In this document: piece by piece, positions 1 to 64,000 of the stretch
Layout of the letters: each line of letters opens with the position of its first letter
Position numbering within the stretch: position 1 is the first letter of the stretch
Origin: Oculina patagonica
Lineage: Eukaryota
Length of the DNA: 64,000 nt
Assembly: GCF_052425735.1 (NCBI RefSeq)
Contig: NC_135770.1
Location: 8,680,001 to 8,744,000 of the forward strand
Direction: 5' to 3'
The notes under the pieces: generated by a model
The model's input: only the letters and a program-made list of their open reading frames with translations
Told to the model about the DNA's origin: nothing
The model's database searches: none
Made by a program: the position numbers and the translations under genes

Positions 1-1340
1 TATTGTCCCCAGCAAGGGGGGAGGTTTTTTGTACTTTTGGGGGTGAGGTAGTTGCAATATTGAAACAAATTGCTGTAATTTACCAAAAAGGTGAAGAGTT
101 GAGCTGAATTTGCCATACTAACAGTGCACAATGTCCTGAGATATGTCATCTGACTACAATCAGATGTTCTTCACAAAAGGGGTGTATAACCAGCAGGCAG
201 GGGAGGGGAGTGGGGGAGTACATACCATGGTATTTTGTGACTTTGTAAAGTAAGCAAACTTAATCCTCTCCCTCGCATCCTCCCCCGCATGTACGAATCG
301 CAGTCCAAGACATGCCAGTCGTGAACAATGTTCTTTGCAACCTAACTCAGGTTTGCACCCTCATTTCACCAGCTCCCTGGCATACTGTTGATGCTTTAGG
401 TGATGTGGTCCACTGAGGCTTCCATGCATCTGACTCAGATTGTGCCCATCCCCATTCACTTAGAGAAGGTAGTCAGGATTAGATACAGTGCACTGTCCTC
501 AACAATGACCAGCTTGGTAGACCACTATCTTGTTGTGTTTGTACTAATGCATCAGCAGTAGGGGAGATGTTCTCAAGGGTTCGTTCCTTCTGTGCAAAAA
601 TTTTCTGGCATCATTGACTCCTAATGGCACGGGCTTGCTGGTCATACAACAGAACCACCAATCCAAGCACAGGCATAGCATTTAGAACATCCTGCACACT
701 AGGCATTTTGATAAGGACCATGAAAGCTATAGTCGCTTCTCCATGGGACATTCATGTGGCCCATACTGTGCTCTTCTTGTCCTTAGAATGCTGATGTCTA
801 ATCACAGCCTGTAAAGGTGTACAACACTTGAGATTTCTCATCTTCAAGAGGCCTGACGATGTCAAGTATTGCTTACCAACTCCAAATGCAATTCATATCT
901 CCAGAGCAAGCACTACTGCAACACCAGTGTCTACTGTACAAATTATCTTGTCAATACCTTGCTGTGCGCGCACATATAAAATCAGCTCTGTTTTGTTGGA
1001 CTCTTAATCCTTCAGAGATTCTCCCCAGCTATCAGGAAGCCTTACATCTGCTTCTACTCTGCGACGGACACCTCTTCCACGCTTGTCACGAGTTTGGTAC
1101 GCATCTATCCCAGATGATATCAATCTTCTGCACACTCGGTAGCTGGTTACTGATTTGCGGCCAGTTAACTTGATATGCATAGCAAGAGAATGTTTTACAT
1201 GTTCCAGACGGCTTCAATATGTTGACAGGGGCAGTACCATCGATAAGCATCACATCTACTACTGGGGTTATACATTGGTTTGGTGTCAGTTTTTCCATCC
1301 ACTTCATCAAGTCGGACTTTACGCTTACTTGCAGGTCGCA
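1..1340 (-). mobile_element. Decayed Academ-type DNA transposon fragment (XPG/PIN-like nuclease and Cys-rich C-terminus); 3' end runs off the window
   Basis: The minus-strand ORF 1086..1418 carries VKSDLM...VDVMLIDGTAPVNILKP...TFSCYA...QKIDIIWD, the N-terminal part of the XPG-like domain of AcademX proteins. The rest is the frameshifted reverse complement of the plus-strand copy at 1345-2576. Confidence 0.7.
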
Positions 1341-1344
1341 GGTC

Positions 1345-3170
1345 ACCAGAGTAGAAACAGATGTAAGGGTTTCTGCTAAGTGGGGAGAATTTCTGAAGGA
1401 AGAGTTCAAATGCAACAAAACAGAGCATATCTAGCTTAGGAGATGATCACGTTGCCATGTGAAGCAAACAAAATGTATTATATCTACAAGCGACACTCTC
1501 GTATTGTCATCTTCAGTTGATGTTACGCCTGAAATATCACCTTGCATGCACAAGGAGGCTGCTACAAGACTACTTTTTATTGCAATCAGATTCTGATTGT
1601 GCACAGCAAGGTAATTCTTCGTACAGAAGACACTAATGTCACAATGCTCGCTATTTCCAACTTAAATCTAAATCAATTAAGAGTATAGTGAGATGTGATT
1701 GCATTTGGAGTTAGTAAGCAATACTTGATATCGTCAGGCCTCTTGGAGATGAGAAATCACAAGTGTTGCACATCTTCCACGACTTTACAGGCTGTGATCA
1801 GCGTCAGCATTCTAAGGACAAGGGAAGAGCACAGTATGGGCCACATGGATGTCTTATGGAGAAGCCACTATAGCTTTCATGGTCCTCAGCAAAATGCCTA
1901 GTATGCGTTTGCTGGAAAGATTTGTGGTGCTGTTGTATGACCAGACACGTCCGTGCCAAGGAGACAATGATGCCAGGAAAGTTAGTTATTGCACAGAAGG
2001 TAGGACCCTAGAGAACAACCCTCTACCTCTGACGCATTAGTACAACACAACAAGATAGTGGCCTACCAAACTGGTCATTGTTGAGGACATTGCACTGTAT
2101 CTAATCCTGACTACCTTCTCTTAGTAAATGGGGATGGGCACAATCTGAGTCAGATGCATGGAAGCCTCAGTGGACGACATCACCTAAAGCATCAACAGTA
2201 TGCTAGGGAGCTGGTGAAATGAGGGTGCAAACCTGAGTTAGGTTGCAAAGAACATTGTTCACGACTGGCATGTCTTGGACTGCGCTTCGTACATGCGGGG
2301 GAGGATGCGAGGGAGAGGATTAAGTTTGCTTACTTTACAAAATCAAAAAATACCATGGTACGTACTACCCCACCCCCTACCCTGCGTGCTGGTTATACAC
2401 CCCGTTTGTGAAGAACGTCTGGTTGGAGTCAGATGACATATCTCAGGACATCGTGCACTGTTAGTATGGCAAATTCAGCTCAACTCTTCACCTTTTCGGT
2501 AAATTACAGCAATTTGTTTTAATATTGCAACTACCCCACCCCCTAAGTACAACTCCCCCCCTTGCTGGGGACAATACGTAATATTGTTCAGCAACTTGAA
2601 CAGTAAGCAAGTTCTATCACATATAACAAATTCGGCTCAAATATACAACTTTTTTCTTGAATTACAGTACTTTCTTTGAAAATTGTAACCACCCCACCCC
2701 CCTAAGTGCAAAAAATCTCCCCCCACCCTTGCTGCGGACAATACCTAATATTGTTCAGGAACTTGAACAGTAAGCAAGTTCTATCACATCTTATAAATTC
2801 AGCTTAACTGTACACCTTTTTCTTGAATTACAGTACTTTCTTTGAAAATTGTGACCACCCCACCCCCCTTAGTACAAAAAATACCCCCCTTGCTGGGGTA
2901 AATACCTAATATTGTTCAGCAACCTGAGTAGTAAGTAAGTACTACTACATATAACAAATTCGGCTCAACTGTACACCTTTTTTCTTGAATTACAGTAATT
3001 TCTTTGAAAATTGTAACCACCCCACCCCCCTAAGTACAAAATCACCCCCCCTGGCTGGGGTCCATAGCTAATATTGTTCAGCAACTTAAATACTATCACC
3101 ATGCCAAATTTGGTGCTTTTACCCCGAAGTGCACAATTCCAGTATTTTTTTGCACCATATGGCTGGACTA
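1345..3170 (+). mobile_element. Decayed Academ-type DNA transposon 3' half, with terminus at ...GGCTGGACTA
   Basis: Broken frames encode W.EFLK...NKTE (1380-1425), SPCMHKEAATRLLFIA (~1537-1584; the HEEADTR motif), HDFTGCD (~1778-1798), LERFVVLLYD (~1912-1942) and a Cys cluster ELVK*GCK...CK...CTCGGGC (~2208-2308). The end reads TAGTCCAGCC on the reverse strand, consistent with Academ TAG termini. Confidence 0.7.
2581..3090 (+). repeat. Subterminal tandem repeat, ~163 bp unit, about 3 copies
   Basis: ATATTGTTCAG recurs at 2581, 2748, 2909 and 3071 with conserved intervening sequence (TTTTTCTTGAATTACAGTA...CCACCCCC). Confidence 0.9.
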
Positions 3171-5011
3171 ATTCAACGTTGAAGTATACCAAGAGACTTG
3201 AATCACACCATATTGTCTATCACACTGTCTAGTAATACTTCAACATTGATATGGGGGAGGGGGGCCCATACACATTTTGTGCGTTCCTGTAGATTAGATA
3301 TATTTTTGAATACATATACTTTTAAAAAAGTTGTTGAAATCAAGACGTTTATCTTGGAATATTTAACGGTATCCCACGATTTACAAGATAGGCTGCTTTC
3401 TTGCCATAATATAACAAACGTTTCCGTCGTGCTATAAATTATGATAAACTACATAAGGCTAGCCTTTTTGTAAAAACACCAGCCGGTTTCGCTAAAACTC
3501 AAGTGATAATGTGGAATGTTTCACGGTATACTATTAGACCGTTCCTTGTGTAACAAACAAATAAAAAAAAAAAAACACTACATGAATAACTTATATTGCA
3601 CGACATATTTATTCTAGGTCTTTGACTGGTATTTCCCAAGAGTATACCCTTAAGATAATGCACATACAATGCTGAAAAACAATTCAATTAACCAATGCCA
3701 TTTGCGGTCAGGAAGAATGGATGTGTTTTGTACAGTACAGTGTCAACTTGTGTACAAAAACAAATACAACTGGCCGGGACAGGGAACCAGGTTTTTTTCG
3801 CTTTGCAAGACAACAGGTAAATGACAGACACTTTTTCTTAACTCCGTGCGAAACATGACAAACTGATCTGGCAAAAAGACTATTTCGATTCTTCACATGA
3901 GGTGACTTCAGATTGGCCATCGTACGGCTTGGTTGTTTTTCTCAAAGACTAGGCTTTTGTTTAAGACTCTAGACAAAAGAAGAAAAGAATTGAGATGCAA
4001 AACAACGTGTTTATAATCCGCAAGCCTTGCTCTTGGAAGGGCATCTTAAACTAGACCGGCAGCCTGAAAGAACCAGTGATTTCACAGTTGCCATCCGAGA
4101 ACCTTTAAAAGTTGCACCACAAAGATTTGACAGTCAAAAACTCTAAAAACACCAACTTAACTGCAAAGAAGCGAAAGGAGTACATTTTCTGTCATCTACG
4201 TCTGGAAAACGTTAAGATAAACAACAAGATGACCAGAATACAAAAAAACAAGCCTTCGATAGCGGAGCAGCTACCCAAGCAGATGGCTAGAATCCTCTAT
4301 AATACGCTCATTCAAGAGACACAGCGAAGCAGTGCTGAGAGCAGAGCGATGTCCGACAGCGAGCCAAGTCGACAAAATCAAGAGATCTCTAGTCAAGATG
4401 TCCTGTTGGCGGTAGTCGAGCCGATAGAGAATTCAACATGGCGAATAGGACTTCATAAGCGGACATTTAATAACATTTGATGGTTTTGAATGTCTGCAGG
4501 AGAGGCAGTTGCGTGCTAGCTGTAATTCAAACTGTGATACTTCACCAAACTTTCACTTCGCAGTTTTCAGAAGGAACTATGAAACTATATATGATTATTC
4601 ATAAGGAAGACTGAACGACTTTATAAAATAATAGCAGTTCACAGCCAGAATATGAAGAAAAACTGATCGCTTTGACGCGAGCCCACCATAATACTCACTT
4701 TCAAAGCGAGTTTTTTCAGGGACTTTTTCTTCATTTCTGTACGAGAAGTGTATAAGCGACTCTTTAAAATATTTGCTACTTATTTCACTTGGGATAAAAA
4801 GAATATTGTATTATAAGTATTTTAGGACGATATCCGTGTCTTGTAGCATAATTAAAGTGTGAGTGTAAAGAGTATTGACTACGGTTGTTAGAAATATTGA
4901 AAATGTAAATCAAAACAAGATCTGAATTAACAGTTAAAGGCGTCTAAAAATATCTGGTTTGTAGCCAGGCATGCTAAGATTAAAAATTATTTGATAAAAG
5001 TTGACACTGGC

Positions 5012-5068
5012 TTAAAATATGTACAGGACGTTTCGGCTACTGCTGTAGCCTTCTTCAGCAATATGTAA
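5012..5068 (-). ncRNA. Minimal type I hammerhead ribozyme of the PLE
   Basis: Minus strand reads G-CTGAAGA-A-GGCTAC-AGCA-GTAGCC-GAAA-CG-TC. This is the CUGANGA core, a perfect 6-bp stem II, GAAA, a palindromic ACGU mini stem III and a UC cleavage site, as is typical of PLE hammerheads. Confidence 0.85.
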
Positions 5069-5207
5069 ATTTAAAACGGCGTCCCTGGTGTTATAGGAAT
5101 AAAAACTAAGAAATGCAGAAAAAGGTGACAAGAAATGTACTGAATAAAATTGGGGGTGGAATTCTAAAAATGCGACTAGAAACGATAGAATAGGGGGTGG
5201 TATGCAA

Positions 5208-6677
5208 TTAAAAATTGTTAAGTTTCTTATAAATGTTTGGGAATGCTACGTGTTCATTAATAGCGTTTCCATCTCGGACTGAGTGCCACGCTTCGAGGAA
5301 AAGTCTTTGTCTCCAAACTGAAGACCGGTCGATAATGTCAACATTTTTCAGATCAATTTCATGATCGTTGAGCAAATGGTGTTCGGCCAATAGGGAATTT
5401 CTGTCCATTGTTGTTATCGCTTTAGCATGTTCTTTGATGCGTGTTTTGAGTGCGCGCGAGGTCTGGCCAATGTAAACACACGCACAGTCTTTGCATTTGA
5501 TTTTATATACAACACCTTTCGACGACTCTTCGCTGATTTTATCTTTGGGTTTTTTCAAAATATTGGCGATGGAACGGATGGGCTTGTGAGCCACTTTGAC
5601 GTTAAAACCTTTGAGAACTCTTGAGATTCTTTCAGAAAAACCCTTGGCGTACGGTAGAACAACCAAACCTCGCTGTTCAACAACGTTGGCACCACTTTTT
5701 TGTTCGGCATTGGATTGACGACCATTACGAATAAAATTGATGGGATAATTGTTCGCTGCCAGCGCATTCAATACACGATTAGATTCAGATGACACTTCCT
5801 CCTCAGTGGATGGGATGTTCTTAGCCCGATCCATAAGAGTGCGTACAACAGAGTGTTTATGTTGCGTATGGTGGTATGAATTGAAGTCTAGATAGCGGTC
5901 GGTATGAGTGGCTTTTCTGTAAACAGAAACGGCTATCGAACCATCCACTTGCCTCGTTGTCTTAGTGTCCAAGAAAGCGATTGAACCTTCTGTTTCCACT
6001 TCGATGGTGAATTTGATGTGCTGGTTAATCGAGTTTAGGTGCGAATGAAATTCATCTACAAATTCTTTTTTCAGACACACATGACTGTCGTCGACATATC
6101 TAAACCACCATTTAGGTGGGTGTGGAGCCGAGGAGAGGGCCTTTTCTTCAACGTATTCCATGACCAGATTGGCTAAAATGGCGCTGACTGGTGAACCCAT
6201 AGGACAGCCAAAAATCTGTTTGTAGTTTGTTCCTTGAAAAACGAAGAAGTTACTGTCAAGAACGAATTCTAAGAGTTTGATAATGTTCTCTACGGATAAA
6301 TTTGTTCTTTCAGATGACGAAGAGTCAGAATAGAGTCTCTCTTTGACGACTTCCACGGCTAGATTGGACGGGATACAGGTAAACAGAGATACAACGTCGA
6401 AAGATACAAAGATCTCGTCAGGATTGACTGTCAAGGTGCGAATCTTCTCCACAAAAGACACACTGTTCTTAACTGTGTATTTGTTGTTCTGAAGCGGTGA
6501 CAAGATGTTGGCGAGGTGTTTGGATAATTGGTAGGTGGGGGACCCAATGGCGCTTGTGATAGGTCTGAGAGGGACGTCTGCCTTGTGGATTTTAGGAAGC
6601 CCGTAAAACGAGGCTGGAATGGCATCGGTACTGTGGAGTTTGTAGTAAAGTTTGGGGTCCAGCTGTTTCTTGCTGCT
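5208..6677 (-). CDS. PLE reverse transcriptase + GIY-YIG endonuclease (N-terminally truncated, frame intact)
   Basis: The frame is open upstream of 6503 and encodes FYGLPKIHK..PLRPI. RT motifs SFDVVSLFT, GCPMGSPVS and RYVDD follow, then YRKATHTDRYL and the GIY-YIG region GVVYKIKC..C..VYIGQT.R.L..R..EH. Confidence 0.93.
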   Translation of the reverse strand, partial: SSKKQLDPKLYYKLHSTDAIPASFYGLPKIHKADVPLRPITSAIGSPTYQLSKHLANILSPLQNNKYTVKNSVSFVEKIRTLTVNPDEIFVSFDVVSLFTCIPSNLAVEVVKERLYSDSSSSERTNLSVENIIKLLEFVLDSNFFVFQGTNYKQIFGCPMGSPVSAILANLVMEYVEEKALSSAPHPPKWWFRYVDDSHVCLKKEFVDEFHSHLNSINQHIKFTIEVETEGSIAFLDTKTTRQVDGSIAVSVYRKATHTDRYLDFNSYHHTQHKHSVVRTLMDRAKNIPSTEEEVSSESNRVLNALAANNYPINFIRNGRQSNAEQKSGANVVEQRGLVVLPYAKGFSERISRVLKGFNVKVAHKPIRSIANILKKPKDKISEESSKGVVYKIKCKDCACVYIGQTSRALKTRIKEHAKAITTMDRNSLLAEHHLLNDHEIDLKNVDIIDRSSVWRQRLFLEAWHSVRDGNAINEHVAFPNIYKKLNNF

Positions 6678-8992
6678 GTCTTGCTGCTAGAATTCCGTAA
6701 TTGTTATTTTGAAATCGCATCTTTGCACTTCTTACATAACTTGAGACCAATGGGAGATACATGACTTAGTATTTCTATAATTTAATTTTTCTAGCGTTTT
6801 CGTAGTTTTTCTAGCGTATTTGTTTGTTTCAGTATACATATAAACGTTGTTATGACCAGTCCGTTTTTTGGACTATACCGTTGTTTTTGCTTGATGTTTT
6901 GGTTTATCAAATCAAATAGGAATCATGAAATAATGTATTGCCGCAAATTGTAAAGTTCATAGTTTTTTTCCATCTGTTTTCTGTGGAGTAAAGTTATGAA
7001 GCAAAATCGTTGATTTTAACAATATCTCCTGGCTTATTCTCTGATTCACTTTTTAGCAGTGCATTTCCCAGATTTATGTCGATCCTTTGAAGGTGTAGAC
7101 AAGAAGTTTGATCCAGGCCTAACACAAACCAATCCTTTAATCCTGCAAACACCCTCATTAGTTATGTATCACGTTTTGATTCACATGTATCGCAAAACAC
7201 GAGATACTAGATCACGTTATTGTTTTGTTTACATTTTTTCTTTCGAAAAGCGTTTTACTTTTTGTAATGAACAATATAAAAAAGAGCTAATCTCACAAGC
7301 GTTCTCATTGGTTTAAACAGCGTACTTTATGAGACTACAAAGCACGCAGCTTAAGGGGACGATTAAGACGGTACGATTTTGCCTTCGATTTTTGCGTGCG
7401 ACACGCTTAACCATCGTCTGCCATTTGTGTGCGCGTGCAGCTTGAAGATCATTTCAGATCTCCCTTTTTTTCGCAAACGACGAACATACTGGCCATAACA
7501 ACGATATATCAGAAAATTATAGAAATACTAAGTTTTGTAAGAAGCGCAAAGATACGCTTTCAAAAAATAACAATTACCAGAATTCTAGTTGGTACAGTCA
7601 AACAACTTAACTATTAATTCAGATCTCGTTTTTATTGATATTTACATTATTTCCAATAACTGTAGTCAATACTCTTTACACTCGCATTTTAATTGTACTA
7701 CAAGACACGGATATCATCCTAAAATAGTTATAATACATTATTGTTTTCCAAAGTGAAATAAATTACATGTTTTAAGAGTCGCTTATACACTCCTCGTACA
7801 GGGAAGAAAAAAAAAAGGCCCTGAAAAAGTGTGCTTTGAAAGTAAGTCTTATGACAAGGCTCGCGTCAAAGCGATCAGTTTTCCTTCACATTCTGGCTGT
7901 GAACTGCTGATACTTTTTAAAAGTCGTTCAGTCTTTCTTTAGTTCCATAGTTCCTTTAGGAAACTGCAAGGGGAAAGGTTGGTGTAGTATCACAGTTTTA
8001 TTTTAATACAGCTAGCACGTAACTGCCTCTCCTGCAGACATTCAAAACCATCAAATGTTATTTAATGTCCGCTTATGAAGTCCTATTCGCCATGTTGAAT
8101 TCTCTATCGGCTCGACTACCGCCAACAGGACATCTTGACTAGAGATCTCATGATTTTGTCGACTTGGCTCGCTGTCGGACATCGCTCTGCTCTCAGTACT
8201 GCTTCGCTGTGTCTCTTGAATGAGCGTATTATAGAGGATTCTAGCCATCTGCTTGGGTAGCTGCTCCGCTATGGAAGGGCTCTTTTTTCGTATTCTGGTC
8301 ATCTTGTTGTTTTTCTGAACGTTTTCCAGACGTAGGTGACAGAGAAATTTACTCCTTTCGCTTCTTTGCAGTTTAGTTTGGTGTTGTTGGAGTAGTTGGC
8401 AATCAAATATTTGTGTAGCAACTTTTAAACGTTCTCGGATGGCAGTTGTGAAATCACTGGTTCTTTCGGCTGCCGGTCTAGTTTAAGAATGCCCTTTCAC
8501 GAGCAAGGCTTGCGGCTTATAAACACGTTGTTTTGCATCTCAATTCTTTTCTTCTTTTGTCTGGAGTCTTTAACAAAAGCCTAGACTTTGAGAAAAACAA
8601 CTTTGCCGCATGATAGCCAGTCTTAAGTCACCTTGTAAAGAAACGAAAAAGTCATTTTGCCCGGTCATTTTTTCATGTTCCGCACAGATGTAAGAAGAAA
8701 GTGTCTGACATTTACCTGTTGTCTTGGAAAACGAAAAATCTGATTACCTGTCGAACACAAGTTGACAATGTACTGTACAAAACACACTCATTGTTACTGA
8801 CCGTTATTAACAAACAAATGGCATAAGTTAATTTGATTGTTTCTCGGCATTGTAAGTGCATTATCTTAAGGGTATACTCTTGGGAAATACCAGTATGAAA
8901 GACCTAAAAAAAATAAGTCGTTCATTAAAGTATTCATGCATGCGCAGTGTTATTTTGTGTAGGTAACGTAAGGAACTTTCTAATAGTATACC

Positions 8993-9846
8993 AGGCGCCA
9001 TTGGATGGTAAAGATTACGATAGAATACCTTTAAATAAGCTCTCTTGCAAATCGGCAACAGAATTCCTTGTTAAAAAAAAGTTTTTAACACCTACTGCTG
9101 AAAAAAGGATGGTAAAAGCAAATTTGAATGAGAAAACAATACAACTCATTTATAGCCTTCCTTTCAAAGTCACTAAGGACACCAGACTTGCCATCTTTCA
9201 ATTTAAAATTATTCATCATATTCTGCCAACAAATTCAACGCTTTTTAGAGATGCACTGAAAGAAACAGATAAATGCCATCTATGCTCTGATAGACAAACA
9301 CTTACTCATCTTTTTGCTACCTGTTTGAACGTTAAAAGCTTTTGGTCTCACTATACTAATTGGTGGAATTCCAAAAACTCTGAGCCAATAACTCTTGATG
9401 AAAACATGATTATATACGGTGTTACCAATGACTTCTCTCGTCGACTTGGTTTAAACCTCTGCTTGATTATCGCAAAACAGTATATTTACACAGCCTCTAG
9501 AAAAGAAGAAGAGTACTACTGGGAAGCTTTCATGGCCATCCTTACAAGCAAAATTCAAATAGAGAAGCATAAATCTAAGAAACAGATACAGCTGTAACCC
9601 TCAACATTAAATATAGTATTTAAAAAGGCCAAAAAAAAAAAAAAATAGTCAGCCACGCTACCTTTCCTCTGTCCTTTTTTTTTTTTTTTTTGTTATTTTC
9701 TTTGTTATTTATTTATTTATCAATTTATTTTTGCATGCCCTCTGTTTAACTTAAATAATGCTTTTTTAAGTAAGCTATGTATTGTAATGTATTGTATTGT
9801 CATTGTTAATAAATAAACTGCTATTTAAAAAAAAAAAAAAAAAAAA
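8993..9846 (+). mobile_element. 5'-truncated L1/Tx1-type LINE (ORF2 C-terminal zinc-binding region, 3' UTR, poly(A))
   Basis: The ORF to 9597 has FQFKIIHHILPTN..C..C...QTLTHLF..C..V..FW (zf-RVT-like). AATAAA-like signals and an A-run lie at 9827-9848. The TSD AATAGTATACC occurs at 8982-8992 and 9847-9857. Confidence 0.93.
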
Positions 9847-10935
9847 AATAGTATACCTTGAAACGTCCCACGATATCACTTGAGTTTTAGCGAGACAGGC
9901 GGGTGGGTTTTTTTTTTTACAAAAAAGCCTTGCCAAAAGTAGTTTACCAGACGAATGGCATTTTATGACGAGAAAACAGCGTAGCTTGTAAACCGTAGGA
10001 TACCATCCAATATTCACTGGCTTCCAGCTTTCCTATTGGTTCTTTCTGCCATTGCGTGCGACAAAACTTACTCACTCACGTACACTCTCAGACTATACGC
10101 CAAATATAATACATCATTTCAAGGACCTCAGGTTGTCAGGTTTTACGACACAAAAAAGACCGGGAATTACAGTTAAAAAAAAGGTGACTTCCATTAAAGC
10201 CTGCTTTCGTAATTATTTGCACAGGAACCAGCCGAAAGAAAACGATATCGCTTCTGACACTCTGTGATCTATTTTAGCTGCGTGATTTATTTTTAGTTCC
10301 GCACCGCTTTGTAAAATTTCTTTGGCCTAACAAAGGTATTGGTACTACTCTATGAACATCGCATTAACACTGTACGAAATGAGCAACACACAAAGCTAAT
10401 CTTGGATTAACTAAAGGTAGTTGTCGTCAATACTACACGGTAGTTTTCTCGGTTGAACGAATTTTTATCAAGATATCTAACGACAGCTGAGGAAAAATGA
10501 GCAGGATAAAGCAATGCAACTTGGCCCTTTCAACGCAACCAAATTGGATTCCTAGAATCGAAATGAAGATTAAGTGCGAATAGAATTAATATGTGTTTAC
10601 ATCCACACTTTGTTGAAAAATGTAAGAACTCAGTAAAGGGGCACTATATCACGGGGATTTTGATGCATTTTTTGTCAAAACGGTCTCAAGAAATGTGACT
10701 AAGTATTTTTTGCTCAAACACAAAATGCAACTAGAATACCAACATAAAGATATAAAGTAAATTGTTGAAAGGGAGGGTGCAATTATATTTATTTAGATGT
10801 CAGCAATTTTTCCAATTCACAAGGGCAGAATTTGAAGAATTCTTCCCGGAACTTTTTTTGCGTTCTTAACACTGAAACCTAAAAATATCTGGTATGTGGC
10901 CAGGCATAATAAGATTGAACTGAAACCTGTTATAT

Positions 10936-11221
10936 ATATGTCTGGATTTATCAAAACCAGGTCAAGGAAATTTTCACCGTTTAAAGCGAAAATCGCTGTA
11001 AACGCGTTTTTTTCTCCAAACTCCATGATATAAAAACTAAAGGGAATGTCAGTCTTTTTTTCTCTTCTCCTCTCTCTTCTCTACCTTTCGGCGCTGTATT
11101 TCTTTCTTTTTTTTTTTTCCCCTTTCTTGTGGCGTTGTAAGCCAATTCGCGCAGTAACGTACTTGTCCAAGAATACTGACGTCACTTTTCTTTGACCCGG
11201 TTTTGATAAATTCAGACATAT
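10936..11221. mobile_element. TA-targeting MITE, family A, copy 1
   Basis: TIRs ATATGTCTGGATTTATCAAAACCAGGTCAAGGAAA / TTTCTTTGACCCGGTTTTGATAAATTCAGACATAT; preceded by (TA)n. Confidence 0.8.
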
Positions 11222-11336
11222 GATTCAATAGTATGAGCAGGGAAAGCCTGGATTTCTCTCTAGATGCATAGAAAATGATTGATTGTAACTCGAGAAGCTC
11301 ATTCTTGACCTTTCCGGTCATACTATTGAATCATAT
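11218..11336. mobile_element. Short TA-targeting MITE, family B
   Basis: TIRs ATATGATTCAATAGTATGA / TCATACTATTGAATCATAT; shares ATAT with both neighbouring elements. Confidence 0.75.
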
Positions 11337-11633
11337 GTCTGGATTTATCAAAACCAGGTCAAGGAAATTTTCACCGTTTAAAGCGAAAATCGCTGTAAAC
11401 GCGTTTTTTTCTCGCCAGAAACTATCTCCAAACTCCATGATATAAAAACTAAAGGGAATGTCAGTCTTTTTTTCTCTTCTCCTCTCTCTTCTCTACCTTT
11501 CAGCGCTGTATTTCTTTCTTTTTTTTTTTTTCCCTTTCTTGTGGCGTTGTAAGCCAATTCGCGCAGTAACGTACTTGTCCAAGAATACTGACGTCACTTT
11601 TCTTTGACCCGGTTTTGATAAATTCAGACATAT
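11333..11633. mobile_element. TA-targeting MITE, family A, copy 2
   Basis: Near-identical direct copy of 10936-11221 with an extra 15 bp (GCCAGAAACTATCTC); followed by (TA)n. Confidence 0.8.
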
Positions 11634-11702
11634 ATATATATATATATATTAGTTGATTTGCAGAACTGATGTCAGAGTGCTCAATAGAAAACTAGAGCAT
11701 AA

Positions 11703-11807
11703 ATATTAAAAGACGGTCTGATCAACTGAAGATACGACTTGGCATTTTATTTTTTTTTAATAAAATGCCAAGTCGTATCTTCAGTTGATCAGACCGTCTT
11801 TTAATAT
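11703..11807. repeat. Perfect 49-bp-arm palindrome with a 7-nt T loop
   Basis: 11703-11751 is the exact reverse complement of 11759-11807; followed by (TA)n. Confidence 0.95.
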
Positions 11808-12090
11808 ATATATATATATATATATATTGTTTTTCGATCCAGACTGAATATTCTTATTTTTCTGCCGATTTTAGGCTGAAAATATTCTTATGAACATTCT
11901 TAGATAATACTGTTTGACATTTCCGTTTTAGCATGTATTGGGGTATCAATTTATGTGCCGTTCTTCGAACTGTCATAAAGCATCGAACATTTGGTTAGTG
12001 CAAGTTTTTATCGATTTATTGGCTAGTTAAAAGTTTTGCCGTTTAGAGAAATATATGAATTTTTACGGTTCAGTAAATTAAACACGTACT

Positions 12091-12410
12091 TAATTTTATA
12101 CCATGCCATAGAAAATACAGCCAACCAGAATACAGGAAAGCCGTTGTATATTCGACGGTATTCAACCCAACCTTCCCATCGTGCGCTGTGATTGTCTTCT
12201 CGACGAAATTTAGTAAGCGTATTTTCTATGGCATGGTATAAAATAGTTACACAACACTTTCTAGTGGTATACTATGAAATATATCCCACTTGTCACTTGT
12301 ATTTTCTTGGTATACACACTCGCCTAAAGGCTCGTGTGTATACCGAGAAAATACAAGTGACTCGTGGGATATTTCAGAGTATACCACTCGAAAGCGTTGC
12401 ATAACTAGTA
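12091..12410. mobile_element. Double-hairpin non-autonomous element (possibly Crypton-derived)
   Basis: Inverted repeat TTTTATACCATGCCATAGAAAATAC / GTATTTTCTATGGCATGGTATAAAA, followed by a second long hairpin centred on CGCCTAAAGGCTCG. Confidence 0.55.
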
Positions 12411-12984
12411 TGTATTGTATTTACAAATTTTCAACTGAAAATTATATTCCGTCAAAATCTCAGCCTCGGGTTTATTCCTAACATATTCTTAAAAATTCGG
12501 AAAATTTCAGCCTCGATATTCTTATAGAATGTATATTTATAAAATAAAAAGTGTGTATTACATAACCACAAAAACCTGTTGTTATGTAACCTTTACGCAT
12601 GAGAACAACCTATTGATAGCTTCATTGCACTAGTATAGTAATTGTTAACAAAACTTTACCATTACTTTTTTTACATTGACGTAAATGTCTCTTGGCTTTT
12701 GACATTTTCAAAGTCACTGAGCTCAAGAGATTTACTGCCAGCGAAGACAGTGCTAGAATCGATGGCCGATCATGCTACAAGTTTTGCATAATAAGGCTGC
12801 ACGACACATTTGAAATCTCTTCCACGGAATTGCGTCACTCCACTGCAAGCCTTTACAACGGCGAAGCTGAGCAGTTTGCTGTTTTTACTATAAAGTCTGT
12901 TAATAACCTCTGAGTGAGCTCGTTTTACTGTTCGTATAATAGTAGTTTTCATAACTATAATACTAGATCATGAACTAAGCATAA

Positions 12985-13287
12985 TATCCGGAAGTCTTCT
13001 GCTTATAGGAGGGGCTTATATTCGGGAGGGCTTATCAGCGGAATGAAAAAAATAACGTTTCGAAACAAGCCACGGGAGTGTTGATCAAAATTTAAGTTAA
13101 AAACGCATAATAAAGCAACATTTAGCCCTGTTCAGTACTGTCATCCGGCAGAGGGGGGACTTATATCCGGGGGGGGGGGCTTATAATCGGAAGTGTTTTA
13201 TTTGTTTCCAGGTAGATGGGCCTATAACCGGATGGGCTTATAAGCGGGGGGTGGGGGGGGGGGGCTTATAACCGGAATTTTACGGTA
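12985..13287. mobile_element. Truncated Tc1/mariner-type MITE with repeated GGGCTTATA motifs
   Basis: Repeated GGGCTTATA units and a terminus ...CGGAATTTTACGG-TA. Confidence 0.6.
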
Positions 13288-13505
13288 TAGGGGTTGTCTA
13301 GCCTGAGTAATTGTTATCAAAAAAGTAGTGATTTCGTATTAATTTTGAAATCCAGATGCGTGTAAGGAGAGTGGAGAGTTTGTCAACTTTAAAATGCTGA
13401 TGTGCCATTAAATTCTTGAAACTAACAGTAAAAGAAATGCATAGCGATAAGTAGGAAGAATTAATTATTTGACCTTCGGATTAAAATAAACAGTAAAGCT
13501 GTTAA

Positions 13506-13876
13506 AGTGGCTATGTCACGCAATTTTAGGTTATTTTAGCACTGGCCAACTGGTCATTGAATTAACTGAAATATCACAATAACGGCTTAAAACTGTAGAA
13601 GAACTCAAAAGAAACACAGAAAGGCCAAAAAGCTGCATGGATGAGAAAAATTCGAGAAGATTTAATGGATTGCATTCAGGTCAACTTCGGCCCGACTTTT
13701 TTCAAGTTTATCTCAATTTGTTTGAAACTGTCATTTACAATGCTTGAAAATCAACCTTGTTTGTTATGTGGCCGTAATTTTGCCAATAAAAGGCTTTTGC
13801 TCTTCCAGTTGAAAGTTAAGAGCTCTTTATTAACGAAAATAAATAGAATTACCTAAAATACCGTGACCTAGCCCCT
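13506..13876. mobile_element. Kolobok-type non-autonomous element
   Basis: TTAA on both sides; imperfect TIR AGTGGCTATGTCACG / CGTGACCTAGCCCCT beginning with RR. Confidence 0.75.
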
Positions 13877-14196
13877 TTAACAGTTCCAGCTGGTGACCTC
13901 GCCAGGATCAAAGATAATGATAACTTCCGGTCATTAATTTCAAGTTCAACTGTCAACCTCGATTCCAGGGAACGAGGTTGTTCAACTGTGACAAAATACC
14001 GCGAAAGTCGAGATTTACTGGGACACCTGCGCTTTGTTGTATCCTCTGATTTTCTTTTCTTTTTCCCGATGTTAACTTGAAGCAAAAGGCAGATAATTAG
14101 TGAGATTCGTTCATTTACTCGTTTTATTTTTAAAGCAGTCCTTGGGTTGAGCGACAAGCTCGCTGTCTGCCATTAGAAATTAGACAAAGATCTTTA

Positions 14197-14511
14197 AGCC
14201 TGGTTCTCACATGATCGCCCCGATCAGCTGGTAGAGCGAAGACCTACGAAAAACAATCATTTTAGCCCTAGATCCAGCACAATGACAGCCTTCACTCGAA
14301 AAGTGCAAAACTTGTGGCCTCCTATCTTCTTAGCTATTGCAGTGGAATTTACGGTGAAGAACGGTAGTGAGAATCTAAAAGGATACAACGTGGGCGATCC
14401 AAGGGATCGTGATCGCCTCAATCGCGCCGCAGACGATGGCGATCATCTGTGTAATGTTCTCATATAAACACCCCGATCGCAAGAAAACCCTTTTTGAAGT
14501 GACAGAGGCGA
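14197..14511 (-). mobile_element. Truncated PIF/Harbinger-type MITE (same family as 37384-37823, opposite orientation)
   Basis: Terminus TTA|AGCCTGGTTCTCACATGATCGCCCCGATC; the internal sequence is the reverse complement of ~37420-37705. Confidence 0.8.
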
Positions 14512-15006
14512 GTACTGTAGCCGGCATAGCTGGCGCTTTTTGTTACCGCTTGTAAATTAAGAATTGACCTACTCGCAATTATTTAGTATCATGTTAGATA
14601 TCCCGGAAAAGGTTGATGAAAAAAAAATCGTGAAGGATTAGTTTTTATACGGACTATCATAGACCAAAGCGCATCCCGCAGGTTTGAAAAATAACGCAAT
14701 ACCACAATTTAAGATTTTATAGTTGTACCGAAATAGCTCGCATGAAAAGTTGCCCAATGTAACGCAAAACCGCAAACCCTAAATTCCCCCCCCCCCCCTT
14801 TGGCCTAATAAAATGAATGAAATACGACATAGACCAATTTCATGTCCGCATGAACGATGTGTCCGTAAAGAGACAGTTTACTGTATAATCAGTGGGCCAC
14901 TTTAGAAATGCACAATTTTTGAAAGTTACTCGACGTTTTGACTATCGTGTTTCGTTGGGCAAACTGCAAAATTTGGAATGAACGTACGTGGCTAGCTTTT
15001 CTCTTA

Positions 15007-15585
15007 AGGCTGGTTCACATGATCGTCCCGATCGTCTCTGTCGCTTCAAAAGTTTGCGGACGGGGCGACAGAGAACATACAGAGACGATCGCACGTCTGC
15101 AACGACGGGGCGACGCGATCGCTTCGATCGCCCGGTCATGGACGATCGCGCAGACCGCGGCGATCGCGAACGAATATGAGAACTACTGCCACAGAGGGAG
15201 ACGATCGAAGCGATCTGTCCCATGGTGCATCGGATTACCCAGAACTACGTTTCCGTTTGGCCTCCGTTCGCCGTAAACGGCACAGAGAAGATAAGAGGCC
15301 ACGAGGTTTGCCGCATCGAAGGCTGCCATAAGCGAATCGGAGTTTGAAAAAAAAAAACATACGTGTGTCGATCGGAAAAAATCGAATATTCATATGCGGG
15401 AACAAAGAAAAGATCATAAATTTTATTTTTTTGATTAACCCTATTTTGCATATACCAGACGATCGGGGCGATCATATGAGAACCCCCTGATCGCTTCCAA
15501 TCGCTTCGACGCCTACGATCGCCTCAGAATTTGCAAACGACAGAAGCGACAGAGACGATCGGGGCGATCATATGAGAACCAGCCT
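15007..15585. mobile_element. PIF/Harbinger-type MITE
   Basis: TTA TSD; TIR AGGCTGGTTC..CATGATCGTCCCGATCGTCTCTGTCGCTTC; many internal CGATCG repeats. Confidence 0.85.
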
Positions 15586-17242
15586 TTAGGATCCGGGAAT
15601 TAATATATTTAAAAAAATTTACCAAAAAGTTTATACAGTACTATATAAAAAATGTTGTGCGTAAAACTTTATTCCCGTTAGGATCCCAAGGAATTACGAG
15701 AACAATTTCATAAACATTCGCCACGATTGCACTTACTCCCCCCACCCCCACCCCCCCCCCCCCCCGTCGTTAAAGAGTCTCGCCAGTTGCCTGCACTGAT
15801 TTCGAAACTAATTTGTATCTCGTTAGAGCTTTCATTATAAGTGTTTCCAGTCACTCAGTTATTTACACAAGCATACTTGAGTTCAATTATGCAAATGTGA
15901 AACCAATGTCAACCAAAGATTACTTGCGAAACACGCAACTAAACCCAGAACAAAAAAAAAACGAACTATGCTCATTTCTATCGCCGAAATAATTTCGCTT
16001 TTCTATTTCTATTATCGGTTAGAAGTTTCCGTCTGATTCTCTTTGACAACAACATTCGAATTCTTGATGTAAGCGCGTTAGCTTTTTATTAAACATTTCC
16101 GAAACACAGCAATTTAAGATTCGTTTCCCAGCGTTTTAAAGTAAACATAAACGAAATTGCGCTAGGAAACACACGAAGAATAACAAAACACAGACAAACA
16201 ACTCATTCAAAATCCATCTTCCTAAACGCAGTTCCACAAAGAAAAGCTACTCGAATAAGGTTAAACTACAATCAATAAATTTCTTGATGCTCGTTGAGAA
16301 GAAAGAGTAGTTTTCACTCAAACATTGATTAATTTTTCATCAAAAATTGTTTGTAAACAGAATGCTGAATGCTCGATTACTTTCCTAGTTTCATTTTACT
16401 GTGTTCGCGCCGCGCTAACAAAGCCAGAAAATTTGTTTGAGAGCGAATCGACGTTTCCTTGGGAACTGGTTAACTTACTTCCTCGAAGCTCTTGAGTTTG
16501 AAAGGTTCTTTGGCGATTTTGTTGTACTAGCGAATTAGTGTCAAGCGACTCGTGTAGAAAATCTTGTAACTGCGATTTTTGTGGTCCGGAACTTGACACT
16601 TCTATTCAGAGATACAATCAAAATAAACTTTGAGTATTGAATAGTGTAATTCGCAGTTTTCACTTTATTTATAATATTAAACCGTAACTTAAGTTGTTCT
16701 TAAACATCTACATCCCACAATGTGTTCCATGTCTCTTTTTCTATGTCTTGGGGATTAAATCTCGCCATGTTGCCGGGATTATTAGTCTAGCTAAAATGAC
16801 AACCATAATTCAAAAGCGTAGCAACTGCTCACGGCTCCATAACAAATGATCGTTTTTATCTTTCAAGATAAGTTTTCGATATAAGTGTCCTTGAGAGATC
16901 CGATCAAAGATACGCGAAACTCAAACTAAATGTTTCTTTCGCCGGCTTGCGTAGGGGCTCCGTCGAGTGGACTTGGTGTCTCGCGTGATAAACTCGCATA
17001 AACTACGGAAGTCATCAAGTGCTTCGCTGTTGGAGTCAGCCTCTTGTGCTATCTCTTGGTGGGCTTTTTTGTAAGGTACGTAGAAATATGACCTTAAATA
17101 GGGCAACGAGCAGCGTGAAAACAGCGCGATGATTCCCATATGGAGAACACATTTACCGCAAGTTAAAACCAGCTCGAGGTCGAATTCAAGCGCGAACGTT
17201 TTCCCCGACGAACTCCTCCGCTCGATTTCTATTACAATAGGG

Positions 17243-17770
17243 TTAATCTTCCCAGAGTTTCGGTGATCCCGGTTTAGGACAAGAGGGGCGCTCTGGAAGA
17301 TCAGGACAAGGGCTTGAGGGGATTTCAAGGGGTGGTAGTGTTCGCTGGGGTCGATGTCGCTCGTACTTTGAATAGGATAAGCTTCGTTCATCCCTCCATG
17401 TAAACGGAGGAACGTAAATCTCTTTTTTGGGCGAAGGAAGTATATTACTGTTCGTATCTGTTCTAGGCGTCCATAAAAAGTTCGAGTCACTGACCAACTC
17501 TTTGTTAAGTTCACTGTCCGAATTAAGGAAGCGCGAAGCTTCGAGCGATTGTGTTATGAACGTTCCATTTGTTACACTTGCTCTCTCACAAGCTGTTGAT
17601 TGTGTCGTGTTATTACTACCGCTTCCTATAGCTGGCAAAGGAGTTCTTTGTTGAATTTGAGGCGCTGAGATGCGTTCGTGAAACTCCTTCTCTTGTCGAA
17701 GCAATCTTAGCAATGCCTCGGCCTCAGCGTCCTTCACTCTGCCTCGCATAGGAATCTTGGCGCTCTCCAT
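17243..17770 (-). CDS. Orphan protein, 175 aa, paralogue of 33541..34218
   Basis: ATG at 17770 in a GCCATGG context; GC-rich island. Shares IP.R....D.E..A.LRL, LP.(I/L) and DL..RPS.P.P motifs with the 33541 ORF. Confidence 0.75.
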   Translation of the reverse strand: MESAKIPMRGRVKDAEAEALLRLLRQEKEFHERISAPQIQQRTPLPAIGSGSNNTTQSTACERASVTNGTFITQSLEASRFLNSDSELNKELVSDSNFLWTPRTDTNSNILPSPKKEIYVPPFTWRDERSLSYSKYERHRPQRTLPPLEIPSSPCPDLPERPSCPKPGSPKLWED

Positions 17771-20729
17771 GGCAGTGTTCGGCGAAGAACGAGATAGCAA
17801 CAATTTTTTTCACGCCCTTGCCTTAAAAACCAGTCTTGTGCTCTCCTTTACACTAAGCGGATCTTCTTGGCTTTCCAACTGTCGCTTCCATGAGGGTCAA
17901 AATCCCATCCTTGACGCTTGCATTTGACGGGACGTTTTCACAAGCACTAGCTAATCACGAACTCGTCACGGTGGCTCCCAAGGCAGCTAAATTGAATCAA
18001 CAATCTTAAGAAAACATCGGGATTTGGCTGTTAAATGCGCGCGCTATTGATCTCTGACATGAGCTGTCAGCCTTGCCTCGCCATTGGCGCAAGATAATTG
18101 TGTGTTTTAGTCGCAATTAATATTCCTGTTCAAAACTCTTCACAAAAGAAATGGCAAATAACTTTTTAATGAAAACGCGCTGCAAAAGTCAATAGAGACA
18201 AAGTTGCGAGCTCGAGCCTTTATCCCGGCCTTTGTTTCGCACTGTGTTAGCTGTCAGAACCAAAATGACAGCACCGCTCGGTGCTGAGTCAACAGATTAA
18301 AAGAGTATTATTTTCACTGACAAATTCTGAAGTAACCTCGCGTGCATGTTGGATATTTCAGTTTCATACAGCGAGGACTGAGAAAATGAGCAAATCGTAG
18401 CAACGGAATCTAGGGAAGACATTTGAAAAAGTGGAACAAGGACACATCGCTCCTGACACTGCAAAATCAAAGGTAAGATTTTTTGGCCTTCTTTTTATCA
18501 TGAAACAGTGAAAGATAGTGACCATTAAGAGGGAAAAGAAGGCGAGAAAAATATTGGGCGTCTCTTCAACGAAACTGAAGCATCTAATTCGAGGGCTTGC
18601 TCAATAATCTTTGCGGCTAAACAAGAATTAACCGCTGCCTGTTCTCATAATGCAAAGCTGTCAGCGCTAATCTGGGAAAAGTCTTGTAAGGTAAAGTTAA
18701 AGCTGCTCGCAATATTCGGTGGTCTACAATTTTGACATCTCGAGTCTGCTGTATTGTTTTCGTGGCAGTAAGAATACTGTGTCTTAATTCTTGTCAAAAA
18801 GTCTCGACATAGTTTGCTCAGAATCTCGACTGAGACTCTATACAGAGTCGTTCTGAACAACATAGCTACTGTGTTTGATTTAATTCCAACCTACTTAGTT
18901 ACCCCAAACTTTAAAGCGATTGCCTTTTATCATAGCTTCCTTAAATATTTCGTTCGATTTTAAATAAGATCGCTACAGACAATTTTCACAGGCAGAACAA
19001 ATGGTTGTAGTCGACTGTTGTTTCAAACTGACATACGGTGAAGAACTGACAAAAAAATGGCCGACACCAAAATACTCCTGTAAATTTCCTACAATAATTG
19101 CAATAATGAACAACTAATCGAAAAATACTGATATAATTACATCACTTATTGGCCCGAGGGCAATTTTTAATAAAGATGTTTTAAATTAAGATAAACCATA
19201 GAATTTTTGCAAGAAAAGTAAAACTTTATAACGGCTTTTAAGCATAAAAAACATAAAACATAATAAATACATTCGTGAAAAAAGTGAAAAATTTCTGGAT
19301 CAACGCAATTGAAAGCTGTTTTAAACCTTTCTTGACCTTTATTTTTTTCAAATCACGTTTTTGAAAAGTCCTAATGAATTTTATAGTTGCTAATTTTACG
19401 GGAAGGTAAACCATTGTTTGAAATCACATCCGTTAAATTGTGTTAGTACTCGAGTGTAAATTAAAAACGAAACGGACATTAAATGAATCGTCCCGAAAGC
19501 GACGATAGTTAATTTGAAAACGACAGAGTATGATTTTATAAAAGGTTGTGTTTGACACGCAGCATGTATAAAATGAAAGGTCAAGAATTGATAGTACGTT
19601 TCAACAATGAAGAGCTTTAAACTTCTCGATGTTATCAATCTGTTCAATCGACCTCGCGTGAATGATGAACAGTTGTATTTTCAATTAAGTCCCCCTAATG
19701 CAAGTTCCGCCTGCAAAAGTAATTAAAAGACAACTTGTGGGTCAAACACAGCGAGATGGGATGCGAAACTGAAGCATTCAAAGGCGACATAAACTTCCGT
19801 TTCATTCAGAGATTTCTCAAGAGCGATCTTTAAATAAATAGATTCAAGCATGTGCTTCCTTCCAGGCGAGCTTAACTTTGCAATGCGAATACAATGACAT
19901 GGGCTTCTCTCGTTGTCATAGAAACAAAAACAAACTGAACAACGGACTTTGAGGAAACAGATCCACAATGCAAAAACAAGTAAAAATTTTCAATGCATGA
20001 CTCCCCAGCCGAGCGATAACTGACCGAATTCTGCATGAGCTTTGAAGGAAATATTGTTGTTCAGGCCCTTCTCAAAGACATTCAGTATTTTTTTAGTGCA
20101 GATTATTGGTAGCACTTGTTGGCAGCGCTATGTTTCCAATTTACATGGGATAACCTTATTTGGAACTTTCCCACGCTCTCAAGTTTAGATGACAAAACGT
20201 TACAGTGCAGAAAAATAAACTTTAGAAGGATTCCATAGAATTTGTATTATTTTCAATCAAAACAACGCCATGAATATAGCCCATCAGATTGTGCCTCAAC
20301 CTATGCCGGGAAATGGAGGAACAACATTTAGAAGCTATTATTCAGTGCTATGTTTTTGCTGCTTTTGTTGTTGTTTTGTTTAACAGTTTTTAGTTTCATA
20401 AATTCGTGCAATCACAACAACGGCTGTCGAGGGTTATAATGTTATTTTTTTTTTCACTTTTTAAATTTGAAGAATGACCAACCGTTAATTAGTTTTTACA
20501 ATATCAACGACGTAAAAGTCGTCTCGTTTTGTGACGAGATTAAACAAATCATCAACAAGCTAAGAGAACTAGGGACGATAGCCTTGTTGCAATGAAATGA
20601 GAACGGCGGGCGAACTGGGTTATTGCGTTGGACTTTAGATCGATCGCTTTGTTGACAGTGGAGTAAATACAATAAATAAATATATTTTTATTTTCGTGGG
20701 GGGTTTGGTAAGAGAAAATAATTTTAACC

Positions 20730-20915
20730 AGTCATTGTGTTGTGTTCTTAATTCGGCAAGACTTCACTCTTGCAGCGCCTCTCTCCACCAGGGTATTAAT
20801 CCAGGTATCCTGCAATGGACTAGCATACCAACCGTGAAGTGGGGAGGGGGAGGAGGAGGGAGGAGGGGGGGGTGAGAGAGAGTAGCAATACTTCTAGTCA
20901 CTCTACGCTACAGAA
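20730..20915 (+). mobile_element. Degenerate SINE fragment
   Basis: GTGTTGTGTTCTT..GGCAAGAC..CACTCT..GCGCCTCTCTCCACCAGG core; a related copy lies at 54430-54580. Confidence 0.55.
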
Positions 20916-23900
20916 AGCACAGCAAGAATCGGGAACGGCTCGGTTGAGTTCAAAATATAACGACCCGTCTCAGCATATTTGCACAAAAAATGTTACCAAG
21001 TTAGTTTTCAATAAATTTTACTCAATAACATTGAAGGTTGACTGAAAAATGTATGCTAAATCCTTTGAATATTCTTAAGATATTTCAAACTTAGGACCGA
21101 AAAAGGAGTTACAATTTTTTGTGTACAAAAATAATATATTTTAAGACGAGATTACTTTAAGTCTTAACCATATTGTAAGTTTAATAACTCTGTGAAAAAG
21201 AGATGACATTTTTCAATCGAAAGTCAAAATTAAATAAGAAGGGAAGAAAAAAGCTGTCAGTTCAAAGGAGATTAGACTTTTACAGCCAGGATAGAGCCAG
21301 CTGCTTTCCTTTAGAGCTAATTCAAAGGAAGAAATACTCTTTCCCTTTTACTGGTATAATTTCAGTAAACAAGCCGTTTTCTTAGGCCGTTAATGAAACT
21401 CTTCCTAACAGACTAAACTTTACTGCGAAGTTAACCGCGTGCATGAGAGGAATTCATTCAGAGTTTTCATGTTCCTTTTCTAAGTTTATTAAAACCCGAC
21501 AGCTGTTTGGGGCTTAATATCTTTTCCGCGCATTAATTCAGTGTTGCTAAAGATTGGAAAACAGGATCAACTGCTAACAGAGACGAACAGTTATACGAAT
21601 CTTTCAGGTAAAACTAAGTAATTATTATTTTGGTTTGCTTCCTTTTAACTACTCGTATTTATACTCATCGTCGGCACTCACAAAACTACGCTTGGAAAAG
21701 CAACAAAAACCCTAGGTATTTGGCGTGAAGCAGTTGAACATCCTGTCTAAAGACGCTTTATTAAAATGTTGCTGCTGTAGTGAAGGCAGGATGTGTGAAC
21801 AAAAATAAACGAGAAACACTCATCTCTAGAAAAAGCGGGCTTAAAAAGGTTCGATTGCCAAACTAGAAGCCAGAGAGCGTTTCTGCATTTAAAAGTACGT
21901 ATACTCGCGTGAACTAAATAGAATTGTCCCTTGCAGTTGACATTACAGTATACATTGTCCCAAATAAGTCCGATAACTTTAACAGCGATCGACACCTTCT
22001 TTTTCCTCCAAATATTAGTGCGAAATCGACTACACAGATCACGATAATTATGTATTCGATCACCATGAGGAAATTGTCTTCACATAATAACGAAATTCTC
22101 CCAACTGGTTCATTAAAGATGTGCGGAGACCTGTAGGGAGAATTTGTATTTAGAAAGCATTGTGTAAGGAGATATCAAACTTTTAATACTGAAAACACTT
22201 CCTGTATTTTACATTGACAATGAAAAAAGACTTGTTTGGTTGTGTGACGACTAATAACCTCTGTCGCTTTTTGAATAGTCAGACATAGTTTATTCGAGAA
22301 CATTTAAATACTGAGCGGCTTTTTGTGTATTACTATTAAAACCAGACGTTCCTCAAAGCAGCTCACCTGATTTAGTTCGTTTCATAAGGTTGTTAAATTG
22401 GGGTAGACAGATCTGCCGAATCCGCGATCCTCCATATTTTCGAAATCCGCGAATACGTTCAATTTATCAGAAAAGTCTGCAGTGCGTGTCGTGAGCATTT
22501 TAGGTCAAATTCAACAATTATTAGACTACGAGCCCGAGTTTTCTATGATTGAATACTCAACGAGTGAATTTACATTTTGATTACAGACGATAAATGAGTG
22601 ATTTTATTCCATTTTTCTTGCAGTATTTTCTAAAAGGACTAGAAACCATTTTCTTAGAGTTTTTATATATCGAGTTCTAAAAACACTCGTGAAATAAGTT
22701 TTGAATTACTCCAAAAAGCTGTGGCTCGTGTTTCCAAAAGGGTTTAGGGTTCAGGGCAAATTTCATTAGGGTTTCCAATAGAAACACGAAATATGTTTCT
22801 ACGTTTTTTAATTTGAATTATAAACGATTTTGTTGTCAATTATAACTTCATCCAAATTATTTCATTTCACCACAAATATTAACGGCCCAGCAAGGAAGCC
22901 ATTGCTAAAATCGTGCTCTAATTGACAGCTGAATGCAAGCTACTTGTAGGCACGTAGTAAAAATTGTGGTGCTACTGAGGCCGCGCCGCATTCGGAAGTT
23001 TGACATTAAAAATAAACCTCAGACAGGTTTTTTGTTTGCTGAAGAAGTTAATTATGTTTGTTAGTATTGTTTTGTACCCAGTAAAAAGGCCTCTTGAGAT
23101 TAAAAATGCAAATTAAAAGCTCGTACACTTCAAATATTTAAAATCACCACTCGAGACAAACAGAAAAAGGTGTTAACGACTTTCGGCATAAGGTGTTACC
23201 GGCAAAACAGAATTTATCGTTGATGTGTGCCGCAAAGAGAACGATTAAGAATAAATTCGAAATTTCTACACGTTTTAAATGCATCAAAGCAAGGAAAACC
23301 CGTGCTAGATATCTCAAAGTAAAACGTTTTTTAATAGACCCTAAAAATACTTTGCTGATCATTAGATATTCTTATTGCTGTTTGTGTAAAATAAGGTCAA
23401 AATATTGATATTGCAATATCACGACAAACGCCCGGGAAAAATTTAATAAAGTAGCGACCAATTTTACGCGGTTTTAAAAAGGATTAACTTTAATTACTCG
23501 GTGCAGGTGTATTTTTAAAGCGGTAAGCTTTGTTTTGCTGCAGCGAGAGAAAGCACTCGTTGCATAAATTGTCTTAGTTTCGTCTTAAAGCGAATACCTA
23601 AAGGAAGTTTTGTGGAAAGTGAAAATTCTATTTTGGATTTTTAACTCCGTCCGTCGACAAAAAGACCATAACGGTAAGTTTAACATGTGTTTTGGTTACA
23701 TCTAAGACGCTCACTGCCTTGTACTGATTGTCTTTAGAGTCCTTCAGTAACATAGATTTTATTGATAACTAGCTGCAGTTATAAGAGGACGTGTCTGAAA
23801 GCAGACAATTTTAATGGTACAATTACTAAGATAGTATGATACCTATCAAGAACAGTGGATAAAATTAACTTTGAAGGGCTCTTTGGACTTATGATACCAA

Positions 23901-24535
23901 ACCTTAATCTCCAAATGGCGATATCAAAGACGGAGTGAAGTGGATGAGTACGATTTTTGAAACAGTTTAAAATTCAGCCGGCAATAGTAAACAACTCCTA
24001 ACTTTTTCAATTGGCCATTGTACCATTGCAAGCATTTTGATTCTGAGTTCGTATGCCAACAAACCACTTTAACATACGTTTTAGGTTTTCCGGTAAAAAA
24101 GTACTCAAATATGACAGAATGGATTTCAAGTAAAGTTTAATTAATTTGACTGATTAGCAACAGTTTTAGTTTTGAAGTAGAACTGAAAATTACTAATTTG
24201 GTTTATCCTATGCGCCGCTATCTGACTTATAATGGCTGAATTAAAAAGTATTGCTACCAATAACCGATGTTTGTGGATGAAATTTCACCACTTAATGAAT
24301 AGTAAACGTGCTAATGAAGAAAAAGGATCCGAATAAGCTTGTTCACGAGTCATTTTTTTTTTGTTTTCCTTGAAAAGAACAGGATACGCTACAAAAAGGC
24401 AACGATATTTTTTTTTTAATTTTTAAAACTTGGCCCATCTTGTGTAATAAAACGGCATTATGTCTTTTCAGTCCCTGTTCAGAAGCGAATACTGCATACG
24501 AAATTGACCAAGCTGGTGATTTTCGGCAAAAGCGC

Positions 24536-24548
24536 GTTGCTAAGTAAC
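24536..24548. promoter_or_regulatory. RFX X-box-like motif
   Basis: GTTGCTAAGTAAC matches the GTTNCY-N-RGYAAC X-box pattern closely. Confidence 0.35.
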
Positions 24549-24715
24549 GGACAACGTATACAAATGGCGGAAATCGAATGTGATAACTTTGTTAGTAATG
24601 CACGTGCTAAAAGCTCTTTCAATAAATTATACTGAATGTTGAAAGAGGAAGCCACATAATCCCAAGCTGGGTTTTAAGAGTGTCCTCTATCTAAGGTCTA
24701 GAAAAAAGATATTAA

Positions 24716-25352
24716 GGGCGCGTTTTTTTCATAATTCTCTATTTTCCAATTGCCCATAATACACTTTGTTTGCCCCCAAATTTTGCATAACTATTGTTTT
24801 CATTCTTTGGGAGGACTGCATATTTCCAAACAATAATTTATGCAAAATTTGGGGGGCAAACAAAGTGCATTATGGGCAATGGAAAATAGAGAAGTTTGGA
24901 ATGAGAATGGTTGGTACAGAATGCTAGGAATAATTCGTATTCGGCCGCATTAGAAAACGCCCATGTAGTCGAGATGATATGCGCGGTCCTGACACGAGAA
25001 AACATTGCGTAATAAATATGGCGGCTGACGAATAGGCTGCGATTGCAGCCATTATCACAGCAATTCTTTTACTTAATTAAGAGGAGGAGAAAATTATGGA
25101 AACTGTAATGGATTTGCCGAATGTTCTGGCAGTGCTATTCGCAAAGGAGAGGAGACACATCCCTTGAATCACGGTCTATGCCGTCCGCCATCTTGGATTT
25201 TCATTCACAACATTCTGTTCATTCTGCCCCTGGGAGCAGAGTGGATGGAATGGTGTTCTGTCCATTCCGGAATGGAAAGGGGGAAAAAAAAAAAAGCCCA
25301 TTTCCCCTTCCGGCCCTTCCCCTTCAGAATTGTGAATAAAAAAAACGCGCCC
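24716..25352. mobile_element. PIF/Harbinger-type MITE with a nested palindromic MITE
   Basis: TAA TSD; TIR GGGCGCGTTTTTTT / AAAAAAACGCGCCC. Confidence 0.75.
24735..24893. mobile_element. Palindromic MITE nested in the Harbinger-type MITE
   Basis: ~65-bp inverted arms TTCTCTATTTTCC..TGCCCATAAT..TTTGTTTGCCCCCAAATTTTGCATAA. Confidence 0.8.
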
Positions 25353-26119
25353 TAAGTTTCACCTTACTTTTGATTGCGATAAGGTTGGTGCTTTTAATAT
25401 TTCTTCCAAAATCAGAGAGGGGGGAGAGTTTTTTTTTTTTGGATCGATAAATCCTTCGCTGCGTGAATAAAATATAAGTTCTATTTATGGGCCCGGTGTC
25501 CTGATGTCATTTTGACGAAACTTGTGGCCGGTTCGGTGAATTATTTCAGTGAGATTTCTGAGAGATTTTTTCGAAGCTTAAGCTTATCAAAGTGTACATA
25601 AAGCCTTCACTATAGCCGATGTTTATCACGAAAGTCGAACTGAACAAAATTCTGAATATGCGGTAAAGTCGGCGGTCACTTATTCTAATCCTTACTTAAC
25701 ACTGCTTTACATCGCAGACAAATTAACCTGTTAAATAACAGGAAATTTACATTTGAATATGAAGCTTGAAATGATTCGAAAATAATTTCATGAATTTCGT
25801 AGTCAAGCACCAGACAAAATAAACACAACACGAGGGAAAATTCGATACGAATTTTTCGAATTTCCGCTTATGCGAACAGCAATTTTTGATTTCTTTCTCA
25901 AACAAATGTTCTAATTAATTTATCTTGAAGGCAGTTACATCAAACAAAGTTCCGCCTCAAAGCAGGCACGTAGAAATTGTTTTATGCTGTGCAAGTTCAT
26001 CGGGATGAGCAATTCGTGATACGAAATTAAATGATTACAGTATAAAATGAGGAATAAAGTAAAAATGAGTGCAATTAAAATTAATTGGCTGTTAAAATTT
26101 TACTCTGACTGCTAATTAA

Positions 26120-26153
26120 AATTAGACTACGAGCCCGAGTTTTCTATGAGTAA

Positions 26154-26188
<35 letters not shown>

Positions 26189-26398
26189 TTAGAAAACGAG
26201 GGCGAGTAGTTAATTGTTTTAGTAGAAACTCTAAAGGATTGCAGTCCAAACAAAATATTGTGCACTTTGAAGACAAAAATCAAGAAAATTTACCGCTTAA
26301 AGAGCTACGCGCGGCGACTGTTTTCTATCGGCGAATAGAAAACAGTGGGAGAGCCACGGTGCGGATTTCCAATAGAACACAGCTGAGTTTCTACTAAA
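26120..26398 (+). mobile_element. Hairpin-headed non-autonomous element (possibly Crypton-type); 5' fragment also at ~22520-22565
   Basis: ATTAGACTACGAGCCCGAGTTTTCTATGA occurs at both sites. Hairpin around GAGGCGCAGCCGAG; inverted repeat TTTAGTAGAAACTC / GAGTTTCTACTAAA. Confidence 0.55.
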
Positions 26399-26828
26399 TT
26401 AGATTAGATGAGCCTTAGGTGGCCGAATCCGATTTGACAAGTAAAAGGAATTTTATAAATGCAATAGAAAACTGTATTTCATTATATACAAGTTAATTAA
26501 ATTGCGTACCGGGAAACTGGGAGGTGTACAACATGGAAAATGATTGGGTGGTTGCTATAATATGATTTTAGGCTATTCTAACCTTTGCTCTAAAAGTGTT
26601 AAGAATGGAACTATTTTCTTACTTTTTAAAAAACAGTTCTTGTCAAACTTTGTACACGGAATCATATTGATTGTTACGTTTTTAACATCTTTCAAATATT
26701 TTAGGAAATTTTTAGATCAGCTACAAATCGTTTTTTAAGTATCATTACAAAGTGACTTACTCTAAAGTTTTAGTCTTAAGAGAAAATATTTATTTTGACT
26801 TCATATGCTGGTAATTTCATTTTTTTTT

Positions 26829-26865
26829 ATCATCGCCACCACCACCACCACCACCATCACCATCA

Positions 26866-26907
<42 letters not shown>
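26829..26907. repeat. Compound (CAC)n/(CAT)n microsatellite
   Basis: Direct reading of the sequence. Confidence 0.95.
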
Positions 26908-27594
26908 TTTATGTTGAGCTCAGCAAACTGACATAACAGAGGAAAGCCTTGCTGACAAGAGAAGGGGTAGCTGAGAAGGCTAATGTAATTTGTCGCGTCA
27001 AACTGATAAGTTTCATTTTACTGGCAAATGAATTACATTATCCAAGGTAGATCGAAATTCTAATCCTTTGTACCGATTACCATAGCGGAGTTATTTTCAT
27101 GTGTCTTGTGAGAATGTGGTGTTAAATCAAGACACTACGGTTATCTTTTTTATTTGTCCCTTGTCTGCATTTATAGGAGGAGTTAATGACCATCCCTTTC
27201 TAGAGCAAAATGCAGAGTTCTGGTTTTGAAAGGGATGTAAGATAGCTTAGACTTGCCAACAGGCAATCGATTAATTCTTTTTAGACGACTTATTGTATCT
27301 ATAAGAAAATTCTCGATTGTGATTGGCTCTGTGTGTACCTATTTGTCGCGTAACTGGCGTGCAATCACGTGGGTGTCCAATTAAAAGTATCCAATTTGAA
27401 CAACTTTAAGTAGGATATCTGTAATTGTACACCTACACCATTCGCGGGTGAATCATATGCACTTAGATGGGTGTTCCTTGCTGTTTTCCTACAGTTTGTA
27501 AAACTGATCGAATATGCCTATGACTTTTTCATACAAAAAAGCTTCTCAAAGACTTCCTTACTCCTTACCTGAAAATTTGTTATAGATGCGATTT

Positions 27595-27740
27595 ATTAGT
27601 AATTGGACCTCGTGTTGTACAATTCAGAGTAATCGTGTTCGTAATTTCAATCTGCCTCGAGCTGCGCGCTAGGCCAATTTGAAATTACTCGCGCTATTGC
27701 TTCCTGAATCGTACTCCACTCAGTCCGATTAATATTACAA
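27595..27740. repeat. Imperfect long hairpin at the end of an interspersed repeat (~27290-27740)
   Basis: GTAATTTCAA..GCCTCGAGCTGCGCGCTAGGC..TTGAAATTAC core, with flanking GGAC..GTAC.ATTCAG / CTGAATCGTAC..GTCC. Confidence 0.6.
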
Positions 27741-30700
27741 ATAGTTGGACAGACTTTTGGACGCCAAGAGGCAATGTTATCCCAAACCCATTCACGGTGA
27801 AAAATGAAAAGCTGTAATGGGGATGTTACACAATACTGCGCTCTATTTTTTTGTTTATTTTGTTGCGGTGATGTTGCAAAATAAGAATTTAGTTTTAGTT
27901 CGAGAAATGCTTATACTGCAATGTGTTGAGGTTAACCAATAATTAAAGTTGGTAAGTTAATTCCTTTTACAATGTTTTTTTCCATTACACATCGTCTGCC
28001 AACTTTATTTATCTATGCTTCAATGCTTTAATGGTCAATTTAACTTCTTTTGAATATCCAAGCTCATTCATCATTTTACTGACGTTACTTTAACCCTAAT
28101 TAAACAGCTAATATCATCAAAGTCGGCCTTCTTCGTTACATTTTTAAAGAGTATGTTTTTATTGAGGGACTTATTTGATTGGTTGAAATCCTGTGGGTTT
28201 ACGGCTTCAAAATGGATTTGGCATCACTTCAATTTTTTACGTTTAAAAAAAAAACTTCAATACCATTCGAATTCGCTATTTTAAGAACCATATGCATAAA
28301 TATTGGAGAGTCCCCAAAAGAAAATTAAAATGTGAGTTCTTGAAGACTAAACAATTTTTAAAGTTAAAGTATTTACATGTGTATGAATATTCTGCCCTCT
28401 TTAATGATTCAGTCAATGTCCGCACAAATTTGCTTGCCTATGTTTTAAAACCATTATTCCTTCGGCCTGCGAATCTACTGGTCGATCCAATTATGAAGTA
28501 ATTTTTTTATTTTTATATATTTCAAACACGGAAAAAATGTAACCTAGAAGCGTTCCTTTTTTGTTTGATTGACGTTTGGCCATTTTGGCGCCAGGAAGTC
28601 GCGCAATTAATAAGAAGTGATGTATGGTCCATTAAAAGAACTTTATTATTCCTTGTTCTTATAAACATCGGTTAAAATCGATGGATATTTCTTAGTTAAT
28701 CACGTTTCCTGTCAAACACAATCTGTTCATATGGCACATCACGCAAAAACGCAATGAATAATTTAAGTAAAGGAAATTCCATATACATACAGTTCGCAGC
28801 GTGTAATTTTTCACAAATATTGTCATACCTGGAAACGTGAAAAGGTAAGATCTGCTTTTTTAATGATCTCTTTTCTTCCAACAATTGCCAGGGAAGCTGG
28901 TGTAAGTTAAACGTAAATATATTCGATAAAAAAGAATGATTTTTGCCTCGCAAGAAAGGATAATTTATGAGATAGAATACCGACAAGCATTTTCCTCCGG
29001 AATTTTAATAATTCTACTCGTTTGATATGATGTTGAAACGGTATAGATATAAAAACGATCTAAAAAAGGTTTTCAATATTGCTTACATTGAGGTTTGACG
29101 GCTTTAAACATAACAATGAGTTAAAATGTTGTCTTTTGAAATGACTAAGTAACAATTGGGGAACATTTCATCAAAAGCCGGCTCACAGGTTCTGTATTGA
29201 ATAAAAGATTCACAATGGGATAAAAACGAAAAAAAGCTTATTAATGGAACTAAATGCTCAAAAGAATTATTTTTAAATATACTCCATGCTTTTTTAAAGT
29301 TACCGAGGTAACGCTTTTTTACAGGCCAGAGTGGACGATTTTTTTTTATTCTTAAACGTGCAAACACTAGTATAATTTCCCGGATTTCGTCTTGAAATCG
29401 TCGAGTTTGTTCTGTGACCGCTGTGAATTCACAAGAATACATTCTCAATTACTATCTGTAACCATAAAATAAGTAAACAAATAGAGCGATTCTTCATTCA
29501 GCGATTCGCTCTCTTTAACTACCGAGCCAAACATTTCAGAGTGGCAAAAATATAAATTGCCAACGACGATTATTTTGTAAAAATATCATGTTTCGTATAT
29601 AGCGAGGAGAAATCCTCGCTTACATTTAATAACCTTCGTATCTAAACGCAGTGCATGTGAAATACAGAAATGACGAAATTCTGGATATTTTTTATCGACA
29701 AATGTGTCTCAAATGTTTTCAAAAAAACTAGTTGGATTTTGGAACAGTTTCGTTTTATGCTAAATTTAAAAATAATTTACCTAACCCTAGCTCGTCTAAG
29801 ACTTGTTTTACGAAAAATAGTAGAGTACTTTAGCTTTCCGCATTTCAGTAGAGTTCAAAACTTCTGACGTCGTAAAATGGAGCTCGCATTTAATCCTATT
29901 ACATGTAATCCGTCAATTTTATTTAATTGTTTGCGGTGGCTATTTTCAGAGCTATTTTCCCAATGATTCCGCCCCTTGCAGGCACAAAGAAAAGACATAA
30001 TCCCTATTTTCTAAACATCTTTTTTGACCTTCTATTAAAAGTACGAACCAAGTAAAAGCGCGCTCTTCACAGCAAGGGGTTCGACGCGTTGCTAAGTCTT
30101 CAGACAAAACACGAATAAATCGTATTGAATTTAAGCAGGTACGCTTCAAAGCACTGAAAATTAACATTTTTTCCTGAATTCCCACTTATTGGTTTGTTGC
30201 TAAACCAATAATTACCGCTGAAAATCTTACTTCTGCTAAACTCTACTCCGTATACCACGAGATAAAAAAAAAAACAACAATTTTTAAACTGTACTGAATT
30301 TGACTCAGACAAATAAAACTATTCGAGTCTGAATCTGAAAAACGAAATGATACACATGCATGTGACCGAAGCCTAATTTCTTCTTTCCATATTCATACGT
30401 TGTCAAGCAAACAAGTATTGAGAATAAAAAAAATGCATGGCTGTTTATTAACTCCCTTATCATTTAGAACTTTGAAGCGCGCGAAGTAAAGTTTCGATAC
30501 TTAGCGACAACAGCCATAGTTAGTAGAGGAGATATCGAGCTAAGTTTCGAACCTTCGGCAAAATCATGTTTGCCGGAGGCAAGGTTAAATTAGTTTTCCA
30601 ACTGTTTGAAAATACAAATATATTATCTCTAAGAAGGTTTTTTTTTGCCTACGGTCGGTTTTATTCTTAATGTCAAAGGCTTTGAATTTCTTAACAAGAA

Positions 30701-32636
30701 CTTTCCATGCATTGAAACTATCATGCTATACTTTCGAAATAATCACGAAATATTCCAAATTCGAAAAAGAAAGAATCAACAAACGCAGTTAAATTTCAGT
30801 GGCGAAATAAAAGAAATATGGCCTTTATGAGTTCAAAATTACCGTCGACCCCATGCAATAAATAATCTCTTTATGATATTGTGCGAGATTATCCCCAAAT
30901 GCGATTCATGTTGAGTTCGCCATTTCATAGGCGAGATATCACGTGCTAAAACTTAAGAGATTTTTCGGCCAAAGTTTAATTTCAAAGGCAACTTCATCTA
31001 CAAGAATATCTATATCTGCGGTCGGTAGATGAAGCTCTTAATCTCTCTAAATGCAGTCGCTACGTTACCCCCAGGGCGTAATCGAGGACACCCCGCCAAA
31101 AGCTCGGTCAAGTTTTCTTTAATTTCTTTCGTTGATCTATTCGTAATTAATGTTTGAGTTAGGAGTAAACTGCGCGATACAAAAGACATACAAATTTTGT
31201 GGGTTCGAAAGCGTATCGAATCAAAACTAAAAGAATTGAATAGAATTTTCGCCTGTCTTGTTTTGAACCAATTTAGATACCATCCAGCGACCTACGCGTT
31301 CCATTAAAAAGTTCCTTGCCTTAGGCTGTTTGAAGTTTTGCCATGACGGCCGCGCGAGTGTAACTAGGTTTTAAATAGTTGCAATATCATTCGCCCTAAA
31401 CGCCGCCCGATAATTTTCGTGAGCAATTTGTGACATTTCAAGATGTAAAGTTGCTGTAGTTTCAAGATGAAGTTCCGGTGACGCAAAACAGTTCTGCATT
31501 TCCTCGTGTGACTCACATCAAAAAGGGAAAACGCTTCTCGGTACGGTCGCAATAAACGACGCGTAAATTGACTAGCTGACTGTAGAATACAAAGCGAAGG
31601 GTGTTTAAGGGTGCAACCGATAGAGTTTTTTTTTAATTCGGCCCTCTACACAAAGCCTATTGAAGGTAAGCAGTTTAGTTTGTTTTGTTTTAGTTAAGAC
31701 AAATGAAAGTTTTTACCCTCGGGGGAAAGAAAAACTAACTTATATCATGTGGAGTAGCTAAGCTTGTCTTTAACTAACATGGAACTTTCTAGAAAATGCC
31801 TGAGACACAACACATATGGTTATAGAACAATTCAATATTTTGCCTTTCTAACTTAATGACTGGATTTTCCGTTCAGGGGGTTTAAGCTTACCTTTCGCGA
31901 ATTTTCTATTAAGATACAAATTAAACTTTGGGTTTTAAAACATTGGTCGCATATCAAAAACAATCTTTTAGAGTAATTTCACATTGAATCTGTCAGTAGC
32001 TTTTAAATTTCTTAGTCGTATAAAGAAAGTAATTGTAAGAGAACTTGTCTTCTATGTATGAGAAATTACCAGGTGCACTTGCAGAAATTCGCAAAGATCA
32101 ATAATTTTTGTAGGAATTCACAACTTAAACTGCACAAAAAAAAATCAACGCAAATCGATCTTTGAGAAACACTGTGCTTTGCGTTTTAAAAGTGTATTTT
32201 TACTATTTGCGTCATAAAAGTGAAAAACCCACAAACGAGAAACAATGACATGGCAAAATCGTTTCGAAAGTTTTCCGCTTAGGACTAAAATGTTTAACAA
32301 GATAGCTTTTTTTAATGGCACGCTTCGTCGCCAGTAATCTATTTTTTTCTTTTTTTTTTCAACTATATGATACCACCAAACAATCGATTGAGAGGCTCAA
32401 AATTTGCGTAGCTGTAGAAGTTGTTGACATTTGGAAGACACAAAACTGATACGGAATTGAAATTCAATTTGGCCATTTTCAAGGGCTTTGCTCGCGGCTT
32501 TTAGATAAAACCGAGGGTTTATTTAAGTTGAAGCGCATTGCGGCAAACAGGGCGACAAGATCGCTACCGCAAGCTGAAATCGCGGCTAATTTTTGGTCGC
32601 TTAAAGTCGCTTAAAGAAGGTACTGGCTAGTGTTTT

Positions 32637-32650
32637 GTTTCCATGGTAAT
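32637..32650. promoter_or_regulatory. RFX X-box-like motif upstream of the 33541 gene
   Basis: GTTTCCATGGTAAT has one mismatch to GTTTCCATGGTAAC; a donor-like TG|GTGAGT lies at ~32922. Confidence 0.45.
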
Positions 32651-33540
32651 AAGAAAGAAAAACAGTGTGGGTCCACGTTTGCAGCTGTCCGCACGCGCGA
32701 TTGTTTTTGACAACATCGCAGGGGATCTGCTATAAGCGAAGCACGTCACAAAGCCGAAAGAGTTGGCCGTAAATAATAACAATTAATACTCCCCATCAGC
32801 CACTTCATAACAGGAGCTATTTGCCAGTGACTCGCTATGATAAAGCAAAGAAGGGAACTGGTTTAAATTTGGAAAGAAATTTCAAGTTCGATCGTGGTAC
32901 GATGTTGTAGCTTGTGCAAATGGTGAGTTTCTACACCTAATTAACGTGGCCAAGAATCCACCGCAAATGGAAAAATAATTGTTCTCGCTAGACACAAAAG
33001 TCGATTCGCCAGCAAGGATGTGCAGCGTTCAGCAGACGATTTTCATAGCAACTTAAACAAAACAACTCGACATCTATCACGTAGTGTGAATTTTTCATGC
33101 GCTTATATTAAAATCGAAAGGCGCGTTTCCTTCACTAAAATGCCGTATACTCTGGATTTAAATTAATTCGTCAATTTTATGTGCAACGCTTCATCCTTCC
33201 TTGACAGGTACACTTCAATGGTCATAATTGCATTTATTTTTTCGTTTCAGTTTCGGCGGCACATTAACAATGAAACAGGCTACTGTGTATAAGATTGGCT
33301 TTCACAAAGCGAGAAGAAAAGATTTCAAACTTAGCGTCTTTAACGTAAACTTAGATTCAATTACTCAACATTGCTTCATCTCCAGTTTCATGTTCCAGTT
33401 AAAATAGTGTTCCCATCACCGGCGTCATGTTACTAATATATTTGTTCTTACAAAAGAAACTTCCCTTGTTTCGACAGGTTAAAAAACAACGTCGAAATCA
33501 TTTGAGGTGATGCCGCCCGTCAGACGAGTACAGGCGAAGT

Positions 33541-34218
33541 ATGGAGAACACAACTGAGAACTACCGCAGAATACCGCCGCGAAGCAAATTCAACGATGAA
33601 GAATCAACGGCAGTTTTGCGGCTTATTATAGAGCAAGAGCGACTGCTTAAGAACCCCGCAAATCCTGTTCTAAACATAACTAGTGACAAATTGAAACGGC
33701 TTCCTCCTTTAAACGGGAAAATGCAAGATTCTTTCAGTGACTCCGGCTCAGATTCTAGCTCAGGATTCGAGCCTCATCGGAATCAACGAAAACACAGATC
33801 TGCGGAGGACGACGTTGTCCTTAGCAGACCAACACTTTTAAAAGGAAAAGAACTTCGTGGGTCTGAGGAACCTGCGTCGATGGGTAAGCCGAAAGTTCCA
33901 GAAATTTATAGCACGCCGAAAATCGCGCGCCCTCGAGACCGCGAGAGGCCACGCGCGTCATATGGAAGAAACTCTCAAAATCGTAGTAACAGCACCGTAA
34001 CACTCCCTCAAGCGAAAACCACCGAAGACTATAACAGTTTTTCTACGACGGAGGTCGATTTAAACAGACCGTCAAATCCTACGCCGTTTATACACGTGGA
34101 TGACTTGGGAAATCCTGATGAAAATACATCTAGAACTTCATACAATCAGAGTATATGCTATGACAGCGACGAAGATAAAATTGAAACTACAGAAACCTAC
34201 ACTTCCTACATAAATTAA
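33541..34218 (+). CDS. Orphan protein, 225 aa, single coding exon, paralogue of 17243..17770
   Basis: Long ORF preceded by a polypyrimidine/CAG acceptor at ~33477. Disordered, rich in S/R/D/E, with N-terminal motifs shared with the 17770 ORF. Confidence 0.8.
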   Translation: MENTTENYRRIPPRSKFNDEESTAVLRLIIEQERLLKNPANPVLNITSDKLKRLPPLNGKMQDSFSDSGSDSSSGFEPHRNQRKHRSAEDDVVLSRPTLLKGKELRGSEEPASMGKPKVPEIYSTPKIARPRDRERPRASYGRNSQNRSNSTVTLPQAKTTEDYNSFSTTEVDLNRPSNPTPFIHVDDLGNPDENTSRTSYNQSICYDSDEDKIETTETYTSYIN

Positions 34219-37200
34219 CGCAAAATCTGGTTTTCTATCGACGAAATAAGCGAGTAGTGCTCACGGAAAGATGATGCTTGCTTCCAGTAATTTTTTTTAA
34301 TTGCTACTTTCAACCAAGAAACTCTTGTTTCAACGTCAGCTTAGCTAACTATTTATGTTAAGGATATGTTTCAAAAAGTAAGATTTTGTCTTCTACCAAA
34401 CCAATCGAACAAGAAATAGTACATTAATTCTAGAGTAACGCAAGTATATTTTTATATGTTATTACAACCGTCACGATTTGACATGACAGTCAAAGAGAAC
34501 TAAAATCTACTCGAGCTAAGATGGCATTAAGAAAAAAAAAAAAAAAAACGGCAGCCTGGCCCTTGAAATTAAAGAGTAAAACATCTTTCGTATGATATTA
34601 CATCACTGCTTTAATTTAAACACTCGTATTCTCGGGATTTACTTAATTTTGAGATGACCTTCCAATATCCCGCAGTCCGCAATTAGTCTTTCGTTTTCCA
34701 AAGCAAATATCTTTCAAGTGAAACACAGGTGAAAGGTTTCTTGCCTAACAAACGTCATAATTATGTGTTATGATGCAATATCTTTTCGCCAGTAGGCATT
34801 CTGTGAAATATCTATCTATCTGATTTTTTTTTTTTTAAGTTCAATCTGCTAGCGACCAGATCTTTCAATTAATTCACTATTATATTGGACGGCGCAGCAG
34901 GTAGTATGCTCCCCCAGAGCAATCAAATTTGCTCCATTGTGTAGTAACCTCGACCGCAACATGAATGCAATTTAGCGAGGGTCTTTAGCAGTGCGCGCGA
35001 CCCTAGCGCGGTTATAAAGAATAACATTCAACTCCACTAGCGCCTAGCTAGTGAAAGAGACACTAGTTAAAATGTTTATACCAGAAACGTGTAAAAACGT
35101 GTACAAAGGTTTAATGTGACAAATATTAAAAATCGCCGGAAGAAAAATAAAATTCTATTTCAAGTCACTGGTCGGGTTTTGTTTTTATCCAAACATGCAC
35201 AATATCGCTACAGCCCCATGAATTGAAACAATGTTGGGAAAAATATCTCCGGGCCTTACAGGAAATCAACAGATCCAGTTATCTCAATGCGCAGTGCAGT
35301 AAAGAACAATTGATTTTGCATCATTCAAGAGGGCCTTTGACTCTTTCAAACAGAAAAGTTAAATGAGCTCGCCATATTTAAAATTAGAAACTTAGTTTGA
35401 GAAGTAATATTTCAAATGGTGTTTTCCCCTTGAAAATTAAAAAGCGTTATAAAACGTTTTTTAGTATTTTATTTTTTCGCGACAGCATGAAAAATAATTG
35501 ACTTTGAACTGAGTTCATTTCTGCAGTCGAGCGCCTTAAGGACACATAAAAAACTAACACAAAGCTCATTTTTCAAAACATGTTTGTTATCTGTCTTTAG
35601 CAGTGTGTGGTTTACTTGTATTTGAATTTCACGAAGTTCAATTTTTTTTTAAATGTTAATTCCAGCTAGCACAGAATTTGATTGGTTGCCTGAAGAAGCA
35701 TTCGATCAACACGCCCCGGGCGATACCGCTACGAGCACGTTTTAACCGTTTTCGTTTTATAACGCTTTTTAACGGCACGCGCGTTCACGGATCTCGCTTT
35801 TTCCTGAAATGACGTTGCAATTTGTAAGCGGACCAAAGTCTAGAACAAGAAAATTCGCAACAAAAGCATGTCCATTAAAACAATTTGAAAAACAAATCCA
35901 CCGAGGCAGCTGTTTCGATGTTAATTTTCCCTCGCCATTGTTTTGTTATCTAACACAAATATCAACAAAAAAAATGACTAATTTAACATACCACCTATTG
36001 AAGAATTAACAAAGCTGTTCAAACCTTGACATCGCTATCTTGTCGAAAAAAAAAATTGAATAGAAAATTCGTTCAAAAGCGATAATATATACAAGAACTG
36101 TAAGTTAATATAGATAAAACTGAGAATTATCACAAAAAATTTACCTGTCTTTATTCGAGGAGAATTGACGTAACCGTTCTACTTTCGTACGAAGAATAAA
36201 TTGAAGCTTTTAAAGGTTTCTAGTAGAATGCCAAAAATAGCGATTTTATTTGGCATCACTACCGTAAAAAATCATTTTGAGAAATGAAAATTATTGCTAT
36301 ACTTCATTAAAAAATCCCGCCTTTAGGCAAACTTTCAGCTAACTGTTAATAAATTGCTTTTAAAATATAAAATAGAGCCACAATAAAAGTTAAAACATTT
36401 GCATGCAATACATCTCTTATAAAAAGTTTCTTATGTTTTAAAACATGTATATTTTCGAATATTTTTAATATTTTGGTTGTTTAGAAATATATACTTTGCT
36501 TAAATGCAATAGCACTTTTCAAAACACGAACATGCATGCATGTTAAACATGGTTCGTGTTCATTTTATCCCGGCGAATTTCGGCGTAACTGTTCAAACGT
36601 AACTCATAAAAAAACACTTTTTTCTCGGCGGTTCATTTATTTTCATTTTGCGTAATATCCAAATTTGGCTCAGCGTGATTCATACGATTCAACAACTCTT
36701 CACTTGAAAAAAAAAAAGAATATTAAAAATTCCTGCCTGCTACGTGCACACATCGAACGGGAAACTGAACTAAAAATTCCGTTGGGAACAAAAGCTATGT
36801 TTGCTATAAGCTGGATTAAAATTCGTTTTATCGGTGTTCATTGAGTTAACACCAATGCGTTAACTGCGCGTGGGCTGGGATTAATGGGCTAAAAACGGAA
36901 TAAGAAATCGGAGACCTGTTTCGACCGGGAAAAACTTCTTCAATAAATAATTTATTACACAGTGCATCATTGCGCTTACATGCAAACAAACACACCTTGT
37001 AAAAATGGTCAGTTTCCAGTAGCTGAGATATTCACTGTAAACAAACCAATCCTCGTATATAACGAACAATACTGATATAAAGTTCACATTTTTACACAAA
37101 GTTTGTTTATTTCAAGCAAGCACTAAGCCAAACGAATTTCGTGACGCTTCTTCGAGGAATTTGTAGTCGTAGCAATTATAAAATTCTAGTTCAACTCCCC

Positions 37201-37383
37201 CACGAAACCGCAAATAACAATAACAATAACAGAAAAACAATGCTAAGTGATTAACTTTGCAAAAGAAAGAAAGGCCACCTGGTAGAGACTGTTGACAAAA
37301 AGCTGAACTCGATACCAACCGGGAACGACACGCCGTTATAACTAGATTATTCACAGTCCCCTATATTTCCGTGTCGTCGTTTA

Positions 37384-37823
37384 AGCCTGGTTCTCATATA
37401 ATCGCCCCGATCGTTTTTATTATATCGCCTCTGTCACTTCAAAAAGTTTTTTGCGATCGGGGCGATTATATGAGAAATTTACACAGGCGATCGCTAACGT
37501 CCGCGGCGATTGGAGCTCGCAATCGCTTGGATCACCCGTGTTCTATCCTTCTAGCTTCTCTTTCTCTTCTTCGCTGTAAAACTGTTATAACTGACAAAAA
37601 AAGGAGGCCACGACTTTTGCTCTTTCATTGAAGGCTGCCATTGTGTTGGATCTAGGACTAAAATGATTGTTTTTCGTAGGTCTTCGCTCATACCAGGCGA
37701 TCGGGACGATCTTATGAGAGCCCCCGCTTATGAGAGAGCTTCCCCGATCGCTTCGATCGTCTTAGTTTTTGCAAACGATTGATGCGATAGAAACGATCGG
37801 GGCGATCATCTGAGAATCAGGCT
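37384..37823 (+). mobile_element. PIF/Harbinger-type MITE, complete
   Basis: TTA TSD; TIR AGCCTGGTTCTCATATAATCGCCCCGATCG / CGATCGGGGCGATCATCTGAGAATCAGGCT. Confidence 0.85.
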
Positions 37824-39921
37824 TTAGAGTTCGAGAGGTAGAGGTGTCCCAAAGACGCTCGAAATTTCTTAAAAAGTCGCTCGAAAGTTGCTCCAAAACT
37901 GCAGTTGCTTTTAAATAATAAAATTCTCCAATATATATGCTAATTATATTTCCCTTTGAAGGTAAGATTTCTTAACATTTTCATGGAATTTAACTGCAAC
38001 TGAAAAATCTAAATAACATTTAAAAGGCCAACAATTGGTGAATTACAAGAATTTCTTTCACTAAGTTTGTTGACGAGTTTTTAATTCTAAACTTCCTCGG
38101 AAATCTTCGGCCAATTTTGTTTATTTTTGGAGAAGTTCGAAAAATGCTCGGAATTGTTCGTACGGCCTTCAAACAACACTCAGACAAACTTCGGAAATCT
38201 GCCATAAGTTGTTCAAAAGATGAAAAGTTGCCGAGCATTTATATTTGGGGCAGCCCTTTCGAGGGGCCGCCATTTTGGTTTCTAAGGCGAGCGAAAGATA
38301 ACAAATTTCTTGAACTCTACGACAACACGGAAAAATAGGGGACTGTGAACAGTCTAAGTTATAGGCTATCCTACTTATAAGCTCCCTTGGTTATTGGCCC
38401 AACTGTCTGCTAAAGAAAAAGAAGTACTCTGTTGATGTGTCGGTTATATATAAAAGCTCCCTTGAAATATAAGCCCTTTCAACTCACTAACGTCCACACA
38501 AAACATTACGTGCATGGAAATGAATATTATTATACAGATGCGAGTGTTTTACTGCAAAACAGACCACTGATAACAGGCCGAAACTGCATCCGGGACTGTA
38601 GTGGCGTATCTTCCATATCCACACTAGTGAGGATATTGATGACGTCATTTCGCGCCATTGCACGGCTGCCAAACTTTGCCAAACGCCGGTTGAAAGATGG
38701 CGAGTAATAGATAAGTTAAATGCATTGAATCCGACTTAAAATCGTTCACCAAGGATCTGAAAAATACAGACATGAAGAAAGAAACTTCAAATGCCTTAAA
38801 ACAGTTCAAGGAGTTTTCTTGCAAAGTAGATCAAAGGATAGATACGTCAGCAATCCCAGCCGCCGAAATGCAATTGTGCTTCAGTGACACTTCTGTTGTT
38901 TTTGTCTATATAATAAAAAGAACATTACACGTTGGCTCAAAGATATGATTTTTATGTTCTCAATTGTTTTTGCCACGAGAACATACAATTCATATCTTCT
39001 CGCCACCGTGTAATATCCTCACTCTCAGAGTGCTGGGTCAAAACGTTTAATCAAAATCGCTTTCTTTGTACAATATTTTGCTCAGCAGAGCCTCTTGGTC
39101 GTGTCTAGTCAAGCGCATTTTTGAAACCTTTTTTTTTGGCGTCTATAAGCCCCCCAATTTTTTTTTCCCCCAATTTAAACCAACCCAAAAACCCCTTGGG
39201 AGGTGTAAGCTAAGGGCATATAACAAGTATTTAAACATATCGGTGGGGCCAGTGGGCGGTAAGATAGGAACGAGGTCCTTTTATTTGTCAAATGACCACA
39301 GTTCTTGGATGAAAGCCATCATCAGTCCAGTTTATCCCCAGAAAAGGGTATACGCGTGACGTAACGAAACCATTGTTCTTAGATCTCCGATCAAAACATT
39401 CGGATCACGTGACAAAGCGTGTTCAACTCAAGCAAAATAATTTGCGGAGTTCAAACAGTGCGCGGTCCTTTATAGATTTCTTTTCAATCCCATCCGATCC
39501 CTTCCGATTCAATCCGATCTGATCCGATAATTTTATATCGGATCCATTCCGAACTGCTCCTGATGTTTACTATCTCGGACATGCGCGTGGTTAGTCGTCT
39601 TTTGGCGGTTTTTAAGGGCGCTGGCGCGATGATAATAAAGCTTTTAAAACGTTTTGGGATTCTTACCATTACGACAATTATGAAAATTTGAAAATTTTAA
39701 AACTGAGACAAAACTGCATGTTGAGATAAAATAAGATTTATTTAAAATGCGGCTCTGACTTGCTTACTAGTCAAAAACGTGAGTTGCTTCATGCATTTAG
39801 TACAGCTTTATATCAAAGGCAAACATTACGCTTGTATGACACTGAGGCTTAAATAATTAAGAGATCAAAAAAATGGTATCATTAAGTTTTCATTTTCGTC
39901 ACACTACACCCACTGAATATC

Positions 39922-41174
39922 TCAACTTTTAGTCATTTCGTTCGCCAAGCTAGGCAAAAAAAAAGAAACAGCTCGTTTTCTCCTGGGACGGGTTTTCGAT
40001 TTCTCACTTGAAGTTGAACTGCTCTCCTCCGTCTCGCGTTCAGAAATGGCTGGCATGTGATGTGCTGAGGTGTCTTTTGACGTTCCATTTTTCTCTTCCG
40101 GAGAAACGGTTCGACTTTTCTTTGACCGTTTTAACTCTCTTTCCTGAGCGCGTTCTTTAAACAAACTTGCGGATATATTCTTGCAATCCATCGAGGACAG
40201 CTTTGACGTGTTTTGCGATACTTTTTCTGAAGAATTATCTCCGTCTTTGCTAGCAATTGCTAGTGGAAGGCTAAAAGCTTTGTGAAAAGTTAACTTCTTC
40301 TCTTCTGTAAGTTCTACATTTTCTCCGGAGTCGTTGCTCTTTTGGTCCGCGTTAAAACACGGTGCTAAATGTTTTTGTTCGTTAACACTTCCTTCGGCTC
40401 TCGTGTTTTGGGAATTTTTTCTGATGGCATTGACAAAGTTTTCAGCATGCATAGCTTTTCTATCCAATCCAAAATCCATTAAAGCCACCCCTCTTTCGCT
40501 TAAAATTCTCATTTTCTCTTTCTCGGATTTGAGTAAGAGCGCGGTCCAGCGCTTCTTGCTATCTACAGCGATATCTTGTTCCTTCTTGGCGTAAAACCAC
40601 GCAGCCCCCCAACGCCGACACTCACTTTTCGCCGCAGACTTGCACGACTTGTGAAATCGCTGCACATCCCCCTCGCCAATGTAAGGAAAGCTATTTGCCA
40701 CGCCAGAATCCTTTATCGAAGACTTCCTAACTGCACCATAGCTTGGAGTCTGTTCCTTGCTTGTCCTTCTCAAAGGACGAGAATTTTTTTCGTCTGTAGG
40801 ATCAAAAGCCAGCGACGCTGAGCCACCGAACGATTTTTGGTTCATGGGTAGCTGTGTGTTTGCTTCCGACAAGGGCGTCTTCGTCGAATGTCTTCGTTCG
40901 CGCGAGATTGAAAAAGAATTCCGTTGACGGAGTTGTTTCTCGCGTTCAAACCGAAGTCGGTCTCTCTGCAAATTGTTCAGTTCTTTAACTACTTTTCGTT
41001 CTTCTTCAACGTGGTGAAGAAATCTCGCGTCCTTCTTCTTTCCAAATCAGCGCTGAGTTTTCGGAATTTTTCCTCTTCCACGCGGCTTTTAAGATCCAAC
41101 CATTCACTCGGTTCTCGTTTTTCTCGCGCGGGATCTCCAGAATTAAGCACCAACTCCACTATATCTGATGCCAT
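39922..41174 (-). CDS. Orphan coiled-coil protein (CCDC190-like N-terminus), ~417 aa if one frameshift at 40989-41046 is corrected
   Basis: ATG at 41174 (AAAATGG) opens MASDIVELV..EEEKFRKLSADLE. The -1 frame continues KKDARFLHHVEEERKVVKELNNLQRDRLRFEREK into the 349-aa ORF. AATAAA on the minus strand at ~39737. Confidence 0.7.
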
Positions 41175-41362
41175 TTTGAAACTTAACTGGCACGCGAGAT
41201 AAAAACACGCGCCAATATGCACTGAACGAAAAGAACAGTGTTTAAAATATTCACGGGACTTCAGACGAAAGCAATCTCTCCAGCTGCAAGTTTTTTTCCT
41301 TCCAAACTTTACTCCGTTGTTGAAATTTTCGCTGACTGCATCTTATAAAGTGTTTACTCTCC

Positions 41363-41376
41363 GTTACCACGGAAAG
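41363..41376. promoter_or_regulatory. RFX X-box-like motif ~190 bp upstream of the 41174 ATG
   Basis: GTTACCACGGAAAG compared with the consensus GTTRCCATGGNAAC; a second half-site CCATGGCAAC lies at 42354-42363. Confidence 0.35.
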
Positions 41377-43512
41377 AAAACAAACACATGGTGTAGTGCG
41401 TTTGCATATCAAGGCACGCATCACTCGCTCTCGATATTTCTAAAGCATTGTTTGTACAAATCCCACTAAACAAAAGTACTCCGACAATTAAACAAAGTGT
41501 TATAGAAACGGAAGCAATTAATTAGTTCCCAAGTGGGGTCGTTAGTAAATGTGCGGCTCGTAATGAAAAGAAAGAACGAGAGTTCGGGTCGGTATTCCTG
41601 ACTAAAATATGCAGCTTTTTCAGCTATATACGTAGCTCGAGGTCCGTAAACTGTAAAATGCGGACCGACGTTCCACAGTAGGAACAGTACAGACTGAGAA
41701 AACCAAGTTTATGTAATGTTCATCATCTCTCCGAAAAAGGAAAACGTTTCAAGTCAACTGCGCGGAGAGCGCGCCGTTCTGTTGGATACAGTCCGAAAAT
41801 TATCAGCGCGTACTGAGAGATATTAAAACAGTTCTTTCGCCCGTGTCGCCATCAAATTTCTCCTTGCGGTAATCAGTGACTTAGTCTTTAGTCAAGATGT
41901 CTTTCAGAGATGGTCAAGTTCTGTCTTTCTCGTGACTAGTCGCAAAAAGATAAAGGAAAGATACAAATGTTTAGAAAGGGACAAACTATGAAATGGGATG
42001 CAAATGTGAACATTAATTGCAAATCCAAAGCCATATAATTGACGAAATACTAAATCACTTTGTTCTTATTCGCTCGGCAAACCATGTAAGAAATTTTCTT
42101 CGATTTTTACTCTTCGCCAAGGTCTAGTCTCCGTTGACACCTTTCACAGGAACCGTTTAAAAGCAAGGCTGACCACTTGCCGTCAGAGCATGTCTGGACC
42201 AGGCAAAGCCAAGCTGCCCAAATTCTGAGGTGCCAATGTCCCTGCGTTAAATGTTCTTGCGCAAGACACTTTACTATCCTAGTACAAGCGTTCACCTCAC
42301 ACGTGTGAACGGTGTGAAAGACACATTGACTTTTTTTTCTACTAGCACCCTACCCATGGCAACTTAATTCAAAATATCTTTAGATTTAGTAACTTTAAAA
42401 CTTTCAAACTTCTTCGGTACTACAACCTTGTGCGGCGAATCTTTGTGCGGTTACAACGTTCTTTGTAATTTCTGAAAATCTACACAAACAAACGCGTGCA
42501 CACAATTTAAGTGCTGTCTTTTTCACGTGTGAAAATAGTTTGAACAGTTTAAAGGCTGTTACATGCAGTGTTCGTAGCGCGTTTCACTTATTTAAAAATT
42601 TATCTCGACTTAATTCAAAGTAAAGTCGTGTTCCCATAATCATTACTTCGTAAACAAAGCCTGCTAATTAACGACGGTATCTTTGTTAGCTTCACTTAAG
42701 TGTGTTTGTTTAACGGGCAAAGAGGTTAAGCCACGCGCAAGCATAATTGTTAAAAGCTATCAGTTTCTTTTTTTTAATGGATGCACTCAGAATACTGTGC
42801 CATTAAATACGTATCGATACCCATCTTTTAATAGGGCCTCTCTACTTTACCTCTTCGAGGCTGCCACGAAAGGATAACTGTGGATTTTTAACTTTAGTAC
42901 AATATCCGAAAAACAGTTCTTTAGCATTGACACGAGAACAAAAGATTCGAAGCATCTGTTGAGGAGTGTTTTGTCCAATTGTGTCATCATAATACAAAGG
43001 CATTAACAGGAAACCAAGCCATGCTCGTCTGACCAATTGTGGCTTAATCTTCGGCTTGGGATGAAAGTGCAAATGAGTTTCAATTAGTCAGTACACTCGA
43101 AGGGCAAAGCTAATTTTCATATGACTGCCCGTGTGACATTTATCATCTGTTTTCAAGACGACAAACTTGTGCAATTGCGTGGCTCTGAACCGAGAGCAAA
43201 AAGAGGAGAAATTTCCACGGAGGCAGTTGTGCTAGTAAGCTGTGTTTGCTCAAGACGAATTGAGCGCCGAAGTGTATCAGTCGCTAAGTTTATCGCACCA
43301 ACGTAGCAACCAAAGGATAGGCGAACAACAAAGGCAAATTATCGAAGTACAAATCTCGAATTTGTCGCTGCTCATTGTCGCCTCATATGCTGTGAATTTG
43401 GAAATTAAATACTCAAAGTTAACGCAACACCTACGTGTTCAAGAGACTTTTTGTCAAAGAAATGTGCTGTTTATTGCGATAACTGTTTAACCATCACAAT
43501 TCCTGGAAAGTA

Positions 43513-45204
43513 ATGATTCCGCAAGTTCGAGTAAGCAAGCCAATGGATGGTTTAACTTCAAGAAAATGCAGACAGCGGGAAGAAAATGTTACTTTGAGGA
43601 ACGTCGTTAGTCAAATAAATTTGTCCAGTGAGAAAATGGTCGCGAACACTGTCAAAAAAGCGGCCATTTTAGGGAAACTACACCAAGCTAGTATACACGA
43701 TTTTGCGTCCGCGGGAGAGACAAGAGATCCACACGAAGCCATCTTTGAAATGAAGTCCATGCGAAAAAGTTTGCAAAATCATCTGAAAAACGACGGGCAC
43801 AAGACATTAAGTCCTGAAGGAAAGTTGAGACAATTTTCGGCAAGAAAACCGCCGGTAGGTCAGCGAGGGACTTCAGCAATTTATTCAGGAAGATTATCAA
43901 ACGCTTCATCTTATACGGGTGTTTTTATAAAGAGGAATGAAAATGAGAAAAAGGACTACAGAAAGGAATCACAGGGGAGACCATCGACCACCAGGCAAGA
44001 AGTGATAAATCGCCAAGATGAATTTACGCGGAATGTTTACAGTCGACATATGACCACGCCAACTCCACGCATAACTGTAGAAAACAACGCTAAAGATTAC
44101 ACCGAAATTAATTTCAAAATAAACTCGCAATCGGTAGAAACTGAAACAGAAACTTCAAGGAAAGAAAGTCACACTGAAAACAAATCAGACGACAACGACG
44201 AAGTGTTCTTTAGCGCAAGCGACGCAAGAAACAGCGCGTTAAGTGCGCCACAAGAAGATATTTTGCTGGAAGAAAAAGAAGTGTTGAACAAATTCACTGA
44301 TCCGCAATTAAAGGAATCGCTGCAAAATATAATCAAGAGACGGCGAAGCAGCGTACGCTTTGTAAAATCCGAGTCGGGATACGACATGGTAAACCTTGAG
44401 AACACAATTAGCGAACATCTGGAGGAAAATACAGATCAATATAAACAAGAACAGCAACAACAATTAGCGGATAGCGAAAATGCAGTCGAGGAGGCAAAAA
44501 ACAGCGAAAACCGAAGTGTTCAATCGGCGTCTTCTCGGCGAGTTTCGGCAAATCGCGAGCGCACGACGAGCGCGGGAACTATAACTTCGGAGAAAAGCCA
44601 CGTCGCGGCCAATCCTCGGCAACCTCGAACGCGCTCACGAAAAACTGGAAGTCAAGAACAAGGAATTTCCACAGCGAGGCGCATTTCGTCGGCTAGGTCA
44701 TGTGTGAGTACAGCGTCAAATCAGACGCAAAGAAGTTTAAGTTCTCCCATCCTGAGAAGGCGAAGACCCGAATTCCAGACAGAAGAGACCAGAATTATTC
44801 GGCCTGCTACTGCAAAGGGATACGTACCCAATTTAACCAACAGGAAAGTCTCGCGCAAGTATTCAGCGCTATCTTGTCCTGAAATTTTACAGCGTAGAGA
44901 CCAAGCCAAAAATTTGGCTCAGGTTAAAATGATCCGAGAATTCCTTTTAATGTACACCAAAGTCGCAACAAAGAAAGACGAAGCACTTCCCAAAAGCGGG
45001 CCTGTTCGTATGATGAGTCAAACACCGGAATTGGTCATCAAGAGCGCCATTGGTCAGTTCTTAACGTGTGCTTTTCCGTCTGGGGAAAGTGAGGAATGGA
45101 CTGGATTAAGCGCCAGGTCGAAAAAGGAACGATACGAGGAACAACAGCGCTCGAAGTTGTTAAGGATAAAGATTTGCATGAAACATTTGGCCTCTGTAGC
45201 TTGA
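43513..45204 (+). CDS. Orphan protein, 563 aa, single coding exon, largely disordered and rich in R/S/E
   Basis: Uninterrupted 1.7 kb ORF with helical-looking N- and C-terminal segments and multiple RRxS/RPxT motifs; no recognisable domain. Confidence 0.85.
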   Translation: MIPQVRVSKPMDGLTSRKCRQREENVTLRNVVSQINLSSEKMVANTVKKAAILGKLHQASIHDFASAGETRDPHEAIFEMKSMRKSLQNHLKNDGHKTLSPEGKLRQFSARKPPVGQRGTSAIYSGRLSNASSYTGVFIKRNENEKKDYRKESQGRPSTTRQEVINRQDEFTRNVYSRHMTTPTPRITVENNAKDYTEINFKINSQSVETETETSRKESHTENKSDDNDEVFFSASDARNSALSAPQEDILLEEKEVLNKFTDPQLKESLQNIIKRRRSSVRFVKSESGYDMVNLENTISEHLEENTDQYKQEQQQQLADSENAVEEAKNSENRSVQSASSRRVSANRERTTSAGTITSEKSHVAANPRQPRTRSRKTGSQEQGISTARRISSARSCVSTASNQTQRSLSSPILRRRRPEFQTEETRIIRPATAKGYVPNLTNRKVSRKYSALSCPEILQRRDQAKNLAQVKMIREFLLMYTKVATKKDEALPKSGPVRMMSQTPELVIKSAIGQFLTCAFPSGESEEWTGLSARSKKERYEEQQRSKLLRIKICMKHLASVA

Positions 45205-45474
45205 TATTATATATATGTGTTTAAATTACTCTGGCTTGCATCTTCACTTGGGAAAGTCTTTCAATATCCAGCCAAGGATCTTTATATTATGCTTACTGAT
45301 TTTAGTACAATGTACATTTGTAAGTCGCGAGGATTTTGTGTTATCAACTTGATAATACAATATCAATGTTGATTATTGATGTCTTAAATAATTTGAAAGC
45401 ATTCCTGATCCAACCACCTTCCCAGAAAGGGAAGAAGAATCGAAAAAATACACTGAGGTAGATAAGAAGCTTAA

Positions 45475-45783
45475 CCACAGGCAGACCACCCTACGTGTTG
45501 TGGTTATTATTGTTGACATAAGGTTTTGAAACAAGGCGCATATAGAAGATATAGAGAAACATTACGTCTGCTTCGATAAAAATAAACGTCTTAAGGGCTC
45601 GGGCGGCAAAAACACGACACGACAGCTTTTTCTTAACTTTTATTAAATCATTAGAGTATTTTATATTTTGTAGTAAATCGAGCCGACGTAATGTTTCTCT
45701 ATATATCCTATATGCGCCATGATTTCAACATAACCTTATGTCAACATTATTAACCACGAACACATAGGGTGGTCTGCCTGTGG
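45475..45783. mobile_element. piggyBac-like MITE
   Basis: TTAA flanks; ~50-bp TIR CCACAGGCAGACCACCCTA...GTTGACATAAGG. Confidence 0.7.
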
Positions 45784-46287
45784 CTTAACTTATCAAGTCA
45801 GTTGACTTGAATTTTGCAAAATCGATAATGTAAAAGAAAATTGCTTCTCTAGCAAAATTATTGGCAAAACCTACCTCTATTCATTGTTTCATTCAATCGA
45901 TTCTTCTTTTTTTTTTTTGCAGTCTTCCACCTTTTAAGTCACAAATTATTTATTTTAATATTTATTTATAAACTATACTTTTACTTATGCTTTTAACATG
46001 TGCAATTCATTTAGAATAACATCAATTGAAAATAGTTTTAAGTAGGATCTACACCAAGATTTCTAAAATGGTGTTTAAATATGTATGTATAAATAAAATT
46101 GGATGTGACTTTCCAATTTAAATCACATCACATAGTGGAAATGTTATTTGATAACAAGGAAACCTGGGACTGAAAATAAAAATGGTTTCGCTACTTTTTA
46201 GTCAAAGCTGACTTTTGCCCCTTGACTCAAACTATGTATTGTATTGATGCTTACTTAAATAATTTTGCTAAAAACCCAGCATGTAAT

Positions 46288-46444
46288 AGTCCATTTTACA
46301 GTTGCCTGCAGTGTGACCTGGCCTTGAATGGTAGTGAGGTGGAGGTGACCTTGAATTGATACAAACCTCTCTGCTTTATTATGTAAATGCAAACTAGTTT
46401 GCATCAAAACAACATGATTAACACAACAAAAGCAGTGAGGTCTG

Positions 46445-46475
<31 letters not shown>

Positions 46476-46520
46476 CCATTCAAAGGCCAGGTCACTGAGA
46501 GACAACTGTAAAATGGACTT
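46288..46520. mobile_element. Palindromic MITE
   Basis: AGTCCATTTTACAGTTG / CAACTGTAAAATGGACT ends; internal arms AGTGTGACCTGGCC..GGAGGTGACCTTG. Confidence 0.75.
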
Positions 46521-47637
46521 ATATATCGTGTTGACAAAACTGTGGCATTCATTGCTGTCACACAAGGTAGTCAAAGCATTTTGATTAGTTTACTTTTGTT
46601 GACCTGTAATTTTTTCACTGTACTCCCACACTGCTCATCACGACCCGCATTTAGCAGGACTTTAGTACCCAGGCTACTTACATAGACTTATCCTGCCACA
46701 TTTCTGTGCTTAGTACACTGACGGGTTATTGTTTAATGTTTTAGAGAATTTTAAATACAACTCTCGTTCCCAGGTCTTTCTCTCCTGCCACATTCTAACG
46801 AGAACTTATTGTACTCCTAAGTGTTACGTTTATAAATAAAATTTGATTTGATTTGTATTTTTGATTTGGTTGTCACGCTGGTGACAGGCAGTGACAGGAT
46901 ATTGCGTGACGACAGATGGAACGCTTTTGTAAATAGCGCCAGTGAATGAAAAGTGCCCTAAAATTTATTACATTTTACTTCTACTTACTTGGTTTTGTAT
47001 GCCATTCCATTCGCTTTTCCTGTTTCACGTTTAATAAGCTTAAAATCCACATTTCGGACGTGTACTTGAAGCAGTAAACCCTAAATTATAAGAAGCAGTA
47101 AATTTTAATGCTGAAGGAAAAAAAGAAGCTTTAACTGTTTCAATTTTTTTTTTCTAAAAATATTCTTTCAAGACAACTTACCACGTGATGAGGAACTTAG
47201 GTATTTCTACCACAGCCGGCGCGCGTGACTTTGCAAGCGGCGTGACCTTTGCAAGAGAACCCGTTCGCAATTCGGCTAAACTTTAGAGTACCCGGCCACT
47301 TTTTTGCATCTCAGAGAAACTTGAAGTTCTTGTGGTCATGTAAGCTCACAATCACTGTTACAATCACACGTGTACAATCAGAAAAATTTACAAAATGCGA
47401 GACGCTGAGATCAGATCAAATGTTCGCGGGTCCTTGATCGAACGGGATCGCGCGATGTTTTATGGGAGCGAGGCACCTTGTTCCCAGTGTTTTCTCGGAT
47501 TTAAACGCCGGCAAAAAAGCGGTCAGCGGTAGGGTCTTTATAATTCTCGTGTTCGTGACTGTAGCACAGAGTGTCACACAGAGATCCGCGCTGCACGGAG
47601 CTTGAGTATAAAACTCGACGAGCTTGGGAAAAAAACC

Positions 47638-50600
47638 ATGGTGGTGTCGCAAGAGGTCTTTGGCAAAACAGAATCGGGCGAAGAAGTCATCAAATATACC
47701 ATCAAAAACAGCAATGGACTTGAGCTGGATGTGATATCGTTTGGGGCTACTTTTGTTTCGCTGAGATGCCCCGATAGGTAAGAGAAAACGTTTCGTGACT
47801 CGCGCCCTGCAGCTCAACGGGCGTTTCCAGAGAAACTCTTTTAACGTAAGTAATATATCTATACATTTAGGTTCTTAAATGCCTTTTAAAGAGAAAAGTT
47901 CATTTCGAAGGTTGGTTTTCCTGCAGGATTTTACCTCGATTTACCAGAAATTTAACTCTGATTTCATTTTCCAACATCCTCAGCTTTCTTCTTGGAAAAA
48001 AATTAAACAAACAGCTGAACAAATAAACTAAGTCTAGTTCCGGGGATCAATCTGTGAGGGGTGGGGTATGGGAGGAAAACAATTATTTTTCTTATAGGCT
48101 TGTCGTAGGCTTGGATAAAATAATAATCTCTCTGCCCTTCATTGCCGTGACCAGACAAAAATTCTTACCAAGGTAATATCAGAAAAAAACACTTCAATCA
48201 TATTTCATATCATTTTAATTTGTAGCCTCTTACAAAAAACTGAAAAAAAAAATCAAAATTTTTACCTCGGCAAGTGTCTCAGTTCGCATGTTTCTCGTTA
48301 CAGCCCTGCTTAAAAATTTGCACATTTTGCTGATATTCTACTCGGACATCCTATCATGCACATATTCTGCTTGGTAACCAATGATTCCATCAGGAATTCA
48401 GTTTATTAGCTGTCACAAGGCTTGGATAAATTCTGCGCAAAATGCATTTTTTTATGTTAAACCTAATGCACCTGTCAATTTTAAGCCCCAGGTTGGGGGG
48501 GGGGGGGCAGATTCAGGGGATTTTGACATTTTTTGGAAGCCAGAGTCGAATTCCCCACCCTTGGGCACCTAGTGAATGTCAAATTTCACATATCTCTTCT
48601 TAAATTTCCAACCCAGCAGACGATTTTAGATGTCAAAATCCCTACCCTGGGAGAGCTTCGCAATGTCAAACTCCCGTGGGTTGCCCCCCCCCCCCACAAC
48701 CCTGGGGCTTAACATTGACAGGTGCATAAATTCTGCTTTAGAAAAACTTTGCTTTAAAGCCACTTAATTCACAAAATAATGCTGCACAGCAAAAGTGTTT
48801 ATTTCCATGTTATCTGTGCTATTGTTTAGTTAGAGTGCACCCTAACCAGACATACATGTATATTGGCTGTTGAGAAGACCTTTTTTTACAGTTGGCAAAT
48901 TTGAATAACAAAAGAAACGTGACGACATTGTTTGCATGCATAAAGTAGAAATCACATTTAGTGATTTGCTTTACACTGGTGCAGTGCTTAAATAATTTTT
49001 TTTTTATATTAATATATTAGGAATGGGAAGATAGATGATGTTGTTCTGGGATATGATAAGCTGGAGGGTGAGTGTTAACTGATCACCAATTTATAAAATT
49101 AATATAAATTGTGTAGTTCCATAAAATAATTATCCATACCTCCCCCACGGAAGGGATTTTTCCTTAGAAAATTTCCCCCTCCCCCACCCCTCTGGAACAT
49201 TTCCTTAAAGTTTGGCCCTCCCACCCCCAGGAATTTCCAATCCTTTTCTGTGGGGGGGGGAGTATGGGCATTTTCTGGGACCACACGTTATAAGAATTTT
49301 TTTTAGAAATTGTTACAGCCAACATTTGATTATAATATCCAGATAATCAAGTGTTCCGTAGAGAACGTGATACAGTGGAACCCCGATATAACGATATGCC
49401 AAGGGGGCAGTAAAATTATATCGTTATATCGAGGAATCGTTATATCGGGGTTCTGTCCCATACATTTTACTATTGCCGGGACATAACATATTCATCGTTT
49501 TATCGGGAATATCGTTATATCGAAGATCGTTATATCGGGGTTCCACTGTATATATGAATTCTTACTGGAGTTAAAAAAACCATCAGATAGCTATTCAGCC
49601 TCAACCATCTTGCAATTGGCCGTTCCGAGATTGCGCAGGGAACTGGGGTGAGTTTCAAATTTTGAGTAATCGATAATCTGACACCACCACATAAAAGATC
49701 AAAGTAAGATTGGTTATTTGACCAAGTTTGATGCTTTCAGGATGAACAGAGACAAAGTTATGGACCTTAAAACATGGTTTAAAATCCATACAAACGTCTT
49801 TAATTGCAAGCCAGCGTCCCGGGCCAAAACCATATAAACTCTTAAAATTTTTATCCGTTTTGTGACAGCTGTAAAATCCTGCCAAAGACCCATTATTTGA
49901 AAGAAACTAAGATGAAAATCACTATGTTTGCGCATTTTTAAGAGTATCACAAAAATCATAAAAAAAATAAGAGTTTATATGGTTTTGGGGGACGCTGTCT
50001 CATAATAAGAGACGTTTGTATGGATTTTTAACCATGTTTCAAGGCCCATAACTTCGTCTCTGTTCATCCTAAAACCATCAAATTTGGTCAAATGACCAAT
50101 CTCACCGGGTTCTTTCATGTGGTGGTGTCAGATTATTGATTGCTTAAACTTAAAAACTCGCCCCAGTTCCCTGCGCAACCTTGGAACGACCAATTAAATT
50201 GCTGCAATTTGACATTTCAGCAGAAACTTTTATCTTTAAGTTATTGGCCAATTTCTTGCACTTTGTGTAGATTTTTGTCGTATTTTTTTTGAGTTAGTGA
50301 TCGGGGGGGATGGGAACGTATGATTCCCAAGATAGGGGTGTTAAATGGTAAATTCGAGACAGCATTTTTTGAAGGACCATTCACCACCCCTCAAGATGGC
50401 AGAAACCAGGATGTATTGGGAGAAATTTGGCAACATTGCAAATAAAATTTCGCAATAGAAAATGTACATGTACTGTCGTCGCTAAACCATCATGGAAAGA
50501 TCCATTTACATTGGGACTGTACCCATTCCTTCCACCCATATGAGAATTTTTGCTACTGGATCAAATGTTATTAATTGTTTTAATTGGCAGATTATCTGAG

Positions 50601-53600
50601 CAACCCACCTTCCTTTGGGTCAACAATTGGAAGAGTTGCTAACAGGATTGCAAATGCAAAATTCACTCTTGATGGCAAAGAATACCAGCTGGCTGTCAAT
50701 AACCCACCAAACACCCTTCATGGAGGATGGATTGGATTCAACAAGGTTTGCATTCCTGAGGGACGGATCTATGGGATGCAGGGACTGCGCACCCCTTCCT
50801 CCCCCCAAAACTCCCTCTCCCCCAGAGATGACCTGCGTCTTTCTACTGCAACTGTTATTCTGAAAAAAAGTCAGTTATACCATTCCTTAGTACTGGTGCA
50901 CCCCCTGCTAAGAAAAAATCTTGCCCAGGGGGGTACTGCAGTATACATGACGGGGAGGTCCGACGTATTTTTTGGTTGAAATTTACACCCTCGGTATTTT
51001 TTGGTCAGATCCGTCATGTATTTTTTAGGTCTAAGTCTTTTGATTGAATAAATCAGTATCAAGGTGCTAGTCTGTAGGGGGATGCCAGGTATTTTGGGTG
51101 TAAAACCTATTTGTCGCAATATGAAGCTCCGTCGGACCCCGTCATGTATACTGCAAGTACCCCCTGGGAAATCTTGGATCCACCCTTGCTTTGTTTAGTG
51201 AGCTACTGCATCTAATATTATTAAAATGATAAGCTAGATTAAACCTTTATCTCTCTGGACTACAATCATTGTTAATAAGTTAACTATTGACAAATATTAT
51301 TGTGTAGGGTTTCTTATTGGGAAGATTGAAAAACAGTCATTAAAAAGCACCATGTGGCTTGATAGCTTTATTTTTGAATGGTTTGAATATTATACATGTG
51401 TGCTAAGGTTTCATCCGCAGATTTGTTTATTTTGAAAGGCAGATCTTCCTTAAGATCTGTTAAGAATTTGAGTGAATTTAATATTTTTTCAAGTGCACAT
51501 TACAATTTCCAATTGCCATTTTACCGCAATGTATGTGATGGTGCATATCATCAAAAAACATTCTATATAGTAGTATAGTATGGAGGTTTTTAAATTTCAT
51601 TATGACAATATAATTATATTAATTAAACCAAGGGAGGTGGGGTTTTCGGGATTTCAATTGACCGGGATGATCGAAGGATTTTTGGGGGTTTGAAATTTTC
51701 AAAACCAGGATTTTTTGGGGTAGAAAAATTTGGCAAGGATATTTTTTTGGTTAAAAACAATCTTAAAGTTCGTGGACTTGGTGCCTTGGCTGCGTAGTTC
51801 TAGGTATAAGGTGAAACAAGCATCTTTGCTGTTTTTTATGGTTAGTGTTGCTTAACATTCCATGTGGGAATAAACTTTGCCATTGAAATTAAACTGGTAA
51901 TACAGTACTGAACAATAGTCTGCAAAGTGTTCCGGGATGTATCCAACAAGCTAGGCTTATTGGGGGAAACAGGCTTCCCATTTAGAAAAAGTGCTTAATA
52001 TTAAGAAGGGTGACAAAAATAATAAACATTTGTTCATGATAATTTTTTTACTCCTCAGCATAATTGGAAAGGCGTGGTTAAGGAGGACAGGAAGGTTCGA
52101 TTTACCTACATAAGTCCTGATGGAGATGAGAATTACCCAGGAGAGCTGACGACACGGGTTTCATTTACCCTCACTGATAACAATGAGGTCAAACTCTACT
52201 ACAAAGCTACAACAAAGGCTCCGACCATTGTCAACTTAACCAATCATGCCTACTTCAATTTGGCTGGTCAGGTACAAGTGGTGTCTTAATTTTCAGTTGG
52301 CTTTATTTTCCTGCATGTATTGACTTTTTCAATTTAACACTCCAAACTTGTTATGTTCAATAATTTATTATGAGTAAACGTCAAAAGCACACCTTTCCAA
52401 TACCTCACTCACTCACCCCCACCCCCTTCCAATGTGCCCCACCAAACACCCCCTTTTTAGCCCCACCAAGCAGCCCTCTTCAGGCCACACGAAGCATTCC
52501 TCTTGTAAACCCCACTAACCTCCCCTCTCTCTTATGAAGCTCCACCCAGTACCCCAGGGGAGTACGGGGTGATCGAATGATTTTCTTAGGTTACAAATTT
52601 TCGATTCTTGGATTTTTGGGGGTAGGTATTTTTAATTTTTATTTATGTAGGGATTTTTTTGGGGTATTGAAAACAGTGTTAAAGAGAAAAAAGACTGAAG
52701 TACAAATGTAGGACACTGCTCTTGTGCAGCATCTGTCAGAGATCAATATAAGAAGCTGAAAATATTAAATCCCCTTTAAATAGAGTGTGCGGTGTTTTTA
52801 GTCTTTAGTCGGTGATTCACAACAGGTCCCCTGCCTGAGCTCCAGCGGGTGTCGGCATCATGTTGAGAGCCCTGCTCTTAACCCGACCCCCCTGTACAGT
52901 ATCGCAAGATTTGAGCAATTATGATGCAAAAACAAAATGGAATTTCTGTGTTATTTTTAGCTGAGCTTCACAGCGGCCCGAAGGGCCGCAGAGCGGAGCC
53001 CCATACCCATAGAAAATCGACAGAAATAGGAAAACTATGAACTTGAGTTTACATGGTCATCATGGCTAGTCGGCATGGCTCGCGGGCGCGTCCATACATA
53101 CATGTATACGTCGCCCACTTCAGAAAGTAGATAAATGCTAACATCTTTGATACTGGGCATCCAAGTTATGGTCAATTGACAGCTGTCATTACAAGGTGTC
53201 CGCTGACCAGTATCACATGACTATATCGCGGGCTCAGGTGTATAACTCATCGAGGTGACGAGTTTCCTTATAAAGTTGTCCGCTGACCGTAAAATGGTTT
53301 TCTATTGGATCGCAGGCTCAAGCCCTATTTTTTTTATGTCCATGGTCAGTATGAAGATTGAGAAATTAAATAAAGGGCAAAGTAAATTATCGGGGAGCTC
53401 CGCTTTTAGGCTTGGCTAAATCTATTTATAGTGAATTTAATGTTGACACGTGACCTGTATGTTACAAATTAGGTGGATCATGATGTTTTGGATCATGTAG
53501 CTCAGATTAATGCACCTACTTATTTGCCCACAAATGATGTTCAAATTCCTACAGGTACATGTTCATTGTTTGGTTTATTTATTTCATTTTATTTTGTTTA

Positions 53601-56510
53601 AATTTCATTCTGACATGTTATGTTATTTTAATTTTCATTATTATTTGTCTGCTCACTCAATCTGTTTGTGGCATGCCACTATCTCCTTTGCTTGAGATGC
53701 AGAACAATTAACTACTGACATTTTATTTATCATTGCAAAGTCTTTTTACATTGTTATTAGCTGTAGACTGCTTATGCTTGGATTGCCAAAATTTGTTGTT
53801 TCAACCTATTATTATCCATATGCTCAATTGCGTAAATTTACTGATCTAAAGAGCATTGGTAAATTATAATAGCCCAATAAAATTTTTTGATATATTAAAA
53901 TCAGCCTAAAACAAAGACCTCAGGACGAGGCCCCGGGGACTACTAATGGATAGAGTTTGTGGGGTATTCCCTGGAGCCTCATTGTGATGTTATTGTTTTA
54001 GACTGATTTTAAAATATCAAAATTGGGCTATTTTGGCAGGATCCTAGGTCTGCAATGCGTGCATAGAGACATCATTTTCATTTTCACATATTACTATAAC
54101 AGTATTTAGGAGATGTGCATTGGGAAATGAACAATGGGGAAAATTTCATAAACAAGAAAGGTGTTTCATCCTGTAGTGCTACATAATCATTTCTATTCAA
54201 TTAATGTTTAGGTGAAGTGTGCTCAGTTTCCAGTCCAAATAGCGCTTTTGATTTCACCAAACCCAAGCCCATTGGACAAGACATAGACAAAGTTGGAGGC
54301 TATGATCACAACTACTGTCTGCCAAAGAGCAAGGAATTCTGTGCAGAGTAAGTGCATGTACCGGTAGTCAACAAAATTTATCTGTATCCTACTTTGAACT
54401 ACAGAGGCCTAAGGATTATACTTTGTGTCCCAGACTCCGGATCAAGCGGTCCAGGTGGGGCTAGCAGGGCACTAGGTTACCTAGTGCCCTAGCTAGCATA
54501 GCATAGGTGTGTTTTGGGCAAGACACTTACTCTCATAGTGCCTTCTCCACCCAGGGCGAGGCGTACAATGGGTACCGGTGCATAGGGAGTGCATACCTTC
54601 CTAAACTTTAGGAAGGTTCATGTTTGCACTACTGGTGTCATAGCATCTTGTTGTTGTCATGCTGACAATAAAAGGCAACAGTTTGAAACATTTTATATGG
54701 AGTAATTCACTAAAACCAAATACAGTAGTTATGTAGCTATGTTGGTCAGAATGAGTCTGTGAGCCTCAGTCAAAATTCTGAGCAAACATTTGTTGAGACG
54801 TTCTCTGACAAGAATTGAAAAACAGTGTTCTCTACCGCTATCACGAGAACTATGCAGCAGTCTCAAGCATGTCAAATTTTGGAGACTACCAAGTATTGCG
54901 AGTGGCTTGAACTTTTCCTTGCAAGACTTAGCCCAGATTATAAGCTGTCAGTGGCAGCTTTGCATAAAGGGAACAGGTCTGCAGTGATTTATTATTGTTT
55001 AGCCACAAAGATTTTTGAGCTGGCTACTCAATATTAGATGCTCAGTTAAAAATGCTAAAGAAATGTCACTCAATGTAAGGTTATTTGTGAATGCGTGGGG
55101 GTGGGGGGGGGGAGGGGGGATTGCAAAGCATGTAAATCTCACTTGGGAAATCAATGCTTGCAGGCGTTTAATTTTCTGAGAAAAAGAGATTGCTTTTTGG
55201 TAGCCTGTATTGTTCTTGCTTTTGACGTTCCAGAGTGTACCATCCCTCAAGTGGGCGTGTTGTTAAAATGTTCACTGATCAGCCAGGGGTGCAGTTTTAC
55301 ACTGGCAATGGACTGGATGGCACCCCTGGCAAGGGAGGTGTGCCTTACAACAAGTATGGCGCCTTTTGCTTGGAGGCTCAGAACTACCCTGATGCCATTA
55401 ACCAGGTCAGATAAGCAAACAGAATTAAAATGTTATACATGTACGTATTCTTATATATCCCTGACACAATTACTCCTCAACCAATGAACTTATTTTCTAT
55501 CTTCATTTTGAATGAATAAATTAATATTATAAATTTGTCATTCTTTTTTTAATTTTTCATTTAAGAATGTAGCACCTACACACTGTAAAATATTGGGATT
55601 ATATCTAAAAGGCTGATAACTGGCATGGGGTTATTAATTTTACCAGCTAAGATAGGCCTTGTCTTTGATTGAAATTTCACTAGATCTTAGCTATGTCCCT
55701 GCTTATTACACACCTCTGTGACTGACCAATATAATTTTTATTTTTGTGTAGTTCCTCCCAATAATAATAAATTATTATCCATACATTGTACCTCCACCAT
55801 CAAAGACCCCCCCCCCAATTAGCTTCATACATTTCCTTAATTAAAAGTTTTTGGCCTTTGAGACCCCTCCCACCCCCAGGAATTTCCAATCCCTTCTGTG
55901 GGGTAGTATGGACATTTTCTGGGACTGCACATTTTAAATTTGAAGTGGGTGTATTTTTTTTCTTTGGGGATTATACACAAAGTTTTTTTGATCAAAAATT
56001 ACCTGACTCACTGCATTTGTAGCTCAGGTGAGTATGCAAGTTTGAGACACTACAAAGCAAAATTAGAGAATCTTATAATCATTTACTAAATATGCTCCAT
56101 GATTTAAAACAGAAAATCCTGCGCTTCCCAACGCTTTATACCTCTACGAATCAGAAAGAGCCGCCATCTTAAAGCGAAAGACCCGGGAACGAGGGTGTCG
56201 GGCGCGGCCAGCCCGACAGGCAACATTAACAAATCACCGGTTCAAATAATCCACTCCTTACTTATAACACCCCCCCCCCCTCCCCAACCCAGAGCTGGCG
56301 AGGCCCGCGAGTCACGTATTACTAGTTTAAAACAGAAAATTGATTATCTGACCTCCACCCCTTCCTGCACCTGACTAGAATAAGATCATCATTTTTTAAT
56401 TTGATTCATTGTTTATGTTTTAATTACAGCCAAACTTTCCAAGTCCTATTCTGCGCCCTGGAGAAACCTACAAACAGAAAACAGTCTACAAATTTGACGT
56501 GAAGAAGTGA
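47638..56510 (+). CDS. GALM: Galactose mutarotase (aldose 1-epimerase), 8 exons, 341 aa: 47638-47777, 49021-49067, 50591-50745, 52059-52271, 53473-53554, 54212-54347, 55234-55405, 56430-56510
   Basis: All introns are GT-AG and phase-compatible; total 1026 nt. Motifs [32 protein letters not shown] (catalytic His), [29 protein letters not shown] (catalytic Glu) and LRPGETY. Confidence 0.97.
48466..48727. mobile_element. MITE in GALM intron 1
   Basis: TIR ATGCACCTGTCAAT.TTAAGCCCCAGG / CCTGGGGCTTAACATTGACAGGTGCAT. Confidence 0.8.
49110..49288. mobile_element. MITE in GALM intron 2 (related copy at ~55746-55931)
   Basis: Imperfect TIR TGTGTAGTTCC..TATCCATAC / GTATGG.CATTTTCTGGGAC..CAC; both copies share CCCCAGGAATTTCCAATCC.TTCTGTGGGG. 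Confidence 0.7.
49373..49548. mobile_element. Tc1/mariner (pogo-like) MITE
   Basis: TA TSD; perfect TIR CAGTGGAACCCCGATATAACGAT; internal ATCGTTATATCG repeats. Confidence 0.9.
49615..50195. mobile_element. Long palindromic MITE (~230-bp arms)
   Basis: AATTGG.CGTTCC.AG.TTGCGCAGGGAACTGGGG... pairs with ...CCCCAGTTCCCTGCGCAACCTTGGAACGACCAATT. Confidence 0.85.
50924..51168. mobile_element. CCC-terminated MITE nested in a GG..GGATC-terminated MITE (~50759-51186)
   Basis: TIR CCCAGGGGGGTACT.CAGTATACATGACGGGG / CCCCGTCATGTATACTGCAAGTACCCCCTGGG. It splits the host end AAAATC|TTGGATCCACCC; a host-family copy lies at ~62899-63162. Confidence 0.75.
52955..53428. mobile_element. Interspersed non-autonomous element in GALM intron 4
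   Basis: Hairpin GCGGCCCGAAGGGCCGC; terminal inverted motifs TTTAGCTGAGC..AGCGGAGCCCC / GGGGAGCTCCGCT..GCTTGGCTAAA. Confidence 0.6.
54430..54582 (+). mobile_element. Degenerate SINE fragment in GALM intron 6
   Basis: GACTCCGGATCAAGCGGTCCAGG head remnant and TGGGCAAGACACTTACTCTCATAGTGCC..CCACCCAGG..AATGGGTACCG core. Confidence 0.65.
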
Positions 56511-57699
56511 GCCAGAAATCAATGGAATAAACTGAAGCTGTACTGTCCTAATATTAAACTACAGCTCGGTTCATTTTTTAAAGATAACAATAAATAGGTA
56601 ATATAGGTATTATTAATTAATAATAAAGGAAGTGAATTAAGATAAGGGACTGTCTCTAATGAGAATAAAACAGCAATTTTTATGTGAAGGGAATCATTTT
56701 TTGTAAAGGGACTGTACATGTAGTTTGACTACATGATACATGTTTTGTACTAGCAGGTCTTTTTAAAGTCTGTTTTGAAAAACGAGGGGTACAAAGTGCC
56801 TTAACTTAAAAACTGGGGTTACATTTATATTGGTTAGAAATATTAATATAAGTTGCGCAGAGTGAGGGAAAATGGGCAAAATTGTTAATGGTGCTGGGTA
56901 GAATACATGATTGTACTCTGTAATTTGAAACAGATACAATAAATAGTTTATGGACATTGAAAAGCAGTGTAGTTTATTTGGATGTTTTAGTCTGTACCAT
57001 GTTCTTGTATAATGTGGGAGGAGCATACACATGTAATTTTTTCAAACACCAAGAGATGTATCAGACTGTTAAATATATAAAAGTAATACGAAATTGTCAA
57101 ATAACCAGTAAGGAAGTACATTCAATCCTGGGCATAGGGCTGATCGAGAGACATTGAGACTCCACTTGAAAAAACCACACTCATGATGTAACTCTCCAGA
57201 GATCAACTTCTAACATTAATTGTTGTTTGTTTTTTTTTACGTTTTGCATACATGTGTTTGTGCACACATAAGCGGTTCCGGGCGGCGCGCCCCCGGGGCC
57301 CCCCCCCCCCCCCCCCCCCGGAACCAATCAGGGACACTGTGTAGATCTCTCCAGAGCTGCGTTACCAGTATGGTATGTTTGGTTAAATCTTAGAACTCTT
57401 GCAAGCAGAGAGAAGTCTGCTCTGTTCTGACAACTATCTGTTAGTCTGTGAGAAGGCTCCCCGTCTTGGCTCCAAAAAAAAACAAAAATTTTTCCAAGGG
57501 TCAGACAGCTTAGAGTACAATTTACTACACCTGTATGATGGATTTTGGAACAATATAATTTTTAATTAAAAGTTCTGCAAAACTTGTGCTATAATGTCAA
57601 CATTTAAATATCACCGGTATGAATGTGTAATGTAACTGCTGTGTTTGGTGTTTGTTGGTGTTTATTGTCACTAAAATTTAAAATAAACTACATCTCATT

Positions 57700-59430
57700 T
57701 TACTCCACTCTGTCACCTTCCTTATGTCCTGTAAAGGTCACTTCTCTCCTCACTTTAGAGAATGCCATTTTCATGCACTGTAATTCGTGATCTCTGAAAA
57801 CAGACAGATCCTTATTTTTTAGCGCTTTCTCCATTGCATCAAATATTAACGTTGTTTCAAAGCTGCACTTAGAGAATACAGATGCCAACTCTGGAATAAG
57901 TTCAGGTTTATGTTCCAGCAAGTTTCTATCCAAAACTTCCCTTTCCATCTTCTTGAATAATTTATATGAACCAGCTGACGCACAGCTGAATCCATGTAAA
58001 ACCATGCAAAGCTCTTTATCAGAGAAAATGCTGACATTGCACAAAACTTCCTTCTCGACCCTGCTAAAAAATCCTGAGTTAGAAACTGTAGACTTTCCAA
58101 GTGCCCAGACTAGCTGACTCAACTGTTCCACTTTGAAAAACCTCAAATCCCTGGACAGGATTTCCTCTTGGCATGCATTGAAGAGATTGGCACTAAAATG
58201 GCCTGACTCAGCAAAGGACCACAAAATAAGTGCCAATTCTTGATTTCTTAAATGTGAGATGCCTCGAAGATGGAGTTCTTCCTCCACAATATCAAAGATT
58301 GCGTCAACCTTTGAGCACATTTTGGCAAATGACCAAACTAACATTGAGAGTTCCTCAGTGTCATAACCCTGAACACCTTGTTGTATTACTTGAGCACCTA
58401 AGCTGTCAAAAAATTCAGTGCTTCCTTCAATGTCTGCGCCAGCTTTTGCAAATGACTGAAGTAATGTCTTGATACTGTAGTCACTAAGGTCCACCATTGG
58501 CCGCTTCAGAATCTCTTGTGCTGTGATTTGAAAGAGCCTGTCACATTGTACATCCTTCTGCGTGAATGACCACAAAAACTGTGCCAGCTGTGCACTGCTG
58601 AACTTTTTCACATCTCTAAGCAAAATTTCTTCTTGGAATTTTCCATACAGCTCCCTGCTTCCATTTCCAGTTTTGCTGAAAGACCACAATGCTCCAGCCA
58701 GTCCACGATTTTCAAAGTCACTCATCTTGAGTTGCCCCTCTAGAATTCTCTGCTCAACCAAAGTAAAAAACTGTGATCTTTTCAAATCAAGTGATGCAAA
58801 ACCATTCAGAAGCTGACAAATGGATGGTGCTCTGAATGAACTTGCATCTCGTCGCAAAATTTCCTTTTCGCATTCAGAAACAAACCATGCGACATGCTCC
58901 CTTAACTTTCCCAAGGACCAGATAATGCTGGCAAGGTCACGAGCCTTGCACCTATCAAGCTCGGCTGCTATACTGTTAAGCAAAACAATGAAAACATGTT
59001 TTTGCTTTTTCAATGCCTTTTTTGTAGAAACAAAGTTCTTCTTTGGTGGACTAACAGCAAACCTGGCTAGATGGTGCAGAATAGTTATTCGATTCACTTG
59101 TGTCATCCCAGCTGAATCCTTGAAATTATCATACAAATAGAGATATTCATCTGCAGTCCTTACAGCTGTGATATTCTTAGCAAGAGCCTTCACAGTAACA
59201 GAGTTGAAAGCGCAAGGGACTATAATTGGCAAGGATAGCCTTGCATTTTCACTTGTGACTCCTTTAAGCTGTGCTGTTTTGTACCACGGCAAGTAGCTCC
59301 CTGTGAAATACATGTACCTTGCTTGTGAGGAGAAACATTTCTCTGATTGTTTAAGAAGAGTGATTTGCCGGATGCTTTTTAGTGAAGAGAACAATTCCGT
59401 CACAAAACGGAAGGACCTTAAGCTGTACAT
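57700..59430 (-). CDS. Putatively mitochondrial helical-repeat (OPR/FASTK-like) protein, 576 aa, single coding exon
   Basis: N-terminus is rich in R/S/K/F and poor in acidic residues (MYSLRSFRF...). About 11 repeats of ~38 aa with consensus F...EL..L.WSFAK......LF....EEIL.R. A 5'-UTR intron is predicted from donor 59924 to acceptor 59503; AATAAA on the minus strand at 57661-57666. Confidence 0.85.
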   Translation of the reverse strand: MYSLRSFRFVTELFSSLKSIRQITLLKQSEKCFSSQARYMYFTGSYLPWYKTAQLKGVTSENARLSLPIIVPCAFNSVTVKALAKNITAVRTADEYLYLYDNFKDSAGMTQVNRITILHHLARFAVSPPKKNFVSTKKALKKQKHVFIVLLNSIAAELDRCKARDLASIIWSLGKLREHVAWFVSECEKEILRRDASSFRAPSICQLLNGFASLDLKRSQFFTLVEQRILEGQLKMSDFENRGLAGALWSFSKTGNGSRELYGKFQEEILLRDVKKFSSAQLAQFLWSFTQKDVQCDRLFQITAQEILKRPMVDLSDYSIKTLLQSFAKAGADIEGSTEFFDSLGAQVIQQGVQGYDTEELSMLVWSFAKMCSKVDAIFDIVEEELHLRGISHLRNQELALILWSFAESGHFSANLFNACQEEILSRDLRFFKVEQLSQLVWALGKSTVSNSGFFSRVEKEVLCNVSIFSDKELCMVLHGFSCASAGSYKLFKKMEREVLDRNLLEHKPELIPELASVFSKCSFETTLIFDAMEKALKNKDLSVFRDHELQCMKMAFSKVRREVTFTGHKEGDRVE

Positions 59431-59924
59431 TTTAATATTCTAGACTTCTAGCAGATGTTGTGTTCTAGAATACAAATGTGAAACTCCCAGCTACCAGAGA
59501 CCCTGACAAACAGAAAAACAAACGTTACATTTATATTTACACTTGACATGTCTTATAGTCCTGCAGGGTGGTGGAGGGGATAATTGCTTGATCTTTAGTA
59601 CAACTAAACAACAAACTAAGAAAACTGTACCAAAACTCGCACGGGAATTTGACAGAGTTTGGAAACTACTTTCGATCAAGCTCTACTCATGCAACAAGGA
59701 AAACCATAATTTGGCGATACTAGGCTCGGAGGATGTGGCTATAATACATTAATTTGTGTTAGGAAGTACTTACTCAAAGCATTATGTCATAAAATTCGAA
59801 AAAAAGTCCCTGGATTACAAAGGTTATTTTTTCCCGTCGGTGCGCCGCCATCTTGGAAAACAACGCTGAGAACAGCCTGGGAACAAGATTGTAGTTTCGT
59901 TTCCAGTCCCAATCTTCTACTTAC

Positions 59925-60073
59925 CCGCGAAAGCCCGCGATACAAAAGCAGCGAACCATGGCTTCATGTACACCTAATGACAATCGCTTCGATTCGCCCA
60001 CTCCTAAATACTGTCTGAAAAGCGGCTGAAATTATTACTTTTTGATGGATCTGCAAACACACTAGACGCAAGC
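59925..60073. promoter_or_regulatory. Compact bidirectional promoter between the OPR/FASTK-like gene and AIDA
   Basis: The minus-strand donor (G|GTAAGT at 59924) and the AIDA ATG (60074) are only 150 bp apart in a CpG-richer segment. Confidence 0.6.
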
Positions 60074-60989
60074 ATGACTGAAAAGTCAAGAACGATAAAT
60101 CAGTGGTATGTTTCGTTTGAGAGAGGAAAGGATTTTGATTCCTGGGGCCAATTGGTCGAAGCCGCAGAAGAATACTCGAGGTAAAACTTATGCGTGTTAG
60201 GTTCATATGTCTTGATTGTTTGTTTTTCTCTTATTTCGCTAGTATATTTACTATAAGCTTTAGCTCATATACTTTTAGCTGTTTCAGCAATTGATTTAAT
60301 GATAAACGTTATTATGGTGTAGAGTTTCTCCGATCTAAAATCTTTGGATCCGATGAAGACCTCGATCGATTTTGTAAACTTTTTAGAAGTTTGATAAGGT
60401 TAAATAAGTATTATAAGAAAAAGAAAATCATCTTTCTTTCTCCCTAGCTGACTGGATCGTCATATGATTATTGGTGTAACTTATATTTCTTTACGGCAGA
60501 ATATTTTGTGTACGTTTTTTGTCTATAATTAATTATGGTATACTGCAAATTTTAATTTGATGCAAAGCAGACACGTAGTCTAGTCAGTAAACAACTGAGT
60601 ACAGAAACGATTTCTTTATTTTAATTGAGTAGCTAGATCTTATGGTTAAAATATTAAATATAACAACAGCGTATGTTTGTGTATAAATTTACCCGTTTTA
60701 AAATCAGCAGGCATGTAGTAATTCTGCAGGTTGCTTATTTTGAACTGATTTAGAATCATATCAGACTGTTGCTGGGAAAATAATAGAATTTGCAACACCA
60801 ATTTCACACTTCTTTAAATCCTTAAAGCAGGTGTCTTCCCTTTGTGATGACGATGTACCCTTTGTTTGTCATTCGGCATGTTTTATAAACATTCCGTGTG
60901 CTGCAGGTGATTTTGAGGAACCTCGCATACATTTCGCCTTTGTTGTTGCAGTGTGAATGCCGACATGGGAGATAGTCAGCAAGACTAAG

Positions 60990-61026
<37 letters not shown>

Positions 61027-63827
61027 CAAACAATTAGCCTGCAAAATTGCATGGAAAATTTCCTGATACTTAGCTGAGTGGGCTAAAATCAGAAGATTTT
61101 CTGCAAGATTGAGTGGCATGCAGTGTTCCTGAATTAAGTTTCTGAAGCAAGAGGTCACAAAATTTATCAGAATGGTCAACCAAAACTTGCCTACCCAGTT
61201 TAGTGGGTGAAGCGCCTTGTTAGAGGAAAGGGTCAGGGAAAAGTTTCCATTTTTGGAGGGAGGGGTCTGCGGGGCACTTTACAAGAAAAATGGAAAAAGT
61301 GTTATGCTTTGGAACAGGATGCTATCCAGTAGCATTTGGTCTAAAAAAAAAAGATACAACTGTTTAATTTAAATTATCTAGTAGTAACTTAAATTAATGG
61401 TAAAAAATTCACCTACTACAGAGCTCTCAAGCTCATACATTTGTTTCCACAAAAAGGTTTTGTAAAGCTAAAATTTGCCTTTCTTGTCAAACAAAAGCAG
61501 ATGAAAATGAAATGTAACAAGAGCACAGCCTTAGACAAGTAAAGGTGCCTTCAGAACAATGGTGGATGAACTTTTGCGATTTTTTTTTTCTTTCTTGCCC
61601 TGAATTTGATATCCTTCAATATATTTTTTCTTTGGAAACTTGCTTCTTTGCTTTTTATTGTTGGCTTCTAAGTAAAATATTATTTTTTCATTCCATTTGT
61701 TGGTCAGGTAGCTGCTTCTATCGGATTTTTGACCCAAGACCCGTCTCTTATCTGGAACACTAAGGATAATTATAATGTTATTTTATTATAATTGTGACAA
61801 TTTGCCACACACTGCTTTGAGATCACCTCCTGGGATAATTCCTCATCTGGAAATAAAAATCCTGCCACTGTTTCCAAGTATAGCTCGGAGTATAGAAAGT
61901 CAGTGTCTTTCTTTGATGAATTTGTTTGACCCGTTTGAGCGTCTGACTGGTTTGCCTGCAGACGAGTGAGCCGTAGGAGGCTAGACGAGTGATTGTGAGC
62001 CGTGAGATTTATTCAGATTGGTCTAACAGAGCTGTTGACTGTGAGCAAAGAATGAATGACTAACATGAAATGACAAACTGCCACTAAATAATAGCTTGTT
62101 TTCCTGCATCAATTATCCATCATCACGTTAGTGACGATGTAACCAATTAAATTGGTTACATTTGTTGAATAATAACTGGATAATTTTAATAAAAAAGTAA
62201 AAAGTGAGTAAAATATTAATTGACAAAACTTTATATCTCAAAATAAATTTGTTAGAAATTTACAATGTATGCCCTTCTCTACTGCACCCTTAACAGTACT
62301 TGATCATTATTAAGATTGACAAAAGGTAACTAAAGGCAAAAGGTACTTCTGGATAATCTGTTTCAGAATTTGTACTCTCTTTTGATTAACTTTATAATTA
62401 AAAAAAATATTAATTGGTATACATGTCTTTTATAGACTTGCAAGAGACTTAGGAAAACATAGCACACTTGGAAATACCATGTTTCAAGCAGAACAGAAGG
62501 TACTGTACATGTATATGGGGTGCTTTGTAGATGAACATCGTGTAAAACAAACTCTAAAAAAACAAAGTGTTTAACAACAGCCTTAATTACTGCAGTTATT
62601 AATCCATAATTTATATGCACAGCTCAGTTTTGCAGATGAAATTATTATTTATTAAATAAATTATGTCTGAGTCAAGAAATCAATTTGAATATAAGTTGAC
62701 TTGAAAAAACAAACCAAGATGGTTTAAATGAGGATTTACTCTTTTCTTTTAAGACTAATTAATTTCTTCTTTTTTATTTTTCCTCAGAAGTTGATGCTGA
62801 AGATCTCAGCTTGTTTAGAGAAAAGAAGCAAAACATTGTTGTCCACACAGGTGACTGCATGATCTCATCTGCTATGTACACTGTATAAAATGATCATCAG
62901 GGGCTGATCTTGGGGGAGCGCGAGGGTGCAGGGGGTGCACAACCCCCTCCCCCTGAGATGACCCACGGTTTACTAATTAATACAAGATTAGATAAGATCA
63001 GATAAGATAACTAAAAGATATTAACTTTATTTAAACATGGTTAAAAATCCTTCAGGGTGCATGAAATTTTAAAAATAAACTTTGGTATTCTGCAACAAAA
63101 GAAGGCAGTACTTTATGCCATTCGTACACCTCCTCCTAAGAAAAATCCTGGATCTGCCCCTGATCAGGCTGATTAACAAATCTTTAGACTGTCTGAGTCA
63201 GTGCATGACCCAGCACAAGATTTGCTTCCAATTTTATTTGAATACTGAAACATGCCTGGGATCTTTGTGATAAACCAGATTCAGACTTCTTGTATTGATT
63301 AATCCAAACACTCCAGAATAGACTGGACTCTTACATGTACATGATTATGTCAATCAGAAACCAGTTACGTGCATCATTTAGAGTACGGTCAAGTCTGATG
63401 TGCATATTTTTTACACTAATTTGGAGTGACTGGCAGATCTTAGAGCTTTTTCACCGTAGAGCTGTTTATAAATATTACTGTTATTAATAATAAAGAGAAG
63501 AAAATCGACATATAAGTATGACTGTGAAATCAGAGAGATGAGTGAAGAATGATCCCACAGTGAAGTGAAGGGGGAGAACAGATTCGCTGGGAGCGACGGA
63601 GGAGATCCCTGAATGTGTGGCCCAAGTGGAGAGCTGACCGATCCGAGGTCCTGGTGTGAAGCAGCGCGCTGCCATCTGACTGGAGGATCTCACCATTTAT
63701 AATAATAATTGTTTATCATTATTTTATTATATTATTTTTATAGCATTTTTATTGATGTGACCAATTGTCATTTTTTAGGCCAGGGAAGATGAGATTTCCT
63801 TTGATGATATTAAAAAAGTTGGTGAAG
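60074..63827 (+). CDS. AIDA: Axin interactor, dorsalization-associated protein, exons 1-4 (60074-60180, 62436-62499, 62788-62850, 63779-63827); continues beyond the window
   Basis: The spliced translation MTEKSRTINQWYVSFERGKDFDSWGQLVEAAEEYSR-LARDLGKHSTLGNTMFQAEQK-KLMLKISACLEKRSKTLLSTQ-AREDEISFDDIKKVGE matches the AIDA N-terminal signature DFDSWGQLVEA..EY and KI..CLE.RS..L.STQ. Introns are GT-AG and in phase. Confidence 0.95.
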
Positions 63828-64000
63828 GTATGTGAGCAATTCCAGATATTTGAAGAAATTTAACAAAGATATGTTCAAACCACAACAAACTCAATGTAGC
63901 TTTCTGTTAGGATAATTTAAATACAAGTCAAGGTGAAACTTTGTGACCAATAATTTTAAAATCTGGGGTGGCAGGCTTGTATTTACCTATTCTACTTTGT

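Follow-up and report, generated by a model that had tools for sequence, protein, structure and literature searches.

Small disordered regulators such as PKI, RCAN/calcipressin, ARPP/ENSA and PP1 inhibitor-2 combine one helix with docking motifs, and are the described proteins that, in kind, most resemble the two proteins reported here. With respect to linear motifs, class I SH3 ligands are of the RxLPPLP type, the LxxLL pattern, which is common in helices, constitutes the nuclear-receptor box, and the LD-type motif of paxillin is helical. The two proteins, F1 and F2, are encoded in a 64,000-nucleotide stretch of the Oculina patagonica genome (the window), in which a first-pass annotation made from the sequence alone had singled them out as a pair of divergent paralogues. 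Both open reading frames, and every string cited for them in that annotation, were located at the positions given. F1 and F2 are genuine protein-coding genes, and represent an undescribed family of motif-bearing disordered proteins that is, as found so far, restricted to Anthozoa.

The F1 coding sequence (17243–17770, minus strand) specifies 175 residues plus the stop codon in a single coding exon, as evidenced by the list of open reading frames and by 37 orthologues. Translation begins at the ATG at 17770 (MES...), not at the TTG at 17803, and an orthologous contig (L012) runs collinearly with window positions 17964 to 15796. The N-terminal module (residues 5–30; 17681–17758), delimited by the translation, the invariant columns and the helix predicted by AF2, is composed, in this order, of a basic-proline lead-in, an acidic cap and an LLRLL core, with R9, G10, K13, D14, A15, A17, E18, L20, L21, L23, L24 and R25 being invariant. 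Further along the same strand are found the LPAI peg (residues 45–48; 17627–17638), in which P44, L45, P46 and I48 are invariant, and the EIYVPP anchor (residues 117–122; 17405–17422), which is collinear with EIYSTP in F2. A second peg, LPPL (residues 145–148; 17327–17338), is preceded by R-T and features invariant L145, P146 and P147, and the RPSCPKP motif (residues 161–167; 17270–17290) features invariant R161 and P162. The C-terminal LWED (17246–17257) corresponds to a family pattern, SPK[FL]W[ED][DE], carried at the extreme C-terminus by 13 of 18 members.

The F2 coding sequence (33541–34218, plus strand) specifies 225 residues plus the stop codon and lies wholly inside the last exon, as supported by the list of open reading frames and by 39 orthologues. 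Its N-terminal module (residues 10–35; 33568–33645), delimited on the same grounds as that of F1, consists of a PPRSKFNDEE lead-in and a VLRLII core. P13, S15, F17, N18, D19, E21, L28, Q32 and L36 are invariant across Hexacorallia, Octocorallia and the protein P0090. The module is followed, on the plus strand, by PVLNIT (residues 42–47; 33664–33681; P42 invariant, L44 nearly so), which fits a loose PxIxIT-type pattern, and by the LPPL peg (residues 54–57; 33700–33711), which is preceded by K-R and in which L54, P55 and P56 are invariant in 25/25 F2-type sequences. A basic block (KVPEIYSTPK..RPR..RPRASYGR, residues 116–143; 33886–33969), recognized from the translation and conserved columns, features G115, P120, I122, P126, K127, R132, R136, P137 and R143 as invariant or nearly invariant positions. 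The RPSNPTP motif (residues 176–182 of 225; 34066–34086) was located from the alignments and the translation.

Three transcript contigs of a related coral (L013, L016 and L018) align with the window only from 33475–33477 onward, where a pyrimidine tract precedes an AG splice acceptor (33476–33477, plus strand). Their upstream parts map kilobases away, and the transcripts of the F2 orthologue are thus spliced relative to the window. These spliced contigs demonstrate that the F2 orthologue is transcribed. An in-frame stop codon lies between the acceptor and the F2 ATG. Three putative 5'UTR exons on the plus strand, placed by homology only and therefore with approximate boundaries, include a distal one (28617–28692; bases 29–104 of L016, 84% identity), one matched by both L016 and L018 (31275–31486; 77% identity) and an alternative one (32631–32875; bases 55–296 of L013, 81% identity). 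In addition, an out-of-frame upstream ORF of 15 codons (33510–33557, plus strand) overlaps the F2 start codon. An upstream ATG located 28–37 nt 5' of the start, in the +1 offset frame, is present in all of the seven sequences compared (six loci and the window). The upstream ORF overlaps the main start in scleractinian sequences and stops before it in Nematostella.

Conservation of both reading frames is extensive. The 37 F1 and 39 F2 orthologues have intact ORFs and span Scleractinia to Actiniaria, reaching down to Exaiptasia and Nematostella, respectively, and F2 is also found in octocorals (soft corals), Xenia included. Synonymous divergence extends up to saturation and dN/dS ratios range from 0.10 to 0.14 for F1 and from 0.09 to 0.17 for F2; sequences outside the main motifs are also under purifying selection (omega 0.10–0.22). 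Among 1.84 billion representative proteins, only 22 matches were retrieved, one of which is spurious. The term orphan, used in the first-pass annotation, is appropriate in the sense of restriction to one lineage but not in any wider sense.

The family is also unnamed, as had been proposed. No Pfam model is matched by either window protein, even when E values as high as 10 are admitted; nothing beyond scattered, non-significant matches to unrelated models (best E 0.0045) was obtained with the 25 F2-type members. The F2 profile has no match among PDB sequences at E values up to 10, and a merged profile gives only two chance-level matches (E 0.64 and 1.5). No description of the family was found in the literature, and all the named database copies are called “uncharacterized protein”.

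Similarity between F1 and F2 is evident at the protein level only, as no DNA-level similarity between the two genes, in keeping with the initial impression, was detected. The N-terminal strings (F1 residues 5–30 and F2 residues 10–35) align without gaps, as originally noticed, with 9/26 identical residues and a BLASTP E value of 0.002 in a single comparison. The LPAI and LPPL pegs follow 14 and 18 residues later, respectively, within the 14–19 residues first indicated. Since the pair was picked out of 64 kb after the fact, and BLASTP gave no better than E 0.002, the resemblance might be attributed to chance, or the ORFs might not be genes at all. This reading is highly improbable, and is already contradicted by the tests run. 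Cross-family HMMER scores are low (2–13 bits, F1 versus F2 HMMs), and the median real score is reached by 0.1–0.7% of shuffled sequences (p about 0.001–0.007). As a background test, 145 kb of cnidarian DNA was translated in six frames and the resulting 1784 ORFs were scanned with the F2 HMM; apart from self matches, nothing but the two F1 genes had E values below 1. Profile comparison with hhalign on widened alignments gave a score of 40.3 (E 2.7e-5, probability 74.5%), about 10 SD over column-permuted nulls (12.5±2.5, maximum 19.8), none of which reached the real score (0/150), and reversed profiles scored 16–18. When the helix was cut off, the best profile match was the C-terminal RPS[CN]PxP, which scored 24.0 where the null gave 10.1±1.8 (maximum 15.4; 0/100). 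A shuffled-sequence test, named at the outset as a possible refutation, thus places the similarity above chance. As to the ORFs, the roughly 40 orthologues per gene, the dN/dS values far under 1 and the spliced transcripts of the F2 orthologue all speak against a non-genic origin.

A second alternative is convergence, in which two disordered proteins without common ancestry would each have acquired the same motif kit (helical core, LPP[LIV] peg and RPSxP) through binding to one shared hub protein, their adjacency being coincidental. Disordered proteins can gain short motifs independently, the similarity is limited to motifs, and the cross-family HMMER scores are, as noted, low. The sequence link is indeed short, about 35–50 columns plus 13, and weak, the hhalign probability staying below 95%. 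In contrast to what convergence would suggest, four or five anchors occur in a common order, as seen in both global and joint alignments, and include a shared, collinear K..EIY..P. The N-terminal match extends over 34–51 contiguous columns, longer than a motif of 4–6 residues. Both proteins begin with ME, a more distant F1 orthologue beginning with MENT as F2 does, and the whole coding sequence resides in one exon in both genes. Moreover, the signal rises with added diversity, as the inclusion of diverse members raised the hhalign result from E 6e-4 and 28% to the values given above. Convergence is therefore unlikely. The common anchor, the shared start and the purifying selection acting on the rest of the proteins also make the initial view that the remainder is unalignable too strong.

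Genomic arrangement may also speak against convergence, as the head-to-head linkage recurs in other corals. F1 (minus strand) and F2 (plus strand) lie 16–25 kb apart in the window and in two other coral assemblies. Adjacency was seen only in stony corals; no F1 gene was found within 10 kb of F2 in Nematostella, and no F2 gene within 10 kb of F1 in the assembly holding the locus L008. In the tree, F1 forms a 100/100 clade that a very long branch sets apart from F2. With 36–90 bits, the octocoral proteins and P0090 clearly belong to the F2 type, whereas they score at shuffle level with the F1 HMM, and no intermediates link the two groups at HMMER significance. The presence of both genes in Scleractinia and Actiniaria and the long F1 branch accord with the old duplication originally proposed. 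Altogether, we regard it as quite likely that F1 and F2 are old paralogues.

AF2 models of the two proteins agree with the predicted architecture of one helix plus disorder. Each has a lone N-terminal helix (residues 13–34 in F1 and 19–37 in F2), and pLDDT is below 70 for most residues outside it. The first-pass annotation had called this helix amphipathic, a description that its hydrophobic moment (0.31–0.37) does not support, as 22–32% of shuffles reach it. Instead of forming a single hydrophobic face, the hydrophobic residues of the helix, which is about 20 residues long, are concentrated in a compact, conserved core (LLRLL or VLRLII). Ahead of this core lie a lead-in that is basic and contains proline, and an acidic cap. 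After the helix come, in series, an invariant LP[PA][LIV] peg, mostly placed after a basic residue, the K..EIY..P anchor and RP[ST][CN]PxP. The latter had been placed near the C-terminus, which is correct for F1 (residues 161–167 of 175) but holds only loosely for F2, where 43 residues follow it. All 43 aligned members (18/18 F1-type and 25/25 F2-type) contain LPP[LIV], and its extended form, [KR]xLPP[LIV], occurs in 16/18 and 21/25, respectively. Little or no variation is seen in the N-terminal core, in LPP[LIV] or in RP.[CN]P, which bears out the supposition that the motifs are constrained. Features specific to F2 are the PxIxIT-like PVLNIT and the basic RPR block, and those specific to F1 are the LxxLL box, the second LPPL and the C-terminal FWED.

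The N-terminal module might alternatively be a degenerate helix 1 of a Myb/SANT-like domain (MADF, Myb_DNA-bind_3/4/5). In a language-model feature search, F2 residues 1–62 retrieved almost only Myb/SANT-like clusters, which whole F2 matches too, and the F-x-x-E-E-x-x-x-(V)L-x-L pattern of the module is one that we take to resemble helix 1 of such domains. Likeness thus resides in the feature-space neighbours of the F2 N-terminus and in the aromatic-x-x-E-E...L..L helix pattern; the arginine-rich block of F2 could in addition serve as a nuclear localisation signal. However, feature-search scores were 0.57–0.74, values to be read as leads only, and F1 retrieved unrelated families. No Pfam Myb family (PF13873, PF13837, PF12776 and PF10545) was matched by the window proteins at E values up to 10 or by the 25 members at E values up to 1. 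AF2 predicts a single helix and no three-helix bundle, F2 is devoid of tryptophan, and the aromatic triad and helices 2–3 are missing. This origin seems unlikely. If true, it would imply descent from, or mimicry of, chromatin/DNA-binding factors and nuclear action, and would be compatible with paralogy.

It is also improbable, judging from sequence patterns, that F2 would be a calcineurin (PP2B) substrate or regulator docking via a PxIxIT-type strand at PVLNIT. A loose P-x-[IVLF]-x-[IVLF]-[TSHEDQNKR] does occur at the aligned position in 21/25 F2-type members, octocorals included, but the pattern is degenerate, with Leu at position 3 instead of the canonical Ile. The partner motif LxVP is present in only 2/25 F2 members, and the PxIxIT-type pattern in only 3/18 F1 members. 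LxVP occurs in 11/18 F1 members, the match in the window protein being LEIP at residue 148.

The explanation that we favour, according to which F1 and F2 are real genes of one unnamed anthozoan family, ancient paralogues and, by inference, docking proteins, is as a whole likely. The pair most likely originated by an inverted local duplication before stony corals and sea anemones split. An adaptor role can be envisaged for both proteins, which may act as docking or regulatory subunits rather than in an enzymatic or structural-domain capacity. The binding of one or more folded partner proteins would fall to the helix and the LPP peg, and the Ser/Thr-Pro-rich motifs (TPK and SPK, RPS.P) may provide contacts controlled by phosphorylation. 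As the secondary motifs have diverged between F1 and F2, the two proteins probably have one partner in common and others that differ.

Comparison with known motif systems reveals partial likenesses. F1 ALLRLLR fits the nuclear-receptor box pattern in 18/18 members and, as in paxillin LD motifs, an acidic residue precedes the leucines. F2 differs in carrying VLRLI[IV], and fits the box pattern in 3/25 members. The [KR]-x-L-P-P-[LIV] string of F1 and F2 matches six of the seven positions of class I SH3 ligands. The likeness is incomplete, as the final proline is missing and [RK]xxPxxP is found in only 4/25 F2 and 3/18 F1 members. Similarly, the RVxF docking motif of PP1 regulators occurs in 0/25 F2 and 1/18 F1 members, and the F1 and F2 alignments contain no pseudosubstrate (RRNAI) motif of the PKI kind. 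Although F1 and F2 have no sequence relationship to PKI, RCAN/calcipressin, ARPP/ENSA and PP1 inhibitor-2, none of which is matched in Pfam, they share with them a size of 175–225 residues and a mostly disordered chain in which a single short helix, a small number of invariant linear motifs and Ser/Thr-Pro sites are conserved, and, as in those regulators, the remainder of the protein is fast-diverging yet under selection.

F1 and F2 are arranged head to head, with their start codons 15.7 kb apart. The F1 reading frame spans 17243-17803 on the minus strand, with the ATG at 17770 as its biological start (MES..., 175 aa). F2, on the plus strand, spans 33541-34218 and encodes a protein of 225 residues. 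All sequence strings quoted for the two genes in the first-pass annotation were found in place, and motif coordinates were re-derived by translation. A word-indexed search over 5.8 billion proteins retrieved 37 relatives of F1, the identity of which decreases from 98% to 67% in Stylophora, 48% in Acropora and 41% in the sea anemone Exaiptasia, and 39 relatives of F2, down to 78% in Desmophyllum and 45% in Nematostella. Orthologues in tractable model organisms include LOC116602319 of Nematostella and LOC110231670 of Exaiptasia. One more distant F1 orthologue, the 160-residue P0031 (starting MRGK; contig L019, 1980-2483), was called too short; the in-frame ATG that lies 21 nt further upstream extends it to MENTKIRMRGK, and the corrected protein begins with MENT, as F2 does.

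In codon-level comparison of orthologous loci, dN/dS ratios were 0.10-0.14 (F1) and 0.09-0.17 (F2), at dS values from 0.4 to saturation. Outside the N-terminus omega is 0.10-0.22, so the rest of the protein is constrained too. Many Logan contigs of about 3 kb, from a coral with an F2 77% identical to that of the window, are spliced when compared to the window: upstream, they match ~28617-28692, 31275-31486 or 32631-32875, and the remaining part begins exactly at the pyrimidine-tract/AG acceptor at 33476-33477 and is collinear to ~36110. Because an in-frame stop lies between this acceptor and the F2 ATG, the last exon holds all of the F2 coding sequence. For F1, a 2.2-kb orthologous contig (RNA or DNA) matches the window collinearly from 17964 to 15796, as an unspliced gene would. 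With about 40 orthologues each, low dN/dS and spliced contigs for an F2 orthologue, both are real, conserved ORFs.

The F2 start codon is preceded by an out-of-frame ATG, located 28-37 nt upstream in 7/7 sequences (six loci and the window). In the window, the corresponding upstream ORF maps to 33510-33557 on the plus strand. Scleractinian upstream ORFs are 14-16 codons long and overlap the main ATG; that of Nematostella terminates ahead of it. The encoded peptide is not conserved, and conservation of the upstream ATG suggests translational repression of F2.

The family is almost certainly unnamed, as the first-pass annotation had supposed. Pfam searches, run with the two window proteins at E values up to 10 and with 25 F2-type members at E values up to 1, yielded no consistent family and nothing beyond scattered single matches (BKRF4, DUF7054 and others). 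The best match among PDB sequences had an E value of 0.64. Whole-protein comparisons with the ESM Atlas did not score above 0.74, and the neighbours of F1 (TEX33, UNC119_bdg and INKA) were dismissed, being mutually unrelated. Literature queries with F1 and F2 locus and accession names and with phrases describing the LPP peg, a short LP[PA][LIV] linear motif, returned no paper, and all named database copies are labelled "uncharacterized" or "hypothetical".

F1 and F2 have no detectable nucleotide similarity, and at the protein level BLASTP aligns only a gapless stretch of 26 residues with 9 identities (E 0.002 for a single comparison); nothing else of note was aligned. The relationship was assessed against chance. 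HMMs of each family score members of the opposite family at 2-13 bits. Of the composition-preserving shuffles, 0.09% (F2 HMM) and 0.7% (F1 HMM) attain the median real score; reversed sequences never exceed 4.4. A search with the F2 HMM of 1784 six-frame ORFs, taken from four related loci and the window, gave no non-self matches with E<1 other than the two F1 genes; the reciprocal search was noisier. A minus-strand ORF at 61826-62008 of the window, which the F1 HMM matched with E 0.056, was rejected as a third paralogue; it is AT-rich junk that shares only the nonapeptide FYTPSYTWK.

Profile-profile comparison of the first alignments gave an E value of 6e-4 and a probability of 28%. Once octocoral, sea-anemone and metagenomic members had been added, the score was 40.3 (E 2.7e-5, probability 74.5%). 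Nulls obtained by permuting the columns of the F2 alignment (12.5±2.5, maximum 19.8) or by permuting within blocks (14.3±2.8, maximum 23.0) never reached this value (0/150 each), and reversed profiles scored 16-18. When the N-terminal helix was cut from both alignments, the top local match paired ERPSCPxP with RPSNPxP at a score of 24.0, against a helix-free null of 10.1±1.8 (maximum 15.4, 0/100 reaching 24.0); the global form of this helix-free hhalign test was uninformative, its permuted null being unstable (SD 30). Since both tests exceed their nulls, two separate regions are each significant, and their order is the same in both proteins. More collinear anchors emerge from global and joint alignments, namely the ME start, P-x-[LI], LP[PA][LIV] and K..EIY..P. 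The remainder of the proteins, described at first as disordered and unalignable, is disordered in the predicted models (see below) and yet partly alignable. On these tests, F1 and F2 are probably paralogues.

When a merged profile was run exhaustively with HMMER against 1.84 billion representative proteins, only 22 of them reached E ≤ 0.001. F1-type matches are confined to hexacorals, and F2-type matches come from hexacorals and octocorals, one cluster containing Xenia XP_046848435. The sole named match outside cnidarians, KAH3724682 of the mussel Dreissena (P0085), is spurious, its score being an artefact of tandem repeats in which seven weak stretches add up. P0090, an F2-type protein that combines the F2-like KFND with the F1-like DAEA, derives from marine metagenomes, one of them a TARA sample. 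Its gene is intronless and lies on 0.7-0.8 kb contigs from three such metagenomes (L009, L010 and L011); a search for relatives of P0090 found none. The family may accordingly extend past the sampled anthozoans.

In the maximum-likelihood tree, F1 forms a 100/100 clade on a very long branch, and the octocoral proteins and P0090 fall on the F2 side. The tree is unrooted and gives no order for the duplication and the octocoral split. Because both genes occur in both Scleractinia and Actiniaria, the duplication predates the separation of these groups, in line with the old age first ascribed to it. Stony corals and sea anemones diverged several hundred million years ago by published estimates.

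The head-to-head arrangement recurs in ERZ25067872, with the genes ~17 kb apart, and in the more distant ERZ25071792, where they are ~24 kb apart and encode proteins 53% and 59% identical to those of the window. In Nematostella, no F1 was found within 10 kb of F2. A short ORF piece containing QQRTPLPAV occurs 3 kb upstream of the Nematostella F2, on the same strand (L007, 7031-7165). It fits the LPAI region of F1 (F1 HMM E 0.003-0.02, over a very short match) and could be a chance similarity or an F1 relic. The two genes downstream of F2 keep in Nematostella the order and strands that they have in the window. In the window, these are ORFs at 39922-40971 (minus, 349 aa) and 43513-45204 (plus, 563 aa), both low-complexity, without a Pfam match and probably disordered. 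Pairs of ORFs that are similar in size and identical in order and strands lie downstream of F2 in Nematostella (421 and 549 aa) and in a sister coral (412 and 561 aa), and F2 and its two neighbours may form a conserved orphan-gene block.

Other features of the window include retroelement remnants at 5208-6503 (minus) and 8947-9597 (plus), one with weak RVT_1 and GIY-YIG matches, which looks Penelope-like, and the other with a zf-RVT match. A 576-residue ORF at 57700-59430 (minus) has only a sub-threshold FAST_1 match (E 7e-4). A dispersed repeat of ~300-380 bp is present at ~54668-55047 and upstream of F1, at ~18.6-18.9 kb; in related loci, the stretch upstream of F1 (L001 8850-9198, L003 1571-1867) is 74-77% identical to the window at 54.7-55.0 kb.

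AlphaFold2 models built with family alignments feature a single helix in each protein, at residues 13-34 in F1 and 19-37 in F2, and no other notable secondary structure; pLDDT is <70 for the majority of the remaining residues, and pTM is 0.17. The helix-plus-disorder layout proposed from sequence is therefore upheld. Hydrophobic residues of the helix form a compact core, which reads LLRLL in F1 and VLRLI[IV] in F2; ahead of it are [KR]-[IF]-P-x-R-[GS]-[KR] and an acidic D-[AE]-E cap. The helix had been called amphipathic, a description that its hydrophobic moment, no higher than that of shuffles, does not bear out. Only language-model neighbours that are Myb/SANT-like (scores 0.57-0.74) suggest such an origin for the helix; this reading is weaker than that of general docking, and both Pfam and the single-helix model contradict it.

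The motifs singled out in the first reading are indeed constrained. LPP[LIV] is present in 25/25 F2-type and 18/18 F1-type proteins, its extended form [KR]xLPP[LIV] in 21/25 and 16/18, and RP.[CN]P in 16/25 and 17/18, respectively. F1 has two LP pegs, LPAI and LPPL. Octocoral F2 proteins have R-[ST]-R-S-C-P as the counterpart of the C-terminal motif. Three F2 proteins of sea-anemone type (P0068, P0070 and P0078) carry a second, more C-terminal RP[IT]CPxP copy, absent from stony-coral F2; in this family, the motif seems to occur as repeats. The F1 C-terminal HMM scores this copy slightly above RPSNP, all scores being ≤5 bits; that it is closer than RPSNP to the F1 RPSCPKP is a lead only. Other motifs are private. 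In F2, these are PVLNIT, which is PxIxIT-like, a basic block with strong conservation (KVPEIYSTPK..RPR..RPRASYGR) and, C-terminally, SYIN. In F1, they are an LxxLL box, the element YVP[PS][FY].W and, C-terminally, SPK[FL]W[ED][DE].

Nothing in F1 or F2 is enzymatic, and neither contains a folded domain. A conserved short helix and invariant pegs of 4-8 residues, set in a disordered, fast-diverging chain under selection, point to docking onto folded partners. F1 and F2 are plausible adaptors. They would act as regulatory or adaptor subunits, the N-terminal helix and the basic-LPP peg providing a binding mode common to both, Ser/Thr-Pro-containing motifs being phospho-regulated, and private motifs allowing specialisation after the duplication. 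Given that the genes are real, we put this complete scheme at somewhat below an even chance. Docking of calcineurin via PVLNIT, in F2 only, is a possible but weaker reading than general docking; the pattern is degenerate and lacks an LxVP partner. Other ligand classes were rejected: an SH3 class I site lacks the last proline, RVxF for PP1-type docking is absent, and B56 LxxIxE, RVxF, SH3 class I and LxVP motifs are not conserved across both families or fall inside the helix.

A large share of cnidarian genes is taxon-restricted and of unknown function. F1 and F2 are two such genes that probably make up an ancient paralogue pair, retained since before stony corals and sea anemones separated, and the concentration of constraint in a few short motifs (the LLRLL/VLRLII core, the LPP peg and RPSxP) offers handles for experiment. 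In a bolder and rather unlikely reading, the pair would found an Anthozoa-wide family of regulatory scaffolds, the [KR]xLPP[LIV] peg and the helical core being an undescribed docking code through which many orphan disordered proteins of corals and sea anemones engage a single conserved hub, for instance a phosphatase, a cyclin-CDK or an SH3-like domain. Were the LPP[LIV] peg such a common code, it would mark a hub of anthozoan-specific regulation and a lineage-specific layer of signalling control; if not, F1 and F2 are a well-documented, ordinary lineage-specific family of disordered proteins. F1 and F2 constitute a family of disordered, motif-bearing proteins that is restricted to Anthozoa and had not been described; in kind they resemble small disordered regulators such as PKI, RCAN and ARPP, to which they have no sequence relationship.

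What the first reader, a model, noticed from the sequence alone, without database searches (positions are those of the whole stretch)
57700..59430. Animal protein with regular 38-aa (octotricopeptide-like) repeats, a mitochondrial-type leader and no RAP domain
Seen: about 11 tandem repeats, mostly exactly 38 aa (e.g. FENRGLAGALWSFSKTGNGSRELYGKFQEEILLRDVKK; LRNQELALILWSFAESGHFSANLFNACQEEILSRDLRF). The protein ends right after the repeats with no recognisable RAP domain, and the coding region has no introns. Established: regular OPR/HPR proteins are organellar RNA-binding factors in green algae and alveolates; animal FASTK proteins have degenerate repeats plus RAP; hexacoral mtDNA encodes almost no tRNAs and has group I introns, so tRNA punctuation cannot account for most mRNA processing. 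Inference: a sequence-specific mitochondrial RNA-binding factor, possibly part of an uncharacterised anthozoan mt-RNA processing or splicing system.
Basis: partly seen in the sequence, partly recalled or inferred. Interest (0 to 1): 0.7.

Follow-up and report, generated by a model that had tools for sequence, protein, structure and literature searches.

The report
Coral RAP-less OPR-type helical-repeat gene
A stony-coral nuclear gene without introns encodes a protein of eleven regular 38-residue helix pairs, of the kind that handles RNA inside mitochondria and chloroplasts of algae and parasites, but without the nuclease-like end domain found in every known animal relative; it belongs to an uncharacterised family of at least eight such genes in corals and sea anemones.

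Summary
Window 57700-59430 (minus strand) is one open 576-codon frame. It has a 38-residue periodicity about 9 SD above shuffles. AlphaFold2 (pLDDT 83.6) gives a disordered leader (residues 1-72), a helical cap, and 11 helix-pair repeats. There is no beta strand, so no RAP fold.

The nearest solved and predicted structures are all organellar helical-repeat proteins: trypanosome RESC6/RESC8, OPR/HPR proteins of Chlamydomonas, Polytomella and Toxoplasma mitoribosomes, Tbc2, and the helical parts of FASTKD1-5.

Pfam finds only weak FAST_1 matches. FAST_2 and RAP are absent from all 34 aligned family members. About 40% of the non-coral relatives I scanned carry RAP.

The gene is colinear, without gaps, with 2.3-kb contigs of a related coral. 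It evolves under purifying selection (dN/dS about 0.3). The same genome holds at least seven more intronless paralogues, six of them on the same chromosome. The subfamilies are old, and one reaches sea anemones.

The leaders look like mitochondrial presequences because they have almost no acidic residues, but no targeting predictor was available.

My best reading is a mitochondrial OPR/HPR-type RNA-binding factor that works without its own nuclease. RNA binding, its targets and its localisation are inferred, not shown. It is a new animal member of a known superfamily, and databases list it as uncharacterised.

The parts
57700..59430 (-). Complete single-exon coding sequence, 576 codons plus TAA stop
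   Evidence: The public gene model P0001 is identical except that it lacks the last 10 residues.
59215..59430 (-). Residues 1-72: disordered N-terminal leader, presequence-like (probable mitochondrial targeting peptide plus linker)
   Evidence: pLDDT is below 50 over residues 1-72. In the first 30 residues of 55 family members, K+R averages 4.8 and D+E 0.47, against 3.9 and 4.0 in the body. The leader's dN/dS is 0.58 against 0.28 for the body.
58966..59193 (-). Residues 80-155: N-terminal helical cap of five helices (degenerate repeats)
   Evidence: AlphaFold2 helices H80-89, 93-103, 111-126, 131-142 and 144-155, with pLDDT above 89.
57733..58950 (-). Residues 161-566: array of 10 full and 1 partial helix-pair repeats of 37-41 (mostly 38) residues. 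Consensus: F-x3-(E/Q)-L-x3-L-W-S-F-(A/S)-K ... (L/F)-F ... E-E-(I/V)-L-x-R-D
   Evidence: Lag-38 periodicity, unit alignment, helix pairs, weak FAST_1 match at residues 372-418.
57700..57732 (-). Residues 567-576 (TGHKEGDRVE) plus stop: short unstructured tail directly after the last repeat, leaving no room for a RAP domain
   Evidence: pLDDT is below 50 over residues 569-576. The same tail occurs in homologue P0004.
59440..59442 (-). In-frame TAG four codons upstream of the ATG, which bounds the reading frame at its 5' end
57661..57666 (-). AATAAA polyadenylation-signal-like hexamer 36 nt downstream of the stop
   Evidence: Contigs of runs X1 and X4 stop near 57694-57711.
57456..59628 (-). 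Stretch colinear, without gaps, with the 2333/2330-nt contigs L010/L011 of a related coral; this is the likely extent of the unspliced transcript
   Evidence: Two independent runs gave contigs with the same ends, 89% nucleotide identity, and the ORF at 372-2066 of the contig.

Best explanation
This is a real, intronless nuclear gene of a scleractinian coral. It encodes an alpha-solenoid of the OPR/HPR/FAST_1 (RESC6-like) superfamily: a cleavable-looking mitochondrial leader, a helical cap, and 11 regular 38-residue helix-pair repeats, with no FAST_2 and no RAP/PD-(D/E)XK nuclease-like domain. It is one of at least eight old paralogues that are conserved across stony corals and reach sea anemones. 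Its relatives suggest the following mechanism. The protein is imported into mitochondria. It binds single-stranded mitochondrial RNA along the inner face of the solenoid, roughly one repeat per nucleotide or short stretch. It then stabilises, delimits or presents particular transcripts or rRNA segments. Any cleavage would be done by a separate enzyme. Shown here: the gene structure, the repeat anatomy, the fold class, the absence of RAP and FAST_2, the paralogy, and purifying selection. Inferred: mitochondrial import, RNA binding, sequence specificity, and any link to the tRNA-poor, intron-bearing hexacoral mitochondrial genome.
For: The ORF and its periodicity are confirmed. AlphaFold2 gives pLDDT 83.6 and pTM 0.75, an all-helical model over residues 80-560, and a disordered segment 1-72. 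Foldseek against PDB is led by RESC6 (3e-9), Toxoplasma mitoribosome HPR proteins, Chlamydomonas mL115 (TM 0.64), RESC8 and Polytomella mitoribosome proteins, followed by PPR10 and designed PPR-RNA complexes. Swiss-Prot models give the helical parts of FASTKD1-5 (6e-9 to 2e-6), Tbc2 (1.5e-8) and Raa3. AFDB clusters give 'RAP domain-containing' and 'FAST kinase leucine-rich' proteins at 4e-16 to 4e-9. By sequence, RESC6 scores 5.5e-6 with the single protein and 2.8e-14 with the profile. FAST_1 matches 27 of 34 members at E <= 0.01, best 6.9e-9. RAP is absent from 34 of 34 members, from the window, and from the paralogue flanks. It is present in 8 of 19 non-coral relatives scanned. The leader is nearly free of acidic residues in 48 of 55 members. 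dN/dS is 0.22-0.32. Eight single-ORF paralogues were found in the genome, and they fall into well-supported old subfamilies that include Pocillopora, Montipora, Acropora, Desmophyllum and Actinia. Some repeat positions vary between repeats but are conserved between orthologues (positions 5, 7, 8 and 16), as expected for ligand-reading positions. RNA binding by the helical region of FASTK and HPR proteins is reported in PMC6212722 and PMC5737537.
Against: There is no direct evidence for localisation or RNA binding. The mature proteins are not markedly basic: body pI is 8.2 here, the family median is 7.2, and paralogue L004 is 5.5. Some solved relatives are structural subunits of respiratory complexes, not RNA binders: Tetrahymena NDUTT15 and COXTT27, and Polytomella ASA3. 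Transcription rests on contigs whose RNA origin is only a guess. The window protein's own FAST_1 score (19.9 bits) is below Pfam's cut-off of 27.4.
Confidence: 0.6

Rival explanations
1. The protein is mitochondrial but works as a structural or assembly protein: an accessory subunit or assembly factor of the mitoribosome or of a respiratory complex. It would act as a scaffold, not as a sequence-specific factor for mRNA processing or stability.
For: The profile search of PDB finds Tetrahymena complex I and IV accessory subunits NDUTT15 (2.6e-10) and COXTT27, and Polytomella ATP-synthase ASA3 (2e-4), beside the mitoribosomal proteins mL115, mL123 and mS140. The bulk charge is near neutral.
Against: Those lineage-specific subunits are short (about 210-325 aa), whereas this protein has a full 11-repeat solenoid like RESC6, mL115 and Tbc2. 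OPR/HPR proteins in mitoribosomes mainly hold fragmented rRNAs. To my knowledge hexacoral rRNAs are not fragmented (not tested here). Eight diverged paralogues fit different ligands better than one scaffold.
Confidence: 0.2
2. It is simply an animal FASTK-family gene whose descendants lost FAST_2 and RAP. That would make it a degenerate FASTKD orthologue and not an OPR-type protein in its own right.
For: There are FAST_1 matches in 27 of 34 members. Foldseek matches the helical parts of all five FASTKDs. FASTK proteins arose early in animals; Trichoplax has three (PMC5737537).
Against: There is no FAST_2 or RAP in any of 34 members from at least eight subfamilies. FAST_1 scores much higher in protist and algal OPR-RAP proteins (up to 1.7e-42), so it is not diagnostic of animal FASTKs. 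Protist and algal proteins match better by fold (4e-16) than vertebrate FASTKDs (6e-9). The repeats are far more regular than the 'degenerate' FASTKD repeats described in PMC6212722.
Confidence: 0.1
3. The family entered an anthozoan ancestor by horizontal transfer from an alga or alveolate, for example a dinoflagellate associate, and then duplicated.
For: All paralogues are intronless. The closest non-cnidarian matches by profile and fold are algal and dinoflagellate proteins: Mesostigma and Polarella, and the AFDB clusters. No named non-anthozoan animal appeared among the hits.
Against: Identity to any non-cnidarian protein is only 18-25%. High profile scores on long, regular repeat proteins are inflated by multiple repeat matches. 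Names are sparse in the databases, so absence from other animals is not shown. The family predates the split of Scleractinia and Actiniaria. G+C content and gene context are typical of the coral genome.
Confidence: 0.08
4. It is not mitochondrial: a cytosolic or nuclear helical-repeat scaffold whose N-terminus only resembles a presequence.
For: No predictor or experiment was available. The window protein itself has two acidic residues in its first 30.
Against: An acid-poor, basic, Ser/Leu-rich leader that is predicted disordered is conserved as a property, though not as a sequence, across 48 of 55 members and all own-genome paralogues except L005, which may be 5'-truncated. Every solved homologue is a mitochondrial protein.
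Confidence: 0.07

Closest known systems
Octotricopeptide repeat (OPR) proteins of green algae (Tbc2, Raa3, and the mitoribosomal mL113/mL115 of Chlamydomonas), and their heptatricopeptide (HPR) subset in alveolates
   Same: Tandem repeats of about 38 residues, each an antiparallel helix pair that builds a solenoid. An organelle-type leader. RAP-less members exist. The fold matches are strong: mL115 with TM 0.64 and Tbc2 at 1.5e-8. The helix-A core L-W-S-F-A-K is similar.
   Different: This one is in an animal. It lacks the PPPEW signature of Chlamydomonas OPRs (read from the sequence). Its period is 38, not the 37 of HPRs. Sequence identity is only 12-20%.
Trypanosome RESC6/RESC8 (Pfam RESC6 PF26188, RESC8 PF26172), components of the mitochondrial RNA-editing substrate-binding complex
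   Same: RESC6 is the best sequence hit in PDB (5.5e-6 with the protein, 2.8e-14 with the profile) and the best Foldseek hit. Precomputed Pfam marks list RESC6 on the coral proteins. UniRef names an Acropora orthologue 'RESC6 protein domain-containing'.
   Different: To my knowledge no U-insertion/deletion editing or guide RNAs are known in cnidarian mitochondria. Identity is 16-17%. The depositors call RESC6 a RAP domain-containing protein, and this protein has no RAP.
Animal FASTK family (FASTK, FASTKD1-5)
   Same: Animal, nuclear-encoded helical-repeat proteins with FAST_1-type repeats, and mitochondrial in the FASTK family (inferred only for this protein). Foldseek matches their N-terminal and central helical regions.
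   Different: The family is defined by FAST_1 + FAST_2 + RAP on one polypeptide (PMC5737537). FAST_2 and RAP are absent here. The repeats here are regular instead of degenerate. The genes are intronless, with at least eight paralogues.
Pentatricopeptide repeat (PPR) proteins
   Same: They are organellar alpha-solenoids that bind single-stranded RNA along the inner face. PPR10 and designed PPRs appear among the weaker Foldseek hits (5e-4 to 1e-3).
   Different: Their period is 35, not 38. There is no PPR Pfam match. They are a different sequence family.

Membership tests
Canonical FASTK family (PMC5737537) | FAST_1 domain (PF06743) | tested here: inconclusive
   The window protein scores 19.9 bits (E 7e-4), below the 27.4-bit cut-off. 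27 of 34 family members match at E <= 0.01, best 6.9e-9.
Canonical FASTK family (PMC5737537) | FAST_2 domain (PF08368) | tested here: not met
   There is no match in the protein at E <= 10, in any of 34 members at E <= 0.01, or in the six-frame genome search (which has low power).
Canonical FASTK family (PMC5737537) | C-terminal RAP domain (PF08373, PD-(D/E)XK-like alpha/beta fold) | tested here: not met
   There is no Pfam match. AlphaFold2 shows no strand, and only 10 residues follow the last repeat. A RAP HMM built from 8 relatives finds nothing in the six frames of the window or the paralogue loci; the best E is 0.53.
OPR (octotricopeptide repeat) proteins | Tandem degenerate repeats of about 38-40 residues | tested here: met
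   The self-score peaks at lag 38, about 9 SD above shuffles. There are eleven units of 37-41 residues.
OPR (octotricopeptide repeat) proteins | Each repeat forms a pair of antiparallel helices that stack into a solenoid | tested here: met
   The AlphaFold2 model has 27 helices, two per unit, with pLDDT mostly above 90. The fold matches mL115, Tbc2 and Raa3.
OPR (octotricopeptide repeat) proteins | PPPEW-type motif of the Chlamydomonas consensus (mentioned as OPR-specific in PMC8190603) | tested here: not met
   The translated sequence has no PPPEW or PEW. The inter-repeat turn here is R-D-(L/V)-x-x-F.
OPR (octotricopeptide repeat) proteins | Organelle targeting and binding of specific organellar RNAs | not testable with these tools
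   Only indirect evidence is available: the composition of the leader and the organellar nature of all solved relatives.
HPR (heptatricopeptide repeat) proteins (PMC6212722) | 37-residue repeat matching the HPR motif | not tested
   No HPR model is available. The period here is 38, and only one unit has 37 residues. Toxoplasma mitoribosomal helical-repeat proteins are among the top fold hits.
RESC6-like domain (Pfam PF26188) | Significant match to the RESC6 model or to RESC6 itself | tested here: met
   PF26188 is not reported by the local Pfam scan. It is listed as precomputed 'weak' or 'faint' on the orthologues. T. brucei RESC6 scores 5.5e-6 with the single sequence and 2.8e-14 with the family profile, and it is the top Foldseek hit in PDB.
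PPR proteins | 35-residue PPR motifs (Pfam PPR families) | tested here: not met
   There is no PPR family. The period is 38. Only weak fold resemblance is seen.

The most novel reading that the evidence does not exclude
Hexacorals may have replaced, or largely supplemented, the RAP-bearing FASTK system of other animals. In its place they would use an expanded set of about 8-9 RAP-less, highly regular OPR-type proteins. Each would recognise a particular site on the polycistronic mitochondrial transcripts (gene junctions, mRNA ends, or the nad5 and cox1 group I introns). In a genome with only two tRNA genes, transcript ends would then be defined by protein 'caps' instead of tRNA punctuation, as in chloroplasts and apicomplexan mitochondria. 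This reading is compatible with three results: no RAP or FAST_2 match was found anywhere in the 529-Mb genome outside mobile elements; RAP-bearing queries recover only these paralogues; and the family resembles protist OPR-RAP proteins more than vertebrate FASTKDs. However, the genome-wide searches have low power for short domains split by introns.
Probability: 0.15. Interest if true: 0.75.

Novelty: new member of a known kind. Interest (0 to 1): 0.5.

Why it matters
Cnidarian mitochondrial genomes keep at most two tRNA genes (PMC11886574). The tRNA-punctuation route that matures most bilaterian mitochondrial mRNAs therefore cannot apply, and how their polycistronic transcripts are processed is an open question (PMC5474008). 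Hexacoral genomes also carry complex group I introns in ND5 and COI (PMC8146996, PMC6545197).

I found no paper in the searched library that names nuclear factors for these steps. This family gives concrete candidates: a small, conserved set of intronless genes that would be simple to clone because they have no introns, each a probable RNA-reading solenoid.

It would also be the first animal group of OPR/HPR-type proteins outside the RAP-bearing FASTK family. That bears on how helical-repeat RNA binders were gained, lost and expanded across eukaryotes.

If the proteins prove to be structural subunits instead, the family would be an animal example of solenoid recruitment into mitochondrial complexes, so far seen in ciliates and green algae.

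Tried and rejected
1. A spliced-on RAP exon. I searched the six-frame window and the paralogue flanks with a RAP HMM built from eight relatives and found only noise. The Pfam RAP search of the whole genome gave nothing at E <= 0.01. At E <= 10 it gave only fragments inside repeated large ORFs with DNA-polymerase-B-like motifs, which are mobile elements and not FASTK-like genes.

2. Genome-wide FAST_1 and FAST_2 searches returned nothing. They also missed the window gene's own weak FAST_1 match, so they have too little power to prove absence.

3. RNA evidence. No listed run is on record as RNA. Only contigs could be laid, at 88-99% likeness. They show no joints inside the ORF. In runs X1 and X4, coverage is confined to about 57694-59490. 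Neither point proves transcription.

4. A second homologue search with a profile of distant paralogues returned only unnamed orthologues of paralogue L007, so it did not widen the taxonomic range.

5. Bulk-charge test for RNA binding. The result was not supportive: pI is about 7-8.

6. DNA-level tandem repeats. None were found.

7. PPR membership was rejected (period 38, no Pfam match). The weak NCBIfam matches to the bacterial XopAD/skwp and PRK09169 repeat proteins look like repeat-level resemblance only.

8. A phylogeny against FASTKD1-5 was not done, because no FASTKD sequence was available through the tools and I did not type any from memory.
Full report
**1. The observation**

Window 57700-59430 on the minus strand is a single open frame of 576 codons.
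- An in-frame TAG lies four codons upstream of the ATG, at 59440-59442.
- An AATAAA lies 36 nt after the TAA stop.
- The BLOSUM62 self-score is highest at lag 38: 0.164, against -0.865 +/- 0.109 for shuffles, about 9 SD. Harmonics appear near 76-79 and 113-117.
- Hand-cut units aligned with MAFFT start at residues 161, 199, 239, 277, 315, 356, 394, 432, 469, 507 and 545. Their lengths are 38, 40, 38, 38, 41, 38, 38, 37, 38 and 38, plus a 22-residue partial unit.
- The consensus is F-x3-(E/Q)-L-x3-L-W-S-F-(A/S)-K ... (L/F)-F ... E-E-(I/V)-L-x-R-D.
- Tandem Repeats Finder sees nothing at the DNA level, so the repeats are old.

**2. Fold**

I ran AlphaFold2 on an alignment of the protein with 33 coral homologues (A1). 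It gave pLDDT 83.6 and pTM 0.75.
- Residues 1-72 and 569-576 fall below pLDDT 50.
- Residues 80-560 form 27 helices: five cap helices, then two helices per repeat.
- There is no strand. A RAP domain, which is a PD-(D/E)XK-like alpha/beta fold (PMC12687428, PMC8190603), is therefore absent. Only ten residues follow the last repeat.

**3. What it resembles**

- **Sequence, single protein against PDB:** T. brucei RESC6 at 5.5e-6, with Polytomella mL123 and Chlamydomonas mL115 as weaker hits.
- **Sequence, family profile against PDB:** RESC6 at 2.8e-14, then Tetrahymena NDUTT15, RESC4, mL123, Polytomella ASA3, mL115, COXTT27 and Toxoplasma mitoribosomal proteins. Every hit is mitochondrial.
- **Foldseek against PDB:** the same set leads (RESC6 at 3e-9; mL115 with TM 0.64). 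PPR10 and designed PPR-RNA complexes follow about five orders of magnitude lower.
- **Swiss-Prot models:** the helical parts of FASTKD1-5 (6e-9 to 2e-6), the founding OPR protein Tbc2 (1.5e-8), and Raa3.
- **AFDB fold clusters:** 'RAP domain-containing' and 'FAST kinase leucine-rich domain' proteins at 4e-16 to 4e-9, with 14-20% identity. Organism names are withheld, but the accession series look like protist and algal entries to me. That last point is from memory, not a tool result.
- **Pfam:** only FAST_1 is found. It is below threshold in the window protein (19.9 bits against 27.4) but present in 27 of 34 members (best 6.9e-9).
- **Precomputed marks and automatic names:** these place the orthologues in RESC6 (PF26188) and RESC8 (PF26172).

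So the protein belongs to the OPR/HPR/FAST_1/RESC6 superfamily of organellar helical-repeat proteins.

**4. No RAP and no FAST_2**

- Neither domain is found in the window protein or in any of the 34 aligned members.
- Among 19 long non-coral relatives drawn from the homology and profile searches, 8 carry RAP. One more carries DUF559/MTES_1575, a Vsr-like nuclease module.
- A RAP HMM built from those eight finds nothing in any frame of the 64-kb window or within 1.5 kb of the paralogues. The best E is 0.53.
- The orthologues all end at the same place, with the motif ELQxIKMAFxKVGRE followed by a short tail.
- Two contigs from independent runs of a related coral (2333 and 2330 nt, with the same ends) are colinear with window 59628-57456 without gaps. 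They carry the ORF with about 370 nt upstream and 270 nt downstream.
- No laid contig shows a joint inside the ORF.
- The public model P0001 equals the ORF minus its last ten residues.

**5. Not a single orthologue but a family**

A six-frame search of the 529-Mb genome finds seven further loci. Each is one open frame of 413-583 codons starting at ATG.
- Six are on the same chromosome as the window gene, and three of those lie within 165 kb.
- One is on another chromosome.
- In another species, two members lie 5 kb apart in tandem.

A maximum-likelihood tree of 54 sequences gives at least eight well-supported subfamilies.
- The window clade contains Pocillopora, Montipora and Acropora proteins, so it spans both major scleractinian lineages.
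- The clade of paralogue L007 is sister to Actinia tenebrosa proteins.
- All named members are 'uncharacterized' or 'hypothetical'.

I did not check this.

**6. Selection and targeting**

- dN/dS is 0.32 against the 89%-identical relative, split as 0.58 for the leader and 0.28 for the body. Against a Pocillopora-type orthologue it is 0.22.
- The first 30 residues of 55 members average 4.8 K+R and 0.47 D+E, against 3.9 and 4.0 per 30 residues in the body. 48 of 55 have at most one acidic residue there.
- The leader is predicted disordered.
- These properties fit a mitochondrial presequence, and corals have no plastid of their own. No dedicated predictor or experiment was available, so targeting remains an inference.

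**7. Mechanism**

In PPR, OPR, HPR and FASTK proteins the helical tract binds RNA (PMC6212722, PMC5737537). RAP-less members act by binding, protecting or presenting RNA.

In the coral repeats, positions 6, 13, 27 and 34 are structural, being hydrophobic and invariant. Positions 5, 7, 8 and 16 vary between repeats but are conserved between orthologues. This is the pattern expected for ligand-reading residues.

My best reading, at about 0.6, is a mitochondrial RNA-binding factor without its own nuclease.

Two points weigh against overconfidence:
- The mature proteins are not clearly basic. The family median pI is 7.2.
- Several solved relatives are structural subunits of complexes I and IV and of ATP synthase.

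The link to the tRNA-poor, intron-containing hexacoral mitochondrial genome (PMC11886574, PMC5474008, PMC8146996) is attractive but untested.

**8. Canonical FASTKs in this genome**

- Pfam RAP, FAST_2 and FAST_1 six-frame searches found nothing significant.
- The weak RAP-like fragments lie in repeated mobile-element ORFs.
- Two FAST_1+RAP proteins from other organisms recover only the RAP-less paralogues.
- These searches cannot see short domains split by introns, and they had no eukaryotic positive control.

I therefore treat 'corals lack RAP-FASTKs' only as the novel case, at a probability of about 0.15.

**9. Novelty**

The superfamily is known. So are RAP-less members in algae and alveolates. 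Automatic annotation already tags an Acropora orthologue with the RESC6 domain.

What seems unreported in the searched literature is a conserved anthozoan family of regular, RAP-less, intronless OPR-type genes. I file it as a new member of a known kind, of moderate interest. Its main value is as a set of candidates that are simple to clone for a real open question.

Noticed in passing
G000 C13: 1.75, 9.91, 11.52, 15.148, 15.176 and 15.311 Mb; C8: 13.80 Mb (loci L002-L009): There are seven further intronless paralogues of 413-583 codons. Six are on the same chromosome as the window gene, and three of those lie within 165 kb. All except L005 have presequence-like N-termini.
   Followed up: partly
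L031:10001-11734 and L031:16598-17818: In another species' 566-kb contig, two family members (577 and 406 aa) sit 5 kb apart on the same strand, so tandem clustering of the family is conserved.
   Followed up: no
window 5208-6503 (-) and 8947-9597 (+): One ORF has weak reverse-transcriptase plus GIY-YIG matches (a Penelope-like arrangement) and a second has a zf-RVT match. Both are retroelement remnants.
   Followed up: no
window 43513-45204 (+): A 563-codon ATG-initiated open frame has no Pfam match and no convincing Atlas neighbour (best score 0.80, recognition 1161). I cannot tell whether it is a real orphan gene.
   Followed up: partly
G000 C6:27.36 Mb, C2:7.56 Mb, C3:18.32 Mb, C8:28.90 Mb, C13:35.51 Mb (L013-L017): The only RAP-like fragments in the genome (E 0.06-0.4, RAP positions 20-56) lie in repeated ORFs of about 500-1380 codons. 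These also carry DNA-polymerase-B-like motifs, so they are copies of a large mobile element with a Vsr/RAP-like nuclease module. I observed them only.
   Followed up: partly
window 55797-55993 and 57176-57372 (includes a G run at about 57302-57320): Contig depth here is hundreds to thousands of times that of the flanks in all four laid runs, so these are high-copy dispersed repeats just downstream of the gene.
   Followed up: no
P0228 (Acropora cervicornis, 707 aa, named 'Zinc transporter ZIP9'): This protein sits in the same 90% cluster as 548-aa family members. It is probably a gene model that fuses a family member with a neighbouring ZIP9 gene.
   Followed up: no
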